Below, piece by piece: positions 1 through 64,000 of a stretch of DNA of 64,000 bases. Source of the DNA: Escherichia phage VEc33. How positions within the stretch are numbered: position 1 is the stretch's first letter; each line of letters starts with the position of its first letter. The DNA lies in sequence record NC_048818.1; one strand, written 5' to 3'. The notes beneath the pieces are model-generated. The model was not told the origin of the DNA and made no database searches. It was given only the letters and a program-made list of their open reading frames with translations. Both the position numbers and the translations under genes were made by a program.

Positions 1-123
1 TGTCCACTGCCTCCGGCGAAAATACTTAGTCTGCTAACCGCCACCCCCGTTACTATTACCATGCTAACTGTTTCACCCTGCAACCATTTTAATTGCAAGG
101 TGAAACAATTTCAACTTTAATTA

Positions 124-858
124 TTACGCAACTTTTAATTTCTCAATATATTGTTGCGGGCTGCAACTATATTCTGCGCGTTCTTCTTCGGTCATACCTT
201 CCCAACATAATTGCAGGCGGTCGGCTAGGAACTGATAATCATTATCATCGTCGAGAGATTCATCGATAAAGGTTTCACCTATCAATGTCACGCCGATTGA
301 TAGAATATCGTTAACGGCTTGTGCGTCCAGCGTTTTAAATCCGTATGACGCTGCCGCTGATAGCACGCCTTTATGATCATCAATCATTGTAAAATCAGCG
401 TTCGGATATAATTGTTTGAATAGCCCAAAATAGTAACTTTTATAAACTGCGTCTTTGCTGTGGTATATCTCGCTAACTTTATCAGCCTCAAAATATTTGT
501 GTAGTGTATCGCGGGAAAATACACGGATATTACTATCACCACGACCGCGCAACCCTTGTTTACGCAAATAATAATAGTCCGACTTGCTCATTAGTCGAGC
601 GGTGCAAATAATGTTTAAAGTATTTACGTCATTCATGCACTGGCGCATATATGTAACAAGGGGTAATAGTGTATCTTGCATTATTAAATCATGTTTGCAG
701 GCTTCATTTTTATACTTATTTAAATCTAAATTGCCCTCGCTATCAAAGCAAGGCGCTACACGATGAAACGAATTAATGATAGTGCCGTCCAGATCCCAAA
801 TCATGACGCGGGAAATATGCGGGAAATTACGGGTAATATTCGTTTTAACTTGATTCAT
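124..858 (-). CDS. dmp: HAD-family 5'-deoxyribonucleotidase (T5 dmp-like); the six-frame ORF extends to 900 but the likely start is the internal Met at 858
   Basis: DxDGT motif (WDLDGTII) near the N-terminus typical of HAD phosphatases; 244 aa from the internal Met with a GGAG-type RBS upstream; position next to the A1-like gene. Confidence 0.6.
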   Translation of the reverse strand: MNQVKTNITRNFPHISRVMIWDLDGTIINSFHRVAPCFDSEGNLDLNKYKNEACKHDLIMQDTLLPLVTYMRQCMNDVNTLNIICTARLMSKSDYYYLRKQGLRGRGDSNIRVFSRDTLHKYFEADKVSEIYHSKDAVYKSYYFGLFKQLYPNADFTMIDDHKGVLSAAASYGFKTLDAQAVNDILSIGVTLIGETFIDESLDDDNDYQFLADRLQLCWEGMTEEERAEYSCSPQQYIEKLKVA

Positions 859-938
859 TTTGTTACGTTCTCCATTAAAGGGATTTAGTTTATCCAGCAT
901 TACCCGCTATTTATAAGCGGGTAATAATAAATCAACTA

Positions 939-1331
939 TTAAAGACCATAAGCCAACGCATCAGCGATAAAACTAATATCCTCGCCAGATACACCGGAAC
1001 GAATCCCCGCACAAGTATATACTTTTGCGCTGATCAATTGATCATCAAGACAAGCGGGGCAAGGCGCGACAACTGCAAAGGCTAGGCCGGATTTTACGGC
1101 GTCGATGATAATCGTTTCTTGTTTCACCGTGTCAACATAAACGCCTGCGGCCTTAATGTAACTACTTGCGCGGCCTTGCGTATAGGCAAAGGTAGTAACC
1201 TGCAAAGCGTCATTAAAGTCTAGTAGTTCATCAATAACGTGCCCTGCCTCAACGTGATACCGCTCACCATTAGAATAAACCAGAACAATTGAGGACTGAG
1301 CGCGATCGAATGGAATATTTTGCTTTTTCAT
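939..1331 (-). CDS. hypothetical pre-early protein (130 aa)
   Basis: Intact ORF co-oriented with and tightly spaced to neighbours; no recognisable motif. Confidence 0.45.
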   Translation of the reverse strand: MKKQNIPFDRAQSSIVLVYSNGERYHVEAGHVIDELLDFNDALQVTTFAYTQGRASSYIKAAGVYVDTVKQETIIIDAVKSGLAFAVVAPCPACLDDQLISAKVYTCAGIRSGVSGEDISFIADALAYGL

Positions 1332-1369
1332 ATTTATATAACTCCAATTAGTTTAATAAGGGGTTTAAT

Positions 1370-1627
1370 TTATTTGATAATAATCTGCATCTGGTACGGC
1401 GTTAATTCACCGTTTACGGGTAAATTATTATCGCTTAGCCACTCATAAAAAGCGCCATCATCATCAAAGGGGACAATATCGTTATCACGGGAATCGACGG
1501 AAATAATACCATCCGTATTAGTTTTGGCGGCTAGGATAGGCCCGAAGCTGTAAACTTTATCAGATTCCATTTCATCCGGTGAAATGAATACTTTTTCGTC
1601 CAATGTTTTGGGTAATGTAACTTTCAT
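1370..1627 (-). CDS. hypothetical pre-early protein (85 aa)
   Basis: Intact ORF, co-oriented, tight spacing. Confidence 0.4.
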   Translation of the reverse strand: MKVTLPKTLDEKVFISPDEMESDKVYSFGPILAAKTNTDGIISVDSRDNDIVPFDDDGAFYEWLSDNNLPVNGELTPYQMQIIIK

Positions 1628-1682
1628 TTTTGTGGCTCCTGTAATAGCGGCTATATTTCAAGCCGCTAGGGAAATAATTTAT

Positions 1683-3353
1683 TTACGCAAAGAATTTACC
1701 GTTTTTAAAGTCAATCAAAGTGCGCTGACCGTTTGCATAGGTAATTAAATGCGTTTGCGTCCAGCTTGACGCGCCAACGTTGTAACCCATATCCAGACTA
1801 CCAGCAACGCCAGCGGTATATACGCCGCCATAAATGCTGGCGGTATGGGTATGCCCCGTGTTTAACTTGCCCAATTTTTTAAATTGTTTAGGATTGCCAC
1901 GACTGCCGTTAATGCCATTGTGACCGTGTACGCCGCATTCAATGCCTGCAATCTTGAAAGATTGATCAGTGGTCAGGAAAATGGCGTTAAATTCACAACC
2001 TGCAACCTTGCGCAACGCATAATCTAGCACGTTAAACGTTTCGTCGTGTTCACCGATTGCCGCGTAAATTGCAGCATTCAGGCGGTGATATAACTCGGCG
2101 TTTGCTGGATCGTCTTTGATGTTAGCATTACGATCATCAAGCCAACGGGATAGCGCCAAATCGTGATTAGATTCAACAATGATTGTTTGACTAAAATCAC
2201 GTTCCATTGATTCCAGCACGCGCCCCGTATCGATAAGATCATCCAGAACTTTATCACGTCCGGCGGCGTATTGTTTAGCTAGGAATACACCGGATGCGCG
2301 GTTATGATGATTGCGGGATGTAAAATCGTGAACGTCATGCACAAACTGATATTTTGGTTTAAGAATATCTACTAGCCCATAAGTATCACCATGCCCCCAA
2401 GATGCGGCGGCGCACTCCTCATCTAATTTTTCGGCGTGAATATCGCCATACTGCAAGCCTAAAACATGCCCCGATGTCTCATAGCATCCGGCAGGAGTAG
2501 CGCAAACGTTCAGATCATAAAACACCCCGCTTTCGTCCATTGTTTCAAGCTGGCGAACAAAAAATTCCCCGTCCTCGTCGAACTCGACAATCAGCGCACC
2601 GAAGTTATGCAGCGCCTCGGCCTTTTGTCCTGCTTTCTGCTGAATGTAGTTTTTTAACGTTGCCGTTCCGGTTGAATACATACGGCGCACTACTTCACCT
2701 TTTAAAGCTGGCACGCTTTCAGCGGTAATTTTAGCGTGACCAATTGCCAGCCCCTCAATATTTAAAGCCGTTGCAGTCTCGGCGAATCCAGAAAGCGGAT
2801 AATCTGCGGTTGGCAAAACATTAATTTCAGCCATGAAAGCAAAGCGGCGGTTATTTAAAAACACGTTTTTGCTGCAAATATATTTATCGAACGCGGAATC
2901 ATATTTGATTCCATCCGCACCTTCCCCATTTTGAAAACCGTTTTTATTATAAATATACTTAGAAACAAGCAAATCAGCACCGATATATTTAGCAAATTGC
3001 TCCAGTGAGGCTAAAAAGTTTTTATGCGGGAAAGTATTATTCTGAATCGATGTAATAATAAAGCGTTTACCTTGTTTTACTTCCCATTGCTCCACCGTAC
3101 TAGAAACAATCCCAGCCGCTTCTGGGCGCTCATCATTTTTAATGGCTTTTGCTACTTTTGCCGCTTTTGGTTTCGCTGGTTTATTTGCTTCCAACCAATC
3201 ACAAATGGCGGTGGAGTGTTTAGTAGTATCGTATACCGCTTTCGAAATATCGTCACAAACTTCCAATTTAGTGGCGCGCAGGCGTTTACCGTAGAAGTTA
3301 AAGTCAGCGGCCATTTTCAGGATAACGGTTTGTTTTTCTGCGGAAATAATCAT
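1683..3353 (-). CDS. A1: A1-like pre-early protein, calcineurin-like metallophosphatase/nuclease fold (556 aa)
   Basis: 556 aa, the length I recall for T5 A1; metallophosphoesterase-type motifs (GDIHAEKLDE, GNHD-like, GHTHT); RBS before the ATG. Confidence 0.6.
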   Translation of the reverse strand: MIISAEKQTVILKMAADFNFYGKRLRATKLEVCDDISKAVYDTTKHSTAICDWLEANKPAKPKAAKVAKAIKNDERPEAAGIVSSTVEQWEVKQGKRFIITSIQNNTFPHKNFLASLEQFAKYIGADLLVSKYIYNKNGFQNGEGADGIKYDSAFDKYICSKNVFLNNRRFAFMAEINVLPTADYPLSGFAETATALNIEGLAIGHAKITAESVPALKGEVVRRMYSTGTATLKNYIQQKAGQKAEALHNFGALIVEFDEDGEFFVRQLETMDESGVFYDLNVCATPAGCYETSGHVLGLQYGDIHAEKLDEECAAASWGHGDTYGLVDILKPKYQFVHDVHDFTSRNHHNRASGVFLAKQYAAGRDKVLDDLIDTGRVLESMERDFSQTIIVESNHDLALSRWLDDRNANIKDDPANAELYHRLNAAIYAAIGEHDETFNVLDYALRKVAGCEFNAIFLTTDQSFKIAGIECGVHGHNGINGSRGNPKQFKKLGKLNTGHTHTASIYGGVYTAGVAGSLDMGYNVGASSWTQTHLITYANGQRTLIDFKNGKFFA

Positions 3354-3443
3354 AGTAATAAAACTCCATTAAAGGGATTAGGTTAATAACGGCAATATTG
3401 CCAAATATAACGCCTCGAACAATAGGCGTTATAATTTGCAACA

Positions 3444-3641
3444 TTAATTTAAAGGCACTAGGCTAGAACTAACACCACAAGCAACGGCAGCGATAAAACA
3501 AAGCAGACCTAAACGTTTTGCTAATTTAGATTTACGTTTAAAATAATATGAATCTAAATCATTTTGAAAATAAGCGAATAATAGGGAGGCCGCCATAATA
3601 AATAAGCCTAGAATTAAAGATTCAGTAGGGAAGAAAACCAT
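3444..3641 (-). CDS. small hydrophobic membrane protein (65 aa)
   Basis: Two hydrophobic segments; intact ORF between terminator-like hairpins. Confidence 0.35.
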   Translation of the reverse strand: MVFFPTESLILGLFIMAASLLFAYFQNDLDSYYFKRKSKLAKRLGLLCFIAAVACGVSSSLVPLN

Positions 3642-3731
3642 TTTTAAAACTCCTGATTTAAGGGAAGAAAATAACTATCGCTAAACAGTTATATTATTGC
3701 CCCCTCACTAAAAGGGGGCAAGATATAACTA

Positions 3732-4139
3732 TTATTCGCCTGCGGCCTGTTTTACTTCATCGGCAACGCCTAACAATTGCGCTACTGCGTCCAGCGTTTC
3801 AAGTTTTGCACTTTCAAGGCTTGCCAAATCATCGGCGTCTTTGATAATGCCGGAATCAATAGCATGTTTAGCGATAACGCGCACATAGTGAGCTTTACGC
3901 ACAGAGCTACCGCCGCCAACTTTACGCGGCTTATCGCTTTTTTGATAGGCTTTTGCACTGGTCAATTTTGAGCGAACGGATACGGGGGAGGCCGCGCCTA
4001 CTGCTTTTGCAATCTCTTTCAGGCCGTCGCTATTTGCAAAATCTAAACCGTTTTCGTTGATTAACTGCTGGTACATGGTAACAGCTTTCTGAGTGTTTTC
4101 TTCATTCCATGCGAATTTTGCGGTTTTTGCGTTAGTCAT
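3732..4139 (-). CDS. pre-early protein, possible A2-like DNA-binding protein (135 aa)
   Basis: Position immediately upstream (in transcript order) of the A1-like gene; basic central region; hairpin terminator downstream at about 3690-3720. Confidence 0.4.
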   Translation of the reverse strand: MTNAKTAKFAWNEENTQKAVTMYQQLINENGLDFANSDGLKEIAKAVGAASPVSVRSKLTSAKAYQKSDKPRKVGGGSSVRKAHYVRVIAKHAIDSGIIKDADDLASLESAKLETLDAVAQLLGVADEVKQAAGE

Positions 4140-4242
4140 GGTAAAAACTCCTATTAGTTTAATTTAAGGGATTAGATTAGATTAACTTAATGTTAATCGT
4201 TATATCCCCCTGAAATAAGAGGGATATAAAGTTAGCACTAAA

Positions 4243-4494
4243 TTATAAAACAGCTTCCCATTTTTCGTTGCGTTGAACAACCTTTACAACATCGCCGGAT
4301 TTAACGCGAACGCTAAAAACGGGCTTGCCGTTGTTACTGCGTTCATTTTCAGCGTATACCGCGTCGATTGTATCGAACGGCATAAGCGCCGCACCTTTAA
4401 TACGTTCGGCTTTTCCGGTTAATTCGTCCATTTTAGTAACGAAAGGAATAAAAACGGATTGACCAATTTTAGGCGCGGTAATAACGTTTTGCAT
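4243..4494 (-). CDS. hypothetical pre-early protein (83 aa)
   Basis: Intact ORF with RBS; hairpin at about 4205-4235 downstream. Confidence 0.4.
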   Translation of the reverse strand: MQNVITAPKIGQSVFIPFVTKMDELTGKAERIKGAALMPFDTIDAVYAENERSNNGKPVFSVRVKSGDVVKVVQRNEKWEAVL

Positions 4495-5371
4495 AATATA
4501 AACTCCTAGTTATTTGGGGATTGTTCCGCATTACCTGCTAGAAAGTAGCAGGTAATAAGTAACAATCCGCTCGCCAGTTTAATCAATTTAAAGAACTCCA
4601 CGTAGGCCGCTATATCCCGTTAGGGGGCGGGATGCATTATGGTAAGCACCGACCGTCAAATTTTATCAAGTTATCGCTCTTTTCGAACTGGGTACATCTT
4701 AAAACCTATCGGCTAGGCTGTCAAACAATTTTTTGAGATTTTTTATGATTTTCCTTCAGGTCAATCATAATGTTTCGCCAGATCATTTCTAAACCTTGCT
4801 GGCGACCTTGCAAATATTGCTTGAATCGCCATTTTACAGAATTTTGCGCTACTGTCAACAAGTTTTTTGTTTTGCTATCTAGTGCCTTGCTAGGCTTGCC
4901 AGTGATCAAAAGCGTTTGTTTCATATCGTCGATTCCTTATAATGAATAAGTTTACCGCCGATAGGCTTTAAGATATACCCAATTTTTAAAGAGCGCGGCG
5001 GTAAACTTCCCGCCGTGTAGTTCGTCATTGCCGCCCTACGAGATACATAATAGGGGATTCCCAAAAATGGCGCAACCTTATTTTTGTAAAGAAACGTAAA
5101 GACACGATTCACCGGACGGCGTGCGGCGACGGCCTAAAATTAAAAGAAACGGGCGCGCGAATACCACAAAACAGAACAAATAGGCAAGTAATTTTTTCAT
5201 TTATATTTGCTTTGCCCTACTTGACAAAATCTAAAAAGCTCGTGGCAGTGATAAACGGCGTGCCCCCTTATGATGGGATGGCTAAAAACTTCATCGCGTT
5301 CTAGGGCGTTTTAGGCGCATTCTAGCCTTGTTGATAACTTATCCCCAAAAGCAAAAATGAAATTTTCCTAG

Positions 5372-5797
5372 TTATCCACTTGACTTTTATTTTCCAGTGG
5401 ATAACTACTTATTTTATGAAATAAATTAATTGACTTTTATTTGTTAGTATGCATCGGAAAGATAGCAGACTAATAATTGCTAGAATGATAATCATGCTGG
5501 TGGATTGTAACGACCTGAATTATTAGCAGACTATTAATCACGGAAAATCTCATTAGCTAACTAACTATTTCCTGAGTTATAATATACATATAAATTAATG
5601 AGAAATAATAACTATAATAAATAATAACCGATAGGAATAATAACTATAAGAAACTATCGGCCTAAGTGAGAACCACTATCATTTAAGTTATCCACAAGTT
5701 TATTAACAGCACTTTTTGATTTGACACGATAGGCGGCGATATAAGCACTTATCCACAGACTTATCCACATGTTATCCTACTGTATAAATATACAAGA
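5372..5797. promoter_or_regulatory. divergent control region with at least five DnaA-box matches (TTATCCACA/T) and a LexA-box-like palindrome (CTGTATAAATATACAA at 5780-5795)
   Basis: TTATCCACT at 5372-5380 and reverse at 5396-5404; TTATCCACA at 5688-5696, 5749-5757, 5761-5769; CTGT-N8-ACAA adjacent. Confidence 0.6.
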
Positions 5798-6062
5798 CAA
5801 AAAGGTAGTGTTAACAACTGCAATCAATTTTAAGCGGCCTAAATCGCTTTCTAACGAGCAAAACGCTGTAGGGTAATACTAAAGTAAAGCCTCAACGCGT
5901 CGCCCTGGTGGCTTCGCCGTGTTTTGCTCTTTATTGCACCGCTGCGCGGTTAGCATAAAACTAGGCGTTAGGCAAGGAAAATAAAAAGGTAAAATAATAT
6001 TTGCCCCTAGAAAGAAAATACCTTTATCATTCACTCACCGATTAACGAGGGAGGCCGAACAA

Positions 6063-7073
6063 ATGAGGCTTTATAAACCAGATAACGCAACCGTCTTAAA
6101 AGGTGCGCTGCGTAACCTGCTGGACGGTAGCAAGTCAACCAGCATTAAACATTTTATTAACAAGGCTGAAACTATTCATCAAAACTTTTTTGATGACTAT
6201 GACGCCTATGATATGGATGGTTTTTTGCCATTATACAAGTATGGGGCAACGCTTGTTTTATATAATCGGGATTGCCATATCTTTACAGGCAGGGGAGCGG
6301 GGCCGGATACCGATTTTATTATTGCGCAGGGTAATAATATTGTTGCGTATCATAGCAATTCAGGCCGTCAATCATTTAATATAAATGGTTTTGAGCTTAT
6401 TGGGCTTGATCTGATAAACGGACTTTCTAGTATTGAGGGATTTTTAGATGTTATCTGGAAGTATTTACCAGCTGGATGGCATAAGCCGGATAACGACGGA
6501 TCTCAATATACTGGTATAATGGCTTTTGATGGCGACGGTAATTTTTTGTTACCCCGGGAGCTATACCCATATATTTATGATGGGGATATAGAAAGCGCTG
6601 GTTTTTCTTTCTGGAAAGATGAAGATCAGATTATTGACAGCGTAGAAAACCATGCTGTAAATTCTAACACTCAAAGCGTTAAAACTCAAACTACTGAAAA
6701 CAAAGGAAAAAACACCATGACCAAGATCGCTAATATTGTTGCCGCTAATAAATCCGCTGTTGTAAACGCTGCAAAACTGGAAGCGGGTAAAATTGCACTG
6801 ACTCAAATTACGAAAGTAGCGGCTAAAAAAGCACCGTTTATGATTAAAGGTTATATTGATACACCCATCGGTCGAGTAGTGATTGCCAACCTGCTGAGCG
6901 TAGCGGTTGACCAGTACGCCCCAAGTAACCAAAAGGCGAAAGCGGTGGCAGGTGCAGCTATGGAAGCGGCTATGTTAGAAATGGTACAAAGTTTTAATAT
7001 CGCTGAAATGATTGATGAAATGGTGAAAGGTATTGATATTTCTACTTTTACCACTAGCACCGAAAGCGAGTAA
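6063..7073 (+). CDS. hypothetical protein (336 aa), first gene of the rightward block
   Basis: Long ORF with GAGG RBS; Ala/Lys-rich C-terminal half; no recognisable catalytic motif. Confidence 0.55.
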   Translation: MRLYKPDNATVLKGALRNLLDGSKSTSIKHFINKAETIHQNFFDDYDAYDMDGFLPLYKYGATLVLYNRDCHIFTGRGAGPDTDFIIAQGNNIVAYHSNSGRQSFNINGFELIGLDLINGLSSIEGFLDVIWKYLPAGWHKPDNDGSQYTGIMAFDGDGNFLLPRELYPYIYDGDIESAGFSFWKDEDQIIDSVENHAVNSNTQSVKTQTTENKGKNTMTKIANIVAANKSAVVNAAKLEAGKIALTQITKVAAKKAPFMIKGYIDTPIGRVVIANLLSVAVDQYAPSNQKAKAVAGAAMEAAMLEMVQSFNIAEMIDEMVKGIDISTFTTSTESE

Positions 7074-7140
7074 TAACTAATTTAGCGGGGATTGTTTCCC
7101 CGCTTTATTATTCCCTTGTTAATTAATAGGAGGCTAATAA

Positions 7141-7635
7141 ATGGCTGCGGAAAAATATGGCTTCTCACTGGGAGAAGTGAGCACAGCTAAACACGATATG
7201 ATCATTTTGGTTGATTGTCATACGGGTTACTGCGGGGAAGGGAATACCGAGGAATATTTTGTTCCTGCTGGTACGGATCTGGACGCTTTAGCTCACGAAA
7301 TGGCTATTGATAATGCTTCTCGTTTTGGTAGCGATGGCTATGAAGACGAAGATACTGGCGAATGGTATGAAAATGAAAACGTATATGCAAGCCTTTATCA
7401 TTATCAATTAAGTAAATCCGGCACATATGTAAACGGCGGCGATCCTATTAATTCCGTCATGAAATTAATTATTAAATATGGTGGCGTCGAGATAATTGAT
7501 AACAAAGCGGTAATATATGCAAACCGATTAAAACAGCTTGTTTATATTCCTGATAGTACCCGATGGGAGGAATACGCTGTTTTGCATGACGAATTGAAAC
7601 GATGTTTCAATATTGAATCCTTACAAGTAGTCTAA
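7141..7635 (+). CDS. hypothetical protein (164 aa)
   Basis: ORF with AGGAGG RBS; followed by a hairpin terminator. Confidence 0.55.
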   Translation: MAAEKYGFSLGEVSTAKHDMIILVDCHTGYCGEGNTEEYFVPAGTDLDALAHEMAIDNASRFGSDGYEDEDTGEWYENENVYASLYHYQLSKSGTYVNGGDPINSVMKLIIKYGGVEIIDNKAVIYANRLKQLVYIPDSTRWEEYAVLHDELKRCFNIESLQVV

Positions 7636-7650
7636 TGTAAAGTTTTGTAA

Positions 7651-7678
7651 AGGCCGCCTCTTATGGTGGCCTTTTTTG
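7651..7678 (+). terminator. Rho-independent terminator
   Basis: GC hairpin AAAGGCCGCC...GGTGGCCTTTTTTGTT with T-run. Confidence 0.6.
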
Positions 7679-7741
7679 TTATAATGCCTTTACACCGTTT
7701 GAGGACGGTTGAAAATTTCCCAAAAAAATTGGAGGCTTAAA

Positions 7742-7972
7742 ATGGTTGCTTATTCTTCTGCTAGTCATCTGTTCACCGCTCAAGGCTGGGTGTCTAATCG
7801 CGTCATCATTCATGAAATGGTGCAGGAGTTCGGCATTGCTAAAACGTATAATACCATTCAGGAACTATATAACGCTGATAAAATCGATCAGCAAACGGCT
7901 GGCTTTTTGCTGGATACCCTGAAAGCGGAACACTGTACCAAAAAACAAGCGGCAAAAATTGTTTTAATGTAA
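7742..7972 (+). CDS. hypothetical small protein (76 aa from the RBS-supported ATG)
   Basis: GGAGG RBS 7 nt upstream of ATG 7742; the six-frame ORF begins further upstream at 7709. Confidence 0.45.
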   Translation: MVAYSSASHLFTAQGWVSNRVIIHEMVQEFGIAKTYNTIQELYNADKIDQQTAGFLLDTLKAEHCTKKQAAKIVLM

Positions 7973-8021
7973 TTAATAACGGGGCGTTACTTTCGCCCCA
8001 CTAACTAGGGGAGTAGTACAA

Positions 8022-8171
8022 ATGGTTATTTTTCGGGCTATTTTAGCTGGTATCTTGGGCGCCATTTTATCGTTGTTTGCAATAGCTTTCGGTGTTCACG
8101 CCGTTATTATCGGCGCGGGTATCGCCGCATTTTCTTATCTGCTGGGCTGCATGACTGGTAAAGGAGAATAA
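8022..8171 (+). CDS. small hydrophobic peptide (49 aa), absent from the ORF track
   Basis: ATG after GGGGAG RBS; translation MVIFRAILAGILGAILSLFAIAFGVHAVIIGAGIAAFSYLLGCMTGKGE; stop overlaps the RBS of the next gene. Confidence 0.4.
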   Translation: MVIFRAILAGILGAILSLFAIAFGVHAVIIGAGIAAFSYLLGCMTGKGE

Positions 8172-8173
8172 AA

Positions 8174-8386
8174 ATGATCCGCAACGTTTCTCTTGCTCGT
8201 TCGAAAGGCTTTAAGCTGGTGGATGTTAACACGTTCGAGCGGGAAGATTGTAAAATCGAATATGTAGCACGTAACAAAAATGCCTTTCGTGTTACCGAGA
8301 AAAAATTTGACAAGCGCGGCAACGTGATCGCTGAAACGGTTAAACACTTTGCCACCTTTTACGCTGCGTTTCGGGGAGTGTTATAA
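8174..8386 (+). CDS. hypothetical protein (70 aa)
   Basis: AAGGAG RBS; translationally coupled to neighbours. Confidence 0.5.
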   Translation: MIRNVSLARSKGFKLVDVNTFEREDCKIEYVARNKNAFRVTEKKFDKRGNVIAETVKHFATFYAAFRGVL

Positions 8387-8387
8387 A

Positions 8388-8732
8388 ATGGTTATTTATG
8401 AAGGCAATCGCTTTGTTGCTAATTGCCGTCCGGCATTATTAGCAAACTATTTAAATCAGCTTTCCCCAGCTTATAAGGGCGTTATTAATATTTATGAGGG
8501 CAAGGCGCATTATAAAATTAATGCGGTCGTTGCCCGTGAACTAGCGTTTCAATTTTTGACCTTTGCATCTTGTGACGTTCAGGTTATGGGTGAAGCATTA
8601 ATTGCAGAAAATGAAGATGATTTTATTAATATTTTCCGCAAGGTATGCACTGAGCGCCTAGTAATGAAAGGCGCGTATATTCAATCAACCGCTGACAGTA
8701 TTGAAACAGCGTTTCGAAAGGTGGCGCAATGA
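8388..8732 (+). CDS. hypothetical protein (114 aa from internal ATG with RBS)
   Basis: GGAG RBS before ATG 8388; the six-frame ORF begins at 8349. Confidence 0.5.
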   Translation: MVIYEGNRFVANCRPALLANYLNQLSPAYKGVINIYEGKAHYKINAVVARELAFQFLTFASCDVQVMGEALIAENEDDFINIFRKVCTERLVMKGAYIQSTADSIETAFRKVAQ

Positions 8733-8832
8733 GATTATATATTTTCGTTGGTAATGTTGAGGCAGCTAATGATTCCGCTGGTGGCGATAACGTTCGCCGC
8801 TATTGGCAAAAATATATTTACTAGGAGTTATT

Positions 8833-9027
8833 ATGAGCAATAAAATTGTTGTGACCAAAACTACTACGATGGTTGATGTTTTTTACGTGCCCGATACGCC
8901 GGAAAACCGACAAGCGGTCGAGCGTGGCGAATATGATAAAGTGATTTATGATCACGATGGTTATTATCAACATTTGGTAGATTCCTACGGGGAGGAGGAA
9001 AAAATCACGCACCGACTACCCGACTAA
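8833..9027 (+). CDS. hypothetical small protein (64 aa)
   Basis: AGGAG RBS before ATG 8833. Confidence 0.4.
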   Translation: MSNKIVVTKTTTMVDVFYVPDTPENRQAVERGEYDKVIYDHDGYYQHLVDSYGEEEKITHRLPD

Positions 9028-9283
9028 TAATCACGGGGCGCAACTATCAGGAAGTGCCCCCAATTTTCAAATGAGAATGATTATCATTTGACCGCGCCCG
9101 CGATAGTTAGCCTGCTAATGGTTAGGGTGTTACGTGTCGCCTTGTGTGATCGTTAGCGTGCTAACTAATTTTCAAGCCTCCTCCAATTTTGCCCTTGTTT
9201 TAGTATCCCCACCAAAATTAAACGCGTCAGAATGCGATCTAGGACGTTTTAGGCCTATATTAGAATTATTCACTGCATAGGAA

Positions 9284-9303
9284 TACTGTATAAATATACA
9301 GTA
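9284..9303. promoter_or_regulatory. LexA (SOS) box-like palindrome TACTGTATAAATATACAGTA
   Basis: Perfect CTGT-N8-ACAG with AT-rich spacer. Confidence 0.5.
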
Positions 9304-9313
9304 GAATAACCTG

Positions 9314-9394
9314 GGGATAAGTCTGTGGATAACGCTTCAAAATGGCTAGGATTCTGTCAAGTCAAATCGTGCTGTTGATAAGTCTGTGGATAAC
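9314..9394. promoter_or_regulatory. DnaA-box pair in reverse orientation (TGTGGATAA at 9324-9332 and 9386-9394), each preceded by GATAAGTC
   Basis: Reverse complements of TTATCCACA; inverted copy of the 5741-5769 module. Confidence 0.55.
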
Positions 9395-9627
9395 TTAAAT
9401 AGCAGTGTTTCTCACTTCCGTTTTTAAATGCGAATCATTATCATTCGCATTTCACTAGCTAACCGATAATCACTCCACGTTTTAAATGAGAATCATTTCA
9501 CTTCTTGAATAGTTCTCATTCCCTTTCTTAAATGCAAATCATTATCATTCGCATTTCACTTTTTAAATGAGATTGATTCTCATTATCATTCGCATTCAGG
9601 CGAGCAGGGCAATTGCCCTGCGCTTTT

Positions 9628-10228
9628 GTGCAAATCCGACATTTGCCCCCATGGGTTACGCGTGGGCATGTATGTGCAAATCCGACAATTTTTGGTAGTG
9701 TGCAAATCCGACCCGAAAAATTTTTATAGTGTGCAAATCCGACAACGAATTTTCCCAAAAACTCCAGCAATCACGAACTGCGTTCGAATCCTGTGGAATT
9801 AGCTAGAGTATGTGCAAATCCGACATGTGTTGAGCTATGCGAATCCGACAAGATTTTTGTGACTTCGATTGGAGGGTGTGTGATTGTATAAGTTTGAGGA
9901 GAAGATGAGAGAGCGAGAGAAATTTTGGGACTAGAAGGATGTGGGCGCAGGATTGGTGCGGAGCACCTGATTTGCGTGGATTTTGGGGAAGAGTTGAGAT
10001 AATTTGGGAAGATTTGAGATAGGCGCAGAAAAAGTAAAATTTTATTAGCAAAATGGCGCAAAATAGCTTGACAAGTGAAAATTCTTGTGGCTCTAAAAAC
10101 TCAGGCAATCATGGGCCTTCGGCCCGAAATAATGCTGCTATTTTCAGGAGAGTAAGAGTTCCTAAAAACTTAGGCGTTTGTGCAAATCCGACCATAAATT
10201 TCTAGAATATCAATGTGCAAATCCGACA
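9628..10228. repeat. about 8 dispersed direct repeats of GTGCAAATCCGACA
   Basis: Copies at 9628, 9674, 9699, 9731, 9812, 9837 (variant), 10180, 10215; irregular spacing. Confidence 0.6.
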
Positions 10229-10254
10229 GTAATTTCTAGAAATGTGTTTTCGAA

Positions 10255-10355
10255 AAATGTCTCCTAGAAATAACCGCCCTCCCTATAACCGCCCTATATT
10301 AACCGCCTAGTATATGCTCCTAGAAACTTAGGAGAACCGCCCTAGAAAGAGGGAG
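10255..10355. repeat. short tandem-like repeats of AACCGCCCT / CCTAGAAA
   Basis: AACCGCC(C)T four times and CTAGAAA four times within 100 bp. Confidence 0.45.
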
Positions 10356-10680
10356 TATTTCGTGAGAACTCTGGAGTTTCTAGGAAAGTGTTGTGTCATC
10401 CTAGCAGATGAGCGGCAACAGGTGTATCATCTTGAACACAGATATTGCCTTTAAATATTATAAGGTAAATTAAAAGTAAAGTAGCCCCCATTACATGTGT
10501 GCTTACTCGTGGGGCGCGTGATTAATTACGTAAGTCCTCGACTGTCATACCCCTGTTGCTCGGTCGCAAAGAGTTAACGAAGTCTCGTGTAATAATCATC
10601 GCCCCTAGAGTTCAAAACAAAAGTTGTTTTTAATCTATGTGATTATTATAACATGCAGATGGATGAACGTCAAGTAACGT

Positions 10681-11391
10681 TTATTCTTTTACTTTGGCTT
10701 TGAGTTTGATACCAAGAGATGCGAAGTAGATATAAGTTGCTAAATAGGACATAGCAGATCCTGTCTCTTCGTAAGAGAGAGTTCCTTTCACGTACCTCTT
10801 ATATTCTGGCTCTAGATTAATAATCGTAGTACTTGGCAATCCTAGCGAATTACATAATGATTTGAATGTTTCTTTATCTCTATGAATCGCATAGTGAATG
10901 GCTTTTTCTGTAGGAGTTAATTCTAGATCTTTGGTAATGGCTACGTGCAAACTCGCTATAGTCATGCCAATTCCACGATACGTTTCCTCCTTATTAAGAG
11001 AAGGTTTCTGTTTCTCTAACTCAGGAAGATGTGCAAATTCTCCCTTCTTTCTCGGAATCTTATCATCACTAAGTAATGCTGTTAAGAAATCTGTTTCTTC
11101 ATAGGCTGGGAGCACTTCATCAATCAATACTAGAATAGAACTAGCATTGATACCTTTCGCACTAGGATCTAAAGATTTTAATGCTTTATTAGTTTCAACG
11201 TAGGAGCCTGCTAATACTACCTTAGAGCTATTCCTATCATATTTAATTTTATTAGCTTCCCAACGTGCAGGACGATAATCAGATAGAAACATTACCGCAT
11301 ATTTTTGTTCATCTGTTAGCTCGGAGAAACATTTCTGGTTTGATTCTTTTGCTAGCGCAATAAGGTGCTTTAGTTTTTCTGCTTTATTCAT
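10681..11391 (-). CDS. hypothetical protein (236 aa)
   Basis: Long ORF; first of the AT-rich leftward early block. Confidence 0.55.
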   Translation of the reverse strand: MNKAEKLKHLIALAKESNQKCFSELTDEQKYAVMFLSDYRPARWEANKIKYDRNSSKVVLAGSYVETNKALKSLDPSAKGINASSILVLIDEVLPAYEETDFLTALLSDDKIPRKKGEFAHLPELEKQKPSLNKEETYRGIGMTIASLHVAITKDLELTPTEKAIHYAIHRDKETFKSLCNSLGLPSTTIINLEPEYKRYVKGTLSYEETGSAMSYLATYIYFASLGIKLKAKVKE

Positions 11392-11393
11392 TG

Positions 11394-11783
11394 TTAAACC
11401 TCCTGAGCTTTATCTTCTGTATAGAAATCTTCGGTAGCTTGATAATGTAATGTAAAGAATTCAAAAGACAGGCAATCTGATGCTGTCTTTTGAATGTATC
11501 TTAATTCATTAATAAAGGATTCCTTGAAGATCTTACGGTTAGGTTTTAGTTCTATCAGTTGGTTAATAAGCTCATCGATTAATTCTACTGCATCATCTAT
11601 ATAATCAACCTCAAAGACCGGGGATTCATAGATTATTTCCTCAACTCCGTTAGTAACTAAAGCGACTACAATTACCTCTCCAGTAGTTTCTTCAGGATAA
11701 AGATAACCTGCATCTACTTTACGAACAGTAACACGAGTTTGGCTAGTAATTTGACGATTTATAGCAATAATATAATGTAACAT
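11394..11783 (-). CDS. hypothetical protein (129 aa)
   Basis: ORF 3 nt from its neighbour (coupled). Confidence 0.5.
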   Translation of the reverse strand: MLHYIIAINRQITSQTRVTVRKVDAGYLYPEETTGEVIVVALVTNGVEEIIYESPVFEVDYIDDAVELIDELINQLIELKPNRKIFKESFINELRYIQKTASDCLSFEFFTLHYQATEDFYTEDKAQEV

Positions 11784-11854
11784 AAATTCTCCTAATATGC
11801 CTCTCCTATTAAAAGGTCTGGAGAGGCGTAGACCTATAAATTAGTTAACGATCT

Positions 11855-12469
11855 TTATTGATCTTTTTTACTCTCGTTAATAGCAGCTCCCAATGCCTCC
11901 ATAATAGCATCCTCTAAACTTCCATGTTTACCAGGATTATTAAAATGAATAGTACAAACAGAACTCCTAGAAACTCCAGAGTCCCCAGGTGCTACGCTTT
12001 TCATGTCAGATTCAAAAGCTTCTTGGGTATGTTGCAGCTGTACAGAAGGGCCGTAATCTTCACCAAACTTATATGACTTCGTACTACTTACCACACCACC
12101 ACAAGGAACATTGTGCATATCCGACATTAATCTTTTATCGGAGTTATTCAGCATTGAGATTGTCCCTGACTGCCACGGATCTCTAATAGTCACTGGGGTA
12201 CTGGGACGATTTACCTCAGTCTTCACAAGTTTGTACCCTGCATCGATCAGTGCATTAATCAGGTTATCCGCCGGGATGCGAGCCGTACCAAAAATCTTAC
12301 GAGCGTCCTCGAGCTTACCTTCAAGATCTTTACATGCTCTAAGGTCAGTGTGTGCAAATGTTAGCTTCATAGATTTGAATTGTACAGTAGCAGTCAAATC
12401 TTTAAAGCTATAATCCCATGTGTTCAGTTCATGGTCTGGTACTACTTGAATAGATTGTTGTGTAAACAT
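11855..12469 (-). CDS. hypothetical protein (204 aa)
   Basis: Long ORF with RBS. Confidence 0.55.
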   Translation of the reverse strand: MFTQQSIQVVPDHELNTWDYSFKDLTATVQFKSMKLTFAHTDLRACKDLEGKLEDARKIFGTARIPADNLINALIDAGYKLVKTEVNRPSTPVTIRDPWQSGTISMLNNSDKRLMSDMHNVPCGGVVSSTKSYKFGEDYGPSVQLQHTQEAFESDMKSVAPGDSGVSRSSVCTIHFNNPGKHGSLEDAIMEALGAAINESKKDQ

Positions 12470-12654
12470 TATTTATTCTCCAGTTTGTCTAACAGTTTAT
12501 GGGCTGCTAGGTTATATTGCTCAAGTTCACGATTAAGGATTTGGTTTTCACACTTTAGCTCTAGATTCTTATTATTAAGAATATTGCAGATCAGTAGAAG
12601 TGCTAATATAACTAGCAAGGAACCTACGAGCATTAAAATAAAAAGAGTTTCCAT
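12469..12654 (-). CDS. small membrane protein (61 aa)
   Basis: N-terminal TM helix then coiled coil; start/stop overlap with neighbours. Confidence 0.4.
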   Translation of the reverse strand: METLFILMLVGSLLVILALLLICNILNNKNLELKCENQILNRELEQYNLAAHKLLDKLENK

Positions 12655-12887
12655 TATTTAATTCCCATATAACGTTTGAGATATATGATGAAGTCTTCTG
12701 CTGTATGCTCTACGCTACCTTGAGCTACAAATAGCTTGAGGGCTTCACGTTGTAGTTTAAGAGCAGCCAACTCACCACGTAATTTTATTAGATCTTCTAC
12801 TAGTTCTCTAGCTCTACGCATAATAGCAAAAGATACAAGTACTACGATGAATAACATAACTACTAAAATAATTGCTATGATTTCCAT
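12654..12887 (-). CDS. small membrane protein (77 aa)
   Basis: N-terminal TM helix; coupled. Confidence 0.4.
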   Translation of the reverse strand: MEIIAIILVVMLFIVVLVSFAIMRRARELVEDLIKLRGELAALKLQREALKLFVAQGSVEHTAEDFIIYLKRYMGIK

Positions 12888-13165
12888 ATTAACATCCAGC
12901 TTTTATCGTATATTTGGGCATGTTCTACTAATTCGTTTATTGATGTAGAATTATCGTAGATACCCTCTAGTAAACGTTTTCTGTCAAATTTATCAACCAA
13001 ATACTCTGTGCCATTTATCACTACCCTATACAGCTCTGGAACTAAGGGGTGTTTGTTTGGTATTGGACGACTACCTAAGTCTATTTCGTTTTTACCCCAT
13101 TCTGTGTTAAATAGTTTGTTACTAAGTGCTGCTAGTGGGTTTGACCATACAATATAGCTACTCAC
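12875..13165 (-). CDS. hypothetical protein (96 aa)
   Basis: ORF with overlapping start/stop. Confidence 0.45.
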   Translation of the reverse strand: MSSYIVWSNPLAALSNKLFNTEWGKNEIDLGSRPIPNKHPLVPELYRVVINGTEYLVDKFDRKRLLEGIYDNSTSINELVEHAQIYDKSWMLIWKS

Positions 13166-13646
13166 TATTTATCTCCATTCTTAGCTTTGAAAACTTATTA
13201 TACCAAACTATATGATTATCGTCAATTACAAATTTATGGTAACATGCTGGTACGGTATAAGTTCCATAATCCGTGACACGCTGCACAACCTTGTGTGCAC
13301 ACAGTCGACAACCATGCCCTTCTAAATGAGATCTAGCAGTTTGCCAGTAATAACCATCATGGTCTGGGCAATAGATCTCGACTTGCTGTTGCATTGTCTT
13401 ATAATTTACACGCTCATACCCGAAGAAAGCTCCATGTGCTGATACTGCTTTCTTGATAAATATAAGGTTTAAGGCTTCTTGTTGAAAATCGGGATGTAGC
13501 TGTTTAATCTTAGTTCTATTAATAGACCCATCTGATTTGATGAACCTATTTATTGGAAAGTTGTTAGCTTCCTCTATTAATAATTCATTTACTTTTTCTC
13601 TCATACTAAATAGTCTCACAGCTAAGGTGGAAACATTCGTAAGCAT
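13158..13646 (-). CDS. hypothetical protein with Cys/His cluster (162 aa)
   Basis: CPDHDGYYWQTARSHLEGHGCRLCAH motif suggests a zinc-binding module. Confidence 0.5.
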   Translation of the reverse strand: MLTNVSTLAVRLFSMREKVNELLIEEANNFPINRFIKSDGSINRTKIKQLHPDFQQEALNLIFIKKAVSAHGAFFGYERVNYKTMQQQVEIYCPDHDGYYWQTARSHLEGHGCRLCAHKVVQRVTDYGTYTVPACYHKFVIDDNHIVWYNKFSKLRMEINSE

Positions 13647-13809
13647 CTCCAGTAAACTCTTTATCTTGTAGTAAACACTTAGCCTGGTCTTCCGGTACTC
13701 CAGTATCTAATAGTTGTTGTTTACTTGGCTTTTCAGCAAATACCTTTACAAAATACTCGCCATCCTGATTATACTCATTTATATCTCTAGTAAGGACATA
13801 TACTTGCAT
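13606..13809 (-). CDS. hypothetical protein (67 aa)
   Basis: ORF with RBS; hairpin terminator-like element at about 13825-13860 upstream. Confidence 0.4.
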   Translation of the reverse strand: MQVYVLTRDINEYNQDGEYFVKVFAEKPSKQQLLDTGVPEDQAKCLLQDKEFTGDAYECFHLSCETI

Positions 13810-13865
13810 TTGAAGTTCCTTGAAAACATAAAAGGCCAGAACAATTAAGTCCTGGCCTCCTAAAA

Positions 13866-14238
13866 TTAATGAAGTTGTTTACCACTTCTTAACATAGTGG
13901 CCGTTTCCATAAGACCTAGCGTAGCATCACGCTTATTGATCTGTTTACCAAGTTCATCAGTACGTTTACTGATGTAAGCATTAATAGCCATATTCATAGC
14001 TGTAGCGAGATCTTCTTTGGTTATCTCTTCATCGTCTAAAGCTAATTTAGCCAAAGAATCAAATGTGCTAGAGAGTCCTATAAGATCTGAGGTTTCTCCA
14101 GCCAAAATAGGATTAATATTATCTACTGTTACTTCTAGCATGGAGTTGACAATATCTTCACCGTCTATTAGACCAGTTTCAATATTACTCTCCCACTCCT
14201 TCATCTGCTCCAATAATGGATTTTTCTTTTCTGTCATG
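13866..14238 (-). CDS. hypothetical acidic protein (about 124 aa from the internal Met at 14238)
   Basis: The six-frame ORF runs to 14303, but the start at 14238 (MTEKKNPLL) reduces overlap with the upstream gene. Confidence 0.4.
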
Positions 14239-14646
14239 GTAGAGGTTTCCTGTATCTGTGGGTAAGAAGGATGATTGTGTCTTAGGAGGATGTTGCTTAG
14301 CAATCCAGTTAAGAATCAGCACGCGACTAGGAACAATATCGGTGTTATACCAAAAATCGTGAACCCATTGACGAGCATCTTCAAACTTACCAAATTTATA
14401 CGCTTTCTTAAATAATTCAAATCCAAAACAATCTGGTGTAAAGTCTACTTCGCGATATTGAACTACCTTAGAACCTGTTAAGTCTTGGATCGCTGCATTA
14501 ATTTCTGTATGCGAGAATTTTGTTTCATGAAACTTATTAAAGAATCGGTAGTTGAAGCGTCCGTTCGTTTCGACAAACAACTGGATGAAAAGATCGTTAA
14601 ATTGGCTATCAAACCAGTAATTCTGTAGTTGTTGTAGTGCTGTCAT
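14185..14646 (-). CDS. hypothetical protein (153 aa)
   Basis: Long ORF, aromatic-rich. Confidence 0.5.
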   Translation of the reverse strand: MTALQQLQNYWFDSQFNDLFIQLFVETNGRFNYRFFNKFHETKFSHTEINAAIQDLTGSKVVQYREVDFTPDCFGFELFKKAYKFGKFEDARQWVHDFWYNTDIVPSRVLILNWIAKQHPPKTQSSFLPTDTGNLYHDRKEKSIIGADEGVGE

Positions 14647-14843
14647 TTACGAACTCCGTTAATTGCCATAATGATGCCTTCGTACATAAAAGGAAGTAAC
14701 CCAGAAGTGTAAAATATATTTTCCGTTACTCCTAGATGTCGAAAAAGTATATTAAATAATGCTGTTAGAAATACAATCTGAGGCAGTAATACAAAATACT
14801 CAGTTACAATCTTTGGTGTCTGATAAACAAGACGTTTTATCAT
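14643..14843 (-). CDS. small membrane protein (66 aa)
   Basis: Hydrophobic core; overlapping start/stop. Confidence 0.4.
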   Translation of the reverse strand: MIKRLVYQTPKIVTEYFVLLPQIVFLTALFNILFRHLGVTENIFYTSGLLPFMYEGIIMAINGVRK

Positions 14844-14942
14844 TGTTTTTAAGTCTCCTTATTACTTTGGCCTGCTCCACAATAATGAAAACTGCTAGCA
14901 CTAACAATGCTATTAGCCCAGCAGTAATTGGTGCTAAATCAA

Positions 14943-15320
14943 TCATGGTAGACGCCATACATAATTAGCTGTCTGTAGAACTTCGGAAACACCATCATGT
15001 TGCATCACTACAGACGTTGGAGAGTAACTATTCGCCAGTTCTGTACGAACCATCTCACGTTCTTCTCCAGTTTCAATATTTTTAACAACTACCTTCATTT
15101 TGAGAGGTGTCAGTTCAGAGAGCGGTTTCCAAGAGTCCTCAATTGCAATTCCTACCTTTTTCTCGATTACCATGAGAACTTCTAGTGTGTCATCTGGAAT
15201 ACTAATATTATTATTTACAAACTGTAACAGCTCATGCAAAGTATTTAATTCGTTAAAATTAAGTTTCATCTTTAAGAATATCCTCAACCATATCACAGGA
15301 CTGTTGCAATTCGTCAGCAA
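14943..15320 (-). CDS. hypothetical protein (125 aa)
   Basis: ORF. Confidence 0.45.
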   Translation of the reverse strand: MLTNCNSPVIWLRIFLKMKLNFNELNTLHELLQFVNNNISIPDDTLEVLMVIEKKVGIAIEDSWKPLSELTPLKMKVVVKNIETGEEREMVRTELANSYSPTSVVMQHDGVSEVLQTANYVWRLP

Positions 15321-15501
15321 TGCGCTTAATATCGGTCTTTGTTACTTTACCGATTAACATCACCAGTAACATAGAAAGTATAATAAGTGGGACTGGAATA
15401 ACAAATAATGCTACCTTAGCTACATTCTTTGGTGCCCATGTGTGGTACTTAGTAACTAGAACCCCTACCACGATTAGATAAACCGCTAGAATAAACATCA
15501 T
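15259..15501 (-). CDS. small membrane protein (80 aa)
   Basis: Two TM segments. Confidence 0.4.
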   Translation of the reverse strand: MMFILAVYLIVVGVLVTKYHTWAPKNVAKVALFVIPVPLIILSMLLVMLIGKVTKTDIKRIADELQQSCDMVEDILKDET

Positions 15502-15779
15502 TTTTTAATCTCCGTGATTATCTGTGTACGCATTACTTTAGCAGGTAATTTATTATTTCCAATTATTGCTTCTATATTATTTAATTTTTCCTTAAGAATA
15601 TCCGAGCGTCTTTGTGCTAACTCAATATCTTGCTCTTGTTCTAGTAACCGGTGGTGTAGCCCATCATTAGTAATGAGCATACTTTCCATGTTTTTTCGTG
15701 CATTTACAATGCCAATAATTCCACCAATCGCTACTAGCGTAGTAAGAACCAGTAACCCAATAAGAATTTCTGTAATCAT
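15498..15779 (-). CDS. membrane-anchored coiled-coil protein (93 aa)
   Basis: N-terminal TM helix. Confidence 0.45.
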   Translation of the reverse strand: MITEILIGLLVLTTLVAIGGIIGIVNARKNMESMLITNDGLHHRLLEQEQDIELAQRRSDILKEKLNNIEAIIGNNKLPAKVMRTQIITEIKK

Positions 15780-16312
15780 TTATTTAATTCCTCTAAAGTA
15801 GGTAAGAGTTTTGTATGATCAAAAGTTTCTATAACAGCGTTAGACCCATGTAGTTCTAAACGTAGTTCATTAGCTCTTTGAACTGCCAACTCTAAATCTA
15901 AATACCTAAAGTAGCCTCCATGTACTGTAATACTTTCGGCGCTTCTGACCTGGACTCTCCATTGTTGTCGATCTTTTTTCCAGGTAACTCCTAAGTACCC
16001 CGAATTAGATTGAGCGATTTTGCTACGATTATTCTCTTGGGACGTACAATCTTTTAAATTACACCATCTATTATCTTTTCTTATATTATTTAAGTGGTGC
16101 ACTAGATTTGGAATATACCCCTCCATGTACAAAAAGGCTAATCTATGAGCTGCATATCTTTTTCTATTTATTCCAATAAATATATAACCATCCTTATCAG
16201 GACTACCAGCAATACTACCTGCTTTACCCCGTCCCCTACTGACTTTCCTTATAAACTCGCCCGTTTCCGGGCGGTATTCAAATAGCTCTTTTAATCTTTC
16301 TTGTGTTAGCAT
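15776..16312 (-). CDS. HNH homing endonuclease with AP2-like DNA-binding domain (178 aa)
   Basis: HHLNNIRKDNRWCNL...SQENNRSK HNH motif and YLGVTWKK...WRVQV AP2-like segment. Confidence 0.7.
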   Translation of the reverse strand: MLTQERLKELFEYRPETGEFIRKVSRGRGKAGSIAGSPDKDGYIFIGINRKRYAAHRLAFLYMEGYIPNLVHHLNNIRKDNRWCNLKDCTSQENNRSKIAQSNSGYLGVTWKKDRQQWRVQVRSAESITVHGGYFRYLDLELAVQRANELRLELHGSNAVIETFDHTKLLPTLEELNK

Positions 16313-16602
16313 TTTTTCTTTAATTGCTTAATTTCACGCTCAAAGCTAGCTGCTCGGCGTTCTGCCACTGCTTGGTGCTCCTTAGCAAAGCGTGCCTCTT
16401 GTTTTGCTAAGTTAAAGGCCATAGCGTTCTTGTTAAGAGAATCATACATCTTCTTCATCGCCGGAATAGACATTTTCATCAGTTGCCCCTCAAATCCTTG
16501 CATGTCGAGGAGAATTGCTAATACATTGGCCATTTCAGTCTTGGTAAGGTTAGAGGCGTCGAAGTCTTTAGTCATGTTTTCCATTAGAATTTCCTCTCTC
16601 AT
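16306..16602 (-). CDS. hypothetical protein (98 aa)
   Basis: ORF, coupled. Confidence 0.45.
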   Translation of the reverse strand: MREEILMENMTKDFDASNLTKTEMANVLAILLDMQGFEGQLMKMSIPAMKKMYDSLNKNAMAFNLAKQEARFAKEHQAVAERRAASFEREIKQLKKKC

Positions 16603-16662
16603 TAATTTATGGATTTATTATACAGAATTTTAAGGCTTAAAGCAACTGAATTTTTTAATTAC

Positions 16663-17094
16663 TTACCAATCGTTAACAACACCAGAGAACTCAGAAGCAA
16701 AAACTTTTTCAAATTTTTCTGCAATTTCAGGATGATCTTTACAGATCAACTCAATACATGCTTCTGGAGTCATTCCTTCATCTTCAGGATCGCCGTAATA
16801 TTTGTCCCAAAGATCATCAGGGATGATGTGCTCTGCCAAATCTTGGAAAGAGATTAGCTGATAACGTTCTGCTTCCTCGGGGATAAGGATTTCACAAAGA
16901 TCTTTATCTATATCACTACGGTAATCAGCAATTAGTAGGGTATTGCAAGCATGGCACTCCCAGACCATCAAGCGTTCAGAAATAGTATTAGACTTATCCT
17001 GAACGTAAGACTGGAACAAGGTTCGGAAAGTTGCCTTAACTTGTTCAAACTTATCTGCTGCTGCGAAAACTAGGGCTTTATCAACTTTGTTCAT
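16663..17094 (-). CDS. hypothetical acidic protein (143 aa)
   Basis: ORF with RBS and upstream promoter-like motif. Confidence 0.5.
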   Translation of the reverse strand: MNKVDKALVFAAADKFEQVKATFRTLFQSYVQDKSNTISERLMVWECHACNTLLIADYRSDIDKDLCEILIPEEAERYQLISFQDLAEHIIPDDLWDKYYGDPEDEGMTPEACIELICKDHPEIAEKFEKVFASEFSGVVNDW

Positions 17095-17261
17095 TTTTAT
17101 TCCTTCTCATCAATTTATAGAGTAATTATACAGAAACTTAGGCATTTTAGCAAATAAAACTTTTAATTAAAATGCCTAGTCCTGTACCAACAGCAATACA
17201 AATGATTATAAGTATTGCTACTGCTTGTATGATTCGTTTAATAATAGCCTCAGCTATATAC

Positions 17262-17783
17262 TTAGACATTTAACATCCAGCTAGTTTTATCATGAGAAGT
17301 GTACTTACCATTCATGATGTCTTCCAGGCGTACCGGTGATTTTGCATACTCTACACAAACGTTAATATAACGAGGGTCTCCCATTAACTCAAAGTGAGTA
17401 TGTCCGTGTAAGTTCTTCTTGCCTCTTAACTCTTCTGGATGTACTGGAGCATGGGAAAGCCAGAAGTTTTTATATTTAACTAGTGATTGTACGTTATCTA
17501 CAACTCCCACTAAGTCTTTGAAAGATAACCCTTCTCGTTCTAAGTCGTGGTTCCCCAAAACTAATGTAGTTCTAACATTGCTGAAGAGTTTCCCAAACTT
17601 CTCCAAACCATCTCTAGATACAAATGCATCCCCTAAAATATAGAATACTGTACGCTTATCCTTCATGGATGTAATGGTATCCATAATAAATTCATCATGC
17701 TCTTCCATAGTAGAGAAGATTGGTCTGAATTTAGTAATATTTGCATGTCCTAAATGGAGATCACTCCAAAAGCAAACTTTCAT
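17262..17783 (-). CDS. calcineurin-like metallophosphoesterase (173 aa)
   Basis: DLHLGH...GDAF...GNHD...GHTH motifs. Confidence 0.65.
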   Translation of the reverse strand: MKVCFWSDLHLGHANITKFRPIFSTMEEHDEFIMDTITSMKDKRTVFYILGDAFVSRDGLEKFGKLFSNVRTTLVLGNHDLEREGLSFKDLVGVVDNVQSLVKYKNFWLSHAPVHPEELRGKKNLHGHTHFELMGDPRYINVCVEYAKSPVRLEDIMNGKYTSHDKTSWMLNV

Positions 17784-18658
17784 TAAAGAATCCTCTGTAC
17801 ACCACAGCTATCTTCTCGAAGAGTGGTAAATGTTGTGATTTTTCCAGTTTCATCATTAACTTGCGCAACCGTCAACTGCCCGTTGAAAACACCGCCAGTA
17901 TCTAGGTAAACACGATTCTGGTATAAAATAGGGTAAGGTACTCCAGTATGTCCGTGAAACACGAAATCTACCCCACTAACTGGAGGTACTTCTACCATGT
18001 ATTTTTCTTTAAATCCTGCATAACGCTGGAAATACGAGTGTTCCTCGCCATTTTTGGACAAGTGGAAGCCTATTTCTTGGATTACATCTCGATCCCATAA
18101 GTATGGTTCAACATGGTATCCAGGATGGTCATGTGGGTCTTCCTTAGCTGCTTCTACTTGTGCAATAAGGTTATCCCATACTGGGGTTTCTACTTCGTTA
18201 CCACATTCTTTGTACGTAAAAGGTACACCACCATGAACAACACCATACTTCTTGCCACGATGTTTAACAGTTAGGAATACTGGCATTTTTTCAGCCATGT
18301 CTTCGGCAATATTTTTAATTGTATCTGCATCTAGTTCATTCATAGCCCACATACCACCGTTATACATCCAGTTAGCCCAATCTCCCACAATCATAAACTG
18401 GTCGTGGTTTCCACGAACGCTACAAAAACGTGGATTATATAAGAATTTAGCTAAAACTTGTAGGTTCTGCGTGCCTCGATCAATTAAATCTCCCACGCAT
18501 ACAACGCAATCTTTCTTGCCATTATAGCCAGCTAATTGTAGTGCATCTTCTAGTAAATCGTTACATCCATGAATATCACCAACAAAAAATAAGTTAACAT
18601 CATCAGGTACTACTAGTGTTTTATGCACATTAAATTCTTTTTTCATAATTATTCCCAA
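17783..18658 (-). CDS. Ser/Thr protein phosphatase (PPP family) (291 aa)
   Basis: GDIHGC, GDLIDRG, GNHD motifs. Confidence 0.7.
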   Translation of the reverse strand: MGIIMKKEFNVHKTLVVPDDVNLFFVGDIHGCNDLLEDALQLAGYNGKKDCVVCVGDLIDRGTQNLQVLAKFLYNPRFCSVRGNHDQFMIVGDWANWMYNGGMWAMNELDADTIKNIAEDMAEKMPVFLTVKHRGKKYGVVHGGVPFTYKECGNEVETPVWDNLIAQVEAAKEDPHDHPGYHVEPYLWDRDVIQEIGFHLSKNGEEHSYFQRYAGFKEKYMVEVPPVSGVDFVFHGHTGVPYPILYQNRVYLDTGGVFNGQLTVAQVNDETGKITTFTTLREDSCGVQRIL

Positions 18659-18894
18659 ATAACATTTAAAATAGTTGTACCATAGTTATTAGATAGTTTG
18701 AGAGTATAACCCTCTTTATAAATAGCTTTTATGGCCTCATAACTAATTTCATCACGGTTAAACTGCACATAAGAACCACCACATTCTACAGAAGATATAA
18801 TCCGTCTTTTAACGTATCTATACGGTTTCTTTCTGCTCTTGAGAAGAGCAGCTCTATTAACCCTAGCTAAATGTTTTGCTTGCTCTGCTAACAT
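18649..18894 (-). CDS. hypothetical protein (81 aa)
   Basis: ORF, overlapping coupling. Confidence 0.4.
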   Translation of the reverse strand: MLAEQAKHLARVNRAALLKSRKKPYRYVKRRIISSVECGGSYVQFNRDEISYEAIKAIYKEGYTLKLSNNYGTTILNVIWE

Positions 18895-18898
18895 TTAA

Positions 18899-19276
18899 TT
18901 ATCTCCAATGGTTGGTATGTTTTTCGGCCTCTTCATCATTAGGCTCAAATACTACGTGGCAATCTACAGCTTCCCAAAAGGCTTCACGGATTAAGGAGTT
19001 TTTAGCTGAGATATCTAACTCTTCCCACTCTTCCAAAGTCTCTAAGTCTGTATCAACTTCGGTATCACAGCCAACCAAACCCAGAGACACAACAAGAGTA
19101 AGACGATCTTCACGTTCTTCGGGATAAACCTCAGCATACTCCCAAGCAGCTTCTTCAACATAATATTGTTGTTCCTTTTCTGGAAGTGACTTATACTTTT
19201 CTTCTGTAATACCCATCTCAACAGCGCGAGTACCACAAACTACGTTATTATTAATAATTAGATATGCATAGTTCAT
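18899..19276 (-). CDS. hypothetical acidic protein (125 aa)
   Basis: ORF. Confidence 0.45.
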   Translation of the reverse strand: MNYAYLIINNNVVCGTRAVEMGITEEKYKSLPEKEQQYYVEEAAWEYAEVYPEEREDRLTLVVSLGLVGCDTEVDTDLETLEEWEELDISAKNSLIREAFWEAVDCHVVFEPNDEEAEKHTNHWR

Positions 19277-19403
19277 TGGAATACCCCTATTTCTTGTAGT
19301 GCGTAGATAGCCTTCTCATCAATTTATATAAGTATTATACCAAAATTTTTAGCAAAAAGCAAGTAAAATAAAAGCCTGATCCGCTAAGATCAGGCTTGGT
19401 TTA

Positions 19404-19694
19404 TTAATCCTCTGGATTATCATCCAGGAAATTTTTAATAGCTTCGTGCATAGTTTCTTTACGAAGCTGACGTCCAATCAAAATATGATTAGCTTCTACT
19501 CGACCATTAGGTAAGCGATCCGCCAGAACTACTACAGGAACTTGGCGCACACCAAATTTCTGCATTAATTCTGTATTATCAGTCTCTTTATGGATTTCCA
19601 AATTATAGTCACTGACTACTTTATCAAATACTGGCTCAAACATTTTGCAAGGGTTGCAAGTGGAACCTTTCAATAGATATACTAATTTACTCAT
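19404..19694 (-). CDS. thioredoxin/glutaredoxin-like protein (96 aa)
   Basis: CNPC (CxxC) active-site motif near the N-terminus. Confidence 0.6.
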   Translation of the reverse strand: MSKLVYLLKGSTCNPCKMFEPVFDKVVSDYNLEIHKETDNTELMQKFGVRQVPVVVLADRLPNGRVEANHILIGRQLRKETMHEAIKNFLDDNPED

Positions 19695-20118
19695 AGTTAT
19701 TAATGGCCTCTAAGAAGTTTTTCATAGTTTTTACGGTTGCGGTGCTCAGATCAAGATTTACACCCAAACACTCGGTTAGTGCTTTCTGATAAGGAGCCTT
19801 CAATCTGCCTTCTGGGACTTCTACCTTTTTATACTCTTTATTTTTGACCTTTTTAATCATAGTCTCTAGTACAAGAAGCGGTAATTTAGCACCTTCAATA
19901 TCAGTACCCAAAAGTTCAGTTAAAATTTTATTAAGATCAAGACGAGTTAACTTTTTGCCCTTAGACATAGATGCACCTACCTTTGTATCAATAGATTTTT
20001 CCGCTTTCTTTTCGAGCTTTTTGTACTCAGGAGAGTCATGATCGCGGAGTGCAATGTTTAGCTCGTAATGTGGTATACGAAAATGTTCCGCCATTTGAGT
20101 GTAGAAACGATCAGACAT
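19687..20118 (-). CDS. hypothetical protein (143 aa)
   Basis: ORF. Confidence 0.45.
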   Translation of the reverse strand: MSDRFYTQMAEHFRIPHYELNIALRDHDSPEYKKLEKKAEKSIDTKVGASMSKGKKLTRLDLNKILTELLGTDIEGAKLPLLVLETMIKKVKNKEYKKVEVPEGRLKAPYQKALTECLGVNLDLSTATVKTMKNFLEAINNYE

Positions 20119-20193
20119 AATATATACCTCTCTTAACTAATTTATGTATATATTATATAATAACTAGGGCTAAAAGTCAACTACTTTTTTATC

Positions 20194-20610
20194 TTAATCT
20201 ACTGCATGTATAAATCTTTTCCTAACTAGATACATAGTTATTGGGTAAATTGAGTACATAAGTATCGGGGAGAAAAGGGTGAAATACGCTGTAACTCCCC
20301 CAGCTAACATCAAAGGTATTAATGCTAGAGTAAGGGCCATAAGAATCATACCGAATGAAACAGCCAAAGCTATGGATATAGGATTCTCTAGTTCCATCCA
20401 TAACCAACAATATTTCGTATCTCTATGGCAATTGCATTTACAAACGCCGAATGAACCCATAATTATATACTCTAGTCCGTGAATAACCTTTATTAATAAG
20501 CTATTTCGGGTAGTTAATGCAATGATAGTAAAGACTATCATTAAAACGAATACTACTAGACTTATTTTCCAGATACCTAGCAGCATCATAGTGAATAGTT
20601 CTGCAAACAT
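20194..20610 (-). CDS. multi-pass membrane protein, candidate holin (138 aa)
   Basis: Three or more hydrophobic helices; adjacent to the endolysin. Confidence 0.45.
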   Translation of the reverse strand: MFAELFTMMLLGIWKISLVVFVLMIVFTIIALTTRNSLLIKVIHGLEYIIMGSFGVCKCNCHRDTKYCWLWMELENPISIALAVSFGMILMALTLALIPLMLAGGVTAYFTLFSPILMYSIYPITMYLVRKRFIHAVD

Positions 20611-20688
20611 GGCTTTCTCCTATCTTCAAAAAATTATTAAAGCCCCCTTTGCCTAAAAAGGCGGGAGTATTCCCGCCTAAGTTATTAA

Positions 20689-21102
20689 TTAAACTAGTTC
20701 GACATGACCGCCATCATAGGTACCACGTTTTATTTCATCGTGATAGTCTCCCGAAGCATTCCAATCAGCACCAAAACGAAGTTTAATGCCTAGCTCTTTA
20801 CCAGCTTGTTCAAAAGCCTTTTTAACTGCCCAAAATGCTTCTAAGTCATTCCAATCAATTTTGCCATTAATGTATGGAGCAAAATCAAGGGCATCCCCAG
20901 TAATATGCTTGCTTTTACTAGGATCTTTTAAAAATGAAGTACCATTAGCAATATTCTGGGCACTTTGTGCTACTGTACGAATACCCTGTACGATCGTGAA
21001 ATCATATGGAGATAATTCTAAAGCTCTACGAGCTACTTTTTGTAGCTCTGGCTTAACGGTAGCTAATTGTTTTTCGCTATTTTTACCAAATTTAAAACTC
21101 AT
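20689..21102 (-). CDS. lys: endolysin, M15-family L-alanyl-D-glutamate peptidase (137 aa)
   Basis: Peptidase M15 signature (HxxGxAxD...H) as in the T5 endolysin. Confidence 0.7.
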   Translation of the reverse strand: MSFKFGKNSEKQLATVKPELQKVARRALELSPYDFTIVQGIRTVAQSAQNIANGTSFLKDPSKSKHITGDALDFAPYINGKIDWNDLEAFWAVKKAFEQAGKELGIKLRFGADWNASGDYHDEIKRGTYDGGHVELV

Positions 21103-21755
21103 ATTGATCTACCTAAAGATCTCTGTTGCGGGGAACAGAGCTTTGTTAAATACTCGTTAAATTTCTCAGAATCGGCTGCATCTACAGGATTATCTTTCCA
21201 AGCAATACCAATATATCCAGCATAGATATTGTTTAGATTGAAGTACGGACAAGTGTATATGTAATTAAAAGTAACATTCTTAAACGCAGGTATATTTAAC
21301 CCCATGTATTTATTTACTTTTACACTTAAATCCGATGCGTAGTTAAAGCCGTCTAAGTGACGTCTATATAGCTCAGACGTCTTATTTACCGCTTTATCGG
21401 CCAAGTCAGCCCTATCTAATTGCGCATTGCTTTCCCATGCAATAATGTTAGAATAATCATTAATGGCATCGGGTTTATACTTGACTACAAAAACAGCATC
21501 CGCACCCGTTTGGGAAAAAAGCACCATGCTCTTTTCTCTAGCTACGTTAGGAAAATTACTTATCCTTTGAGTTTGAACATCCTGTAGAACCGCAGACGTG
21601 GAGAAAGTCTTTAAGAATGACATCACCTCACTAGTATTACTAACAAATAAGAAAATAATGACAGCAACTAAGATAGTTAGCAGACGTTTAAGAAGCGATG
21701 CTGGATCTTTCGCTTCTTGGAGCAGTACCGTTAATAATTGTAAGAACTTTTCCAA
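21099..21755 (-). CDS. membrane-anchored protein (218 aa)
   Basis: N-terminal TM helix; coupled to lys. Confidence 0.5.
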   Translation of the reverse strand: MEKFLQLLTVLLQEAKDPASLLKRLLTILVAVIIFLFVSNTSEVMSFLKTFSTSAVLQDVQTQRISNFPNVAREKSMVLFSQTGADAVFVVKYKPDAINDYSNIIAWESNAQLDRADLADKAVNKTSELYRRHLDGFNYASDLSVKVNKYMGLNIPAFKNVTFNYIYTCPYFNLNNIYAGYIGIAWKDNPVDAADSEKFNEYLTKLCSPQQRSLGRSI

Positions 21756-21867
21756 TTGTAACCTCCTCTAACCAGTACCATTATACTAATTTTGGAGGAA
21801 AATTACAATGTGTTTTTAAAGATCACTTCTGGAGCATAAAATTTTGTCGTTGTCAAGAAGAATTTTA

Positions 21868-21900
21868 GATAAAAGAAAAGCCAGGGTCGTTAAACCCTGG
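21868..21900 (-). terminator. Rho-independent terminator
   Basis: Hairpin GCCAGGGTCGTTAAACCCTGGC followed by T-run on the minus strand. Confidence 0.5.
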
Positions 21901-21911
21901 CTTAAAATTAC

Positions 21912-22511
21912 TTACTCTTCGTTATGCTCCTCGGATTGAGGTAACTGGGCTTTATTATATTGCTCAGATCGATATTTTGCCAAGATTTCAATACGCTTAT
22001 GGATTTCTTTGCTATCTAGATAGATATTTTTGTTGTCTTTTACCATCTCGTCGATTTCGTCTATTGAGAAGAATGGATAGTAGACATCTAGCATCATATC
22101 TTCTACGAACTTGTTGTAAGATTCATAGGCTTTCTTGATTTCTTGACCTTTCTCACAGAATCCGCCAGAGAACGTGTGTCCCATTAACGTAGCGTGTGGA
22201 TGTACTACCCACCCATGACAGGATAGGAAAATTGTGCAGTAAGCAGAAGCACTAGGACCAATCAGATGTCCTATAACTGTTCCACGGCAATTAGCAATTA
22301 AGTTAGATAACTGTGCAGCAGTATCAACATAACCACCCGGGCCATTAATCATCAGATTAATTTCGTCGTCCTCATTTGCCTGCATAAGTACCATTGATAA
22401 ATCACGGTATTCATCAGGTGGACCTAATTCTTCATCAAAGAAAAAGGTATACTCATTAGATTGGCGAATGGAGTGAAACAGGTTAGTCTTTTCTTCTTTT
22501 TTATTAGTCAT
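21912..22511 (-). CDS. ClpP-family serine protease-like protein (199 aa)
   Basis: INGPGGYV and GPSASAY motifs resemble the ClpP INSPGG / GxAAS signatures. Confidence 0.55.
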   Translation of the reverse strand: MTNKKEEKTNLFHSIRQSNEYTFFFDEELGPPDEYRDLSMVLMQANEDDEINLMINGPGGYVDTAAQLSNLIANCRGTVIGHLIGPSASAYCTIFLSCHGWVVHPHATLMGHTFSGGFCEKGQEIKKAYESYNKFVEDMMLDVYYPFFSIDEIDEMVKDNKNIYLDSKEIHKRIEILAKYRSEQYNKAQLPQSEEHNEE

Positions 22512-22523
22512 AGCGATCCTTGA

Positions 22524-23276
22524 TTATCCAACTAGTGGTTCTAGCTCTAAGTCACAGAAGTTATAAACTTCTAGTTTAAGGTTATTGATACCATCGAATT
22601 TATTAACTAATTCGTGAGTAATATATTTTGCAGGAATACCACTTTCAGATGGATGATCTGATTTAATAGTGAACTTCTGCTCAGCGGGTACTACATTTAC
22701 TATCAAAGAATCCATATCTAAATGGTTTGTTTCTCTGAGTAACTCTCCTTCATTGGGGAATCTAACATCTGTTATTACGGCGACGTCTGGGTCGTCTTTA
22801 GCGATGGATTGCTCCAGAATTATGAGCCAAATGCGTTCATGCACCAGCTGCCTTCCTAGCTCTGTTCCTACGAGCTGTAACATTTTTCTCGGAGAAATAA
22901 ATAAACTATAAAGACCATCTTCTTTACTCTCTGAGATAAGTTGTTGAGGATTAAGATATTTTTCCTCAAAAATAGGCCAAACGTACGAGAAGTCTTCAAA
23001 CTTATCGATACCATACTTAACCCACACATCTCTGGCTCGCTCCAATTGAGATTGTGTGACCGTAAACCATTGGTCAACCTCTTTTCCCCTGCGCTCTCCT
23101 AGAAACTCTGGAGTTACACCGAGGATTACGGATGCAAGTTCATAAACGGGCTTAGCAAAACTATAACGACGGGGTAAACACGTTGGATACGTGTCATTAC
23201 ACCAATCGATAATTAATTTTGCAACGGTATCTTTTCCCGAACCAGCTTCACCATGTAAACCGACTAATACTGACAT
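22524..23276 (-). CDS. deoxynucleoside monophosphate kinase (250 aa)
   Basis: P-loop GEAGSGKDT at the N-terminus; size matches phage dNMP kinases. Confidence 0.6.
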   Translation of the reverse strand: MSVLVGLHGEAGSGKDTVAKLIIDWCNDTYPTCLPRRYSFAKPVYELASVILGVTPEFLGERRGKEVDQWFTVTQSQLERARDVWVKYGIDKFEDFSYVWPIFEEKYLNPQQLISESKEDGLYSLFISPRKMLQLVGTELGRQLVHERIWLIILEQSIAKDDPDVAVITDVRFPNEGELLRETNHLDMDSLIVNVVPAEQKFTIKSDHPSESGIPAKYITHELVNKFDGINNLKLEVYNFCDLELEPLVG

Positions 23277-23629
23277 TAATCTTTCCTATTTGTAATGGGT
23301 GGATAGTAAACTAAGCAACGTTTTTCTTGTAAATCTTGGCGATAGAAGCAAACCATACTTGTCAGTCGTGAGATATATGAATATTCTGCCTCACGGCATT
23401 TTGCCAACATATTCCAATCTTTATATGGTACAACAACTACTACACCATCTTCTCCATTTGTAGCTAATTTCTTTTCAAACTTAAAATCAAAGCTACAAGG
23501 TTGAAGTCCTTTGGGCCAGTCTACATGAGCTGTTGGTAGCTCATGTGTAGATTCTGTCTTTATTTCTTGTGCACAGCCTGTGATTGTGATTGCGGCTGCG
23601 AGCAGTATTCCAAGTTTCCAGTTAAACAT
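23276..23629 (-). CDS. lipoprotein (117 aa)
   Basis: Signal peptide with lipobox ITGC. Confidence 0.55.
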   Translation of the reverse strand: MFNWKLGILLAAAITITGCAQEIKTESTHELPTAHVDWPKGLQPCSFDFKFEKKLATNGEDGVVVVVPYKDWNMLAKCREAEYSYISRLTSMVCFYRQDLQEKRCLVYYPPITNRKD

Positions 23630-24003
23630 GCTAATCTTTCCTCGAACTCCTTACTCTGCTTTTTAGCAATTAATGTTACCAATCCAGGCTTTGCAGCTAT
23701 AATGTCTTGACGACTAAGTGCTTTATCAAGCTGACTAATTTTCTTATCTAGATCTGCTTGGGAAACATTATTCATTGTGAAATACTGATTCATACGAGTC
23801 TCACGAAGTTCACTCTCAGCTTTCACCTTGTTAAGGGAAGTCTCTAGAGAAGAGATCTTTTTAGTAGCTACCGCAAGATCTCCCGCCAAAGTCTCCACTT
23901 TATTTATTAAGTGATAAGCACCGAACCCGATGCCTATCGCTAGACCTGCTCCCAGGATATACATCTTGTTATTCCAAACTAAGTCTACAAACCATTTCCG
24001 CAT
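23560..24003 (-). CDS. membrane-anchored coiled-coil protein (147 aa)
   Basis: N-terminal TM helix; ORF overlaps the downstream gene. Confidence 0.4.
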   Translation of the reverse strand: MRKWFVDLVWNNKMYILGAGLAIGIGFGAYHLINKVETLAGDLAVATKKISSLETSLNKVKAESELRETRMNQYFTMNNVSQADLDKKISQLDKALSRQDIIAAKPGLVTLIAKKQSKEFEERLACLTGNLEYCSQPQSQSQAVHKK

Positions 24004-24500
24004 TAGCCTGTACTCGCAAACTCACCGTGGAGTTCTTTGAGTTTGGTATCCCGCCATTTTATAGCCTCTTCCAAACTCTTAAGTGTTTTCGAAACTTGCT
24101 TACCATGTTTGGTAATTCTTACTTGGTAAGTCCCATTTGTTTTTCTATGGATATTTTTAACGCCTAAATGGTTATCGCTTCTTACTTTTTGGTTACAAGC
24201 ATTATCAGATCTTGTAGCAGGCCTTAGATTCTCAAATCTATCATTAGTTGAGTCTTTGTCCTTGTGATCAACTATTTCAGGCCATTCTCCAGTATGCCAT
24301 GCATAGATTAATCTATGTGCCCCTATAGCTATGGAACCATTATATAGTTCAACTACTCTATGTCCTGTACTTTGTCTAGATCCTGCTACTGTTCCGGCGA
24401 ATATCTTATTAAAATGTTCGTCCCCTTCCCTGGGTTTCCAGATAAGATTACCATCTTCTTGGTAATCGAACATTCTTCTTAGCTCTTCCTTACTGATCAT
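24003..24500 (-). CDS. HNH homing endonuclease with AP2-like domain (165 aa)
   Basis: HNH-type His/Asn motif (WHTGEWP...DHKDKDSTND...N) and AP2-like segment; same architecture as 15776..16312. Confidence 0.65.
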   Translation of the reverse strand: MISKEELRRMFDYQEDGNLIWKPREGDEHFNKIFAGTVAGSRQSTGHRVVELYNGSIAIGAHRLIYAWHTGEWPEIVDHKDKDSTNDRFENLRPATRSDNACNQKVRSDNHLGVKNIHRKTNGTYQVRITKHGKQVSKTLKSLEEAIKWRDTKLKELHGEFASTG

Positions 24501-25195
24501 CTTTTCATATTCCTAAAAGAAGTAACAGTATCAAATCCATGTGCAGCTAAGCGATCCTTATCGGAAATCGTAATAGTATTTGGTTCACCGGTTCCTAACA
24601 CGCCCCAGATATATTGCTCGATCATCTGGTGTAAACGGTATAAGTTACTTTCAATTTCCTGCCACGGAATACCGGACTGATGGAAACGAATGTTAGTCTG
24701 AATTACGAAGTTACGAACATCATCGTTATCGTTCTTTTTAATACCTTTCACATATGCAATCGGTACACGCAGTTCGGATAAGATACGTTCTGCTTTAGGT
24801 TTTGCTTCAGCTAGCAGATCACGCATTGTTTCACGAACATCTCCACGACTCTTATCCATTAAGTAAGAGCGAGCATGTAATCCCATCTCTTCCATTTTAT
24901 CGAACATAGTGTCGAGATTAAACGTTTTGAAGCTAAATGCTGGATGCCAGCAGTACAGCTCGTGTAACCAGTAAACTTCACCTGCAACAAATAGGGGGTT
25001 TACGAAGTATTCGAAATCACCACGGAAAGATAGCGAACCATCACGAAATACCTGGCGAGTATGCACAATGTTCTTTTCTGCATCATCGGTTACTTTAACC
25101 AGTAACTCCTCAGTTTTACGTTCCCACACACGATCTGGGTCGAACAAACTGTTCTGCAAATCATACACATCGGCGAACTTAGAAATAATCCTCAT
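24497..25195 (-). CDS. hypothetical protein (232 aa)
   Basis: Long ORF with promoter motif upstream at about 25200-25260. Confidence 0.55.
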   Translation of the reverse strand: MRIISKFADVYDLQNSLFDPDRVWERKTEELLVKVTDDAEKNIVHTRQVFRDGSLSFRGDFEYFVNPLFVAGEVYWLHELYCWHPAFSFKTFNLDTMFDKMEEMGLHARSYLMDKSRGDVRETMRDLLAEAKPKAERILSELRVPIAYVKGIKKNDNDDVRNFVIQTNIRFHQSGIPWQEIESNLYRLHQMIEQYIWGVLGTGEPNTITISDKDRLAAHGFDTVTSFRNMKR

Positions 25196-25349
25196 ATTTA
25201 ATCCTCTTGCCTCAATCTATAAACATATTATACAAAAGTTTGGGCATCTAAGCAACTAAAATTTTATTATAAAAATAGCCCAGTCGCAAAAGTGCAGGCT
25301 GGGCTTTGTCATTATTTGCTTTTGCTAGTAAGTTGATTTAGTATCAATC

Positions 25350-25730
25350 TTATGTAATATTAGTTTCTCTAGCTTTACGCAGTACCCCTGCATTTCTCCA
25401 CAATTTGATGTCAGCAACTGTTTCTTTATACGGAGCAATGGTAGAACCAATTGGGCCAGCAACTAATAGTCCAAAGAACCCTACAATACGCATGTAGAAC
25501 AAGCATTCTTTGGCTGTCATATTATTTACTGCTTTTTTCTGGCTTTCATCTTTAAACTCATGTTCTTGACCATCAATACGTAGATACTTAACAAACCATT
25601 CAGCAGAATGTTCGTCCAAATGTCTAATAATAGCTATCGCGTATCCAGCACCGATTAAAAACCAAGTTGTAACAAGAATTAGTAATATAGTCATATTATC
25701 TCCAGTTAGGGCTAGCAGCCACCTCACCAC
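25350..25730 (-). CDS. membrane protein (126 aa)
   Basis: Multiple hydrophobic helices. Confidence 0.45.
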   Translation of the reverse strand: MVRWLLALTGDNMTILLILVTTWFLIGAGYAIAIIRHLDEHSAEWFVKYLRIDGQEHEFKDESQKKAVNNMTAKECLFYMRIVGFFGLLVAGPIGSTIAPYKETVADIKLWRNAGVLRKARETNIT

Positions 25731-25804
25731 TTACCGCACTAAGGGGCACGACTCCCTTATCCGTAACAGTTGCAGGTGACGCAACTCGGTCCTACGCGAG
25801 TTCT

Positions 25805-26089
25805 TTAATTATTCTGCATTTCTGCTTTAAATTTTTTCATATTACGAGTTTTTCGGTAATAGAAAAATACAGATGTTGGGCCTAGAAGAATATCCATAAT
25901 AAATATCACAGATCTAGCACATCTGAGTAATGTTTTATCATCAAGAGGTGGTAGGTCTAACGGTCGGGTTTTATGTATAACATATAATATTACATCTTTG
26001 TTCTTAGAAATATACAGATCATCAACCAAGCTATAAATAGCTACTATGGATCCAATGACGAACCAAAGAGCAAAGGGAGAGATAATCAT
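25805..26089 (-). CDS. small membrane protein (94 aa)
   Basis: Hydrophobic N-terminus. Confidence 0.4.
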   Translation of the reverse strand: MIISPFALWFVIGSIVAIYSLVDDLYISKNKDVILYVIHKTRPLDLPPLDDKTLLRCARSVIFIMDILLGPTSVFFYYRKTRNMKKFKAEMQNN

Positions 26090-26382
26090 TTCAGATCCTT
26101 TTCATTAATTAGAATATTTGTAAACAGCGGAGTAAATCCTAGACTCATAGTAGGTCCAAACGTATTCATGGCTACCCACAATTGCATAGTGATCATCCCA
26201 TCTTTAATCTCTGGATCTTTATATTCTTCGATACGTTTTTTGGCAAAGGCAACTACATCTGGGTTATTTTTATTTTTCTGGATATAGTCATGCCAAAACT
26301 GGGCATTCTCACTACGTAGGAATGTTAAAATATCCTTAGTTGCTGGGATCTGCACTGTGCTATTAATATTTAGTCTTTTCAC
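26086..26382 (-). CDS. hypothetical protein (98 aa)
   Basis: ORF, coupled. Confidence 0.45.
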   Translation of the reverse strand: MKRLNINSTVQIPATKDILTFLRSENAQFWHDYIQKNKNNPDVVAFAKKRIEEYKDPEIKDGMITMQLWVAMNTFGPTMSLGFTPLFTNILINEKDLK

Positions 26383-26779
26383 GTTCTTCTCTCCGACGTT
26401 TGCATTCTTTCATCATATGAGCTGCTACAACTTCATGGTAGTAGCCATTAATGTTATCTTCTGGCAAGAAATGCTTAATAGTCTCTAGCTGACAAATAAC
26501 TCGATGAAGATGGTTATTTGGTAGACACAATTTTATACCTGCAACAAATCCAGAGAAGCCTGGAACACTGAACATGGGTTGGGCTTCTACTCTACCTTCA
26601 GAGTTGATATTAAGCTCAATTGAGATACCCATTTTCATGCTATAAAGCTGGCAATATTCTCCATTACCAGACCTTGACCAAACGGTGAAGTCCTCATCAA
26701 TTTGATCTTGGATTTCTGTAATTGCAAATTTAATTCTAGGATCTAAATTATTCATCTTCACCTTCAAAGTCGCAATCAT
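26363..26779 (-). CDS. hypothetical protein (138 aa)
   Basis: ORF. Confidence 0.45.
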   Translation of the reverse strand: MIATLKVKMNNLDPRIKFAITEIQDQIDEDFTVWSRSGNGEYCQLYSMKMGISIELNINSEGRVEAQPMFSVPGFSGFVAGIKLCLPNNHLHRVICQLETIKHFLPEDNINGYYHEVVAAHMMKECKRRREEREKTKY

Positions 26780-27053
26780 AACGACAAGTAAAAGAACTAG
26801 AGCTATTAGTACGTTGAGTAGTTATCTCACCACGTTTGCTAACAGTAACAGCCGGAGTAGAGAAGTTTTTATTAGTATATATTTCTACTTTGCCGTTACG
26901 TTCCTTAACATCACGCACTTTACCATATTCAGTAATGATGCCGTTTTGTTGGACTTTAACATTACCGTTTTTCATAGAAACTTTGGTAGATGCCAGAGAA
27001 CCGAAACTAACTGCGGAGATCATCAGTGCAATAATAAACTTATTCATCTTCAT
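26748..27053 (-). CDS. secreted protein with signal peptide (about 101 aa from the internal Met)
   Basis: MKMNKFIIALMISAVSFGSLAS signal-like N-terminus; the six-frame ORF extends to 27113. Confidence 0.45.
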   Translation of the reverse strand: MKMNKFIIALMISAVSFGSLASTKVSMKNGNVKVQQNGIITEYGKVRDVKERNGKVEIYTNKNFSTPAVTVSKRGEITTQRTNSSSSFTCRYDCDFEGEDE

Positions 27054-27321
27054 CCTCCCCACTACAATCACGACATACATCATAATCGTTGAAAGAACGT
27101 TCGTGAGCTTCACACCACCAAGAACAAGAATCGCAGAGGAACATTTCGGTTTTTTCCAGTGCTTGACCTAAAAGATCATCAGCTTCCTCAGCAGTAATCT
27201 TCAATCCACACACATCTGCCACACGTTCTTTAATTAAAGGACCTGCTTCGTGGTAAGACATACAGGTTCCCACAACATCATGTTCAAGAACATGAATGGC
27301 ACAGTCTAGGCGATTTTTCAT
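27040..27321 (-). CDS. Cys-rich zinc-ribbon-like protein (93 aa)
   Basis: C-x2-C ... C-x2-C pairs; promoter-type motif immediately upstream. Confidence 0.5.
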   Translation of the reverse strand: MKNRLDCAIHVLEHDVVGTCMSYHEAGPLIKERVADVCGLKITAEEADDLLGQALEKTEMFLCDSCSWWCEAHERSFNDYDVCRDCSGEDEDE

Positions 27322-27351
27322 TTCAAACCTCTCTCATCAATTTATAAATAT

Positions 27352-27380
27352 ATTATAGCAAGAAAAGAGAGGTTTAGCAA
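27352..27380 (-). promoter_or_regulatory. sigma70-type early promoter (TTGCTA -35, 17-nt spacer, TATAAT -10), representative of about 20 copies
   Basis: Reverse-complement reading: TTGCTA-N17-TATAAT followed by AAATTGATGAGAGAGG leader and the ATG. Confidence 0.6.
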
Positions 27381-27397
27381 ATGAATTATTTCAGAAT

Positions 27398-27745
27398 TTA
27401 GTCATAGCACCACCATAATCCACGCTTACGCATGTCATGATCGCGATTATAGTCGTAATTTTCTGGATCTTTCATCACGCGGTGGAGTTCTTGACGATTC
27501 CCTTGACGAACCATTTTATTAGAATGCCACTTAACATTCTTACTAATAGAATTCCAGTTATAACCATCCTTTTTCTCGTTACGAATGGTTGCTTCCTTCA
27601 TTTCCTGTTCTACATCATCCCAGGATTTGGCATAAATAACACGAATCCAGTAGCCATTTTCTTTGATGAAAGAATATTCTTGAGAGAATTGTTCTTTAGA
27701 CTTCCACCACTGATCACCAGATTGTCTACGATAAGTACGGCTCAT
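27398..27745 (-). CDS. hypothetical protein (115 aa)
   Basis: ORF. Confidence 0.45.
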   Translation of the reverse strand: MSRTYRRQSGDQWWKSKEQFSQEYSFIKENGYWIRVIYAKSWDDVEQEMKEATIRNEKKDGYNWNSISKNVKWHSNKMVRQGNRQELHRVMKDPENYDYNRDHDMRKRGLWWCYD

Positions 27746-27866
27746 ATTACCTCCATTAAGTCTTTTAAATTAACCTAATGTGGATGAATTTTGTTATACA
27801 TATATTATGTACCTTTATACAGAAAAACCCCAGACTACTTATTCAATAGCTGGGGTTTGTTATTAA

Positions 27867-28199
27867 TTACAGATCGGGGCGTTCATCTTCGAAACAGCCT
27901 GAGCTGATTCCTTCTCCGAATCCTACAAAGCCATCAAATTCATCATTTGAAGTACCACCAGTATAGGTGATGTCCGCAATCATCGCTTCCATTTTCCTGA
28001 TCTCCGAGGTTTTCATACCTGCTTTACTATTCTTATAATATTTGCGAGGGTTCCCACACATCCAGCAAGAACAGATGCAAGGAGTAGTAGTGATAATACC
28101 TAACCGCTTAGGGCTTTCTTCATGTGGAAAGACTGTCCAATACTTCTTGCGGTTGTTCTTCACACGTTGCCGGTGATGGCGTCTTAATGCTCGATCCAC
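27867..28199 (-). CDS. hypothetical Cys-containing protein (110 aa)
   Basis: ORF; CICSCWMC cluster. Confidence 0.45.
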   Translation of the reverse strand: MDRALRRHHRQRVKNNRKKYWTVFPHEESPKRLGIITTTPCICSCWMCGNPRKYYKNSKAGMKTSEIRKMEAMIADITYTGGTSNDEFDGFVGFGEGISSGCFEDERPDL

Positions 28200-28280
28200 A
28201 CATTTCTCCTAAAACTTGGGAGATAAACGGAGTTTGCTCGACTACCTTGCGTAGCTGGGAGAAATCGTATCCAAACCCCA

Positions 28281-28649
28281 TTACATCGCCTGAGTAAATG
28301 TACGACTAATAACGTCGTTCTGTTGTTCACGAGTCAGTGCGTTAAATCGAACAGCGTAGCCAGAGACACGGATGGTCAACTGAGGATATTTTTCAGGATG
28401 TTTCTGTGCATCCAAAAGCTGATCACGGCTTAACACATTGACATTTAGGTGCTGACCACCTTCGATTTGAGGGGCGACTTCCACTTTGACTTCACGGAAG
28501 GCTTCGGGATCGAATTGTGGTGTGATACCTTCTAGATCTTCAACTAGAACTTTCTGTTTAAGTTCACCATTGTCGGAGTATAGCTGAATAATCTGATTTT
28601 CATGAACAAGGTTAATTACGCCAGATTTAAGATTTTGATATGCTTTCAT
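28281..28649 (-). CDS. autonomous glycyl-radical cofactor (GrcA/YfiD-like) (122 aa)
   Basis: C-terminal [17 protein letters not shown] glycyl-radical signature. Confidence 0.65.
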
Positions 28650-28691
28650 TAGATCTCCCCGATGTTAGAAGTTGGCTCAGCTATTTATTCT

Positions 28692-28886
28692 TTATACTTT
28701 TCCATAGTATACGGAAACTGTCTTACCAGTTTGGTTCATGACATATGCTACTTCATCTTCTTTTAAAAAGATGGCTTGGTCTACTCCAACTATAGCCAAT
28801 CTTTTATTTCTAGGATTAAAGCTTACACTTTTGCCTGTATGAATCTGTTCCCCATTCTTGGCTGACATTATTTTAATTGTTAACAT
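28692..28886 (-). CDS. hypothetical small protein (64 aa)
   Basis: ORF. Confidence 0.35.
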   Translation of the reverse strand: MLTIKIMSAKNGEQIHTGKSVSFNPRNKRLAIVGVDQAIFLKEDEVAYVMNQTGKTVSVYYGKV

Positions 28887-28923
28887 AGCTGCTCCTAAAG
28901 TTAGCTATCTCTAGCTCTTTTAA

Positions 28924-28999
28924 TGGTAGTTAGTAGTGGATTTGAACCACTGTAGTCGCTCCGTATGAAGGAGGTGCATAACCTCTCTGCCAACTAACT
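28924..28999 (-). tRNA. tRNA-Met/Ile2 (anticodon CAT)
   Basis: Hand-folded: acceptor AGTTAGT/ACTAACT, T-arm GTGG-TTCAAAT-CCAC, anticodon loop TTCATAC, CCA encoded. Confidence 0.55.
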
Positions 29000-29166
29000 A
29001 GTTAATTCTTTATAGGTTAGATCTAGAAGATCTTTCTTACTGATAAGTCCTTCTCTATATTGGTCAATAAACATATCTATTCTAGAGTTCTCTGAGACTT
29101 CTATATCAGAAAGTTCAGCAAATATTTTTGCAAGTTTATCAATATCTTCCATACATAACCTTAATT

Positions 29167-29243
29167 TGGTACTCCGGGAGGGATTTAAACCCCCGATCTC
29201 TCGGTTATCAGCCGAGTGCTTTAGATCGCTAAGCTACCGAAGC
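29167..29243 (-). tRNA. tRNA-Ile (anticodon GAT)
   Basis: Anticodon stem CTCGG/CCGAG, loop CTGATAA; discriminator A; CCA encoded. Confidence 0.6.
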
Positions 29244-29244
29244 A

Positions 29245-29451
29245 TTAACATTTCACAGCAGAACGTTTGCCATTTCTAGGTGCACCGGGAAGTCGGGCAC
29301 ATTCCGCCATTTTTCTTTTTATTTTGCGGATGTTTTCAGGTGTTTGATCTTCTGGTTTTAGGCCAGATACATTACACCATAGTTTACCCTCCCATGCTGT
29401 AATGATCATTACGCCGTTACATATAATCTTTTCTGTAAAAGAAATTCTCAT
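29245..29451 (-). CDS. hypothetical small protein (68 aa)
   Basis: ORF between tRNAs. Confidence 0.35.
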   Translation of the reverse strand: MRISFTEKIICNGVMIITAWEGKLWCNVSGLKPEDQTPENIRKIKRKMAECARLPGAPRNGKRSAVKC

Positions 29452-29744
29452 TATCGTATCTCGTTTAGGTAAGAAGTATAATGGAATTTAGCTTCTCCAG
29501 TCTTATCTATTTCTACCTCAGTTCGTGGTACTTGACGAACCACGCCATGAATCATCTTATAGCGAATGCCTTTAGCTGGTTCATGATCTTTTGGAAATAC
29601 CTGTTTAACCGTTACTACTTTATACTCTTCACGCGGTGTTAACACAACTACTTGATCACCTTCTTTGATTTTCCAAGAAGATGGAAATTCATAGGTATAT
29701 CTTTGGCCACCAGTTTGGAATACTACAGAAAGATAACGCTTCAT
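29451..29744 (-). CDS. hypothetical protein (97 aa)
   Basis: ORF with promoter motif upstream. Confidence 0.45.
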   Translation of the reverse strand: MKRYLSVVFQTGGQRYTYEFPSSWKIKEGDQVVVLTPREEYKVVTVKQVFPKDHEPAKGIRYKMIHGVVRQVPRTEVEIDKTGEAKFHYTSYLNEIR

Positions 29745-29818
29745 TTGGTTTCCCTCTCATTAATTTATATAAATATTATAACAAGAAATAAGAGAGAAGG
29801 CAAATGAATTTTTAAATT

Positions 29819-29893
29819 TGGTGCTCCCACCAGGAATCGAACCCGGTTCAGATGCTTACAAGGCAACTGCATCGCCAGCAATGCTTTAGGAGC
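29819..29893 (-). tRNA. tRNA-Thr (anticodon TGT)
   Basis: T-arm CCGGG-TTCGATT-CCTGG; anticodon loop CTTGTAA; one mismatch in anticodon stem. Confidence 0.5.
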
Positions 29894-30060
29894 GATAATC
29901 CCATTATTTCAATGGGATTTCTTTTTCAAATACAGGGGATTTATCTGACATTACTGTCATTGCCAACTGCTGAAGAAACTCGAAAGTTAGCTTTAAACGT
30001 TCTTCGCCTAATTCAATCTCAACGTATTTCTTTTGTTTGTCAACCTTTAATTTTAGGTTA

Positions 30061-30282
30061 TCAGCCATCTTCGGATTCTCGTTGCTTGGCTACTGCTAGC
30101 CAGTCTGGTAAAAGAAACTTAGTACGAAACTCTTCATACGTTTCTTCTGGGTAAAAGCTAAAACCTCCTTTCTCATCATTCAAGATAACAGAGCCGTCAG
30201 TTTGTTCATAAGCTCGGTATGTTTCCCCAATAATGATAACTCGTTTATCGGTACTTTTATTACGAAACTCAAAAACGTGCAT
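30061..30282 (-). CDS. hypothetical small protein (73 aa)
   Basis: ORF. Confidence 0.4.
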   Translation of the reverse strand: MHVFEFRNKSTDKRVIIIGETYRAYEQTDGSVILNDEKGGFSFYPEETYEEFRTKFLLPDWLAVAKQRESEDG

Positions 30283-30298
30283 AATGTTTCCTTAAAGT

Positions 30299-30374
30299 TG
30301 GAGCGGCTAGAGGGAATCGAACCCTACTCAGCGAGGCTTGGAAGGCCTGCGACACAACCCGTGTGCTTAACCGC
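30299..30374 (-). tRNA. tRNA-Gly (anticodon TCC)
   Basis: Anticodon loop CTTCCAA; discriminator U; T-arm GGG-TTCGATT-CCC. Confidence 0.55.
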
Positions 30375-30382
30375 TTATTATT

Positions 30383-30458
30383 TGGCTGGAGAAGGAGGAA
30401 TCGAACCTACCATTAACGGGGTCAAAGTCCGTTGTGCTAACCGTTACACTACTCTCCA
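30383..30458 (-). tRNA. tRNA-Gln (anticodon TTG)
   Basis: Anticodon loop CTTTGAC; U1-A72; discriminator G. Confidence 0.55.
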
Positions 30459-30464
30459 ATTGTT

Positions 30465-30540
30465 TGGCTGGAGTGCCTGGGATCGAACCAGGAACCTTCG
30501 GAGTCAGAGGCCGACGATCTGCCAATTGATCTACACTCCA
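30465..30540 (-). tRNA. tRNA-Gln (anticodon CTG)
   Basis: Anticodon loop CTCTGAC; T-arm CCTGG-TTCGATC-CCAGG; discriminator G. Confidence 0.55.
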
Positions 30541-30548
30541 ATAATTCT

Positions 30549-30749
30549 TTACTCTACAGGAACCGTAGCTATTGGTTCTGGTTCTTCTAGACGTTTGCCT
30601 TCATGATCTACACGAATAACTCCGCATCCCTCGCAAAGCACAACAGCACCGTAACCTTCTTTAACTTCGGCTTCTGTAATCAAACCAGAAAGATCACCAG
30701 TATCTTTACCCCACATATCAATGGAGCATTGTTTGCAGAAATCAGCCAT
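30549..30749 (-). CDS. Cys-rich zinc-ribbon-like small protein (66 aa)
   Basis: CKQC ... CEGC pairs. Confidence 0.4.
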   Translation of the reverse strand: MADFCKQCSIDMWGKDTGDLSGLITEAEVKEGYGAVVLCEGCGVIRVDHEGKRLEEPEPIATVPVE

Positions 30750-30774
30750 ATTTTATTTCCTATTTAAGTTAATT

Positions 30775-30851
30775 TGGGGTGGCTAGTGGAATTCGAATCC
30801 ACATAGGCCTGATTCACAAGCAGGATCATTAACCAATTATGATATAGCCAC
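30775..30851 (-). tRNA. tRNA-His (anticodon GTG)
   Basis: Anticodon loop TTGTGAA; discriminator C as expected for His; T-arm GTGGA-TTCGAAT-TCCAC. Confidence 0.6.
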
Positions 30852-31405
30852 AATTGAAAACTCGCAGGGTTAGCGAAACCTTCCTCAATTAGCATGTTCT
30901 AGAATACTAATCAAGTTATCTCCTATTGCATGCAGCTCAAGACGAGTACGAATTTTCAATTGTGGCGGCTCTCAGAAACTCTTCTATTCTAGCCTCAGAA
31001 GCTTACCCCCGAACGCATGTCGGGAAAGTCTTTCCAGGAGCATCAAATAGCACCGTTACACTTTGAGCCATTGATGTATCAAGGAATAGAAGGGCTTGAA
31101 CCTTCACGAGATAGACCATTTATCTCAACCGCTTTTAAGGTATATTTCTAGGAGTGGATGTTCCTAGTAAACCTATTCGGCAGTCCCGTCTACCAATTCC
31201 GGCATATTCCAAGAATTTTTTATAAACCAGCAGAAGCCTCATTTAAAGCATCAATAATAGCTTCACGCTGGGTCATTCCATACCCGGTGGAGTCTAGGTG
31301 AGGCAAATAGGCTTCCCATCCATTATCTGTTTCATGAAGGCATGCTTTAAATTTTTTACCGTCCTTCATTGTTACAGTAACTGTTTTGCTCATAAGGATT
31401 CCTTA

Positions 31406-31495
31406 TATTTAATTGGAGGAAGGTAATGGAGTCGAACCATCACCGTATCACTACAGCGGGCTAGTTTTCAAGACTAGTTGCGTACCACTACGCCC
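31406..31495 (-). tRNA. tRNA-Ser (anticodon TGA), class II
   Basis: 90 nt with long variable arm; anticodon stem CTAGT/ACTAG, loop CTTGAAA. Confidence 0.6.
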
Positions 31496-31502
31496 TACCT
31501 TC

Positions 31503-31593
31503 CATTTGTTTGGCGGAAGAGGAGAGATTTGAACTCTCAAGCCGTTTTACCAGTCAGCCACTTTCCAAGCGGTTTTCGTCGCCAATTCGATTT
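31503..31593 (-). tRNA. tRNA-Ser (anticodon GGA), class II, tentative
   Basis: 91 nt; ...CTCTTCC-G-CCA 3' end; anticodon loop TTGGAAA resembles E. coli Ser(GGA). Confidence 0.45.
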
Positions 31594-31705
31594 GCTCTTC
31601 CAATAATAAGATGATGCCTCTATCACACCAGGCAGTTACGCCTCGCTGGGATTCGAACCCATTAAAACAGCTCAACCGAGATAGTAGGTTTAATTTACTC
31701 TGACC

Positions 31706-31782
31706 ATCAAATTTGGTGCGTGACAAGGGATTCGAACCCTCAAAACCCGACTTCTAAGGACGGTATGTATGCCAATTCCATC
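31706..31782 (-). tRNA. tRNA with anticodon TAG (Leu-type anticodon on a short class-I body)
   Basis: Acceptor GCGTGAT/GTCACGC, discriminator A, T-arm GAGGG-TTCGAAT-CCCTT; anticodon loop CTTAGAA; one U-U in the anticodon stem. Confidence 0.45.
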
Positions 31783-31787
31783 AATCA

Positions 31788-31866
31788 CGCATATTTGGTG
31801 GAGAATAACGGAATCGAACCGTTCTGATGTCCTCGGTGCAAGCGAGGTGTCCACTCCATGCAGACC
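31788..31866 (-). tRNA. tRNA-Ala (anticodon TGC)
   Basis: Anticodon stem CCTCG/CGAGG, loop CTTGCAC; G3-U70 wobble in acceptor; discriminator A. Confidence 0.6.
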
Positions 31867-32247
31867 CATTCCCCAAATTCTTTAGTTTACTAAGGCTATT
31901 AGCTCGGCGTAACTACAGCACCTTCGCTTCGAGCGGAAGGAACTGCGTCATCTCGCAAACCCAATACACTACTCAGTTGCCGCTGAATCTAGTGGACTAA
32001 TCTAGAACCTCTCCCAAATCGTAGGGATCGTGCTTTTTGGCAGCCAGTCCTAGGTCGAGCTAATACCTTAGTGAACTAAGATGAGGATTTCTCCTCATCA
32101 ATTTATATAAATATTATAACAAGAAATTAAGCATTAAGCAACTGCGTTTTTGAAATTTCTTGGACTTGGTACTCGGTGATAGAATCTAACTATCGCTACC
32201 GCCGTGTAAAGACGGGGTTCTCTCATTAAACTAACCGAGCAAAAATT

Positions 32248-32325
32248 TGGTGGATTGCCTGGGATTCGAACCCAGAACTGACGGATTAAAGGTCCGCTAC
32301 TCTTATCCAGTTGAGCTAGCAATCC
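32248..32325 (-). tRNA. tRNA-Lys (anticodon TTT)
   Basis: Anticodon loop CCTTTAA; D stem GCTC/GAGT; discriminator A. Confidence 0.6.
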
Positions 32326-32789
32326 AAATTCTCTACTAATAGTTTAAAAGCGTCTAACAGAGGTACTTCAAACCATTCTCCTGATACTTTGTAGTCTTTC
32401 AGAAGATTATGTAATGCTTTTTCAGTTCTTCTCTTGTCCGAGGAGAATCTAAAATGGTATAACTTGTAATCACGATAGGGCGAATATGTTTGATAACTAG
32501 ACAGTCTTTCATTTACGTCTACTGTCATACCTATCTTATAGAGTCCAGGCCACGCTGGGTTACCTATTACATATACAAACCCTTCTGTTATAGGGATTTT
32601 ATGCTCCCTTTTATACTTCAGTAAGTTTAACGCTGCCATTCTATAACAGAACTTAAACTCTGAGGATTTTAGTTTACCTTCTTTACCGGATATTTCGTTA
32701 TACTTCTCCATATACCTACGTATTAAGGAGTCAGTAATAGTAAAGTGCTTTGGAAGATCCAGGGCTTGAAGTACACGGTTAATAAGCAT
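32316..32789 (-). CDS. T5orf172-domain (GIY-YIG-like) endonuclease (157 aa)
   Basis: GFVYVIGNPAWPGLYKIGMT ... YKVSGEWF core; paralog of 34543..35061. Confidence 0.65.
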   Translation of the reverse strand: MLINRVLQALDLPKHFTITDSLIRRYMEKYNEISGKEGKLKSSEFKFCYRMAALNLLKYKREHKIPITEGFVYVIGNPAWPGLYKIGMTVDVNERLSSYQTYSPYRDYKLYHFRFSSDKRRTEKALHNLLKDYKVSGEWFEVPLLDAFKLLVENLDC

Positions 32790-32963
32790 AAACTTCCTTA
32801 ATAGAATGGACTTTTAAGTAAGAATGATTAATCCCAAACTCCGCCATTACTTCTTTTTCATCTTTTCCATAATGTGCAAGTAAGGATCTTGAGGTATTAT
32901 TACCTAAACGTTTGTCGCTTACTACTAATCGAAATACTTTCATTTCGAAATCCTCTATTAAAA

Positions 32964-33041
32964 TGGAAGCGGGTGCAGGAATCGAACCTACCTCTTTCTA
33001 GCTTATGAGACTAGCGATCTCTACCAGAGATCTAACCCGCA
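32964..33041 (-). tRNA. tRNA-Met/Ile2 (anticodon CAT)
   Basis: Anticodon stem CTAGT/GCTAG, loop CTCATAA; D stem GATC/GATC. Confidence 0.5.
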
Positions 33042-33047
33042 ATTGTT

Positions 33048-33125
33048 TGGTCTCCGTGGGAGGATTTGAACCCCCGACCCTATCGCCCCAAACGAAACGC
33101 TCTGGCCAAACTGAGCTACACGGAG
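33048..33125 (-). tRNA. tRNA-Pro (anticodon TGG)
   Basis: Anticodon loop TTTGGGG; D stem GCTC/GAGC; discriminator A. Confidence 0.55.
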
Positions 33126-33498
33126 AATATTATCTTTTTAACCACAGTAAAGATAAGCCTAGCATAGTGAATCCAGTACCTAATCCAATACATTTCTCTA
33201 TAAGAGTAAATGTATCTATGTTGAATGCTGTTATAACAATTGGGATACACCACAATAGCATAAAGACTTCGGCTATCTTATACTTCATTTAGCTTTCCTT
33301 CTCTTCACTTTATAAGATATATTATACAGAGAATTAAGTAAAATAGCAAATGAATTTTTAATAAATTTACTTATTGTGTAGGCCACCTGGAGGCTACCAA
33401 CCCCACGGCTGACAAAGAAGTTTGCGAGACCTCTCTTAAAAGCCAGAATAGACCCGCCGGTCTATCGGAACCTACATAATAAGTAAACTTTATAGTGT

Positions 33499-33619
33499 CA
33501 TTCTAGGCAGGATTCGAACCTGCTATCACTTGTGCGGACTTACGAGAACCATTCTTTCACTCGAATCGAACGAGCTTCTGCCCTAGCCAAGCTGGTTTCC
33601 CCATCAACCACGCTAGAAT
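33499..33619 (-). ncRNA. tRNA-like element with an approximately 45-nt insertion (unresolved)
   Basis: Acceptor-like ATTCTAG/CTAGAAT flanking a perfect T-arm GCAGG-TTCGAAT-CCTGC and D-arm TGGT...ACCA, but about 121 nt long with a second T-arm-like hairpin. Confidence 0.25.
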
Positions 33620-33741
33620 GTTAGATTGTTTTCAGTGCAAGAGTCCGAGTCTTGGACACGACCGCTTCGCAAGTACATAGGCAGCTTATCATGAGTCAGC
33701 ACTTCCGAATTGCTAGCTCCGTGTTCTGCACTGAAATTTTA

Positions 33742-34089
33742 TTAGTTTAACCGTAAAGTATTATCTACTTCACCATTAATTGTTCGGCATTCCTCTGGGA
33801 ATGCCGGGGTGGCTTTGTATTCCCACCACTCAGCACCATCATATTCCCCACGTTCTAGCCAAGTTCCATCGGCAAACCATACATTACCATAAAGTAATTG
33901 TCCACCGTATCCAGAATCATATTCAAAGTCTAGGTTATTAAGAAAATCCTCAATATCTTCTTCTGTATAACCTAAAGGTAATACCCAAACTTTTTTATCC
34001 CCATAATACCCAAATTCTATTTTAATACACTTAACTTCAGAATTAGTATTTTTTAAGGCAAGTAACAACTCTTCTTTGGCATTACGCAT
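33742..34089 (-). CDS. hypothetical protein (115 aa)
   Basis: ORF; Trp/Tyr/Gly-rich. Confidence 0.45.
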   Translation of the reverse strand: MRNAKEELLLALKNTNSEVKCIKIEFGYYGDKKVWVLPLGYTEEDIEDFLNNLDFEYDSGYGGQLLYGNVWFADGTWLERGEYDGAEWWEYKATPAFPEECRTINGEVDNTLRLN

Positions 34090-34114
34090 AGTATATTCTC
34101 ATACTGAATTAATT

Positions 34115-34191
34115 TGGCGCGACCGATGGGATTTGAACCCACATTCTCTCCCGTGACAGGGGAGTACCATTACCAAGCCAGCCCCGGTCGC
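34115..34191 (-). tRNA. tRNA-Asp (anticodon GTC)
   Basis: Anticodon stem CTCCC/GGGAG, loop CTGTCAC; discriminator G. Confidence 0.6.
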
Positions 34192-34200
34192 ATAATTTAT

Positions 34201-34386
34201 TTACTCAGCTTTGAGTTTTTCAATAGCTGCATTAAGTTCTTTAAGAAACTCTTTTCGTACATTAAGACGATTGAGACTTACTAGTATATCATGTTTAAGT
34301 TCTTCGATATATTTCTTCTCAACTTCAATATTGTTGATAGTGCTATCACGATGAACTTCTAGCTGCGCAATCACATTCTTGGACAT
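34201..34386 (-). CDS. hypothetical small protein (61 aa)
   Basis: ORF. Confidence 0.35.
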   Translation of the reverse strand: MSKNVIAQLEVHRDSTINNIEVEKKYIEELKHDILVSLNRLNVRKEFLKELNAAIEKLKAE

Positions 34387-34488
34387 ACTTATTTCCTCAG
34401 TTATTAATGAAAATGGTATCTGTGGCTGAATTCGATGTCAGCAATGATAGCTGGTTGGCTACCGGTTTACTTAACTCTACACAGAATT

Positions 34489-34566
34489 TGGCGGTTCCTG
34501 CTGGATTCGAACCAGCAACCCTCAACTTAACAAGATGCCGCTCTAACCAATTAGAGCTAAGGAACC
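34489..34566 (-). tRNA. tRNA-Asn (anticodon GTT), tentative
   Basis: Acceptor GGTTCCT/AGGAACC, T-arm GCTGG-TTCGAAT-CCAGC, loop TTGTTAA; anticodon stem poorly paired. Confidence 0.4.
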
Positions 34567-35061
34567 ATATAAGTCAGAACTAGAGTTAATACGTTCTAGA
34601 TATTTACTAAGATCTCTAGAATTTATACTAAACCACTCATGCTCTTTTAAATCTTTGAAATACCGGTGAATTAGTTTTTCACCTTTTCGTTTGTCAAACC
34701 AAAAAGACCAGTGCTCTAACTTATAATCCCTATAAGGGGAATAAGTCTGATATTGAGCTAATCTCTCTTTTGGATTTTGACTCATACCTATTTTATACTG
34801 ATTTTTCCATGCAGGATTACTAATACAGTATACAAAACCTTCAGAAATAGGAAGTTTATTTTCCTGCTTAAACTTTATAAAGGAAAGTGCAGCAAGTTTT
34901 CTCGAATACATAGTATTCGTATTCTTTTTGGTATTACCATTGGTTCCTGAAAGATTTATATATTCTTCCATAAATCTTTGGATTAGTTCTGCGGTTATAT
35001 AGAAGGGCTCATTAGTAACAACGCCTTTCTTTACCAAACTATCAAAAACTTTTGTATGCAC
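34543..35061 (-). CDS. T5orf172-domain (GIY-YIG-like) endonuclease (172 aa)
   Basis: GFVYCISNPAWKNQYKIGMS ... EHEWF core; 172 aa, the namesake size of the T5orf172 domain; 3' end overlaps the tRNA. Confidence 0.65.
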   Translation of the reverse strand: MHTKVFDSLVKKGVVTNEPFYITAELIQRFMEEYINLSGTNGNTKKNTNTMYSRKLAALSFIKFKQENKLPISEGFVYCISNPAWKNQYKIGMSQNPKERLAQYQTYSPYRDYKLEHWSFWFDKRKGEKLIHRYFKDLKEHEWFSINSRDLSKYLERINSSSDLYGSLALIG

Positions 35062-35082
35062 TACTTCTTTCCTTTAGCAAAT

Positions 35083-35158
35083 TGGACGACCGCATGAGAT
35101 TTGAACTCACATAAAAAGGATTTGCAATCCTTCGCCTAAGCCATTCAGCCAACGGTCG
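35083..35158 (-). tRNA. tRNA-Cys (anticodon GCA)
   Basis: Anticodon stem AAGGA/TCCTT, loop TTGCAAA; discriminator U. Confidence 0.6.
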
Positions 35159-35235
35159 GTTTATCTTGTTCTGTCATGTTGCTTCTCCAGTTCAATTTAT
35201 GTAATTATTATACAGAACTTTTGGAAACTAAGCAA

Positions 35236-35514
35236 CTACATTTTTAAGAATTTGATGCCTTTCTTTTTCTTCTTATATTTCCACGTTAATGGATTCTGCC
35301 GATTGTGAACGCTTGAGATCTTCGTCTCGTCAAAGTTCTTCAATATCATGTAATCACAAGATAATTGTTCTAATGGAATGTGATCACCGTCAAAAGCATA
35401 TACATAAGGTTGTTGACTAGCACGATAATGATAGACTTTGTTAATTCTACGTTTTAGCGACTTATCAGCGCAGTAAATAAAGAAGTTTTCAGGATGCATC
35501 AGCATCTCCTTCAA
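35236..35514 (-). CDS. hypothetical protein (92 aa)
   Basis: ORF. Confidence 0.4.
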   Translation of the reverse strand: MKEMLMHPENFFIYCADKSLKRRINKVYHYRASQQPYVYAFDGDHIPLEQLSCDYMILKNFDETKISSVHNRQNPLTWKYKKKKKGIKFLKM

Positions 35515-35516
35515 TT

Positions 35517-35591
35517 TGGTGCACCCTGTTCGTATCGAACGAACCTCTCAAGCTCTTCAGGCAAGCGCTAATCCATCTCAGCTAAAGGTGC
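35517..35591 (-). tRNA. tRNA-Phe (anticodon GAA), tentative
   Basis: T-arm GTTCG-TTCGATA-CGAAC; anticodon loop CTGAAGA; weak anticodon stem. Confidence 0.45.
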
Positions 35592-35597
35592 AAATTT

Positions 35598-35674
35598 TGG
35601 CAAACCTACTAGGACTCGAACCTAGACCGTACGGTTTTAGAGACCGACATGCTGTCCAGTAACACTCTAGGAAT
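35598..35674 (-). tRNA. Trp-like tRNA with anticodon CTA (reads UAG), candidate amber suppressor
   Basis: T-arm CTAGG-TTCGAGT-CCTAG and discriminator G as in E. coli tRNA-Trp; anticodon arm TCGGT-CTCTAAA-ACCGT differs from the Trp loop CTCCAAA by one base; acceptor stem has two U-U mismatches. Confidence 0.4.
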
Positions 35675-35682
35675 GCAGAAAT

Positions 35683-35759
35683 TGGCGTCCTGTGCGGGGA
35701 TCGAACCCGCAAATCCTACCTTGAAAGGGTAGTGACTTTACCAGTTTGTCTAACAGGAC
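35683..35759 (-). tRNA. tRNA-Glu (anticodon TTC)
   Basis: Acceptor GTCCTGT/ACAGGAC perfect; anticodon stem CTACC/GGTAG, loop CTTTCAA. Confidence 0.65.
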
Positions 35760-35766
35760 TTAAATT

Positions 35767-35857
35767 TGGTGTTGGATGATGGAGTCGAACCACCCGAGAC
35801 CCTTCCGAGTCGGCAGATTTACAGTCTGCTTCGCTACCTCTACGATACTAATCCAAC
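35767..35857 (-). tRNA. tRNA-Tyr (anticodon GTA), class II
   Basis: 91 nt; acceptor GTTGGAT/ATCCAAC; anticodon stem GCAGA/TCTGC, loop CTGTAAA. Confidence 0.6.
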
Positions 35858-35985
35858 ATATTTAAAAGTATTCAAATACTAGTTTAAACACTTTTAAATA
35901 TGTTTCCGAATTAGATAACTATTATATCAAGTTTTAAGGCACTGAGCAAGTCAAATTTTAAAGAACTTGCTCAGTGCTGTATTAG

Positions 35986-36261
35986 TTAGTCGAACTTAGG
36001 AGTGACAGTTAAGGAGAACGGAAGTTCGAAAACTTCTTCGCCCTCATTACTAACGGTAACTACACGACCTTTAAGTTCAGACATTAAAATATCAATATCA
36101 GCTTTTGCATCTGGAGCCATGCCAGCTTCAATACATTTAGCTTTAACTTCCGGTAAAAGCTCTACGTTATAGAGATAGAGCCACTCAATCTCACCTTCCC
36201 AGTCTTCCCAGGATTTGCAGATTGCACTTTCAATACCAGTTGCTACAACACGATTTTGCAT
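35986..36261 (-). CDS. hypothetical acidic protein (91 aa)
   Basis: ORF with promoter motif upstream. Confidence 0.45.
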   Translation of the reverse strand: MQNRVVATGIESAICKSWEDWEGEIEWLYLYNVELLPEVKAKCIEAGMAPDAKADIDILMSELKGRVVTVSNEGEEVFELPFSLTVTPKFD

Positions 36262-36351
36262 TAATTAACTCCTCCATCAATTTATATAATTATTATATCA
36301 GAAATTTAAGGCAAAAGGCAAGTACATTTTTAAAAATTCTGTTTGGAGGAG

Positions 36352-36558
36352 CTAAACTCCAGATTCTTCAGCTAAGTCTAGGCTAATAAGAGTTATAGCC
36401 ATAATTGCTGCACCGTGTTCTTTTTCTCCGGTGTTTTTAGCAGAGTCTATAATAGTCTTAATCTGTTCGTAATAGCCCTTTACTTCTTGTTCAATACCTG
36501 CCTCGGCTATCATGCCTTTAGTCATGATTCGTTGCATAGTAATTTCACGGTTAGCCAT
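36352..36558 (-). CDS. hypothetical small protein (68 aa)
   Basis: ORF. Confidence 0.35.
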   Translation of the reverse strand: MANREITMQRIMTKGMIAEAGIEQEVKGYYEQIKTIIDSAKNTGEKEHGAAIMAITLISLDLAEESGV

Positions 36559-36733
36559 GATGTTTCTCCAATTTCATCTTTAATAGTCTACAAATAAAAT
36601 CAATGTCTTCATCCGTGCCTAGATCTCTATCTTCAAGAGTTGCCTTGAAGTTTTTAGTCAATTCCATGAGGATAACTTCTCTAGAACGACGTGTTGGCGG
36701 AGGTGGATGTCTATACATCTTATTTCCTTAATT

Positions 36734-36810
36734 TGGTAGGGGTGGTGGGATTCGAACCCACAAAACCTGAATTTTAAGTCCAGTACCTATGCCAATTCGA
36801 TTACACCCCC
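36734..36810 (-). tRNA. tRNA with anticodon TAA (Leu-type anticodon on a class-I body)
   Basis: T-arm GTGGG-TTCGAAT-CCCAC; anticodon stem CTGGA/TTCAG, loop CTTAAAA; discriminator A; 5-nt variable loop. Confidence 0.5.
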
Positions 36811-36817
36811 GTGTAGT

Positions 36818-37006
36818 TTAGTCAATTACTTTTGAGGCTTCAAGGTAGTCGATATAGTGTATGTTTTCTACCGTAATCATATAATCTGCCACTTTATCCA
36901 TAGCTTGGGCTTCAGAGGTAGCTCTGGCTAACCTATATCCTTTTTTATATTCATCCTGGTATTCTCTATCTTGGATAAACACAACATAAACTATATATAG
37001 ATCCAT
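36818..37006 (-). CDS. hypothetical small protein (62 aa)
   Basis: ORF. Confidence 0.35.
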   Translation of the reverse strand: MDLYIVYVVFIQDREYQDEYKKGYRLARATSEAQAMDKVADYMITVENIHYIDYLEASKVID

Positions 37007-37025
37007 TTGTTACCTCTATTTAATT

Positions 37026-37103
37026 TGGTGGCTCCCCGAGGATTCGAACCTACGTACCTTCCGGTTATGAGCCGGGTGCTCATACCATATGAGCTTGAGA
37101 ACC
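37026..37103 (-). tRNA. tRNA-Met/fMet (anticodon CAT)
   Basis: Anticodon loop CTCATAA with a G-C-rich stem; third CAT tRNA in the cluster. Confidence 0.45.
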
Positions 37104-37109
37104 AAAATC

Positions 37110-37198
37110 TGGCGGAAGAAGTGGGAATCGAATCCACAAGGCTATATTTCAAACCGACAGATTAGCAATCTGCTGCAATACCGTTATGCTATTCTTCC
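37110..37198 (-). tRNA. tRNA-Ser (anticodon GCT), class II
   Basis: 89 nt; acceptor GGAAGAA/TTCTTCC; anticodon stem GCAGA/TCTGT, loop TTGCTAA; discriminator G. Confidence 0.55.
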
Positions 37199-37219
37199 GA
37201 ATTTATAAGATATATTATA

Positions 37220-37738
37220 TTAGAAATTTAGCTTCATAGCAAGAAAATTTTTCAAGTTTTCGGTAGACATCTCATCTACGTCTACAGGAGAAACAAAGCC
37301 GTTTAATTTTCTAGCAAATTTTTCACCCGCAGGATCATTATCCCCGACAGCTACCAATTTAAAAGGTAATAATTTCAGTTGCTTTAATAACGCTTTTCCT
37401 GGAGAAGAACCCAACATTGCTAGGGCTGGATAACCAGCGTTATGTAACGCAACTGCCTTAAATACAGATTCAGCGATCAATACTACTTTTTCATCTCCAT
37501 TGAGAGTTTCTAGTCCCCATACACACTGGGTAGTAGAATAAGTAAAGTATTTAGCTTCAAAAGGGCACTTACCATGACCTTTTGGAGCAGAAGGATTATA
37601 AGTTTGGTAGCCCCTCAACATCCCAGAGAAATCATATAACGGGACTGTTAGCCATCCTTCCGGACTTAACCAGCAATGATATTTTTCTGTATCAAATCCT
37701 CTAGATAAGAGGTGCTGTGTTAGCTCATCAACATTCAT
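37220..37738 (-). CDS. Toprim-domain-like protein (172 aa)
   Basis: VVLIAESVFKAV ... LVAVGDNDPAGEKFA resembles the Toprim E...DxD signature. Confidence 0.45.
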   Translation of the reverse strand: MNVDELTQHLLSRGFDTEKYHCWLSPEGWLTVPLYDFSGMLRGYQTYNPSAPKGHGKCPFEAKYFTYSTTQCVWGLETLNGDEKVVLIAESVFKAVALHNAGYPALAMLGSSPGKALLKQLKLLPFKLVAVGDNDPAGEKFARKLNGFVSPVDVDEMSTENLKNFLAMKLNF

Positions 37739-37915
37739 ACCTGGTTCCTCTCTCTCAAATTTATAGATATATTATACAGAGAATTTAGCATTCAAGCAAT
37801 CAAATTTTTTAACTTTTTAGAGGAAAATCATAGGGCACTTAAGGGTAGCAGATAAGTGGTGAGGACCAAAATTTGTGACCCCACTAAAAATCCGGGGGCA
37901 ATTTTTAAAGACCCC

Positions 37916-37944
37916 TTGACATTTTCGCTGGGGTAGTGTAAAGT
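37916..37944 (+). promoter_or_regulatory. sigma70-type promoter (TTGACA-N17-TAAAGT) for the rightward three-gene module
   Basis: Consensus -35 TTGACA at 37916-37921. Confidence 0.5.
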
Positions 37945-38006
37945 ATATGTTATGGATGAGTGATCAAAGAGACACACATTTTCTATATACTAGGAGGTGT
38001 CAAAAA

Positions 38007-38978
38007 ATGACAGAAGAAGTAGCTAAGAGTCCTGAAACCGTCGCTAGCGTAGCAGCAGAACTGCATCGTCACGAGGAATCAGATAAGAAAAAGTGGGAGA
38101 AGGTCAGAGCCTACGAAGAAAAACATCGTGTTCACGATGAAGAAGATGATGATGAACATTGTCATAAATATGGAAAACATAAAATGCAAGAACCAGTAAA
38201 CGTATTCACTAGTGGCTTCCCTGGCCTACTGGGTGGTTACCCAGCAAACGCAAGTGCTTTCGGTGGTGAAGGTATGGGACTATTCGGAGCTATCCTAATC
38301 GGTGCTCTATTAACAGGCGGATTTGGTGGTTTTGGTGGTTTTGGCCGTGGTGCTGGCGTTGCCGCTGAAGGGACTGCTGTGGACGCGATCCTTTCTAACC
38401 AAGATACTGCAAGTATTCTAGCTGCAATCAATACTACTCGTACAGAAGCTAACCAGGGCACTGGGGCTGTTCTAAGCGCAGTAAACGGTGTGGGAGCTGC
38501 TCAAGCTGCTAGCACTCAGCAAGTTCTGACTACTATCTACGGTACAGGTGCTAATCTGTCAAACCAGATCTGTGCTGAAACTCGTAACGTTATTCAGGGT
38601 CAGTTCGATCTTTCTCGTCAGATGGATCAATCTTTCGCTGCTAACCAGATCGCACGTGCTCAAGATAAATTTGACTCTGCTCAGATTGCTTTCCAGCAGT
38701 CTATTCAGACCAATAACCAGTTTGCCGCTGTTCAGGCTCAGATGTGTGCTAACCAGAATGCTATCGAACGTCAGCTTGCCGAATGTTGCTGTGAGCTTCA
38801 GACTGCAATCGCTGGTGTAACTACTGCACGTATCCAGGACGAACTGAATGAATGCCGTCTGCGTGAAGCAATCGCTGCAGGTAGCGGTGCTAACGGTCAG
38901 GTAATTAATCAAATCGCTGTAAGTCTTGGTGCTATCACTCAGACTCTGGCTGGTCTGCAGGCTAAACTGCCGGCTTAA
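38007..38978 (+). CDS. Gly-zipper membrane protein with acidic His-rich N-terminus and Ala/Gln-rich C-terminal domain (about 323 aa from the RBS-supported ATG)
   Basis: AGGAGG RBS before ATG 38007; hydrophobic GLFGAILIGALLTGGFGGFGGFG segment; CCCE and other Cys near the C-terminus; no recognisable enzymatic motif. Confidence 0.55.
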   Translation: MTEEVAKSPETVASVAAELHRHEESDKKKWEKVRAYEEKHRVHDEEDDDEHCHKYGKHKMQEPVNVFTSGFPGLLGGYPANASAFGGEGMGLFGAILIGALLTGGFGGFGGFGRGAGVAAEGTAVDAILSNQDTASILAAINTTRTEANQGTGAVLSAVNGVGAAQAASTQQVLTTIYGTGANLSNQICAETRNVIQGQFDLSRQMDQSFAANQIARAQDKFDSAQIAFQQSIQTNNQFAAVQAQMCANQNAIERQLAECCCELQTAIAGVTTARIQDELNECRLREAIAAGSGANGQVINQIAVSLGAITQTLAGLQAKLPA

Positions 38979-38999
38979 TATTAAGGGGAGGAGCCCATT

Positions 39000-39416
39000 A
39001 TGAGTAAATATGGTTTTGTAAATAACGGACTTAATCAAAGTATGGGCTCCCAGCAGCCCGTTCCGGGACTGGATAACCCTTACCTACAACAGTTGCAACA
39101 GCGTTTAGCAGAAGCGCAACAGATGCAGCAACAACTCCAGCAAAACCCTGGAAGTGTGAGTCCTATGCAAATGATGCAGCAAATGAGCGGGCAGTCGCAA
39201 ATGCCTCAACAAATGCAGCAACAGGTGCCTCAGCAGCAAGTTCAGCAGCAAACCCAACAACCGCAGGTTTCTGCGGAAGGACAGGCAGTACTAGCCCTTT
39301 TCGAAGACTTCGCAAAGACAGAGGATGGGAAGCAGCTTGTATCACTTATGGGTAAGTTTAATAGCTTCTGCCAAAGCCAAGTTGCAAAAGCTCAAAATGG
39401 TGGTAATAACTCCTAA
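39000..39416 (+). CDS. Gln-rich low-complexity protein (138 aa)
   Basis: GGAGGAG RBS; poly-Q/M stretches. Confidence 0.5.
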   Translation: MSKYGFVNNGLNQSMGSQQPVPGLDNPYLQQLQQRLAEAQQMQQQLQQNPGSVSPMQMMQQMSGQSQMPQQMQQQVPQQQVQQQTQQPQVSAEGQAVLALFEDFAKTEDGKQLVSLMGKFNSFCQSQVAKAQNGGNNS

Positions 39417-39425
39417 GGAGGAATT

Positions 39426-39620
39426 ATGTGTTGCAGAAAATCTGTTTCGTGCTGCCCAATGCCTGTAGCACGTTGTTGCTCTCCAGCAATGTTTACGCAA
39501 ATACCGGCGTTCAATCCGTTTGCCTTTAAGCCTACTCTTATCCTGCCCCCTAGAGTAGATTTTCAGTCAAGATTGGCCTCCCGTATGGGTGGTTGCTGTA
39601 ACAAGAGTATATGGTTCTAA
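39426..39620 (+). CDS. Cys-rich small protein with four CC doublets (64 aa)
   Basis: AGGAGG RBS; MCC..SCC..RCC..GCC pattern. Confidence 0.45.
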   Translation: MCCRKSVSCCPMPVARCCSPAMFTQIPAFNPFAFKPTLILPPRVDFQSRLASRMGGCCNKSIWF

Positions 39621-39633
39621 AGAACCAAACAAT

Positions 39634-39668
39634 AAAGCCCCTAGTCGAAAGACTTAGGGGCTTTTTCT
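39634..39668 (+). terminator. Rho-independent terminator, one of two back-to-back hairpins
   Basis: AAAGCCCCTAGTCGAAAGACTTAGGGGCTTTTTC. Confidence 0.6.
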
Positions 39669-39684
39669 TTTGCCTTAAATACAG

Positions 39685-39721
39685 AAAAGCCCGCGCTCTC
39701 GGAGGAAACGCGGGCTTGGTT
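39685..39721 (-). terminator. Rho-independent terminator for the convergent leftward gene
   Basis: AAAAGCCCGCGCTCTCGGAGGAAACGCGGGCTTGGTT hairpin. Confidence 0.5.
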
Positions 39722-39740
39722 CGAAGATTACGTGTAACTA

Positions 39741-40688
39741 TTACTTGTTACGCATATCCATGATCATTTGACCATCGTAACCAGTACCTACTACAGTCTG
39801 AGGCACACCACCTTGATATTTCTGAGCACGAATCATATCAACTTCCAGTTGTTTCCAACGAATCATCTCAGGAGTAATGGTACGTTGCAGTGCGGCGTTA
39901 GCTTCAGCTTCTTTCTTAGCTGCGTACAGTTTAGCATCTGCGTCACGTTCATTAGCGATAGCTTGGTTGTTGCGAGCTTCACGATCTGCTTCTGCTTGTT
40001 TAACTTTTTGCTGTGCTTCCTGTTCAACACGAGCTAATTCAGCTTTAGCAGCATTAGCCTGTTCTTCACGAACTTTGGTATTCTGTACCTGTTCCATGAT
40101 TACCGGTGGCAAAGTAATATCCTGAAGGAATACCTGCTTAACTGTGTAACCATATGGGCGTGCGTACTCTTCAACTTCCTGTTGAATTGCAGTTTGCAAT
40201 TGAGCCTGAATTTTAGCATCAAACAAATCTTGTGCTTTAGGTACAGACTTACCAAACTCACGAATAGTAGACAGTAATTTTTCAGTTACATATTTGTCTA
40301 ACGCTTGATCCTGAGTACCTGCATTAATACGGTTAATCGGTGCCTTAGAACCATCAAACTGCAACATAACAGTCAGATCAACAGTGGATTTAAACTTATC
40401 CTGACTAGGAACCTGAAGTTTATCTAATTTTACAGCAATATCTTTAGTACTAAAAGTATCGAAAGAAGCAAAAGGATTTACAATATGAAAGCCGGGTAAT
40501 ACTGGATTAGGGTCTACTTTACCCAGGAATGTTTGAGTTTTAACCGTACCATCAGAAACAATAGTATATGAATTAAAAGCTAGAATTAAACCTGCTAAAC
40601 CAACTACAGCACCAATCCCCCAACGTTTAATAGTACGAATTACTTTCTGCTCAGAAGTTAGTTCTTTCATATTTTTAGTATTAAACAT
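39741..40688 (-). CDS. SPFH/band-7 (prohibitin/HflC-like) membrane protein (315 aa)
   Basis: N-terminal TM helix, SPFH-like core, Ala/Glu/Gln-rich coiled coil. Confidence 0.6.
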   Translation of the reverse strand: MFNTKNMKELTSEQKVIRTIKRWGIGAVVGLAGLILAFNSYTIVSDGTVKTQTFLGKVDPNPVLPGFHIVNPFASFDTFSTKDIAVKLDKLQVPSQDKFKSTVDLTVMLQFDGSKAPINRINAGTQDQALDKYVTEKLLSTIREFGKSVPKAQDLFDAKIQAQLQTAIQQEVEEYARPYGYTVKQVFLQDITLPPVIMEQVQNTKVREEQANAAKAELARVEQEAQQKVKQAEADREARNNQAIANERDADAKLYAAKKEAEANAALQRTITPEMIRWKQLEVDMIRAQKYQGGVPQTVVGTGYDGQMIMDMRNK

Positions 40689-40722
40689 ATATTTCCTTTG
40701 TTTTAGTTACAGTTAATAAAAT

Positions 40723-40797
40723 TGGCCGAGGTGACAGGATTCGAACCTGCATAAAGGAATTTAGAAGACTCCTGCCTATCCCTTAGACTACACCCCG
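40723..40797 (-). tRNA. tRNA-Arg (anticodon TCT)
   Basis: T-arm GCAGG-TTCGAAT-CCTGT; anticodon stem GGAGT/ATTCC, loop CTTCTAA. Confidence 0.55.
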
Positions 40798-41299
40798 TTT
40801 AAGTATTTTTAAGAACTCTCGTAAAAACTCTTAAAAATACAGACGATACCGGGAGAGTCATAAGTCTCACTCATTAAGTATTTCAAGACAAAATACGGTA
40901 ACGTCTATTATTTTCCAGTTTAAGTCAGGGTGACTTAGTGGTTATGTCCTGCGGTATATTGAGGACTCGGTTAGGCTTGGGGTCATGACTTCCCGCCTTT
41001 TGCTGCTACTCAACAGGAGTTATCGCGAATTACCTGTGCTATTGTGCACCATTAGTGACATCTCTCATGTCAGCATTTCCCACTTTGTGGATAGCTTGAA
41101 AAACTACTCCGATATGGAGAAAGAACTTCACTACCCTAGAATACCTTCTAAAGTTCTTCTTTAGCCTGGACATAGTTAAATCGTAATAAAACTATTCAGC
41201 AGACTGGTTGGTTAGTCTGGAACCAACTACCGCGTGGTTTAGGCAGTGCGCAACTAACCTCGGAAGCTTTTACGTTAAAAGCATCAGTTATCCAGTTCT

Positions 41300-41371
41300 T
41301 ACCGACCGTAGGATTCGAACCTACATCTTCCACCAGTTACGGCTTGATAATACCAATTATACTAGGACGGC
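41300..41371 (-). ncRNA. tRNA-like element (acceptor and T-arm present, anticodon arm not foldable)
   Basis: Perfect T-arm GTAGG-TTCGAAT-CCTAC and acceptor-like GCCGTCC/GGTCGGT; no CCA; sits in an 840-bp ORF-free region. Confidence 0.25.
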
Positions 41372-41647
41372 AGTGTTACTACATAAGTGATTTCCACACC
41401 CCACTATTTATAAATTAGAGAAGAGTTTAGGGGAGAGGTTTCAGACGCCTCATTTTACACGTTCTAGCCACTAACCGGGATTGCCGCCCCCCTGTGTACT
41501 AGTTTTACAACTAACCCACCGACTCTATTCAACGAATCTTAGTGCTCGACGCATCTTACATTAAGACAAGTTCAGCGTAATCGGCTCGCTGTTCCCTAAT
41601 TTATGAATATATTATACAGAATTTAAAGGCATTTAGCAAATAAATTT

Positions 41648-42091
41648 TTAATTAAATTCGCCAGCAATCTGAGCAGCAGTACCACCATCATAACGCCCAG
41701 AAAATTCTTCCTTAATCGCTTTCATCAGCATACCTTTTGTAATTCCAGGGTTTAGCTTAACTAATTCTGCAAAGTATTTACGAATCTCAGTATCAGATAA
41801 CTGAGGAGGCAGATACTCCTGCAACCACTTAGTTAGAATGTATTCATACTGAGCGGACTGCAAGCTATAACTATCAAGATCTTGACCATGAAGTTTAGCT
41901 TTCATCTGGTTAATGCTTTTTAGTTGAGCTTTGAGATAAGACACAAATTGTTCAGAAGTGATGAAATCTTTATCAATACGCTGAAGATCCCCGATTATGG
42001 TCTGATAGCTTTTAGCGACTTCTTTATCAGAACCATTAAACTTAGAATCCTGCAAAGCTCTACGCAAAACATCTAAAATATTCTCTTCCAT
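41648..42091 (-). CDS. GatB/YqeY-domain-like protein (147 aa)
   Basis: Overall similarity to YqeY-family helical proteins (recognised by eye). Confidence 0.45.
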   Translation of the reverse strand: MEENILDVLRRALQDSKFNGSDKEVAKSYQTIIGDLQRIDKDFITSEQFVSYLKAQLKSINQMKAKLHGQDLDSYSLQSAQYEYILTKWLQEYLPPQLSDTEIRKYFAELVKLNPGITKGMLMKAIKEEFSGRYDGGTAAQIAGEFN

Positions 42092-42329
42092 TATTTCATT
42101 CCTAACGCTTGGTTAAAAGATTGTTCTGTCATAACTGCTGAGACTTTGGCGAAATCAAACTTTTTAGGGTTCGTAGTGATCTCAGCAACGTTAGAAGTTT
42201 TAACAGTTTTCGTAGTACGAATACCGCGAGTGTTAACGCCAATAATTACAACTGATTTCATATTTCGCTTCCTCTCATTAATTTATGAAAGTATTATACA
42301 GAAATTTAAGTACTTAAGCAAGTAAATTT

Positions 42330-42797
42330 TTAAGTTTTAGTGACAACAGGTTTATAAAACGTATGTCCCTTAATCTTAGTTGTTTTCTTAAACTTCTTTG
42401 TCCAGTAAGGTTTATCTTTACCACTATGGAAGTACAATGCTCCATGCGTAGGATCTTGTGGTAAATCAACGTAGTATATCACTCTAGCTAAATTCTTAGC
42501 GGTTTGCCAAGCCTCATCAGTTTTATCAACTTTTGGTCTCTTAGACACCCAAGAGAACTGGTTAGACTGATATACTACTTTACAGTAGGAATCTGGGAAT
42601 TTACCAGAGTTTACACGGTTTTTAGTAACGTGTGCAATCGCCGTCATTCCCTTTATGCCCTCACCACGACTTTCGAAATAGATATTTTTAGCAATGCAAT
42701 CTATTTCTTTTGCATCGTGCGATGCCTGACTACTAAAGCTGAAGGTAAGGGCAGCTACTAAAAGCAAAGCTGCCTTCATTCTTTTTACTCCTGCCAA
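42330..42797 (-). CDS. secreted cell-wall hydrolase (SleB/CwlJ-like) (155 aa)
   Basis: Signal peptide then CIAKNIYFESRGEG...AIAHVTKNR...QFSW hydrolase-2 motifs. Confidence 0.6.
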   Translation of the reverse strand: MAGVKRMKAALLLVAALTFSFSSQASHDAKEIDCIAKNIYFESRGEGIKGMTAIAHVTKNRVNSGKFPDSYCKVVYQSNQFSWVSKRPKVDKTDEAWQTAKNLARVIYYVDLPQDPTHGALYFHSGKDKPYWTKKFKKTTKIKGHTFYKPVVTKT

Positions 42798-43102
42798 TCA
42801 TATTCAACACGATTGGGGTTTTCTTTGTACCCTAAGTCAAGCAAATCATTACGCATATGTTGCTTAGCTACTGGGTTCGAGGTTACTAGTACCACTTTCT
42901 TTGGTCTCTGCCCAAATTCTAAGAGTAAACGAAGAATTTGATAACCTTCCATACCATCTACAGCCAAGTCATTATCCATATAAACGAAGTGGCCTGTGGT
43001 ATCAGTTTTATTCAGAAACTCTACAGCGGCTTCTGGGGTTCGAATGATAATGTCCATTCCGTGAAGATTACGCACATCATCAATCAAAATATGAAAAGTC
43101 AT
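42785..43102 (-). CDS. CheY-like receiver-domain protein (105 aa)
   Basis: ILIDD acidic pair, YMDNDL..DGMEG phospho-acceptor-like Asp region, VVLVTSN and downstream Lys, in receiver-domain order. Confidence 0.45.
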   Translation of the reverse strand: MTFHILIDDVRNLHGMDIIIRTPEAAVEFLNKTDTTGHFVYMDNDLAVDGMEGYQILRLLLEFGQRPKKVVLVTSNPVAKQHMRNDLLDLGYKENPNRVEYDWQE

Positions 43103-43544
43103 AATAGCCTCGTTTCATCAATTTAAAAATATATTATACAGATAACTTAATAAATTAGCAAATACATTTTTAAATTGTGAAACTAGTAAACCGATAAACA
43201 GCCTAGAGGCGCCACAGGCCATATCTTATGAGCCATGTACCTTTGATCTAGGGTTTGAATCATCAACGAATACTTTGCATCTTTTAGCTTTAGAAGTTTA
43301 GAAGTTTGAGTTCTTTAAACTTTTCAGCTTTCATACTTAAATGTTGATCTTTGAAGTTGTGTCGGTAATATCAACGACGCTTTGTTTTTACGTGTCAGAT
43401 TAAGTGTCTGATGTAATAAACATAATCTCCAATAGATTATACTTTATAGTATGGTCAGCGGTCTTATTTAACCTCGTATTTCAACCGCTGCTGCGAGGTA
43501 AGATGCTTGGGCTTTCGTCTACCGATTTACTAGCTTTTAAATTA

Positions 43545-44183
43545 TTACTCTACTTCAATGAAGGTAGAGGCGTTAGACTCGGACAGAACAAAGTCAACAT
43601 TTGTTGCAAAGTCCTGATATTCCTCGTCATGCTGCTTAATCAGCTTCTCCAGTTCCAGCGGATCAATCAAGAATGGAGTATTCTTGAGTTCCAGCAGGTT
43701 GAGCTGCATTTTAACTTCATCTTCGGAAGTTTTCTTATCGCGGGTAGCCATGCTATCCTGCAAACGCTCATATTTAGCATCAAACTGTGCTTTCTGCGTA
43801 TTAAACTTAACCGTAGCGGCATGGAACTGCTTACGCATGTTAGCCAGTAGCTGAGCTTTAAGCTCCATAGAACGCTTAGCTTCAATTGCTTCCGCAACAG
43901 TCATCTTACGAGAGCCAATCTCAACGATTGTTTCCGCATTGCTCTTAATCAGAGCAGCTTTGATACAATCACGCTGGGACATCATATCTAGGAGAGATTG
44001 GAAATCTGCCTTAATACGAGCAGATAGATCGTCTACTTCGATTGCAGCGCCAACTACAACCTTATTTTTATCCTTACCTTCACCAACAGCGATCAGAAGC
44101 TGTTGTTCAGTAGCTTTACGGATTTTAGCTTCCAGAGATTTGATAGTTGCCAGAGCGCGAGTTTTAGAAATACGAGTAGTCAT
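43545..44183 (-). CDS. coiled-coil protein (212 aa)
   Basis: Long ORF; heptad-like Ala/Lys/Glu pattern. Confidence 0.5.
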   Translation of the reverse strand: MTTRISKTRALATIKSLEAKIRKATEQQLLIAVGEGKDKNKVVVGAAIEVDDLSARIKADFQSLLDMMSQRDCIKAALIKSNAETIVEIGSRKMTVAEAIEAKRSMELKAQLLANMRKQFHAATVKFNTQKAQFDAKYERLQDSMATRDKKTSEDEVKMQLNLLELKNTPFLIDPLELEKLIKQHDEEYQDFATNVDFVLSESNASTFIEVE

Positions 44184-44236
44184 TATTTGCTTCCTTATAT
44201 GAAGTTTGAGATTTGAATTTGTTTAAATTTGATCTA

Positions 44237-44419
44237 TTACAGACCAATTGCCAGCAGAGTGCGCAGAACAGTATCATTACTGTTATCAATTTTAGGATTA
44301 GCACGATTTAACAGATCAAAGATTTTCTGGATACCTGATTGACGTTCAGCCATACGACGGATACCAAGATTACGAGTAGCTTTCTTACCATTTTTACGAA
44401 CATTTTTAGATACTGGCAT
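44237..44419 (-). CDS. small basic protein (60 aa)
   Basis: ORF; Lys/Arg-rich N-terminus. Confidence 0.35.
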   Translation of the reverse strand: MPVSKNVRKNGKKATRNLGIRRMAERQSGIQKIFDLLNRANPKIDNSNDTVLRTLLAIGL

Positions 44420-44489
44420 ATTTGTTTTCCTTTTATTGTTTTATCAAATTTATGAATATATTATACAGAATTTTGGGGACGGAAGCAAA

Positions 44490-45191
44490 TCAAATTTTCA
44501 TTTTTTCGATCATAGCTGCAACACAATAGCTTTCAACTAAGGCATCAAATGCAGGATCATGCTTAACCGGATAGATCCCATAACGAATAGTGTCCATCTT
44601 CTCCATTTTAGCTATTGCCCAGCTAATACCTTCGGTCTCTAGAGCCTTATAACTGTATCCAGCTTGCATCCAGAGATTACGAAGAGATCGAACATTACCC
44701 AAATTCCAGAATTTCCACGGAACTACCTCTTCATTGGTTCCAGCATGGAACGTGTTTGCAGAGTAGATAGTCATATCAAACTCTGGGCCATTGCCATAAT
44801 ACAAAGCATTTTCGCCTAGAGCCAACTCCATAATATTTTGAGCCATAGAGAAGGCAGCATAGTTTGAGCCTAATTTATTAGTGCAATGATGTTTACCATT
44901 TTGGAAGGCAATCAGTTTTGGATTACGTTCCTTCATAGCTTCCATAATGTGGATAGCAGACGGGCTATTTTTAGCTTGATCCATCCAGAATGCTAGAGTA
45001 GATGCTGTAACTTTGGCACCAGAATTAAGCTGATCCTGCACATCCAAAGTAACAAATACTAGATCAGGGTCTTTATCAACCCCATGCATAGCCACAAAAG
45101 CGAAAGAAGGCATTACGATATGAGTAGTACCACAATCTCCTGGAGTTCCTAGAGATTCAATATCTAGCATACCAAATGGTTTTACTTTCAT
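44490..45191 (-). CDS. DEDDh-family 3'-5' exonuclease (233 aa)
   Basis: LDIESLG (Exo I) and HDPAFDA (Exo III) motifs. Confidence 0.6.
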   Translation of the reverse strand: MKVKPFGMLDIESLGTPGDCGTTHIVMPSFAFVAMHGVDKDPDLVFVTLDVQDQLNSGAKVTASTLAFWMDQAKNSPSAIHIMEAMKERNPKLIAFQNGKHHCTNKLGSNYAAFSMAQNIMELALGENALYYGNGPEFDMTIYSANTFHAGTNEEVVPWKFWNLGNVRSLRNLWMQAGYSYKALETEGISWAIAKMEKMDTIRYGIYPVKHDPAFDALVESYCVAAMIEKMKI

Positions 45192-45219
45192 AACTTATCC
45201 TTTATTGTGTAGAAAACTA

Positions 45220-45456
45220 TTAAAGAGCTGTCTCTTTAATAGACTCCCACTTCTTGGGGTCTTTAAAACCAGGAAGCATATCCTCACTGACATCCCAGTT
45301 CTCCTCCATAGAGAGGTCGGGCCATTCATTCCAGCTACCTTCCAGCTCTTCATAACAGGTATCCATTACCTCATGACTAGAAAGTCGTGTATAATCCCTA
45401 GCTGACTTATGGGTGCTAGCACGGTTAAAATCATTCTTTGCTACAAAATTACGCAT
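45220..45456 (-). CDS. hypothetical protein (78 aa)
   Basis: ORF. Confidence 0.4.
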   Translation of the reverse strand: MRNFVAKNDFNRASTHKSARDYTRLSSHEVMDTCYEELEGSWNEWPDLSMEENWDVSEDMLPGFKDPKKWESIKETAL

Positions 45457-45497
45457 AGTTTCTCCAAATAAGAGGGGCTTTCGCCCCCTGATTTAAA

Positions 45498-45713
45498 TCA
45501 CTTGCCCAGCAGTTTAAGGATATTTTCCATAATAGTTTGGGCAGATTTTTCACTCTTGTTGGTTTCAGCCAACTTTAAAGCGAGTTCTTCCTGCTGTTTC
45601 TGAATATCCGCAGCAATTTTTTGATCAGCCTCAATACGAGCTTGAAGCTCATCAGTGATAGTGGTAAAGGAAGCAACGATTTCAGTAACAGAACGTGGTT
45701 TCTTAGAGAACAT
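45498..45713 (-). CDS. hypothetical coiled-coil protein (71 aa)
   Basis: ORF flanked by hairpins. Confidence 0.4.
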   Translation of the reverse strand: MFSKKPRSVTEIVASFTTITDELQARIEADQKIAADIQKQQEELALKLAETNKSEKSAQTIMENILKLLGK

Positions 45714-45776
45714 AAAAATATCCTTGATTAGTTAGAGAATTAGTAGATTGTAGGGGCAGAAGCCCCTATTTATCTA

Positions 45777-46292
45777 TTACTTCGCTTTACGCTTGCGAGC
45801 TGGTTTAGCAGATTTACGAGCAGAATCACCAGTGAACTTAATGCCTACACCGTAACACAGAGCACGAACATTATCTTTACTATACTCTACGCCAAAGATA
45901 TTTGGCTTAACAGAACCAAACTGTCCACGAGTATCACGCAATACATCTGCTGTTGGTTTACGCTTCTGGTTAACTGCTTTCTCGTAATCTTTCATGGCCA
46001 TGCCATTACGAGGGAACAATTCTGCTCCAGCATTGAAACTCAGTACTACTGGAACAGATTTGTGACCGTAACCCTGTACATAGGTCACAAGGTGGGCTAC
46101 AGAACGAGTAGCGTTCTTAGCCTTCGGCTTTTGACGAATCGGAGCCGGATTATTTAGTGCTTGCGCAGCCTGAGTATCGGTAGGATGCTTACGCAGGTGG
46201 CGTTCCAGACGAGCTTTACGGTTAGCCTCAGTCTGAGGGAAAGTTTTAACTGTAGTAGCTGCTTGAGTTTTTGCGTTTTTCTGCTTAGCCAT
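45777..46292 (-). CDS. basic, likely nucleic-acid-binding protein (171 aa)
   Basis: Lys/Arg-rich termini. Confidence 0.5.
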   Translation of the reverse strand: MAKQKNAKTQAATTVKTFPQTEANRKARLERHLRKHPTDTQAAQALNNPAPIRQKPKAKNATRSVAHLVTYVQGYGHKSVPVVLSFNAGAELFPRNGMAMKDYEKAVNQKRKPTADVLRDTRGQFGSVKPNIFGVEYSKDNVRALCYGVGIKFTGDSARKSAKPARKRKAK

Positions 46293-46375
46293 TATTTGTT
46301 TTCCTTTTTGTTTATCAATTTATGAAGTATATTATACGGTAATTTGAAGCGTTTAGCAAATGAATTTTTTAAAAA

Positions 46376-46654
46376 TTATCTACCAACCATCTTGGCTTGT
46401 TCTGCATCGGAAACATATTGATACGCTCCTTTATTATACGCTGGAGCAGTACACATTTTCTTACGCTCAATCTCTTCTTGGGCTTTTCTTTCGCGTTCAG
46501 CTAATTCTTCATCCAGATAAACTAAACGTTGTTCTGGAGGAGGTGGAAGACGTGTTTCTGGCTCACCAATATTAGCCTTTCTTATTTGACGAGGTGATTG
46601 TGCACGTTTTCTCAACGGTTTAAATCCTAATGAATTTGAGTTATAAATTCGCAT
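46376..46654 (-). CDS. hypothetical protein (92 aa)
   Basis: ORF. Confidence 0.4.
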   Translation of the reverse strand: MRIYNSNSLGFKPLRKRAQSPRQIRKANIGEPETRLPPPPEQRLVYLDEELAERERKAQEEIERKKMCTAPAYNKGAYQYVSDAEQAKMVGR

Positions 46655-46730
46655 AAAGCCCTCCTCACTTTCAATACGAATATTATACTAAATTAGAGGG
46701 CTTTAAGCAAGAAGATTTTTAATTTATTTA

Positions 46731-47219
46731 TTACATCTCAGCCATTTCAGCTTCAGTAATAACTGTGTTACACAATGCATCTACAGCTTCATTACCACTA
46801 ATACCAGAATGTCCTTTAACCTTAATAAAGGTAGGATTAGTATTGTGAAAGTTGATATACTGCTGTGTTAATTTAAATGCTTCCTGCCAAAGTTCTAGAT
46901 TAAGAGGGACTTCACCATCTGCTTTCTTCCAGCCTTTCCTTTGCCAAGAAAACATCCAACTTTCCATACCATTTTTGCAATAAGCAGAGTCAGTATAGAT
47001 AGCAATTGGTCTATTATCTTTTTTAACAGACCAACGTAGGGCTTCTACGATAGCTGTGAGTTCCATCTCATTATTTGTAGTTTTAGGATTATAACCAGAT
47101 TTAGAACCTAAACGATCGTCGTTATCATCATAGACAATAAAACCCCAAGCACCTGGACCTGGATTAGACTTACAAGCACCATCTGTGTAAATGTGGAAAA
47201 CCGACATTATACCTCCCAA
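46731..47219 (-). CDS. rnhA: ribonuclease H (162 aa)
   Basis: IYTDGACKSNPGPGAWG ... TNNEMEL ... YTDS RNase H motifs. Confidence 0.7.
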   Translation of the reverse strand: MGGIMSVFHIYTDGACKSNPGPGAWGFIVYDDNDDRLGSKSGYNPKTTNNEMELTAIVEALRWSVKKDNRPIAIYTDSAYCKNGMESWMFSWQRKGWKKADGEVPLNLELWQEAFKLTQQYINFHNTNPTFIKVKGHSGISGNEAVDALCNTVITEAEMAEM

Positions 47220-47488
47220 CTAATTTTAAGACCCATGTCTACAAAGGTGGCTTCTCGGTAGTATTGTGAGAGATGATACCCCTTATCCGATAAGGTTTTT
47301 AGTACCGATTTAGCTGCTCCTGGCATTTCTCTAGGATTATATAGCCACCTAGCGTAAGGATTATCTCGAATAATTACTTCTGTATTTCCAGACTTAGCAG
47401 CTTCTACAATCTTTTCTTCTATAAACTTTAGAAATGCGGGTACTTCTGTTAATCCTGCAAGTTCTTGGGCTTCTTTGGCTGAAATCAT
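47207..47488 (-). CDS. hypothetical protein (93 aa)
   Basis: ORF, coupled. Confidence 0.4.
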   Translation of the reverse strand: MISAKEAQELAGLTEVPAFLKFIEEKIVEAAKSGNTEVIIRDNPYARWLYNPREMPGAAKSVLKTLSDKGYHLSQYYREATFVDMGLKISWEV

Positions 47489-47581
47489 TGTATACCTCCA
47501 ATTTATAAAATATATTATATTTAAATTTCACTAAATAAGCAAATGAAATTTAAATATAATAGCCCCGAAGGGCTATTTAAG

Positions 47582-48421
47582 TTAAGAGGACATTTTAGCT
47601 TTAAGAGCCGGATGCGGATCATATCCTTCAAGCTGGAAAGACCAAGCTGCCGTATTATTTTCTAATAAATCGTAAAGATCTACAAACTCTGGCATTACTA
47701 GAGTAGGTAAAGCACGAGGTTTACGTTTTACCTGTTCTTCTACCTGTTCCATGTGGTCATTATAGATATGAGTATCACCACCACTAAAGATAAGATAACG
47801 AGGTTTTAATCCTGTCAGTTTTGCTAATATATGCGTTAATAAAGCATAGCTAGCAATATTGAAAGGTAAACCGAGGAAACAATCCACCGAGCGTTGTGTC
47901 CATTTAAGATCTAGGTATCCATCGTTACTTACATAGCACTGGAAGCCATAGTGACAGGGTGGTAATGCCATTTTATCAAGTTCAGCTACATTCCATGCAG
48001 ATACTAGGTGTCTACGACCATGTGGATTATTCTTGAGACCCTCAATGAGTTCTAGGATCTGATCTCGTCCACCAAAGTTGCGCCATTGTTTACCATATAC
48101 TGGCCCTAGATTACCATTGTCATATCCCATACTTATGGCTTGGTCTTCATAATTTGGAGTCCAGATGGTCCACTGTCCTTCGTCACGCCCAAATGTGAAT
48201 ACTCGCAGATCATGGAGATTTGTAGATCCAGATAAAAACCATAAGAGTTCTCCAACTACCGACTTCCAAGCTAGACGTTTAGTGGTTACAGCTGGGAATC
48301 CCTCACGTAGATCGAACTTAGCATAGGAATCAAAAATTGAAACTGTGCCTGTTCCTGTACGATCGTTACGTGGTTCACCTAGTAGAATTACATCTGTTAG
48401 AATTTTTAAATATTGTTGCAT
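47582..48421 (-). CDS. thyA: thymidylate synthase (279 aa)
   Basis: Active-site region PPCH and LGLPFNIASYALLTH motifs. Confidence 0.8.
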   Translation of the reverse strand: MQQYLKILTDVILLGEPRNDRTGTGTVSIFDSYAKFDLREGFPAVTTKRLAWKSVVGELLWFLSGSTNLHDLRVFTFGRDEGQWTIWTPNYEDQAISMGYDNGNLGPVYGKQWRNFGGRDQILELIEGLKNNPHGRRHLVSAWNVAELDKMALPPCHYGFQCYVSNDGYLDLKWTQRSVDCFLGLPFNIASYALLTHILAKLTGLKPRYLIFSGGDTHIYNDHMEQVEEQVKRKPRALPTLVMPEFVDLYDLLENNTAAWSFQLEGYDPHPALKAKMSS

Positions 48422-48954
48422 TAATAAGTAACCAATTCCTGTACAAATCGCAGGCTGTTATCACTGTTTGCGCCAACTGCATAGACTAATCGAGTGGATT
48501 CATAGTTATAATCCAGTATCATACTATCTAGGTGTATATCTGCCTCTAGCTTCTGCTCGCTAAAGATTGTAGATACAAAAGCACTTTCAATATGCCCATG
48601 TTGGTACATTTCTAGAAGAAGATTAGCTCCACCTAGAACTACTGTTTGCTGATCTTTTAGAAAAGTAGGTAATGTATCACCTATCATTGATATGGGAGTG
48701 TAAATATCGTGTGTAATATCATCTGGCAGTGGACGATCAGCACGAATAAATAGGTCAGAAGCTCCAATCATACGTTCCCTAACGGCGTATGGAAGAGCTA
48801 AATAAGTACCTGCCCCAATAATAATATTATCAGGATTTAGTACATCTAATTGTGAATAAAAAGCATCTAGTTCTTCTTTAAAAGAACCCCAGGGAAGCTT
48901 ACCTCGGAGGCCGAACTCCCCATTCGGCCCAACTGCATACATTGCTGTAATCAT
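48421..48954 (-). CDS. dihydrofolate reductase (177 aa)
   Basis: Size and MITAMYAVGPNGEFG...LPW N-terminal DHFR pattern; coupled to thymidylate synthase. Confidence 0.65.
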   Translation of the reverse strand: MITAMYAVGPNGEFGLRGKLPWGSFKEELDAFYSQLDVLNPDNIIIGAGTYLALPYAVRERMIGASDLFIRADRPLPDDITHDIYTPISMIGDTLPTFLKDQQTVVLGGANLLLEMYQHGHIESAFVSTIFSEQKLEADIHLDSMILDYNYESTRLVYAVGANSDNSLRFVQELVTY

Positions 48955-50096
48955 AGGAAATCTCCAAATTCATTGCCCAGATCTTTCAGAGTATCAGTAG
49001 AGGTCTCAGTTACCTGACCTACACGGTAAGCTGCACCAATCTGGATTTCTTGTGGAGCAGGCTGTAGAGAAGTAGTATCCAACCAGTTCATGATCCACGG
49101 AATAGGGTTTTTGGTGATTACTGGTAAGTGACTAGGCCATTCTACACCAATGTGTATAAATGCGTTACGTCCCACAAAGTACAAGTATTCTTCTAGAAGT
49201 TCTGCATTCAAACCAATCAGACTACGACCTTTGAAGATGAAATGACCCCATTCAATTTCAGTTTTCAGAGTTTTCAGGAGCTGTGCTGGTGCTTTAGCCA
49301 CTGCTTCATCTACCAGATCTTTGTCAAACTGCTGGAACATAATCTGGATGATTGTTTTAGACATCTGAGTATGTAGGGCTTCATCTTTAGCAATCAATTG
49401 CAGATTTTTAGCAATACCTTGCAGAATATCGTTCTCTGCTAACGCAAAGGTACATGCAAAGGATGCGTAGAACTGCATTGCTTCCAGACCGTAGATTGCA
49501 AAATAAGCATCTAACAGTTTAGCCTGAGTTTCACGCTTAACTTCAGGGAACTCAGTTTCTGGATATGTATTGTCACCACGATGATCACGTACTGCAATGA
49601 AATACTGACCTAACTGGTACAGTTCATCAAACAGTTCAACAGAATCTGCGATACGTGCAAATGCTTCTTGGTTTTTAGTTACAGAATCAATAAATTCTGC
49701 CGGATCAGTCAGCACATTACGGATAATGTTGCTATACGCACGGCTATGCAGGTCTTCGAAGTAGCTCCACTGTTTTAGCATTCCTTCCAGTTCAGGGCGG
49801 CTTACAAGTGGCATAATAGCTGCTTCAGGCGCTCGACTGATAAAGGAATCAGTTTGGGTCTGCCATGCTAAGTTCAGGAGTGTAATTTCCTGAATTTCAC
49901 GTGGGAGGTTGGGCCATTGTTTCTTATCTGCTTCCAGACTGATTTCAGTTTCAGTCCAAAATTGAGAGCGTTGCAGAAGTGCCAGACGCTCTAATTCTGG
50001 ATGGGCTACACGCACATAGTCTGCGATACCAAGAGAGTCTCCCAGGAAAAGATCAGCGTTAGTATGATCCCAGTTCAGGTTTAGTAAAGTAGTCAT
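48951..50096 (-). CDS. nrdB: ribonucleotide reductase class Ia beta subunit (381 aa)
   Basis: Di-iron/tyrosyl-radical helices (EALHTQ, FACTFALAE motifs). Confidence 0.8.
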   Translation of the reverse strand: MTTLLNLNWDHTNADLFLGDSLGIADYVRVAHPELERLALLQRSQFWTETEISLEADKKQWPNLPREIQEITLLNLAWQTQTDSFISRAPEAAIMPLVSRPELEGMLKQWSYFEDLHSRAYSNIIRNVLTDPAEFIDSVTKNQEAFARIADSVELFDELYQLGQYFIAVRDHRGDNTYPETEFPEVKRETQAKLLDAYFAIYGLEAMQFYASFACTFALAENDILQGIAKNLQLIAKDEALHTQMSKTIIQIMFQQFDKDLVDEAVAKAPAQLLKTLKTEIEWGHFIFKGRSLIGLNAELLEEYLYFVGRNAFIHIGVEWPSHLPVITKNPIPWIMNWLDTTSLQPAPQEIQIGAAYRVGQVTETSTDTLKDLGNEFGDFL

Positions 50097-50202
50097 TGAT
50101 TTTCCTCTTTCTCACTATTTCAGGAATATTATAGCAAATCAGGTAGCGATTAGCAAGTAAAATTTCAAAGAAAAAGGAGACCCGAAGATCTCCTTGTTTT
50201 TA

Positions 50203-52533
50203 TTATAACTGGCAACCACCAGAAGCACAACCCGCTGCTTCTTCTCCAGCCCCACCACCATTTGCAGTGTTGAAGTTTGCGTAGTACCAAGTTTTTATAC
50301 CGTACTTAACAGCAGTCATGAAATCACGAACTACTACTGGGCCAGGGATGATTTCATTCTCGAATTTAGAGTAATCATAATACATCTGGAAACTTGATGA
50401 CTGATTCAAGAATTTTTGGTAAACGGCGTTCCACTTGATCCACTCAGTGCGATCAATATCATAGGCCAGTTTATAGCTCATGAGAGTATCCCAATCGGTT
50501 GCACCTGGAGCAATTGCAATTACTTTATTCACTGCACTACCTTTGATAGATACAATCTTACGAGGTGGCTCAATTGAGTTGGTAACACCCAATAGTACAG
50601 AAGAGCTTTCTCCCGGCATCTGCGCAGTCAGAACAGAGTTACGCATACCGTATTTCAGAATATCTGCACGCAGAGATTCCCAGTCCATTTCTAGACCTAC
50701 GGATACCAGTTCATCAACAGTTTTCTTGTACGTGTCGATTACCAGAGTTCCTTTAGATGGTTTAGTACGATCGAACCATTCACATGCACCTTGCTCTTTG
50801 GCTAGACGTACAGAGGCTTTATGCAGGAAGTAAGACAGTTTTTCAGCCTCACGATGAATCCAGTTACGTGCTTCAACACCTTCGTAGGCCAAACCTTCCG
50901 CCGCCATTGCACCTGCTGCGTTCATCAGACCAATACCAACATTACGACGTTTCTTAGCCGTATATTCCATAGTTGGGAACGGATAATCCTGAATTTCAAT
51001 GATGGTATCAACGAATTTCAGAAGAATATAGCAAGTCTTTTCCCACTCAGCCAGAGATTCCATGCGTCCTAGTACAACACCACCTAAGTTACACAGAGAT
51101 ACTTCCCCAATATCCTCCGGCTTCATTTGATCAAGTTGTTCTTTTGTTTTATACAGTTCCGTGATATGATGGAACGGGCGTGTAGGCTGAGTAATTTCAA
51201 CACAAAGGTTTGTCATACGGATTGGATCAAGGAAGTTACCGTGACGATTAGATTCCCCGATGTGGTGTGCATACATACGTCCTGTTTCCATTCGGATACG
51301 TAGCCAAGTATCTAGGATTTCTTTTGCTGAGACTTTAGGAGCTGCTGGAACTGTTTTTCCTTCGTGGTCGATCTTTGTAAGAGATGCCACACGTTTCTCC
51401 GCTGCCACATAGATTTCTTCAAATTTAGCCTCGTCATCACTATAAAACGCTTCATGAACTTCTGGAGCATAGAAGTATGACATTAGCGTAATATCTTCAT
51501 TTTTCAGATAACGTTTTAACAAAAGATTGTTGAAGCTCAGAGAATAATCCATCTTATCGATTTTATTCTCATCTGTAGCACGTTGTTGCTTAACCTGCAT
51601 CAATTGAATGATTTCAGGGTCAAAGTATGGATAAGACACTGTAGCAGAACCACCACGAGTTTGCTGAGTATTGGCCTTTACTGAGCGGTCAATGTGTCGA
51701 TAATATGGCAGTTTTCCGGAATGCGGGAATGCCCCATTTCGCACCGGATCAGCAATTGATCGGCTTTCAAGATGATACCCGATTCCAGCTCTGGCTGCGA
51801 CCATTTTGAAGACGATGTGCTCGGCTGTGTCGATTGAATCCAACGTGTCAGTGGAATCCACGAGGCAGCAACTAGCAAATCCACGGTCACTAGAACGCAA
51901 ACCAACCAGTGGCGGCGTAGGAACGTTGATTTTGTGGAGCGACATTGCATTGTAGAGATCGATTGCATCTAGAATTGTCCAGTTGGGTTGAGATAACATC
52001 GCCATTGCCATGCCCATATAGGCAAATTGCGGGGTTTCGTAAATTTCGCCAGTTGCGATATTACGACGAGAATACTTATCAAAGAATTGTTTCAATCCTC
52101 CGCTAGTGAAAAGACGGTCGCGATCATGGTCGATAACCTGATTCAGAGCTTCAAATTGCTCATCGGTAATCCATGCACTCATGTCTTCCCATGCACCTAC
52201 ACTAACCATATGATCGTGGAAAAAGCGCAGAGAAGGTGGTTCGAAGGAATCATAAAGGCGTTTACGCATTTGCGCAAGACGTAATTCCTTTGCTGGCACG
52301 TCGTATGCTGGATTATCTTTGATAAGACTTTCAGCAGCCTTAATTAAAGCATCCATCAGAGTGTCGGAATCTACAATCCCCTTAGGTAGAGTTTTTTGAG
52401 CAGCCATAGTAATGGCTGACCAACTTACATCAACTGTTTTGCAACCATACTCTGCCCAACCATTGAGTTTTTCAGGAGCAAAGTCTTCTACAGTACCGTC
52501 ACGTTTAATTACTTTTTCGATGCGATGGCTCAT
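50203..52533 (-). CDS. nrdA: ribonucleotide reductase class Ia alpha subunit (about 776 aa from the RBS-supported ATG; the six-frame ORF extends to 52638)
   Basis: ATP-cone VIKRDGT near the N-terminus, catalytic core, C-terminal CxxC tail. Confidence 0.8.
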   Translation of the reverse strand: MSHRIEKVIKRDGTVEDFAPEKLNGWAEYGCKTVDVSWSAITMAAQKTLPKGIVDSDTLMDALIKAAESLIKDNPAYDVPAKELRLAQMRKRLYDSFEPPSLRFFHDHMVSVGAWEDMSAWITDEQFEALNQVIDHDRDRLFTSGGLKQFFDKYSRRNIATGEIYETPQFAYMGMAMAMLSQPNWTILDAIDLYNAMSLHKINVPTPPLVGLRSSDRGFASCCLVDSTDTLDSIDTAEHIVFKMVAARAGIGYHLESRSIADPVRNGAFPHSGKLPYYRHIDRSVKANTQQTRGGSATVSYPYFDPEIIQLMQVKQQRATDENKIDKMDYSLSFNNLLLKRYLKNEDITLMSYFYAPEVHEAFYSDDEAKFEEIYVAAEKRVASLTKIDHEGKTVPAAPKVSAKEILDTWLRIRMETGRMYAHHIGESNRHGNFLDPIRMTNLCVEITQPTRPFHHITELYKTKEQLDQMKPEDIGEVSLCNLGGVVLGRMESLAEWEKTCYILLKFVDTIIEIQDYPFPTMEYTAKKRRNVGIGLMNAAGAMAAEGLAYEGVEARNWIHREAEKLSYFLHKASVRLAKEQGACEWFDRTKPSKGTLVIDTYKKTVDELVSVGLEMDWESLRADILKYGMRNSVLTAQMPGESSSVLLGVTNSIEPPRKIVSIKGSAVNKVIAIAPGATDWDTLMSYKLAYDIDRTEWIKWNAVYQKFLNQSSSFQMYYDYSKFENEIIPGPVVVRDFMTAVKYGIKTWYYANFNTANGGGAGEEAAGCASGGCQL

Positions 52534-52677
52534 TTGGTTTTCCTTTTTATAGTTATCAGGATTTAGGAAATAGTTTACTTTATTCTCAGTCATTTGGCAA
52601 ATAAAATTTTCTGATAGAAAAGGCCCGAGTATTTTCATACCCAGGCCTTCTGTGTTGTCAGTCTAGTTTTTGGCCAC

Positions 52678-52875
52678 TTAAGTTCTCAGCAGAATATCTA
52701 TTGAGGTACTTAGTTCATTATAATTGAAGGGCCGATTTGGATTTGAGGTTACAATTTTCCACGCTAGGGTAGTCTTAGGACTATCTTCCCCTTCCTTACG
52801 TGTAATCATATTAGCAGCACTCAGTGAAGTACGATGTATTTTTGTTTTACGGTGTAGATGTACGACGTTTCCCAT
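52678..52875 (-). CDS. hypothetical small protein (65 aa from the internal Met)
   Basis: ATG 2 nt after the PhoH stop; the six-frame ORF extends into phoH. Confidence 0.35.
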   Translation of the reverse strand: MGNVVHLHRKTKIHRTSLSAANMITRKEGEDSPKTTLAWKIVTSNPNRPFNYNELSTSIDILLRT

Positions 52876-52876
52876 A

Positions 52877-53638
52877 TTACACCTTCCCCATGTCTTTAAA
52901 AATATCGTAGAATGCTTTAGACTCAGCAGAACGAACGTTATCAATCAATTCGATCATTGAGAATGGAGCATTTTCATATTTCTCATAAACTTCCATAAGA
53001 AGAGCTAGACCTGAGTCACCTTTAATATCTTTCTGAGCTATATCTCCGCAGATAATTAAACGGCAGTCTTGTCCTACACGAGTTAGGAGACAAACCATTG
53101 CCTCAACGGAAATATTCTGAGCTTCATCGACAATTACATAGGAGTTGTTGAAAGTTCTGCCACGAGCATGTTCTATAGCCAAAAATTTAATTTTCTGACG
53201 TTCGACATATCCCTTATAGGCATGATCACCGATGGCCCATTTCATACCATCAGCTATTGGCTCCAACCAAGGCTCTAGCTTTTCTGCTAGATCACCAGGA
53301 AGCATACCAAGAGACTTACCTAGAGGTTCATTAGGACGTACGAGGATCACTTGCTCAATATCTGAGTGAATGTCTACGAGTTCCTGAGCTGCAAGAACAG
53401 ACGGGATAAAGGTTTTACCTGTACCTGGCTCACCGATACCCACAGTCACTGTGTTGTTCTTGATCATATTGATATATGATTTTTGCTCTCGGTTTTTACC
53501 TACTAGGGATTTAGCAACTGGGTTAGCGTAATCATTAGAAAAATCAGCCTGAATTACGTTATTCTCATATTTGTTGCCACGCTTTCTTGAACCATTGCGG
53601 TTCTCTCTTTTTTGACGTGCTTTTCCCATAAATAACAC
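52877..53638 (-). CDS. phoH: PhoH-family ATPase (253 aa)
   Basis: Walker A GEPGTGKTF and PhoH-type Walker B. Confidence 0.75.
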   Translation of the reverse strand: MLFMGKARQKRENRNGSRKRGNKYENNVIQADFSNDYANPVAKSLVGKNREQKSYINMIKNNTVTVGIGEPGTGKTFIPSVLAAQELVDIHSDIEQVILVRPNEPLGKSLGMLPGDLAEKLEPWLEPIADGMKWAIGDHAYKGYVERQKIKFLAIEHARGRTFNNSYVIVDEAQNISVEAMVCLLTRVGQDCRLIICGDIAQKDIKGDSGLALLMEVYEKYENAPFSMIELIDNVRSAESKAFYDIFKDMGKV

Positions 53639-53942
53639 TCCTATAGTGTACTTCGCTAACAGAGGATCAACAAAAAGATCTTGTTTATCAACTTACAAAT
53701 ATATTATACCAGTATATGCAGTAAAAAGCAACTACAATTTTAAATAAGCCTATGATATTGCATTTAAATAAAAAATTTGCTTGCTTTTAACTGGAAATGT
53801 ATGGTATTAGATAATCATTTTATACCGCGTACATAGGCGCGTGATTATACTATTTTAAGTACAAAATAGCAAATAAATTTTTTAACAATTTGCTAACTTT
53901 TTAGCACAGATCAAAATACAATATCTAAGAGAAAAATTATAT

Positions 53943-53970
53943 TGACATTTGCCCTTGAATAAGCTATAAT
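53943..53970 (+). promoter_or_regulatory. sigma70-type promoter (TTGACA-N16-TATAAT) upstream of nrdD
   Basis: Consensus hexamers followed by AAAGGAGGG RBS. Confidence 0.6.
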
Positions 53971-53999
53971 AGTAGTCTTAGTTAGAAAAGGAGGGTATA

Positions 54000-55874
54000 A
54001 TGAATCGCAATGATGAACTAAAATACAAGGAAATGCAGTCCTTGATTAGAAACTGCAAAGAAATTATTGAGGGTTCTGCTGATGAAGAGCTTCTCTTTAA
54101 TAATGCGAATAAACCCTCTGAGCGTTTCCCTACACAAAGGGATATGCTCGCAGGGGAATTGAGTAAATATCTGATTCTAGAAGAAATGCCAGTTCAGATT
54201 CGAAATGCTCATATGATTGGAGATATTCATTTCCATGATGCTGATTACGCTGCTTTAGGCATGACTAACTGTTGCCTAGTAGCCCTGGAAGATATGTTGA
54301 AAAATGGTATGAAAGTTGGTAATGCTGAAATTAGCACTCCAAACTCTATCACTACTGCGGCTGCTATTACAGCTCAGATTATCACACAGGTTAGCTCCCA
54401 TCAGTATGGGGGTACTTCTGTAGACCGATTAGATGAAGTATTGGCTCCTTATGTTCGTAAGTCTTATGATAAGAATCATGCGTTTGCAAAACGTTGGACT
54501 AAGGATGAAGCCAAAGCATCAGTAATGGCTACGGAGATGACTGAAAAAGAAGTCTATGATGCTTGTCAGGGTCTAGAGTATGAAATCAATACGATGTTCA
54601 ACTCTAATGGTCAGAGTCCATTTATTACCTTTGGTTTTGGTCTAGGAACTTCTTGGGAAGCACGTCTAGTACAGAAAGCAATACTGAAAGTACGTATGGA
54701 TGGCTTAGGTATCAATAAACGTACAGCTATCTTTCCGAAACTGGTGTTTGTTCTGCGTGATGGCGTAAATATGAAGCCAGGGGATGTTAATTATGACATC
54801 AAGAAGTTAGCTATGAAATGTACTGCTGAACGTATGTATCCAGACTATATCAGCTATGATAAGGTTGTGGAAGTTACTGGTGACTATAAAGTTTCTATGG
54901 GCTGCCGTTCATTCCTAGCTGCTGCAGAAGATGGTGAAACTGCCGGTCGTAATAACTTAGGTGTTGTTTCTGTAAACTTGCCTAGAATTGCTATCGAAGC
55001 TGAAGGGAATATTGATCTATTCTTTGATTTGCTTGAGCTACGTGTTGATACAGCGTTAAAAGCGTTGGAGTGGAGAGTTGATCGCTTAAAATACATTCAA
55101 GCTAAAGCCGCGCCCATCCTCTATATGTCAGGAGCCTTTGGGTTACGCTTAGGGCCTGATGAATATGTATTCGATCATTTCTATAACCGTGCTTCTGTAT
55201 CTCTGGGGTATATTGGTTGCCATGAAATGCTACAGTTCATGTTTGGCAAAGATGTAGACACAATGTCCGAGACTTGCATCAAGTTTGTTCAGCGTGTATT
55301 GCAGTACATGCGAGATAGAGTCGATCAGAAGAAGGAAGAGACTAAGTTAGGTTATAGCCTGTATGCTACACCGTCAGAGTCCCTATGCGATCGGTTTTGT
55401 CGTCTAGACCGTGAATATTTCCCGGAGCATGAAGATATTCTGTCTAAAGGATACTACACTAACTCGCACCACCTTGATGTAGAACGCAAAGTTGCTCCCA
55501 ATGTGAAATTTGATTATGAATCTAATTTTACTCCGATTGCTTCTGGTGGGTGCATTTCCTATGTAGAACTACCAGATATGAAACGATTCCCAGATGCACT
55601 GGAATGGGTTATTAATTATGCTGCTAGTAAAGTTCATTACTTCGGTATTAATACTCCAGTGGATTCTTGTAGTAAATGTGGATTCTTAGGTGAAACAATA
55701 GCATCTGAAGATGGATTTAAGTGCCCTATCTGTGGTAATCATGACCCCGAAACTCTTGAAGTAACTCGTCGAGTTTGTGGGTATCTTGGAAATCCGGGTG
55801 CTCGTCCATTTAACCCCGGCAAACAGCACGAGGTGATGGGCAGAGTGAAACATCAGGATATTCGAGCTAAATAA
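54000..55874 (+). CDS. nrdD: anaerobic ribonucleoside-triphosphate reductase (class III) (624 aa)
   Basis: C-terminal CxxC Zn site and glycyl-radical motif RRVCGYLG. Confidence 0.8.
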   Translation: MNRNDELKYKEMQSLIRNCKEIIEGSADEELLFNNANKPSERFPTQRDMLAGELSKYLILEEMPVQIRNAHMIGDIHFHDADYAALGMTNCCLVALEDMLKNGMKVGNAEISTPNSITTAAAITAQIITQVSSHQYGGTSVDRLDEVLAPYVRKSYDKNHAFAKRWTKDEAKASVMATEMTEKEVYDACQGLEYEINTMFNSNGQSPFITFGFGLGTSWEARLVQKAILKVRMDGLGINKRTAIFPKLVFVLRDGVNMKPGDVNYDIKKLAMKCTAERMYPDYISYDKVVEVTGDYKVSMGCRSFLAAAEDGETAGRNNLGVVSVNLPRIAIEAEGNIDLFFDLLELRVDTALKALEWRVDRLKYIQAKAAPILYMSGAFGLRLGPDEYVFDHFYNRASVSLGYIGCHEMLQFMFGKDVDTMSETCIKFVQRVLQYMRDRVDQKKEETKLGYSLYATPSESLCDRFCRLDREYFPEHEDILSKGYYTNSHHLDVERKVAPNVKFDYESNFTPIASGGCISYVELPDMKRFPDALEWVINYAASKVHYFGINTPVDSCSKCGFLGETIASEDGFKCPICGNHDPETLEVTRRVCGYLGNPGARPFNPGKQHEVMGRVKHQDIRAK

Positions 55875-55916
55875 GCTAATCAGCCGGGTTGCTAGTCGAC
55901 CTGGCTTTTATTTTAT

Positions 55917-55945
55917 TTGCTTTCAGCCAAAAATTTATATATAAT
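55917..55945 (+). promoter_or_regulatory. sigma70-type early promoter (TTGCTT-N17-TATAAT), paralogous to the 62606 promoter
   Basis: TTTATTTGCTTTCAGCC...TATAATAGATTTATAAATTTGAGAGGAG leader. Confidence 0.6.
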
Positions 55946-55973
55946 AGATTTATAAATTTGAGAGGAGAAAGCT

Positions 55974-56264
55974 ATGAGCGAGTTGCTTCCTAAAGTAGAT
56001 GTCTCCCATCTTGGGGAGCCTAGTGAAGAACGTAAGGCTCTAGATTGGTTGGGTGGATTTGATTATCGTCGTGTTGTTGCAACATGGAATGATAAGAATG
56101 ATAAGAAAGTTAAGAAGTTTCGGGTACATTATGTAGGTAAAGACAAGTGGCTCTGGATTGATTATGAAGAATCAAAGGGGTCTACTAAGGCTGTGAAAAT
56201 TTATTGTATGTATGGGTATTATTATGCTCACTGTGATAAGAATGAATTTACAGTACAGAACTAA
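55974..56264 (+). CDS. hypothetical protein (96 aa)
   Basis: ORF with RBS. Confidence 0.5.
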   Translation: MSELLPKVDVSHLGEPSEERKALDWLGGFDYRRVVATWNDKNDKKVKKFRVHYVGKDKWLWIDYEESKGSTKAVKIYCMYGYYYAHCDKNEFTVQN

Positions 56265-56273
56265 GGAACAAGA

Positions 56274-56477
56274 ATGAAAAACGTAAAACATCTTAAATAT
56301 CGCTTAATTTACAACGGACGTATGGAAACAGAAGATCTGGCCCAATTAGCTATTACTTCTAATGAGGTTACGGTGCGTGCTCTGGCAATTGAAAAGTTGC
56401 GTGCCTCTTATGAAAATCGTGTTATGGAACTGGAGGAGAAACTTTATGGACTTCTTGAATCAGAATCTAAAAAGTAA
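56274..56477 (+). CDS. hypothetical protein (67 aa)
   Basis: ORF. Confidence 0.4.
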   Translation: MKNVKHLKYRLIYNGRMETEDLAQLAITSNEVTVRALAIEKLRASYENRVMELEEKLYGLLESESKK

Positions 56478-56640
56478 TCCAGAAAACATGCTTATTGAGC
56501 AATGGAACTTTGGTTATAATGCTGGTGTAGCTACTTGTATTGCTAGATTGGATACGCTTATTAAGCAAGAAAAGGTACGCCCTGAGGAAGCAATTTTACT
56601 CCGAAATATTATCGAAGGATTTAAGCAAGGAATCGTATAG
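56446..56640 (+). CDS. hypothetical protein (about 64 aa from the internal Met)
   Basis: GGAGGAG RBS before ATG 56446. Confidence 0.4.
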   Translation: MDFLNQNLKSNPENMLIEQWNFGYNAGVATCIARLDTLIKQEKVRPEEAILLRNIIEGFKQGIV

Positions 56641-57476
56641 TGCGTAGATTAATTATTATTAGCGGTGCAGGTTTGAGTGTTGAAAGTGGTGTACGAGCTT
56701 TTCGTACTGATACTGCTAGTGGTAAAGCATTGTGGGATGATTATGATCTAGAAGAAGTATGTAATATTCATGCCTTTCGTGGTAATTTTTATCATAAAAC
56801 CCATATGTTTTACAACAAACGTCGTGAAGAGCTAAAAACTGTTGAACCCAATCTTGCACATTTGCGTATTGGTGAATGGTATAAACAATATCCAGGTCAA
56901 GTAGTAAACTTGACTACCAACGTTGATGACCTTATTGAGCGTGCTGGCGTTCCACATAGTGACATTCTGCACATTCACGGATATTTAAAAGAGGTTGTTG
57001 TAGCTGATAGCTACAATAGTAGCAATAAACGGATTATTGATGTAGGGTATAATTCTATTGATCCAGATGATTATAAATGGGTTAAACCTAATGTAATCTT
57101 CTTTGGAGAACATGCTCCTGCATACGCAGAAATGTATAATGTTTTTGATGGTATTACCAGTCAAGATATGATCATTGTGGTTGGTTGCTCTAATCAAGTA
57201 ATTAACTTCTACTGGGAATTATTTCCTGTTCTTAATTTGACTGCTGCCAAACTAATGGTAGTTAACTACTATGATAGTGCCATAGCAGCAGAGCCAGGCT
57301 ATCAAGGTATGACTCGTAGTGAGATGTACCAACTGGAAGATCGTGGTATTCCTTACTGGAGTAATGGTGCGGTAGATGCTTTTAGTGACCCTGATTTTAT
57401 TGCTCGTGTGGAAGCCCATTTAGAGGGTAGACCTTATGTGCCGGAGAGAAGGGGAAACAGATATGTCCATAGTTAA
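56640..57476 (+). CDS. Sir2-family (sirtuin-like) NAD-dependent protein (278 aa, GTG start)
   Basis: GAGLSVESGVRAFR N-terminal nucleotide-binding motif typical of sirtuins. Confidence 0.6.
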   Translation: MRRLIIISGAGLSVESGVRAFRTDTASGKALWDDYDLEEVCNIHAFRGNFYHKTHMFYNKRREELKTVEPNLAHLRIGEWYKQYPGQVVNLTTNVDDLIERAGVPHSDILHIHGYLKEVVVADSYNSSNKRIIDVGYNSIDPDDYKWVKPNVIFFGEHAPAYAEMYNVFDGITSQDMIIVVGCSNQVINFYWELFPVLNLTAAKLMVVNYYDSAIAAEPGYQGMTRSEMYQLEDRGIPYWSNGAVDAFSDPDFIARVEAHLEGRPYVPERRGNRYVHS

Positions 57477-57645
57477 ATCTGTTTATACACATCCCGATGA
57501 TATATTTGTATGGGCGGACGGTAGTTGGTGCTATCGCTGTGAGCTATGGGAAATGGACTATAAATCCGATGATTATGGTGTCATATATGTTGATACGGTT
57601 GAGTATGATACGTTCTTAGAAAGGGACAAAAATGGAAATAAGTAA
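57463..57645 (+). CDS. hypothetical small protein (60 aa)
   Basis: Internal Met with RBS; overlaps neighbours. Confidence 0.35.
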   Translation: MSIVKSVYTHPDDIFVWADGSWCYRCELWEMDYKSDDYGVIYVDTVEYDTFLERDKNGNK

Positions 57646-58138
57646 TACTCCAATTATTTTTCTAGATATTGATGGGGTGCTCAACTCGAGCATCTCCCAT
57701 CACCATGCACCTGATGATGAAAAGATTTTCTTTGGAAGTGACTGGGTTTTTAAACCGCTTCTCAAGGCTTTTCAGGATTTTATTCGTCCTTCTCCAATAA
57801 TGATTGTTGGGGTATCTTCATGGTTCTCTGTCAGGAATGAGATGGAGAACGTTCAGATTATGACCGGATTAGATCTTATCGATCGTTTTCTTGGTACAAC
57901 GGATTTTACTGGTGGTGGATTATCTAGGGGTAATTCTGTTCTTCGCTTCGTTGAAAAGCATAAGCTCAAACATTGGTGTGTGCTGGATGATGCTGGTGCT
58001 ATGATGTATCAGTATCCAACGGTTATAGTCAATGGTAGAACTGGAATAAATCTTCAAGATTTAAGAGCTGTTAGCTATATGTTAGAATTTAGTCCAGATC
58101 TTGAAATGTGTAAAGCCCTGCAACAATTTAAGGTGTAA
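57632..58138 (+). CDS. HAD-like hydrolase (168 aa)
   Basis: N-terminal FLDIDGVLN (DxDGxL) motif and downstream VLDDAG. Confidence 0.5.
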   Translation: MEISNTPIIFLDIDGVLNSSISHHHAPDDEKIFFGSDWVFKPLLKAFQDFIRPSPIMIVGVSSWFSVRNEMENVQIMTGLDLIDRFLGTTDFTGGGLSRGNSVLRFVEKHKLKHWCVLDDAGAMMYQYPTVIVNGRTGINLQDLRAVSYMLEFSPDLEMCKALQQFKV

Positions 58139-58140
58139 AT

Positions 58141-58569
58141 ATGTTCAATAATGTATTCTCTAAAGAGGCTAACCCGATATTGGTTAATTTTTGGCGTACT
58201 CTTCCAGCCAACCTGTACAATGAGGCTATTAATGCTTTGAAAATATGGTGTGAGAATAATGAAATCTCCTTTGCTTTTAAAGGTGAGATTGAAGAGGCTC
58301 CCTGTATTGGTTTAATTGTGCAGGTGGAGGATGGTCTTGAAGAGATTGTCGGCTGGAAAGAGTTGGATGAAATGGGCTTGGTTTTTGCGTTAAACTATAA
58401 GCTGTTTATGCCCAATAAACACCGTATTGTTGTTAACTATAAAACCAATGAATCTCCTGGTTTTCAAGTTAATGAACGGTATGGTTGGTCTTACTCACCA
58501 GAAGAAGTAAATGATGGTATCCAAAAACTTCGTCGTTTTGGTTATCAAATTCCGGGTTTAACCGCCTAA
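58141..58569 (+). CDS. hypothetical protein, paralog A (142 aa)
   Basis: Shares PCIG(L/V), MGL(V/I)(F/V)ALN(Y/F)(K/S)LF and G(Y/I)(Q/Y)(I/V)PGL blocks with the next gene. Confidence 0.5.
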   Translation: MFNNVFSKEANPILVNFWRTLPANLYNEAINALKIWCENNEISFAFKGEIEEAPCIGLIVQVEDGLEEIVGWKELDEMGLVFALNYKLFMPNKHRIVVNYKTNESPGFQVNERYGWSYSPEEVNDGIQKLRRFGYQIPGLTA

Positions 58570-58578
58570 GGGGGCACA

Positions 58579-58971
58579 ATGGAACAAGTATATTGGCGTC
58601 AGATCGACCCTAGTTTGGTGAAGCGTGCAGAGAAGCTGCTACAACGTTGGTTGGGGGTAAGACAAGCCTCCTTCACTTTTCCGGAGCAGCAAATAGACGA
58701 TCCCTGTATTGGTGTTTTCCTATCAGGCTACGCTAGGGAATGGGAATTGGATTGGAATGAGTTGTCTGCTATGGGTTTAATTGTTGCCCTAAATTTCTCT
58801 TTGTTCCATACACGTGGTTTGGCTATATGTCGTGTGCCTGATGACGGTTGTTCGCCCCATCTTTTACAGGTGGAAGATGATATTTGGGAGTACACTCCAG
58901 ATATTCTCAAAGAAGCTAAAGAACAATTAAATCGTGCTGGGATTTATGTTCCAGGCCTGAACGATGAATGA
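58579..58971 (+). CDS. hypothetical protein, paralog B (130 aa)
   Basis: Tandem paralog of 58141..58569. Confidence 0.5.
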   Translation: MEQVYWRQIDPSLVKRAEKLLQRWLGVRQASFTFPEQQIDDPCIGVFLSGYAREWELDWNELSAMGLIVALNFSLFHTRGLAICRVPDDGCSPHLLQVEDDIWEYTPDILKEAKEQLNRAGIYVPGLNDE

Positions 58972-59063
58972 GTTTTATTAGCTGAACTCTGATTACCGAG
59001 CCATTTTGACTCGGTTTTCTCTATGTTCAAAGACACTGGTAGCAGCTCCTGGAAAAATCTACT

Positions 59064-59091
59064 TGCAGGATGCCCAAAATCTTGATATAAT
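59064..59091 (+). promoter_or_regulatory. sigma70 promoter with extended -10 (TTGCAG-N16-TGATATAAT)
   Basis: Hexamers with TG extension; followed by an about 500-nt ORF-poor leader. Confidence 0.5.
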
Positions 59092-59590
59092 ATTTATATT
59101 GAATTGAGAGACATTAGTAAAAATTGATTTTGCTAATTTTTCTTGTTTACAATCCGCGATACGGAACAGTTAGGCTGCCCCATTAAGGGTTGTTTTAACT
59201 GTTACGTGTTAGTTTTTAAACAAATAGTTAATAGAATACTTAGCGATCTGCGTCCCGTAGGAACCCTGGTAAGGCCTCGAAGCAACCTAGATAGAGGTGG
59301 TTGTGAAGTGAGACGGGAGGAGTGAAAAACTCCGAGACGTGATTCTGTAAGTTATATTGCATCTAGTATGAGCTAGTATATGAAGCATTAGGTGAGCAAA
59401 TCTGGCTTAGCGGCCATCCTCAAGGATTTGTGCGGTATAGCAAAGCAGCAGCGCAGCGTGAAAGTGGAAGTTGCCACCCCACTTCAGTATTTGCGATTAA
59501 TTTGTTGAGAAATTGACAGTAACAGTTGTTCTATTCTTTCTGAATAGTCCTAAAGAAAACTTATTTCATTTCCAACACAGGAGTATTGTT

Positions 59591-62380
59591 GTGTTTTCAA
59601 TCCTACAAGGTCATGCAGGATTTCATCGCGATTTAGCCACAGGCAATTGGCGAGAAGTTAAAGCAGAAGATTATCTTTTTGCTAAAAGATTTTCCTCAAA
59701 GCATCCTGAAGGTAAACCAGCTTCAATGCCCTTCAAGTTTGATGTAATTGACGAAGTTGATCCTCAAACCCTAGTAGAAATGCTTCCCATTATGAGACGT
59801 TTAACGTCTGACCCTCATATCGTTGCGGTACGAGGTCGATGTCTTGCACCTAAAAATAATGTGCGGCGTAAGAAGGGCAACTTTAATGTATCTAACCCAA
59901 GTCATATAATCGCAATGGATGTGGATGGTATTGTAGATACAGGTGGTTGTAACAAGTTTGATCTTGTTGGCATGGCTCGACATATTATTAGAATGTTAAA
60001 TAGTATTAGTGAGGATATGTTCCCTCTTGATGCAGGGTTTATCGCTCATGCATCATCTTCGGCTGGGCTAAAACCAGGTATCCGAATGCACTTAATACTA
60101 GAATCTAATGTTAAAGTAACTCAGGGTCAAATCAAATTCTTATTTACATCTATCAACGAAAGTAGTAGACAAAAGTATGGCTTTGATATTGCCGACCTAG
60201 CTTATTACTCTTCCGTACAGCTTCATTATTTTGCAGATCCGTTATTTATCGATGGTATAGTAGATCCGTTTAAAGCGGAGGGTGCTTCACGTCTGGTATT
60301 TGTTAAGGGTTCTAAAGTAAATTTACCCAATAATCTGGTTGACTATGAAACAACTAGAGGAGAGTTTAAAGAGGAGTTCTACTCCTTACTCGATCAAATT
60401 AAAGGTAAAAAGGCTGCCTCTGATAAAGTAGAAGAAACCATCAGCGAGTTAGAAGAAGCCGAGGATGGAGTGTATCTACGTATTATTCCTAAACTCTATC
60501 ACAGAGCTTTAGAGGATGGTGTTGATTTTGCATGGCTAGAAAAAGAAATCCGCCCAGCCTTATCAGAATATATTGCAACTAAAGATAATAGTCGTAATAT
60601 TCAAGACTACTTTAATAACGGTCGTAAACAGGCTCTGAAAGCGTTTGTTAATAATTCTAAACGCGATATACCTGATGTTTTAAAAGGTATTCCACTTAAA
60701 AAGCTAGAAACTAATTCTCTAGAAACTGATAACTTCTTGAAATTAAACACTGTACCACCAGAAGGTTATATGACTTTTGTAAAAGCAAGTCTAGGTACAG
60801 GTAAAACCACGGCAGTTGTGCGTTGGTTAGATTCAGGGGTTATTAAAGGTAATTTCTTAGCAATTACCAATACTAGAGCACTGGTATCTTCAAATGCTAA
60901 GAAATTTAGTGCAGGACAGTATGATAAGTCTGTAGATATGCTTAATTTTAAGCGTGGTGCTATTGACCGTATGTCCACAACTATTCACTCTTTGCATAAA
61001 TTCAAGAGTTTTATTGGTCAAATTGACGCAATCTTTATCGATGAATGTGATGCAGTAATGAATGACCTATTATTCGCCCCGGTTGTTAAGCAACGTCGAG
61101 AGTGTATTCAGGTTCTTCGGGATATTCTTGCAACTGCAAAAATCATTATATTATCTGATGGGGATATTAGTGCAGAAACAATTGAAGCATATGGTTCTTT
61201 GATTGAGTTTGATAAACCGGTTGCATTTTATAATCATCACCGTAAAATGCTATCAAAAGCTCATGCTTATGAGTTTCCTGATGAATCCAGTATTTGGGTT
61301 GCACTTCAGACTTCCCTGGAGATGGGTGAGAAATCTATCCTAGTATCTGACTGTGGGCCAGATGAACTGAATGAGAAGGGCATGGCGTTGCGTCGTAATA
61401 CGGGTGCGTTAGTTAAGGAAATCCATTCAAATTCTACGTCTGATGTGGATATTAGACGTATCCTGGATTACACAACTAATGAGTTAATTGACCAACAAAT
61501 TGATTGCTTATTATGTAGTCCATCCGTAACGAGTGGTGTTGACTTCAACTATTTTGATAACGTATTCGTTATTACTAGAACCTCAAACCAAGCGCCAAAC
61601 ATGCGTTTCCAAGCAATCAGGCGCGACCGTGGTGCTCAGAATATCTATTATTTTATTGATAAATCCACTAGTGGATTCTCCGCAGGTTCTGAACAATATA
61701 ATATTGATGAAGGTTGGCTGGAGTTAGCACAGCAATTATATGCACGTCGCAGAGAGCTGGAATCTAGGAACTATACTAGTACTTTACGTTATTACTTGCT
61801 TGATCAGGGTGCAACTATTGATATTTTCAGCGAAAGCTGGGGAACTATTGAAGGTGCTGGTAAAGAGTACACAGAAGAGCGAATCAAAGCTATACTGTAT
61901 TCAACTCCTGATTATTGTGCTCCACGCCATGCAGATGCGTATGAAGCTAAACTACTTCTTGTTCGCTATTATCATCTTGAGTCTATTAAAGATGTAACAG
62001 TTGAGCATGTTGAACAATATATCAAGGATAAACCTAATGATCGAGCGGCATTCTTCCATAAAATGCACGAGATGTTTTGGGAAGATATTAAGAAGTGTTC
62101 AAATGTCACTATCAAACCATTCATAGAAGCTCTGAAAGGTAAGAAGAAAGATTTCTTCCTTAAAACAGGTCAGAGTGCTAACCCAAAATATGCGAGAATG
62201 TATCTTGGTATGATGGGTATTGGTAAGGATATGAACACTGAAAATATTGTAGACTGGTACAGAACCTATTGTAAAATCGAGTGTATGCCAATCCCGTATA
62301 AGTTTATGACTGATGAGGAGAAACATATGCATGATGAAGCAATGGCAGAGCTAGGTGCTAGAAATGACAGTGAAGAATAA
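59591..62380 (+). CDS. P-loop NTPase/helicase-like replication protein (about 930 aa from the RBS-supported GTG; the six-frame ORF begins at 59513)
   Basis: Walker A ASLGTGKTT and Walker B IFIDECD; AGGAG RBS 8 nt before GTG 59591. Confidence 0.6.
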   Translation: MFSILQGHAGFHRDLATGNWREVKAEDYLFAKRFSSKHPEGKPASMPFKFDVIDEVDPQTLVEMLPIMRRLTSDPHIVAVRGRCLAPKNNVRRKKGNFNVSNPSHIIAMDVDGIVDTGGCNKFDLVGMARHIIRMLNSISEDMFPLDAGFIAHASSSAGLKPGIRMHLILESNVKVTQGQIKFLFTSINESSRQKYGFDIADLAYYSSVQLHYFADPLFIDGIVDPFKAEGASRLVFVKGSKVNLPNNLVDYETTRGEFKEEFYSLLDQIKGKKAASDKVEETISELEEAEDGVYLRIIPKLYHRALEDGVDFAWLEKEIRPALSEYIATKDNSRNIQDYFNNGRKQALKAFVNNSKRDIPDVLKGIPLKKLETNSLETDNFLKLNTVPPEGYMTFVKASLGTGKTTAVVRWLDSGVIKGNFLAITNTRALVSSNAKKFSAGQYDKSVDMLNFKRGAIDRMSTTIHSLHKFKSFIGQIDAIFIDECDAVMNDLLFAPVVKQRRECIQVLRDILATAKIIILSDGDISAETIEAYGSLIEFDKPVAFYNHHRKMLSKAHAYEFPDESSIWVALQTSLEMGEKSILVSDCGPDELNEKGMALRRNTGALVKEIHSNSTSDVDIRRILDYTTNELIDQQIDCLLCSPSVTSGVDFNYFDNVFVITRTSNQAPNMRFQAIRRDRGAQNIYYFIDKSTSGFSAGSEQYNIDEGWLELAQQLYARRRELESRNYTSTLRYYLLDQGATIDIFSESWGTIEGAGKEYTEERIKAILYSTPDYCAPRHADAYEAKLLLVRYYHLESIKDVTVEHVEQYIKDKPNDRAAFFHKMHEMFWEDIKKCSNVTIKPFIEALKGKKKDFFLKTGQSANPKYARMYLGMMGIGKDMNTENIVDWYRTYCKIECMPIPYKFMTDEEKHMHDEAMAELGARNDSEE

Positions 62381-62605
62381 AAAATGGGAAACAAGGAAGT
62401 TCCCAGTAAAAGAGCGTAAAGTTCCTGTTTACGATACTTCGGAAAAGCTATGTAGGGTGGTACCGCACAGACTAGCTGGCATCCCTAACATATCCGAGTG
62501 GTTACTTAAACAACGGAGGACTAACGTATCTCTTCGCATAGGGTTTGAATTAGATAAAGTATATGCTGAACTTTCTTCTTTGCTCAAGGAATCGTAAAAA
62601 TTTAT

Positions 62606-62634
62606 TTGCTTTCAGGAAAATTTTTCTGTATAAT
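62606..62634 (+). promoter_or_regulatory. T5 PN25-type early promoter
   Basis: AAAAATTTATTTGCTTTCAGGAAAATTTTTCTGTATAATAGATTCATAAATTTGAGAGAG matches my recollection of the canonical PN25 sequence. Confidence 0.7.
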
Positions 62635-62667
62635 AGATTCATAAATTTGAGAGAGAGGAGTTTAAAT

Positions 62668-63372
62668 ATGGCTGGTTCTCGCAGAAAGAAACATATCCAT
62701 GAAATCCCGGATGAAGTCTTTAAAAAAGTTATAGAGCATCTGGAGAACGGTGGTACTAAGAAAGCAGCATGTGAAATGCTTGGCGTATCATCCAACCCAA
62801 CTATGGAAAGGATGATAGAAGAGTGGCAAGATCGCCAAATTCAAGTTGCCGAGATGAAGAAAAAGAAACGTGGCACACTCATTGAAGGCATTGAGTTAGC
62901 TAACGTTATTGAGCAGTATTTATCTGGTGATTCTTTTGAAGAAATTGCCGATCGTAATTACCGCTCTGTAGCAATGGTTAAATCTGTTCTGGAACGATAT
63001 GGTGCTCTACTTCGTTTGAACGATATTGTAGATCCATTGAATCCTCCAATTATTCCTGATGATGCTGTAGCAGAAGAATTTGCAGTTGGTGAGCTTGTTT
63101 GGGTTCCTGGGTACCAGTGTATCGGTGAAATCAAAAAAGCAATGGATAACCCTGTTGGTTGTTACCGTGTATGGCTTCTATCAGAAGGCAAACAACAGAA
63201 CGTTCATTATATGAATTATGAGTTGGCTTCTGTAAAGCATTTGGAAAAGCTAGGAGTAGACGTAAAATCTCTGGGGTATAAATGGACTCGGGAAGAAGTC
63301 ATTACGTTGATTAACGAAGCTGTTAAGGCCGCCTTGAAACTTGATAAAGAAAAAGGAAAACGCCGTGAGTAG
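62668..63372 (+). CDS. helix-turn-helix DNA-binding protein (234 aa); ends with a TAG stop
   Basis: GGAG RBS before ATG 62668; N-terminal HTH-like segment GGTKKAACEMLGVS; the six-frame ORF begins at 62563. Confidence 0.55.
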   Translation: MAGSRRKKHIHEIPDEVFKKVIEHLENGGTKKAACEMLGVSSNPTMERMIEEWQDRQIQVAEMKKKKRGTLIEGIELANVIEQYLSGDSFEEIADRNYRSVAMVKSVLERYGALLRLNDIVDPLNPPIIPDDAVAEEFAVGELVWVPGYQCIGEIKKAMDNPVGCYRVWLLSEGKQQNVHYMNYELASVKHLEKLGVDVKSLGYKWTREEVITLINEAVKAALKLDKEKGKRRE

Positions 63373-63616
63373 ACTAACTGATTTACTTAAAGATGGGGAA
63401 GTAAAAACACTATATCGTAGAAGCTGGGATAACGATAATAACGGCTTAGTGTTACTAACTTTAGATGCTGACTCGGATGTAGCTACTCAGCATACCTGGG
63501 TAGCCGGTAACTATCCATACAGCGAGGTTGTTTCATTAACGGTATGCGAAGCTATTGCTGATGATTGGGAGATTGCCAGCATTGATGATATGCTCGCTGT
63601 TGGCCTGGTGGAGTAA
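63364..63616 (+). CDS. hypothetical protein (about 84 aa, GTG start overlapping the upstream TAG)
   Basis: GTG at 63364 in the frame of the listed ORF 63341..63616; coupled. Confidence 0.4.
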
Positions 63617-63633
63617 CTACTTAAAAATTTCAG

Positions 63634-63662
63634 TTGCTTAATCCTACAATTCTTGATATAAT
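63634..63662 (+). promoter_or_regulatory. sigma70-type promoter (TTGCTT-N17-TATAAT)
   Basis: Same architecture as the 55917 and 62606 promoters. Confidence 0.55.
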
Positions 63663-63719
63663 ATTCTCATAGTTTGAAAGAACTATTCTGTTTAATTCTT
63701 AATTAAGGAAATATAAAAT

Positions 63720-64000
63720 ATGACTACTCCAACTCAGTGGACTGATGAACTGTTTGAAAAAATGTCTTCCGAATATGTTGCTCGTATGGAGCAATTCCCA
63801 GAGGATGAACGTCCGGGCGTTAGCATGGAAATTGTTAGTGAAATTGCCCAGGAAAATGGTGTAACTCCGAACGGTTTTCGTATGAAGCTGACTAAAGCAG
63901 GTTTGTATATCAAGAAAGCTGCTGGTTCTACTTCTAAATCTAGTGCATCTACTGGAGAAAAAGCTTCCGGTGGTTCTCGTACCTCCAAAGCCCAAGCTCA
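63720..64000 (+). CDS. partial CDS running off the window end (at least 93 aa), absent from the ORF track
   Basis: ATG at 63720 after AAGGAAA RBS and the 63634 promoter; open to position 64000. Confidence 0.5.
   Translation, partial: MTTPTQWTDELFEKMSSEYVARMEQFPEDERPGVSMEIVSEIAQENGVTPNGFRMKLTKAGLYIKKAAGSTSKSSASTGEKASGGSRTSKAQA

What the first reader, a model, noticed from the sequence alone, without database searches (positions are those of the whole stretch)
59092..59590. Long, relatively GC-rich leader between a promoter and the helicase-like gene
About 500 nt separate the 59064-59091 promoter from the RBS/GTG of the 930-aa NTPase gene. The stretch is more GC-rich than its surroundings, has no convincing ORF (only a 60-codon frame without RBS) and contains multiple potential stems. 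That suggests a cis-regulatory RNA, attenuator or small RNA gene, possibly controlling a replication protein.
Basis: seen in the sequence. Interest (0 to 1): 0.45.

Follow-up and report, generated by a model that had tools for sequence, protein, structure and literature searches.

The report
Conserved structured leader RNA, T5 helicase operon
The roughly 500 bases between a promoter and the replication-helicase gene D2 of this T5-like phage encode a large folded RNA, conserved in shape across several phage genera and matching no catalogued RNA family, whose function is still unknown.

Summary
The window is a T5-like phage (Tequintavirus). The region 59092-59590 is the non-coding leader of D2, the "replication origin binding" bipolar helicase gene. 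The promoter, the ~500-nt gap, the lack of a conserved ORF and the stems are all real. Only the inner 245 nt are GC-rich. The sequence is a conserved structured RNA on the + strand. In order it has a 5' hairpin (H1), a conserved hairpin (CE1), a 35-50-bp long-range duplex enclosing a ~250-nt multi-helix core, another hairpin (H3), and a hairpin holding the GUG start. Helices keep pairing through compensatory changes, both within two "allelic" core types (A and B) and across six lineages (T5 A/B, Sugarlandvirus, Hongcheonvirus, My1-like, Priunavirus). The first 100 nt are 98-100% identical between genera whose neighbouring genes are 70-85% identical. There was no Rfam match, and no description in the literature I could search. 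The best mechanism is inferred, not shown: a leader processed at the long duplex, probably by RNase III, which matures D2 mRNA and releases the core RNA. A trans-acting RNA or an origin-linked transcript remain open. A classical terminator-attenuator is not supported.

The parts
58996..59022 (+). Terminator-like hairpin (CCGAGCC ATTTT GACTCGG) plus T-run that ends the upstream operon
   Evidence: Read directly from the sequence. Annotated as a terminator in phage Lindwurm. Hairpin-plus-T-run equivalents lie at the same place in KpGranit, DU_PP_V and My1-like.
59063..59091 (+). Sigma-70 promoter: -35 TTGCAG, 17-nt spacer, extended -10 TGaTATAAT. The transcription start is inferred near 59098.
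   Evidence: Annotated 'putative promoter' in T5 AY692264 and S114. TTGCAA/TTGACA-N17-TATAAT-like promoters occur at the same position in all lineages. The start site itself is inferred, not mapped.
59106..59144 (+). H1, a 5'-proximal extended hairpin (GAGAGA/UUUCUU outer stem, AUUAGUAAAA/UUUUGCUAAU inner stem)
   Evidence: Independent local folds give the same two-part hairpin from different sequences in T5 A/B, KpGranit, DU_PP_V, My1-like and PSTCR5. Helix list.
59149..59193 (+). CE1, a hairpin with a conserved apical part GG-AA-CAGU-UAG-GCUG-CC (59163-59181) on a basal stem of variable sequence
   Evidence: The motif is invariant in T5 types A and B. It is present in KpGranit (AG...CU, a compensatory change), DU_PP_V and My1-like and absent from PSTCR5 and the Vibrio phages. 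It is unique in the window.
59196..59240 (+). 5' strand of the long-range closing duplex (LS), AT-rich
   Evidence: It pairs with 59486-59528. RNAduplex gives -37.1 kcal/mol and 47 bp against -17.2 +/- 3.2 for shuffles. Equivalent duplexes with different sequences occur in all six lineages.
59241..59485 (+). GC-rich multi-helix core. P_a 59248-53/59451-56; P_b 59254-58/59313-17; P_c' 59276-79/59309-12; P_c 59282-87/59299-304; P_e 59319-23/59329-33; P_g 59396-403/59424-31 enclosing the invariant hairpin GGCU-UAGC-GGCC at 59404-59415; P_h 59462-67/59479-84
   Evidence: Compensatory changes within type A and within type B. The P_g topology is reproduced by nine independent local folds using six unrelated stem sequences. 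The covariance model built on P_g finds KpGranit at the right place. Equivalents of P_a, P_b, P_c', P_c and P_e in DU_PP_V, My1-like and K16 were read by me.
59486..59528 (+). 3' strand of the long-range closing duplex (LS)
   Evidence: The type A/B cassette boundary lies inside the duplex, so the basal 9-10 bp are shared and the rest differs.
59531..59547 (+). H3, a hairpin CUAUUC-UUUCU-GAAUAG directly 3' of the duplex
   Evidence: Invariant in T5 A/B. Hairpins with other sequences sit at the same position in KpGranit (CUAUC/GAUAG), DU_PP_V (CUUUCC/GGAAAG) and PSTCR5 (CCUG/CAGG).
59574..59595 (+). Translation-initiation hairpin AACACAG/UUGUGUU, with the Shine-Dalgarno GGAG (59580-83) in the loop and the GUG start (59591-93) in the stem
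   Evidence: helix 16: all cells paired; the C-to-U change in 7 of 22 sequences keeps a U.G pair.
59591..62380 (+). D2 gene (929 aa), annotated as the 'replication origin binding protein' and shown to be a bipolar helicase. It is the gene that the leader precedes in every lineage.
   Evidence: ORF. Pfam Herpes_ori_bp and PHROG 3712. T5 D2 biochemistry in PMC3632103.

Best explanation
The region is the ~490-nt structured leader RNA of the D2 replication-helicase operon. It is transcribed from the extended -10 promoter at 59063-59091 and is co-transcribed with D2, because no terminator and no second promoter lie in between. It folds into H1, CE1, a 35-50-bp long-range duplex that closes a ~250-nt multi-helix core, H3, and a hairpin holding the start codon. 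Inferred mechanism: host RNase III cuts the long duplex, as it cuts rRNA and T7 early-RNA processing stalks. That cut would separate the strongly conserved 5' module (H1 and CE1) from the message. It would release the core as a compact RNA of about 300 nt. It would leave D2 mRNA with a new 5' end capped by H3, which would set D2 mRNA stability and translation. Shown: the promoter, the absence of coding, the strand, the conserved architecture and the covariation. Inferred: the transcription start, RNase III cleavage, and any effect on D2 expression.
For: The element is conserved at the same place in 526 phage records. It is present upstream of D2 in five genus-level groups sharing anchor motifs. 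The + strand is favoured: alifold -132.6 against -102.1 kcal/mol for type A and -126.9 against -90.4 for type B, with 13 against 5 and 23 against 5 one-sided changes that keep a standard pair. Pair counts on single-sequence MFE structures: type A 97.4% of cells paired against 35-49% when slid, and 13 double-change cells against 3.4 shuffled (0/500). Type B has 10 pairs and 32 cells with double changes against 4.7 and 8.3 (0/500). The long duplex has z = -5 to -7 in four lineages and z = -2.1 and -2.6 in the other two, with a different sequence in each. P_g and its inner hairpin show the same topology in nine independent folds. No ORF is conserved. The 5' 100 nt are 98-100% identical where flanking genes are 70-85% identical. 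The start codon lies in a conserved hairpin.
Against: I found no transcript data, so the start site, processing and abundance are untested. A ~250-nt core with conserved loops is far more than a processing signal needs, which points to an added function. The long duplex is weaker in KpGranit and PSTCR5 (z = -2.6 and -2.1). Cross-lineage helix equivalence was assigned by me from anchor motifs, because sequence alignment cannot register type A with type B. D2 relatives at about 51% identity (L047, L048, L055) have only a ~350-nt AT-rich upstream region with no such RNA, so D2 expression does not universally need it.
Confidence: 0.45

Rival explanations
1. The core enclosed by the long duplex is the real product: a trans-acting non-coding RNA, excised from the leader. 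It might scaffold a ribonucleoprotein, act as a decoy against a host defence or nuclease, or help assemble the replication machinery. Control of D2 would then be secondary.
For: The allelic unit (types A and B) coincides with the duplex-enclosed module. The two types occur in closely related phages between nearly identical flanks, a pattern seen at loci under diversifying selection. The size and helix count exceed what a processing site needs. Loop sequences such as the UAGC hairpin are invariant across five lineages.
Against: The RNA is always linked to D2 and never found elsewhere. No complementary target was found in the window or in E. coli genomes. There is no evidence that the fragment accumulates.
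Confidence: 0.25
2. The region is, or belongs to, the primary replication origin. The promoter-driven transcript would prime or open the origin, as in ColE1 RNA II, T4 oriF/oriG R-loops or the T7 primary origin. Alternatively, the conserved hairpins form in single-stranded DNA as priming or loading signals for D2.
For: The region lies immediately upstream of the putative initiator helicase in every lineage. It sits near the middle of the ~120-kb genome, and from memory of Bourguignon et al. 1976 (not readable here) first-round T5 origins were seen internally. D2 is proposed as a replication initiator (PMC3632103). The duplex arms are AT-rich. More distant relatives carry tandem duplicated modules upstream of D2.
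Against: Covariation with many G.U pairs on the + strand only indicates a folded single strand, not duplex-DNA recognition. The window has no iterons. Inverted-repeat arms ~280 bp apart cannot extrude as a cruciform. A strongly self-folded RNA is a poor R-loop former.
Confidence: 0.15
3. The region is a classical cis-regulatory switch, a riboswitch or terminator-attenuator, that senses a metabolite, tRNA or protein and gates transcription or translation of D2.
For: It has the leader position, conserved structure and a start codon in a hairpin. In T5-likes, CE1 can pair with the 5' strand of the long duplex instead of the 3' strand doing so (I5).
Against: No Rfam riboswitch or leader matched. 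There is no G+C-rich terminator. Very few nucleotides are invariant across lineages, and two dissimilar core alleles coexist, unlike a ligand pocket. The alternative pairing is absent in DU_PP_V, My1-like and KpGranit, and in S114-type phages the substitution preserves the long duplex rather than the alternative.
Confidence: 0.07
4. The strongly conserved 5' module (H1 and CE1) acts on RNA polymerase in cis, like HK022 put or lambda nut RNAs, to make transcription of the long replication operon resistant to termination.
For: Two promoter-proximal stem-loops are 98-100% identical between genera. They sit at the head of a long same-strand operon.
Against: No sequence or model similarity was found. 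This idea does not explain the core or the long duplex. CE1 is missing in PSTCR5 and the Vibrio phages. Downstream terminators were not examined.
Confidence: 0.05
5. The region is a non-functional spacer or the remnant of a mobile element with terminal inverted repeats.
For: Mobile insertions occur nearby: a homing endonuclease ORF and a 97-nt module. The core is bounded by inverted repeats.
Against: The inverted repeats covary rather than stay constant. Internal helices also covary. The element has been kept across genera at one locus, and only there.
Confidence: 0.03

Closest known systems
RNase III processing stalks (rRNA operon stems flanking 16S and 23S; T7 early-RNA sites R0.3-R1.3; lambda N leader)
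   Same: A long-range, largely perfect duplex of free sequence but conserved pairing brackets a structured RNA inside a longer transcript. Cleavage would release the enclosed RNA and re-define the 5' end of the downstream message.
   Different: Cleavage is not shown here. The enclosed RNA is neither rRNA nor tRNA. It exists as two dissimilar alleles in sister phages. An extra, strongly conserved 5' module precedes the stalk.
Large 'ornate' non-coding RNAs of phages and bacteria (GOLLD, ROOL, OLE, raiA)
   Same: Size of hundreds of nucleotides, many helices, association with phages, and unknown biochemical role. It was spotted by the same cue that has been used to find them, a long intergenic region with a GC-rich part.
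   Different: No covariance-model match to any of them. This RNA is fixed in the 5' leader of one particular gene rather than free-standing or next to tRNAs. Its sequence conservation is much lower, apart from the 5' module.
Origin transcripts: ColE1 RNA II, T4 ori(uvsY)/ori(34) R-loop RNAs, T7 primary-origin transcripts
   Same: A promoter fires into a non-coding region beside replication genes, and in ColE1 the RNA has a functional fold.
   Different: No origin has been mapped here. The fold is dominated by self-pairing. Transcription continues into the helicase gene.
Autoregulatory translational operators of phage replication genes (T4 gene 32 and gene 43 leaders)
   Same: Structured RNA at the 5' end of a replication-gene message, with the start region in a hairpin.
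   Different: Those operators are tens of nucleotides long and this element is about 490 nt. Binding by D2 or any other protein is untested.
HK022 put and lambda nut promoter-proximal RNA elements
   Same: Highly conserved stem-loops directly downstream of an early promoter.
   Different: No sequence or model similarity, and antitermination is untested. These elements have nothing like the core or the long duplex.

Membership tests
Any Rfam 15 family (riboswitches, leaders, 6S, tmRNA, RNase P, GOLLD, ROOL, OLE, raiA, group I/II introns, ribozymes) | Covariance-model match at or near the family threshold | tested here: not met
   cmscan with permissive filters on window 58500-60000 returned only four chance-level hits with E of 1.6 or more, and none covers the element. 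There were no hits at E of 1 or less on seven related loci, including T5, KpGranit, DU_PP_V, PSTCR5 and two Vibrio phages.
Intrinsic-terminator attenuator | A G+C-rich hairpin followed by a U-run between promoter and start codon | tested here: not met
   The scan found no terminator-like site inside 59092-59590. H1 is AU-rich, and its U-run is missing in KpGranit and PSTCR5.
Intrinsic-terminator attenuator | A conserved, mutually exclusive antiterminator pairing | tested here: not met
   The only alternative pairing (59161-59172 with 59196-59207) is absent in DU_PP_V, My1-like and KpGranit. In S114-type phages it is weakened by a change that keeps the long duplex.
Riboswitch | A set of invariant nucleotides forming a ligand pocket, shared by all members | tested here: not met
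   Across lineages the only invariant nucleotides in the P_g module alignment are the 8-mer CUUAGCGG. Types A and B share 22-64% identity in the core.
RNase III processing stalk | A double-stranded RNA of about 20 bp or more formed by sequences flanking the released RNA | tested here: met
   A predicted duplex of 30-54 bp with -26 to -43 kcal/mol is present in all six lineages. z = -5 to -7 in four of them and -2.1 and -2.6 in the other two.
RNase III processing stalk | Cleavage in vivo that depends on rnc | not testable with these tools
   No transcript-end data were found.
Transcription-primed replication origin (ColE1, T4 or T7 type) | A promoter directed into the origin region | tested here: met
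   Promoter at 59063-59091, conserved in all lineages.
Transcription-primed replication origin (ColE1, T4 or T7 type) | A mapped initiation site with a persistent RNA-DNA hybrid | not testable with these tools
   No mapping data could be read. Bourguignon 1976 is not held in the library.
Iteron-type origin | Several direct repeats that bind the initiator | tested here: not met
   Only four two-copy families of 9-14 nt lie in 58900-59700, which is chance level. Tandem duplicated modules exist only in the distant relatives L057 and L059.
Protein-coding gene (small ORF) | An open frame conserved among relatives | tested here: not met
   The 60-codon frame is cut to 50 codons in K16 and Gostya9 and is absent in type B. 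S114 has no ORF of 25 codons or more.

The most novel reading that the evidence does not exclude
T5-like phages, and possibly the wider Demerecviridae with leaders of 600-1000 nt, carry a previously unrecognised class of large structured non-coding RNA. It would be excised from the leader of the initiator-helicase operon and act in its own right, for example as an RNA component of replication initiation or helicase loading, or as a decoy against host defence. Interchangeable alleles would mark a specificity or arms-race determinant.
Probability: 0.25. Interest if true: 0.85.

Novelty: new variant of a known kind. Interest (0 to 1): 0.6.

Why it matters
T5 is a classical model phage, yet how its replication starts and how its replication genes are controlled is still unknown. 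A conserved, covarying RNA of about 490 nt sits directly in front of the proposed initiator helicase. That gives a concrete, testable handle on both questions through deletions, allele swaps, rnc hosts and origin mapping. Large bacterial and phage RNAs with complex folds are rare and have repeatedly revealed new biochemistry. This one is easy to study because it occurs in hundreds of sequenced, culturable E. coli, Salmonella and Klebsiella phages. It also comes in two natural alleles with identical flanks. It would be a candidate new Rfam family, and it would improve annotation, because many records place spurious "hypothetical proteins" in this region.

Tried and rejected
(1) Rfam matching was negative.

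(2) Small-ORF reading: the frame is not conserved.

(3) My one metagenome scan used AGAACAG, the Sugarlandvirus variant of the CE1 motif, instead of GGAACAG.

None carries the second anchor in a convincing context. The viral contigs pattern scan added no new lineage.

(5) A long-range helix between the H1 tail and the spacer before the Shine-Dalgarno sequence is no better than shuffles.

(6) CE1 pairing with the long-duplex 5' strand as a switch is not conserved outside T5-likes.

(7) Registering type A with type B by sequence alignment fails, leaving only 62% of duplex pairs and 48% of core pairs formed in type B rows. Cross-type evidence therefore rests on independent folds.

(8) A 51-position covariance model of the P_g module recovers T5 A/B and PSTCR5 strongly and KpGranit weakly (14.4 bits). 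It finds DU_PP_V only in part and finds neither My1-like nor the Vibrio phages. Homology of the Vibrio leaders is therefore unproven, although they fold with z = -2.3 to -4.3 and one group favours the + strand.

(9) There is no similarity to E. coli genomes.

(10) By eye only, with no statistics: loop-loop kissing between GGUGG and CCACC, anti-Shine-Dalgarno-like CCUCCUUA in DU_PP_V and My1-like, GGA-motif enrichment of the CsrB type, and resemblance to CRISPR repeats. None was consistent across lineages, so I dropped them.

(11) Iterons and cruciforms were rejected.

(12) The N-terminal 390 aa of D2 gave no informative match (PDB best hit E = 0.07; PHROGs only the family's own 'replication origin binding'). 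I did not model its structure.

Full report
**Identity of the window and the locus.** The stretch 58972-59592 matches 526 phage records, nearly all Demerecviridae infecting Escherichia, Salmonella or Klebsiella. The leader is identical to that of a 120,622-bp chee24-type Tequintavirus contig. The finding covers the gap between a DUF7415 gene (58579-58971) and a 929-aa gene starting at GTG 59591. That gene is T5 D2, annotated "replication origin binding protein". It matches Pfam Herpes_ori_bp and PHROG 3712. It has been characterised biochemically as a bipolar helicase and proposed as a replication initiator (PMC3632103). That paper never uses the words upstream, promoter or non-coding, so it does not discuss this region.

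**Checking the observation.**
- The promoter is real as a sequence feature: TTGCAG, 17 nt, then TGaTATAAT at 59063-59091.
- It is annotated as a putative promoter in two records. A promoter of the same design heads the non-coding region in every lineage I read.
- A terminator-like hairpin with a T-run at 58996-59022 closes the upstream operon.
- I saw no terminator-like site and no promoter-like site usable for D2 inside the leader. The only promoter-like match in the scan (59124-59153, 9 of 12) is at the rate expected by chance. D2 therefore appears to be expressed as part of this transcript (and reading).
- The distance from the -10 to the GTG is 499 nt.
- The statement about GC content needs correcting. 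The stretch as a whole has the window's mean GC (0.393 against 0.392). A 245-nt core has GC 0.494, in the top 1.3% of windows of that size. It lies between AT-rich arms with GC 0.22 and 0.30.
- The + strand folds better than shuffles, z = -3.2. The reverse complement is weaker, -111.6 against -140.9 kcal/mol.

**Anatomy.** Aligning eleven relatives gave an unexpected picture.
- The first ~110 nt after the promoter, and ~40 nt after position 59520, are almost invariant.
- The ~300 nt between them exist as two versions of equal length. Type A includes the window, Lindwurm, Gostya9 and Kenya-K16. Type B includes T5 itself and the Epseptimavirus phages.
- The two types share only short islands, notably GGCTTAGCGGCC.
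- Against an Epseptimavirus whose neighbouring genes are 70-85% identical, 59091-59190 is 98-100% identical and the core is 22-64% identical.
- About 162 of the 526 records match over 80% or more of the query and are type A-like. Most of the rest match only the flanks.

Both types fold the same way. The order of elements is:
- a 5' hairpin, H1 (59106-59144);
- a hairpin, CE1 (59149-59193);
- a long duplex between 59196-59240 and 59486-59528, closing the core;
- a hairpin, H3 (59531-59547);
- a spacer;
- a hairpin that puts the Shine-Dalgarno sequence in its loop and the GUG start in its stem (59574-59595).

The boundary between types A and B lies inside the long duplex, so the allelic unit is exactly the duplex-enclosed module.

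**Depth of conservation.** D2 relatives occur in 904 phage records. I fetched the upstream regions of six distant phages and read them as follows.
- A non-coding region of 600-710 nt, headed by a promoter, precedes D2 in Klebsiella phage KpGranit (Sugarlandvirus), Pectobacterium phage DU_PP_V (Hongcheonvirus), a My1-like contig and Providencia phage PSTCR5 (Priunavirus).
- About 1040 nt precede D2 in Vibrio phage JSF12, and 640 nt or more in Vibrio phage Bennett.
- The enterobacterial lineages share anchor motifs. The CE1 apex AACAGU-NNN-GCUGC is present in all except PSTCR5. CUUAGCGG is present in all five.
- The Vibrio and more distant leaders are purine-rich and fold with z = -2.3 to -4.3. 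One Vibrio group favours the + strand. I could not show that they are homologous to the T5 RNA.
- One group with about 51% D2 identity has only a ~350-nt AT-rich region with no such RNA. The element is therefore widespread in the family but not universal.

**Evidence that it is a folded RNA on the + strand.**
1. Within type A (13 distinct sequences) the alignment-based consensus has 7 compensatory pairs. Within type B (22 sequences) it has 13.
2. For a less circular test I took the MFE structure of one sequence and counted it across the others.
   - Type A: 97.4% of cells paired against 35-49% when partners are slid, and 13 double-change cells against 3.4 in shuffles (0/500).
   - Type B: 97.3% paired, and 10 pairs and 32 cells with changes on both sides against 4.7 and 8.3 (0/500). 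The slid controls give 0-4 pairs.
   - The sequences are closely related, so these shuffles overstate significance, as the tool itself warns.
3. Across lineages, where sequence alignment fails, independent folding of each lineage gives the same elements from unrelated sequences.
   - H1, CE1's basal stem and H3 recur.
   - The long duplex is 30-54 bp. Its z-score is -5 to -7 in T5 A, T5 B, DU_PP_V and My1-like, and -2.6 and -2.1 in KpGranit and PSTCR5.
   - P_g with its inner GGCU-UAGC-GGCC hairpin has one topology in nine folds. It uses six different stem sequences, and My1-like shows a G-C to A-U exchange in the inner hairpin.
   - By reading the sequences I also matched P_a (CUGCG/CGCAG, CUACA/UGUAG, CUGUG/CACAG), P_b (CCCG/CGGG, UUCG/CGAA), P_c' (CUCG/UGAG, UCCG/UGGA), P_c (GCAACC/GGUUGU, ACAAUC/GAUUGU, CGGCA/UGCCG) and P_e. 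These assignments are mine and are anchored by position.
4. Strand test: consensus energies favour + over - by about 30 kcal/mol in both types. One-sided changes that keep a standard pair are 13 against 5 and 23 against 5. Several helices carry runs of U.G pairs that would be A.C mismatches on the other strand (helix 13).
5. No ORF is conserved.

**What it is not.**
- No Rfam family matches, in the window or in seven related loci.
- It is not repeated elsewhere in the window, and it has no counterpart in E. coli genomes.
- The window has no iterons.
- A terminator-attenuator is not supported. There is no G+C-rich terminator. The U-run after H1 is not conserved. The single alternative pairing, CE1 with the 5' strand of the duplex, is specific to T5-likes and is not the pairing that substitutions preserve.
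- A riboswitch is unlikely, because so few nucleotides are invariant and two unlike alleles coexist.
- Seven full-text literature searches found no description of this RNA.

**How it most likely works.**
- Shown: a promoter-headed, non-coding element on the + strand, with conserved structure, invariably joined to D2.
- Inferred: the 35-50-bp duplex is long enough that E. coli RNase III would be expected to cut it. This rests on established knowledge of rRNA stalks and T7 early RNA sites. Cutting would detach the triphosphate 5' module (H1 and CE1). It would release the core with its ends paired. It would leave D2 mRNA beginning just before H3, with its GUG in a weak hairpin. I take this processing-and-maturation role as the best single explanation, at confidence 0.45.
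- The core is too elaborate to be only a processing signal. The near-invariant 5' module implies recognition by a conserved partner. A trans-acting excised RNA (0.25) or an origin-linked role (0.15) therefore remain serious alternatives, and they could coexist with processing.
- The origin idea is attractive because of the neighbouring initiator gene and the mid-genome position. However, the covariation pattern speaks for a folded single strand, not for duplex-DNA sites.

**Comparison with known systems and novelty.** In function it most resembles RNase III processing stalks enclosing a structured RNA. In size and complexity it resembles the large "ornate" phage-associated RNAs, but it is not a member of those families, because the model tests failed. 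Three features are distinctive:
- fixed linkage to the initiator-helicase gene;
- a 5' module conserved more strongly than the neighbouring genes;
- an allelic, duplex-bounded core.

I rate it a new variant of a known kind (structured leader or processed non-coding RNA) and a candidate new RNA family. Interest is 0.6. The structure is well supported, and finding it in so classical a phage is surprising, but its function is still inferred.

**Limits.**
- There are no transcript data.
- Only about 40 distinct sequences from roughly six lineages were in hand.
- Helix equivalence across lineages was partly assigned by hand.
- Several inner helices of the core (for example 59346-59376 and 59385-59396) are supported only within one type, or compete with P_g.

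Noticed in passing
L002:3165-3270 (Gostya9); also L005, L020, L037, L044. The insertion point corresponds to window 59135/59136.: An optional 97-98-nt module sits between H1 and CE1, flanked by a TTTTTCTT direct repeat. It occurs in both type A and type B backgrounds and only at this site. It folds into a hairpin (-22.5 kcal/mol) and has no Rfam match. It could be a small mobile or add-on RNA module.
   Followed up: partly
L006:1639-2091 (Kenya-K16) and L010:1160-1468 (bobsandoy), between the upstream terminator and the leader promoter (window ~59015-59062). L043 was also examined.: A homing endonuclease ORF with its own promoter copy is inserted just upstream of the leader promoter in some relatives. 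It is annotated 'putative homing endonuclease' in bobsandoy and is about 150 aa in Kenya-K16. L043 carries a tandem duplication of promoter plus H1. Homing-associated co-conversion might help shuffle the nearby A and B alleles.
   Followed up: partly
window 56640-58971: The operon ending just before the leader encodes a Sir2-family protein, a protein with the HAD domain of 'Swiss Army Knife' RNA-repair proteins (57632-58138), and two DUF7415 paralogues. This neighbourhood changes between genera while the link between the leader and D2 does not.
   Followed up: partly
window 59161-59172 and 59196-59207: The conserved CE1 sequence GGAACAGUUA is 92% complementary to the 5' strand of the long duplex, which in turn pairs with GUAACAGUU at 59519-59527. 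This gives three copies of one motif and a possible co-transcriptional folding intermediate. It is specific to T5-like phages.
   Followed up: yes
window 28924-40797, - strand: There are 23 tRNA genes. One, at 35598-35674, has a CUA anticodon and so would read amber codons. ARAGORN labels it 'Pyl'.
   Followed up: no
window 4675-4713 and 4957-4995: A 39-nt inverted repeat, 85% complementary with arms 243 nt apart, lies in the left-end region. It is the longest such pair in the window. It may relate to the repeat-rich injection-stop region described for T5 (my recollection; not examined).
   Followed up: no
L057:2230-2420 and 2610-2780; L059:2340-2620: Distant D2 relatives (about 33% identity) have tandemly duplicated structured modules of about 45-80 nt, with UUCG-type loops, in their D2 leaders. 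These could be repeated RNA domains or iteron-like DNA repeats.
   Followed up: no
Many phage records under the match: Several GenBank records annotate one to four 'hypothetical proteins' inside this non-coding leader. Others extend the D2 annotation upstream into the leader (S114), start it downstream of the consensus GTG (KPP2018), or split the gene in two (GSW6). These are probably annotation artefacts.
   Followed up: partly
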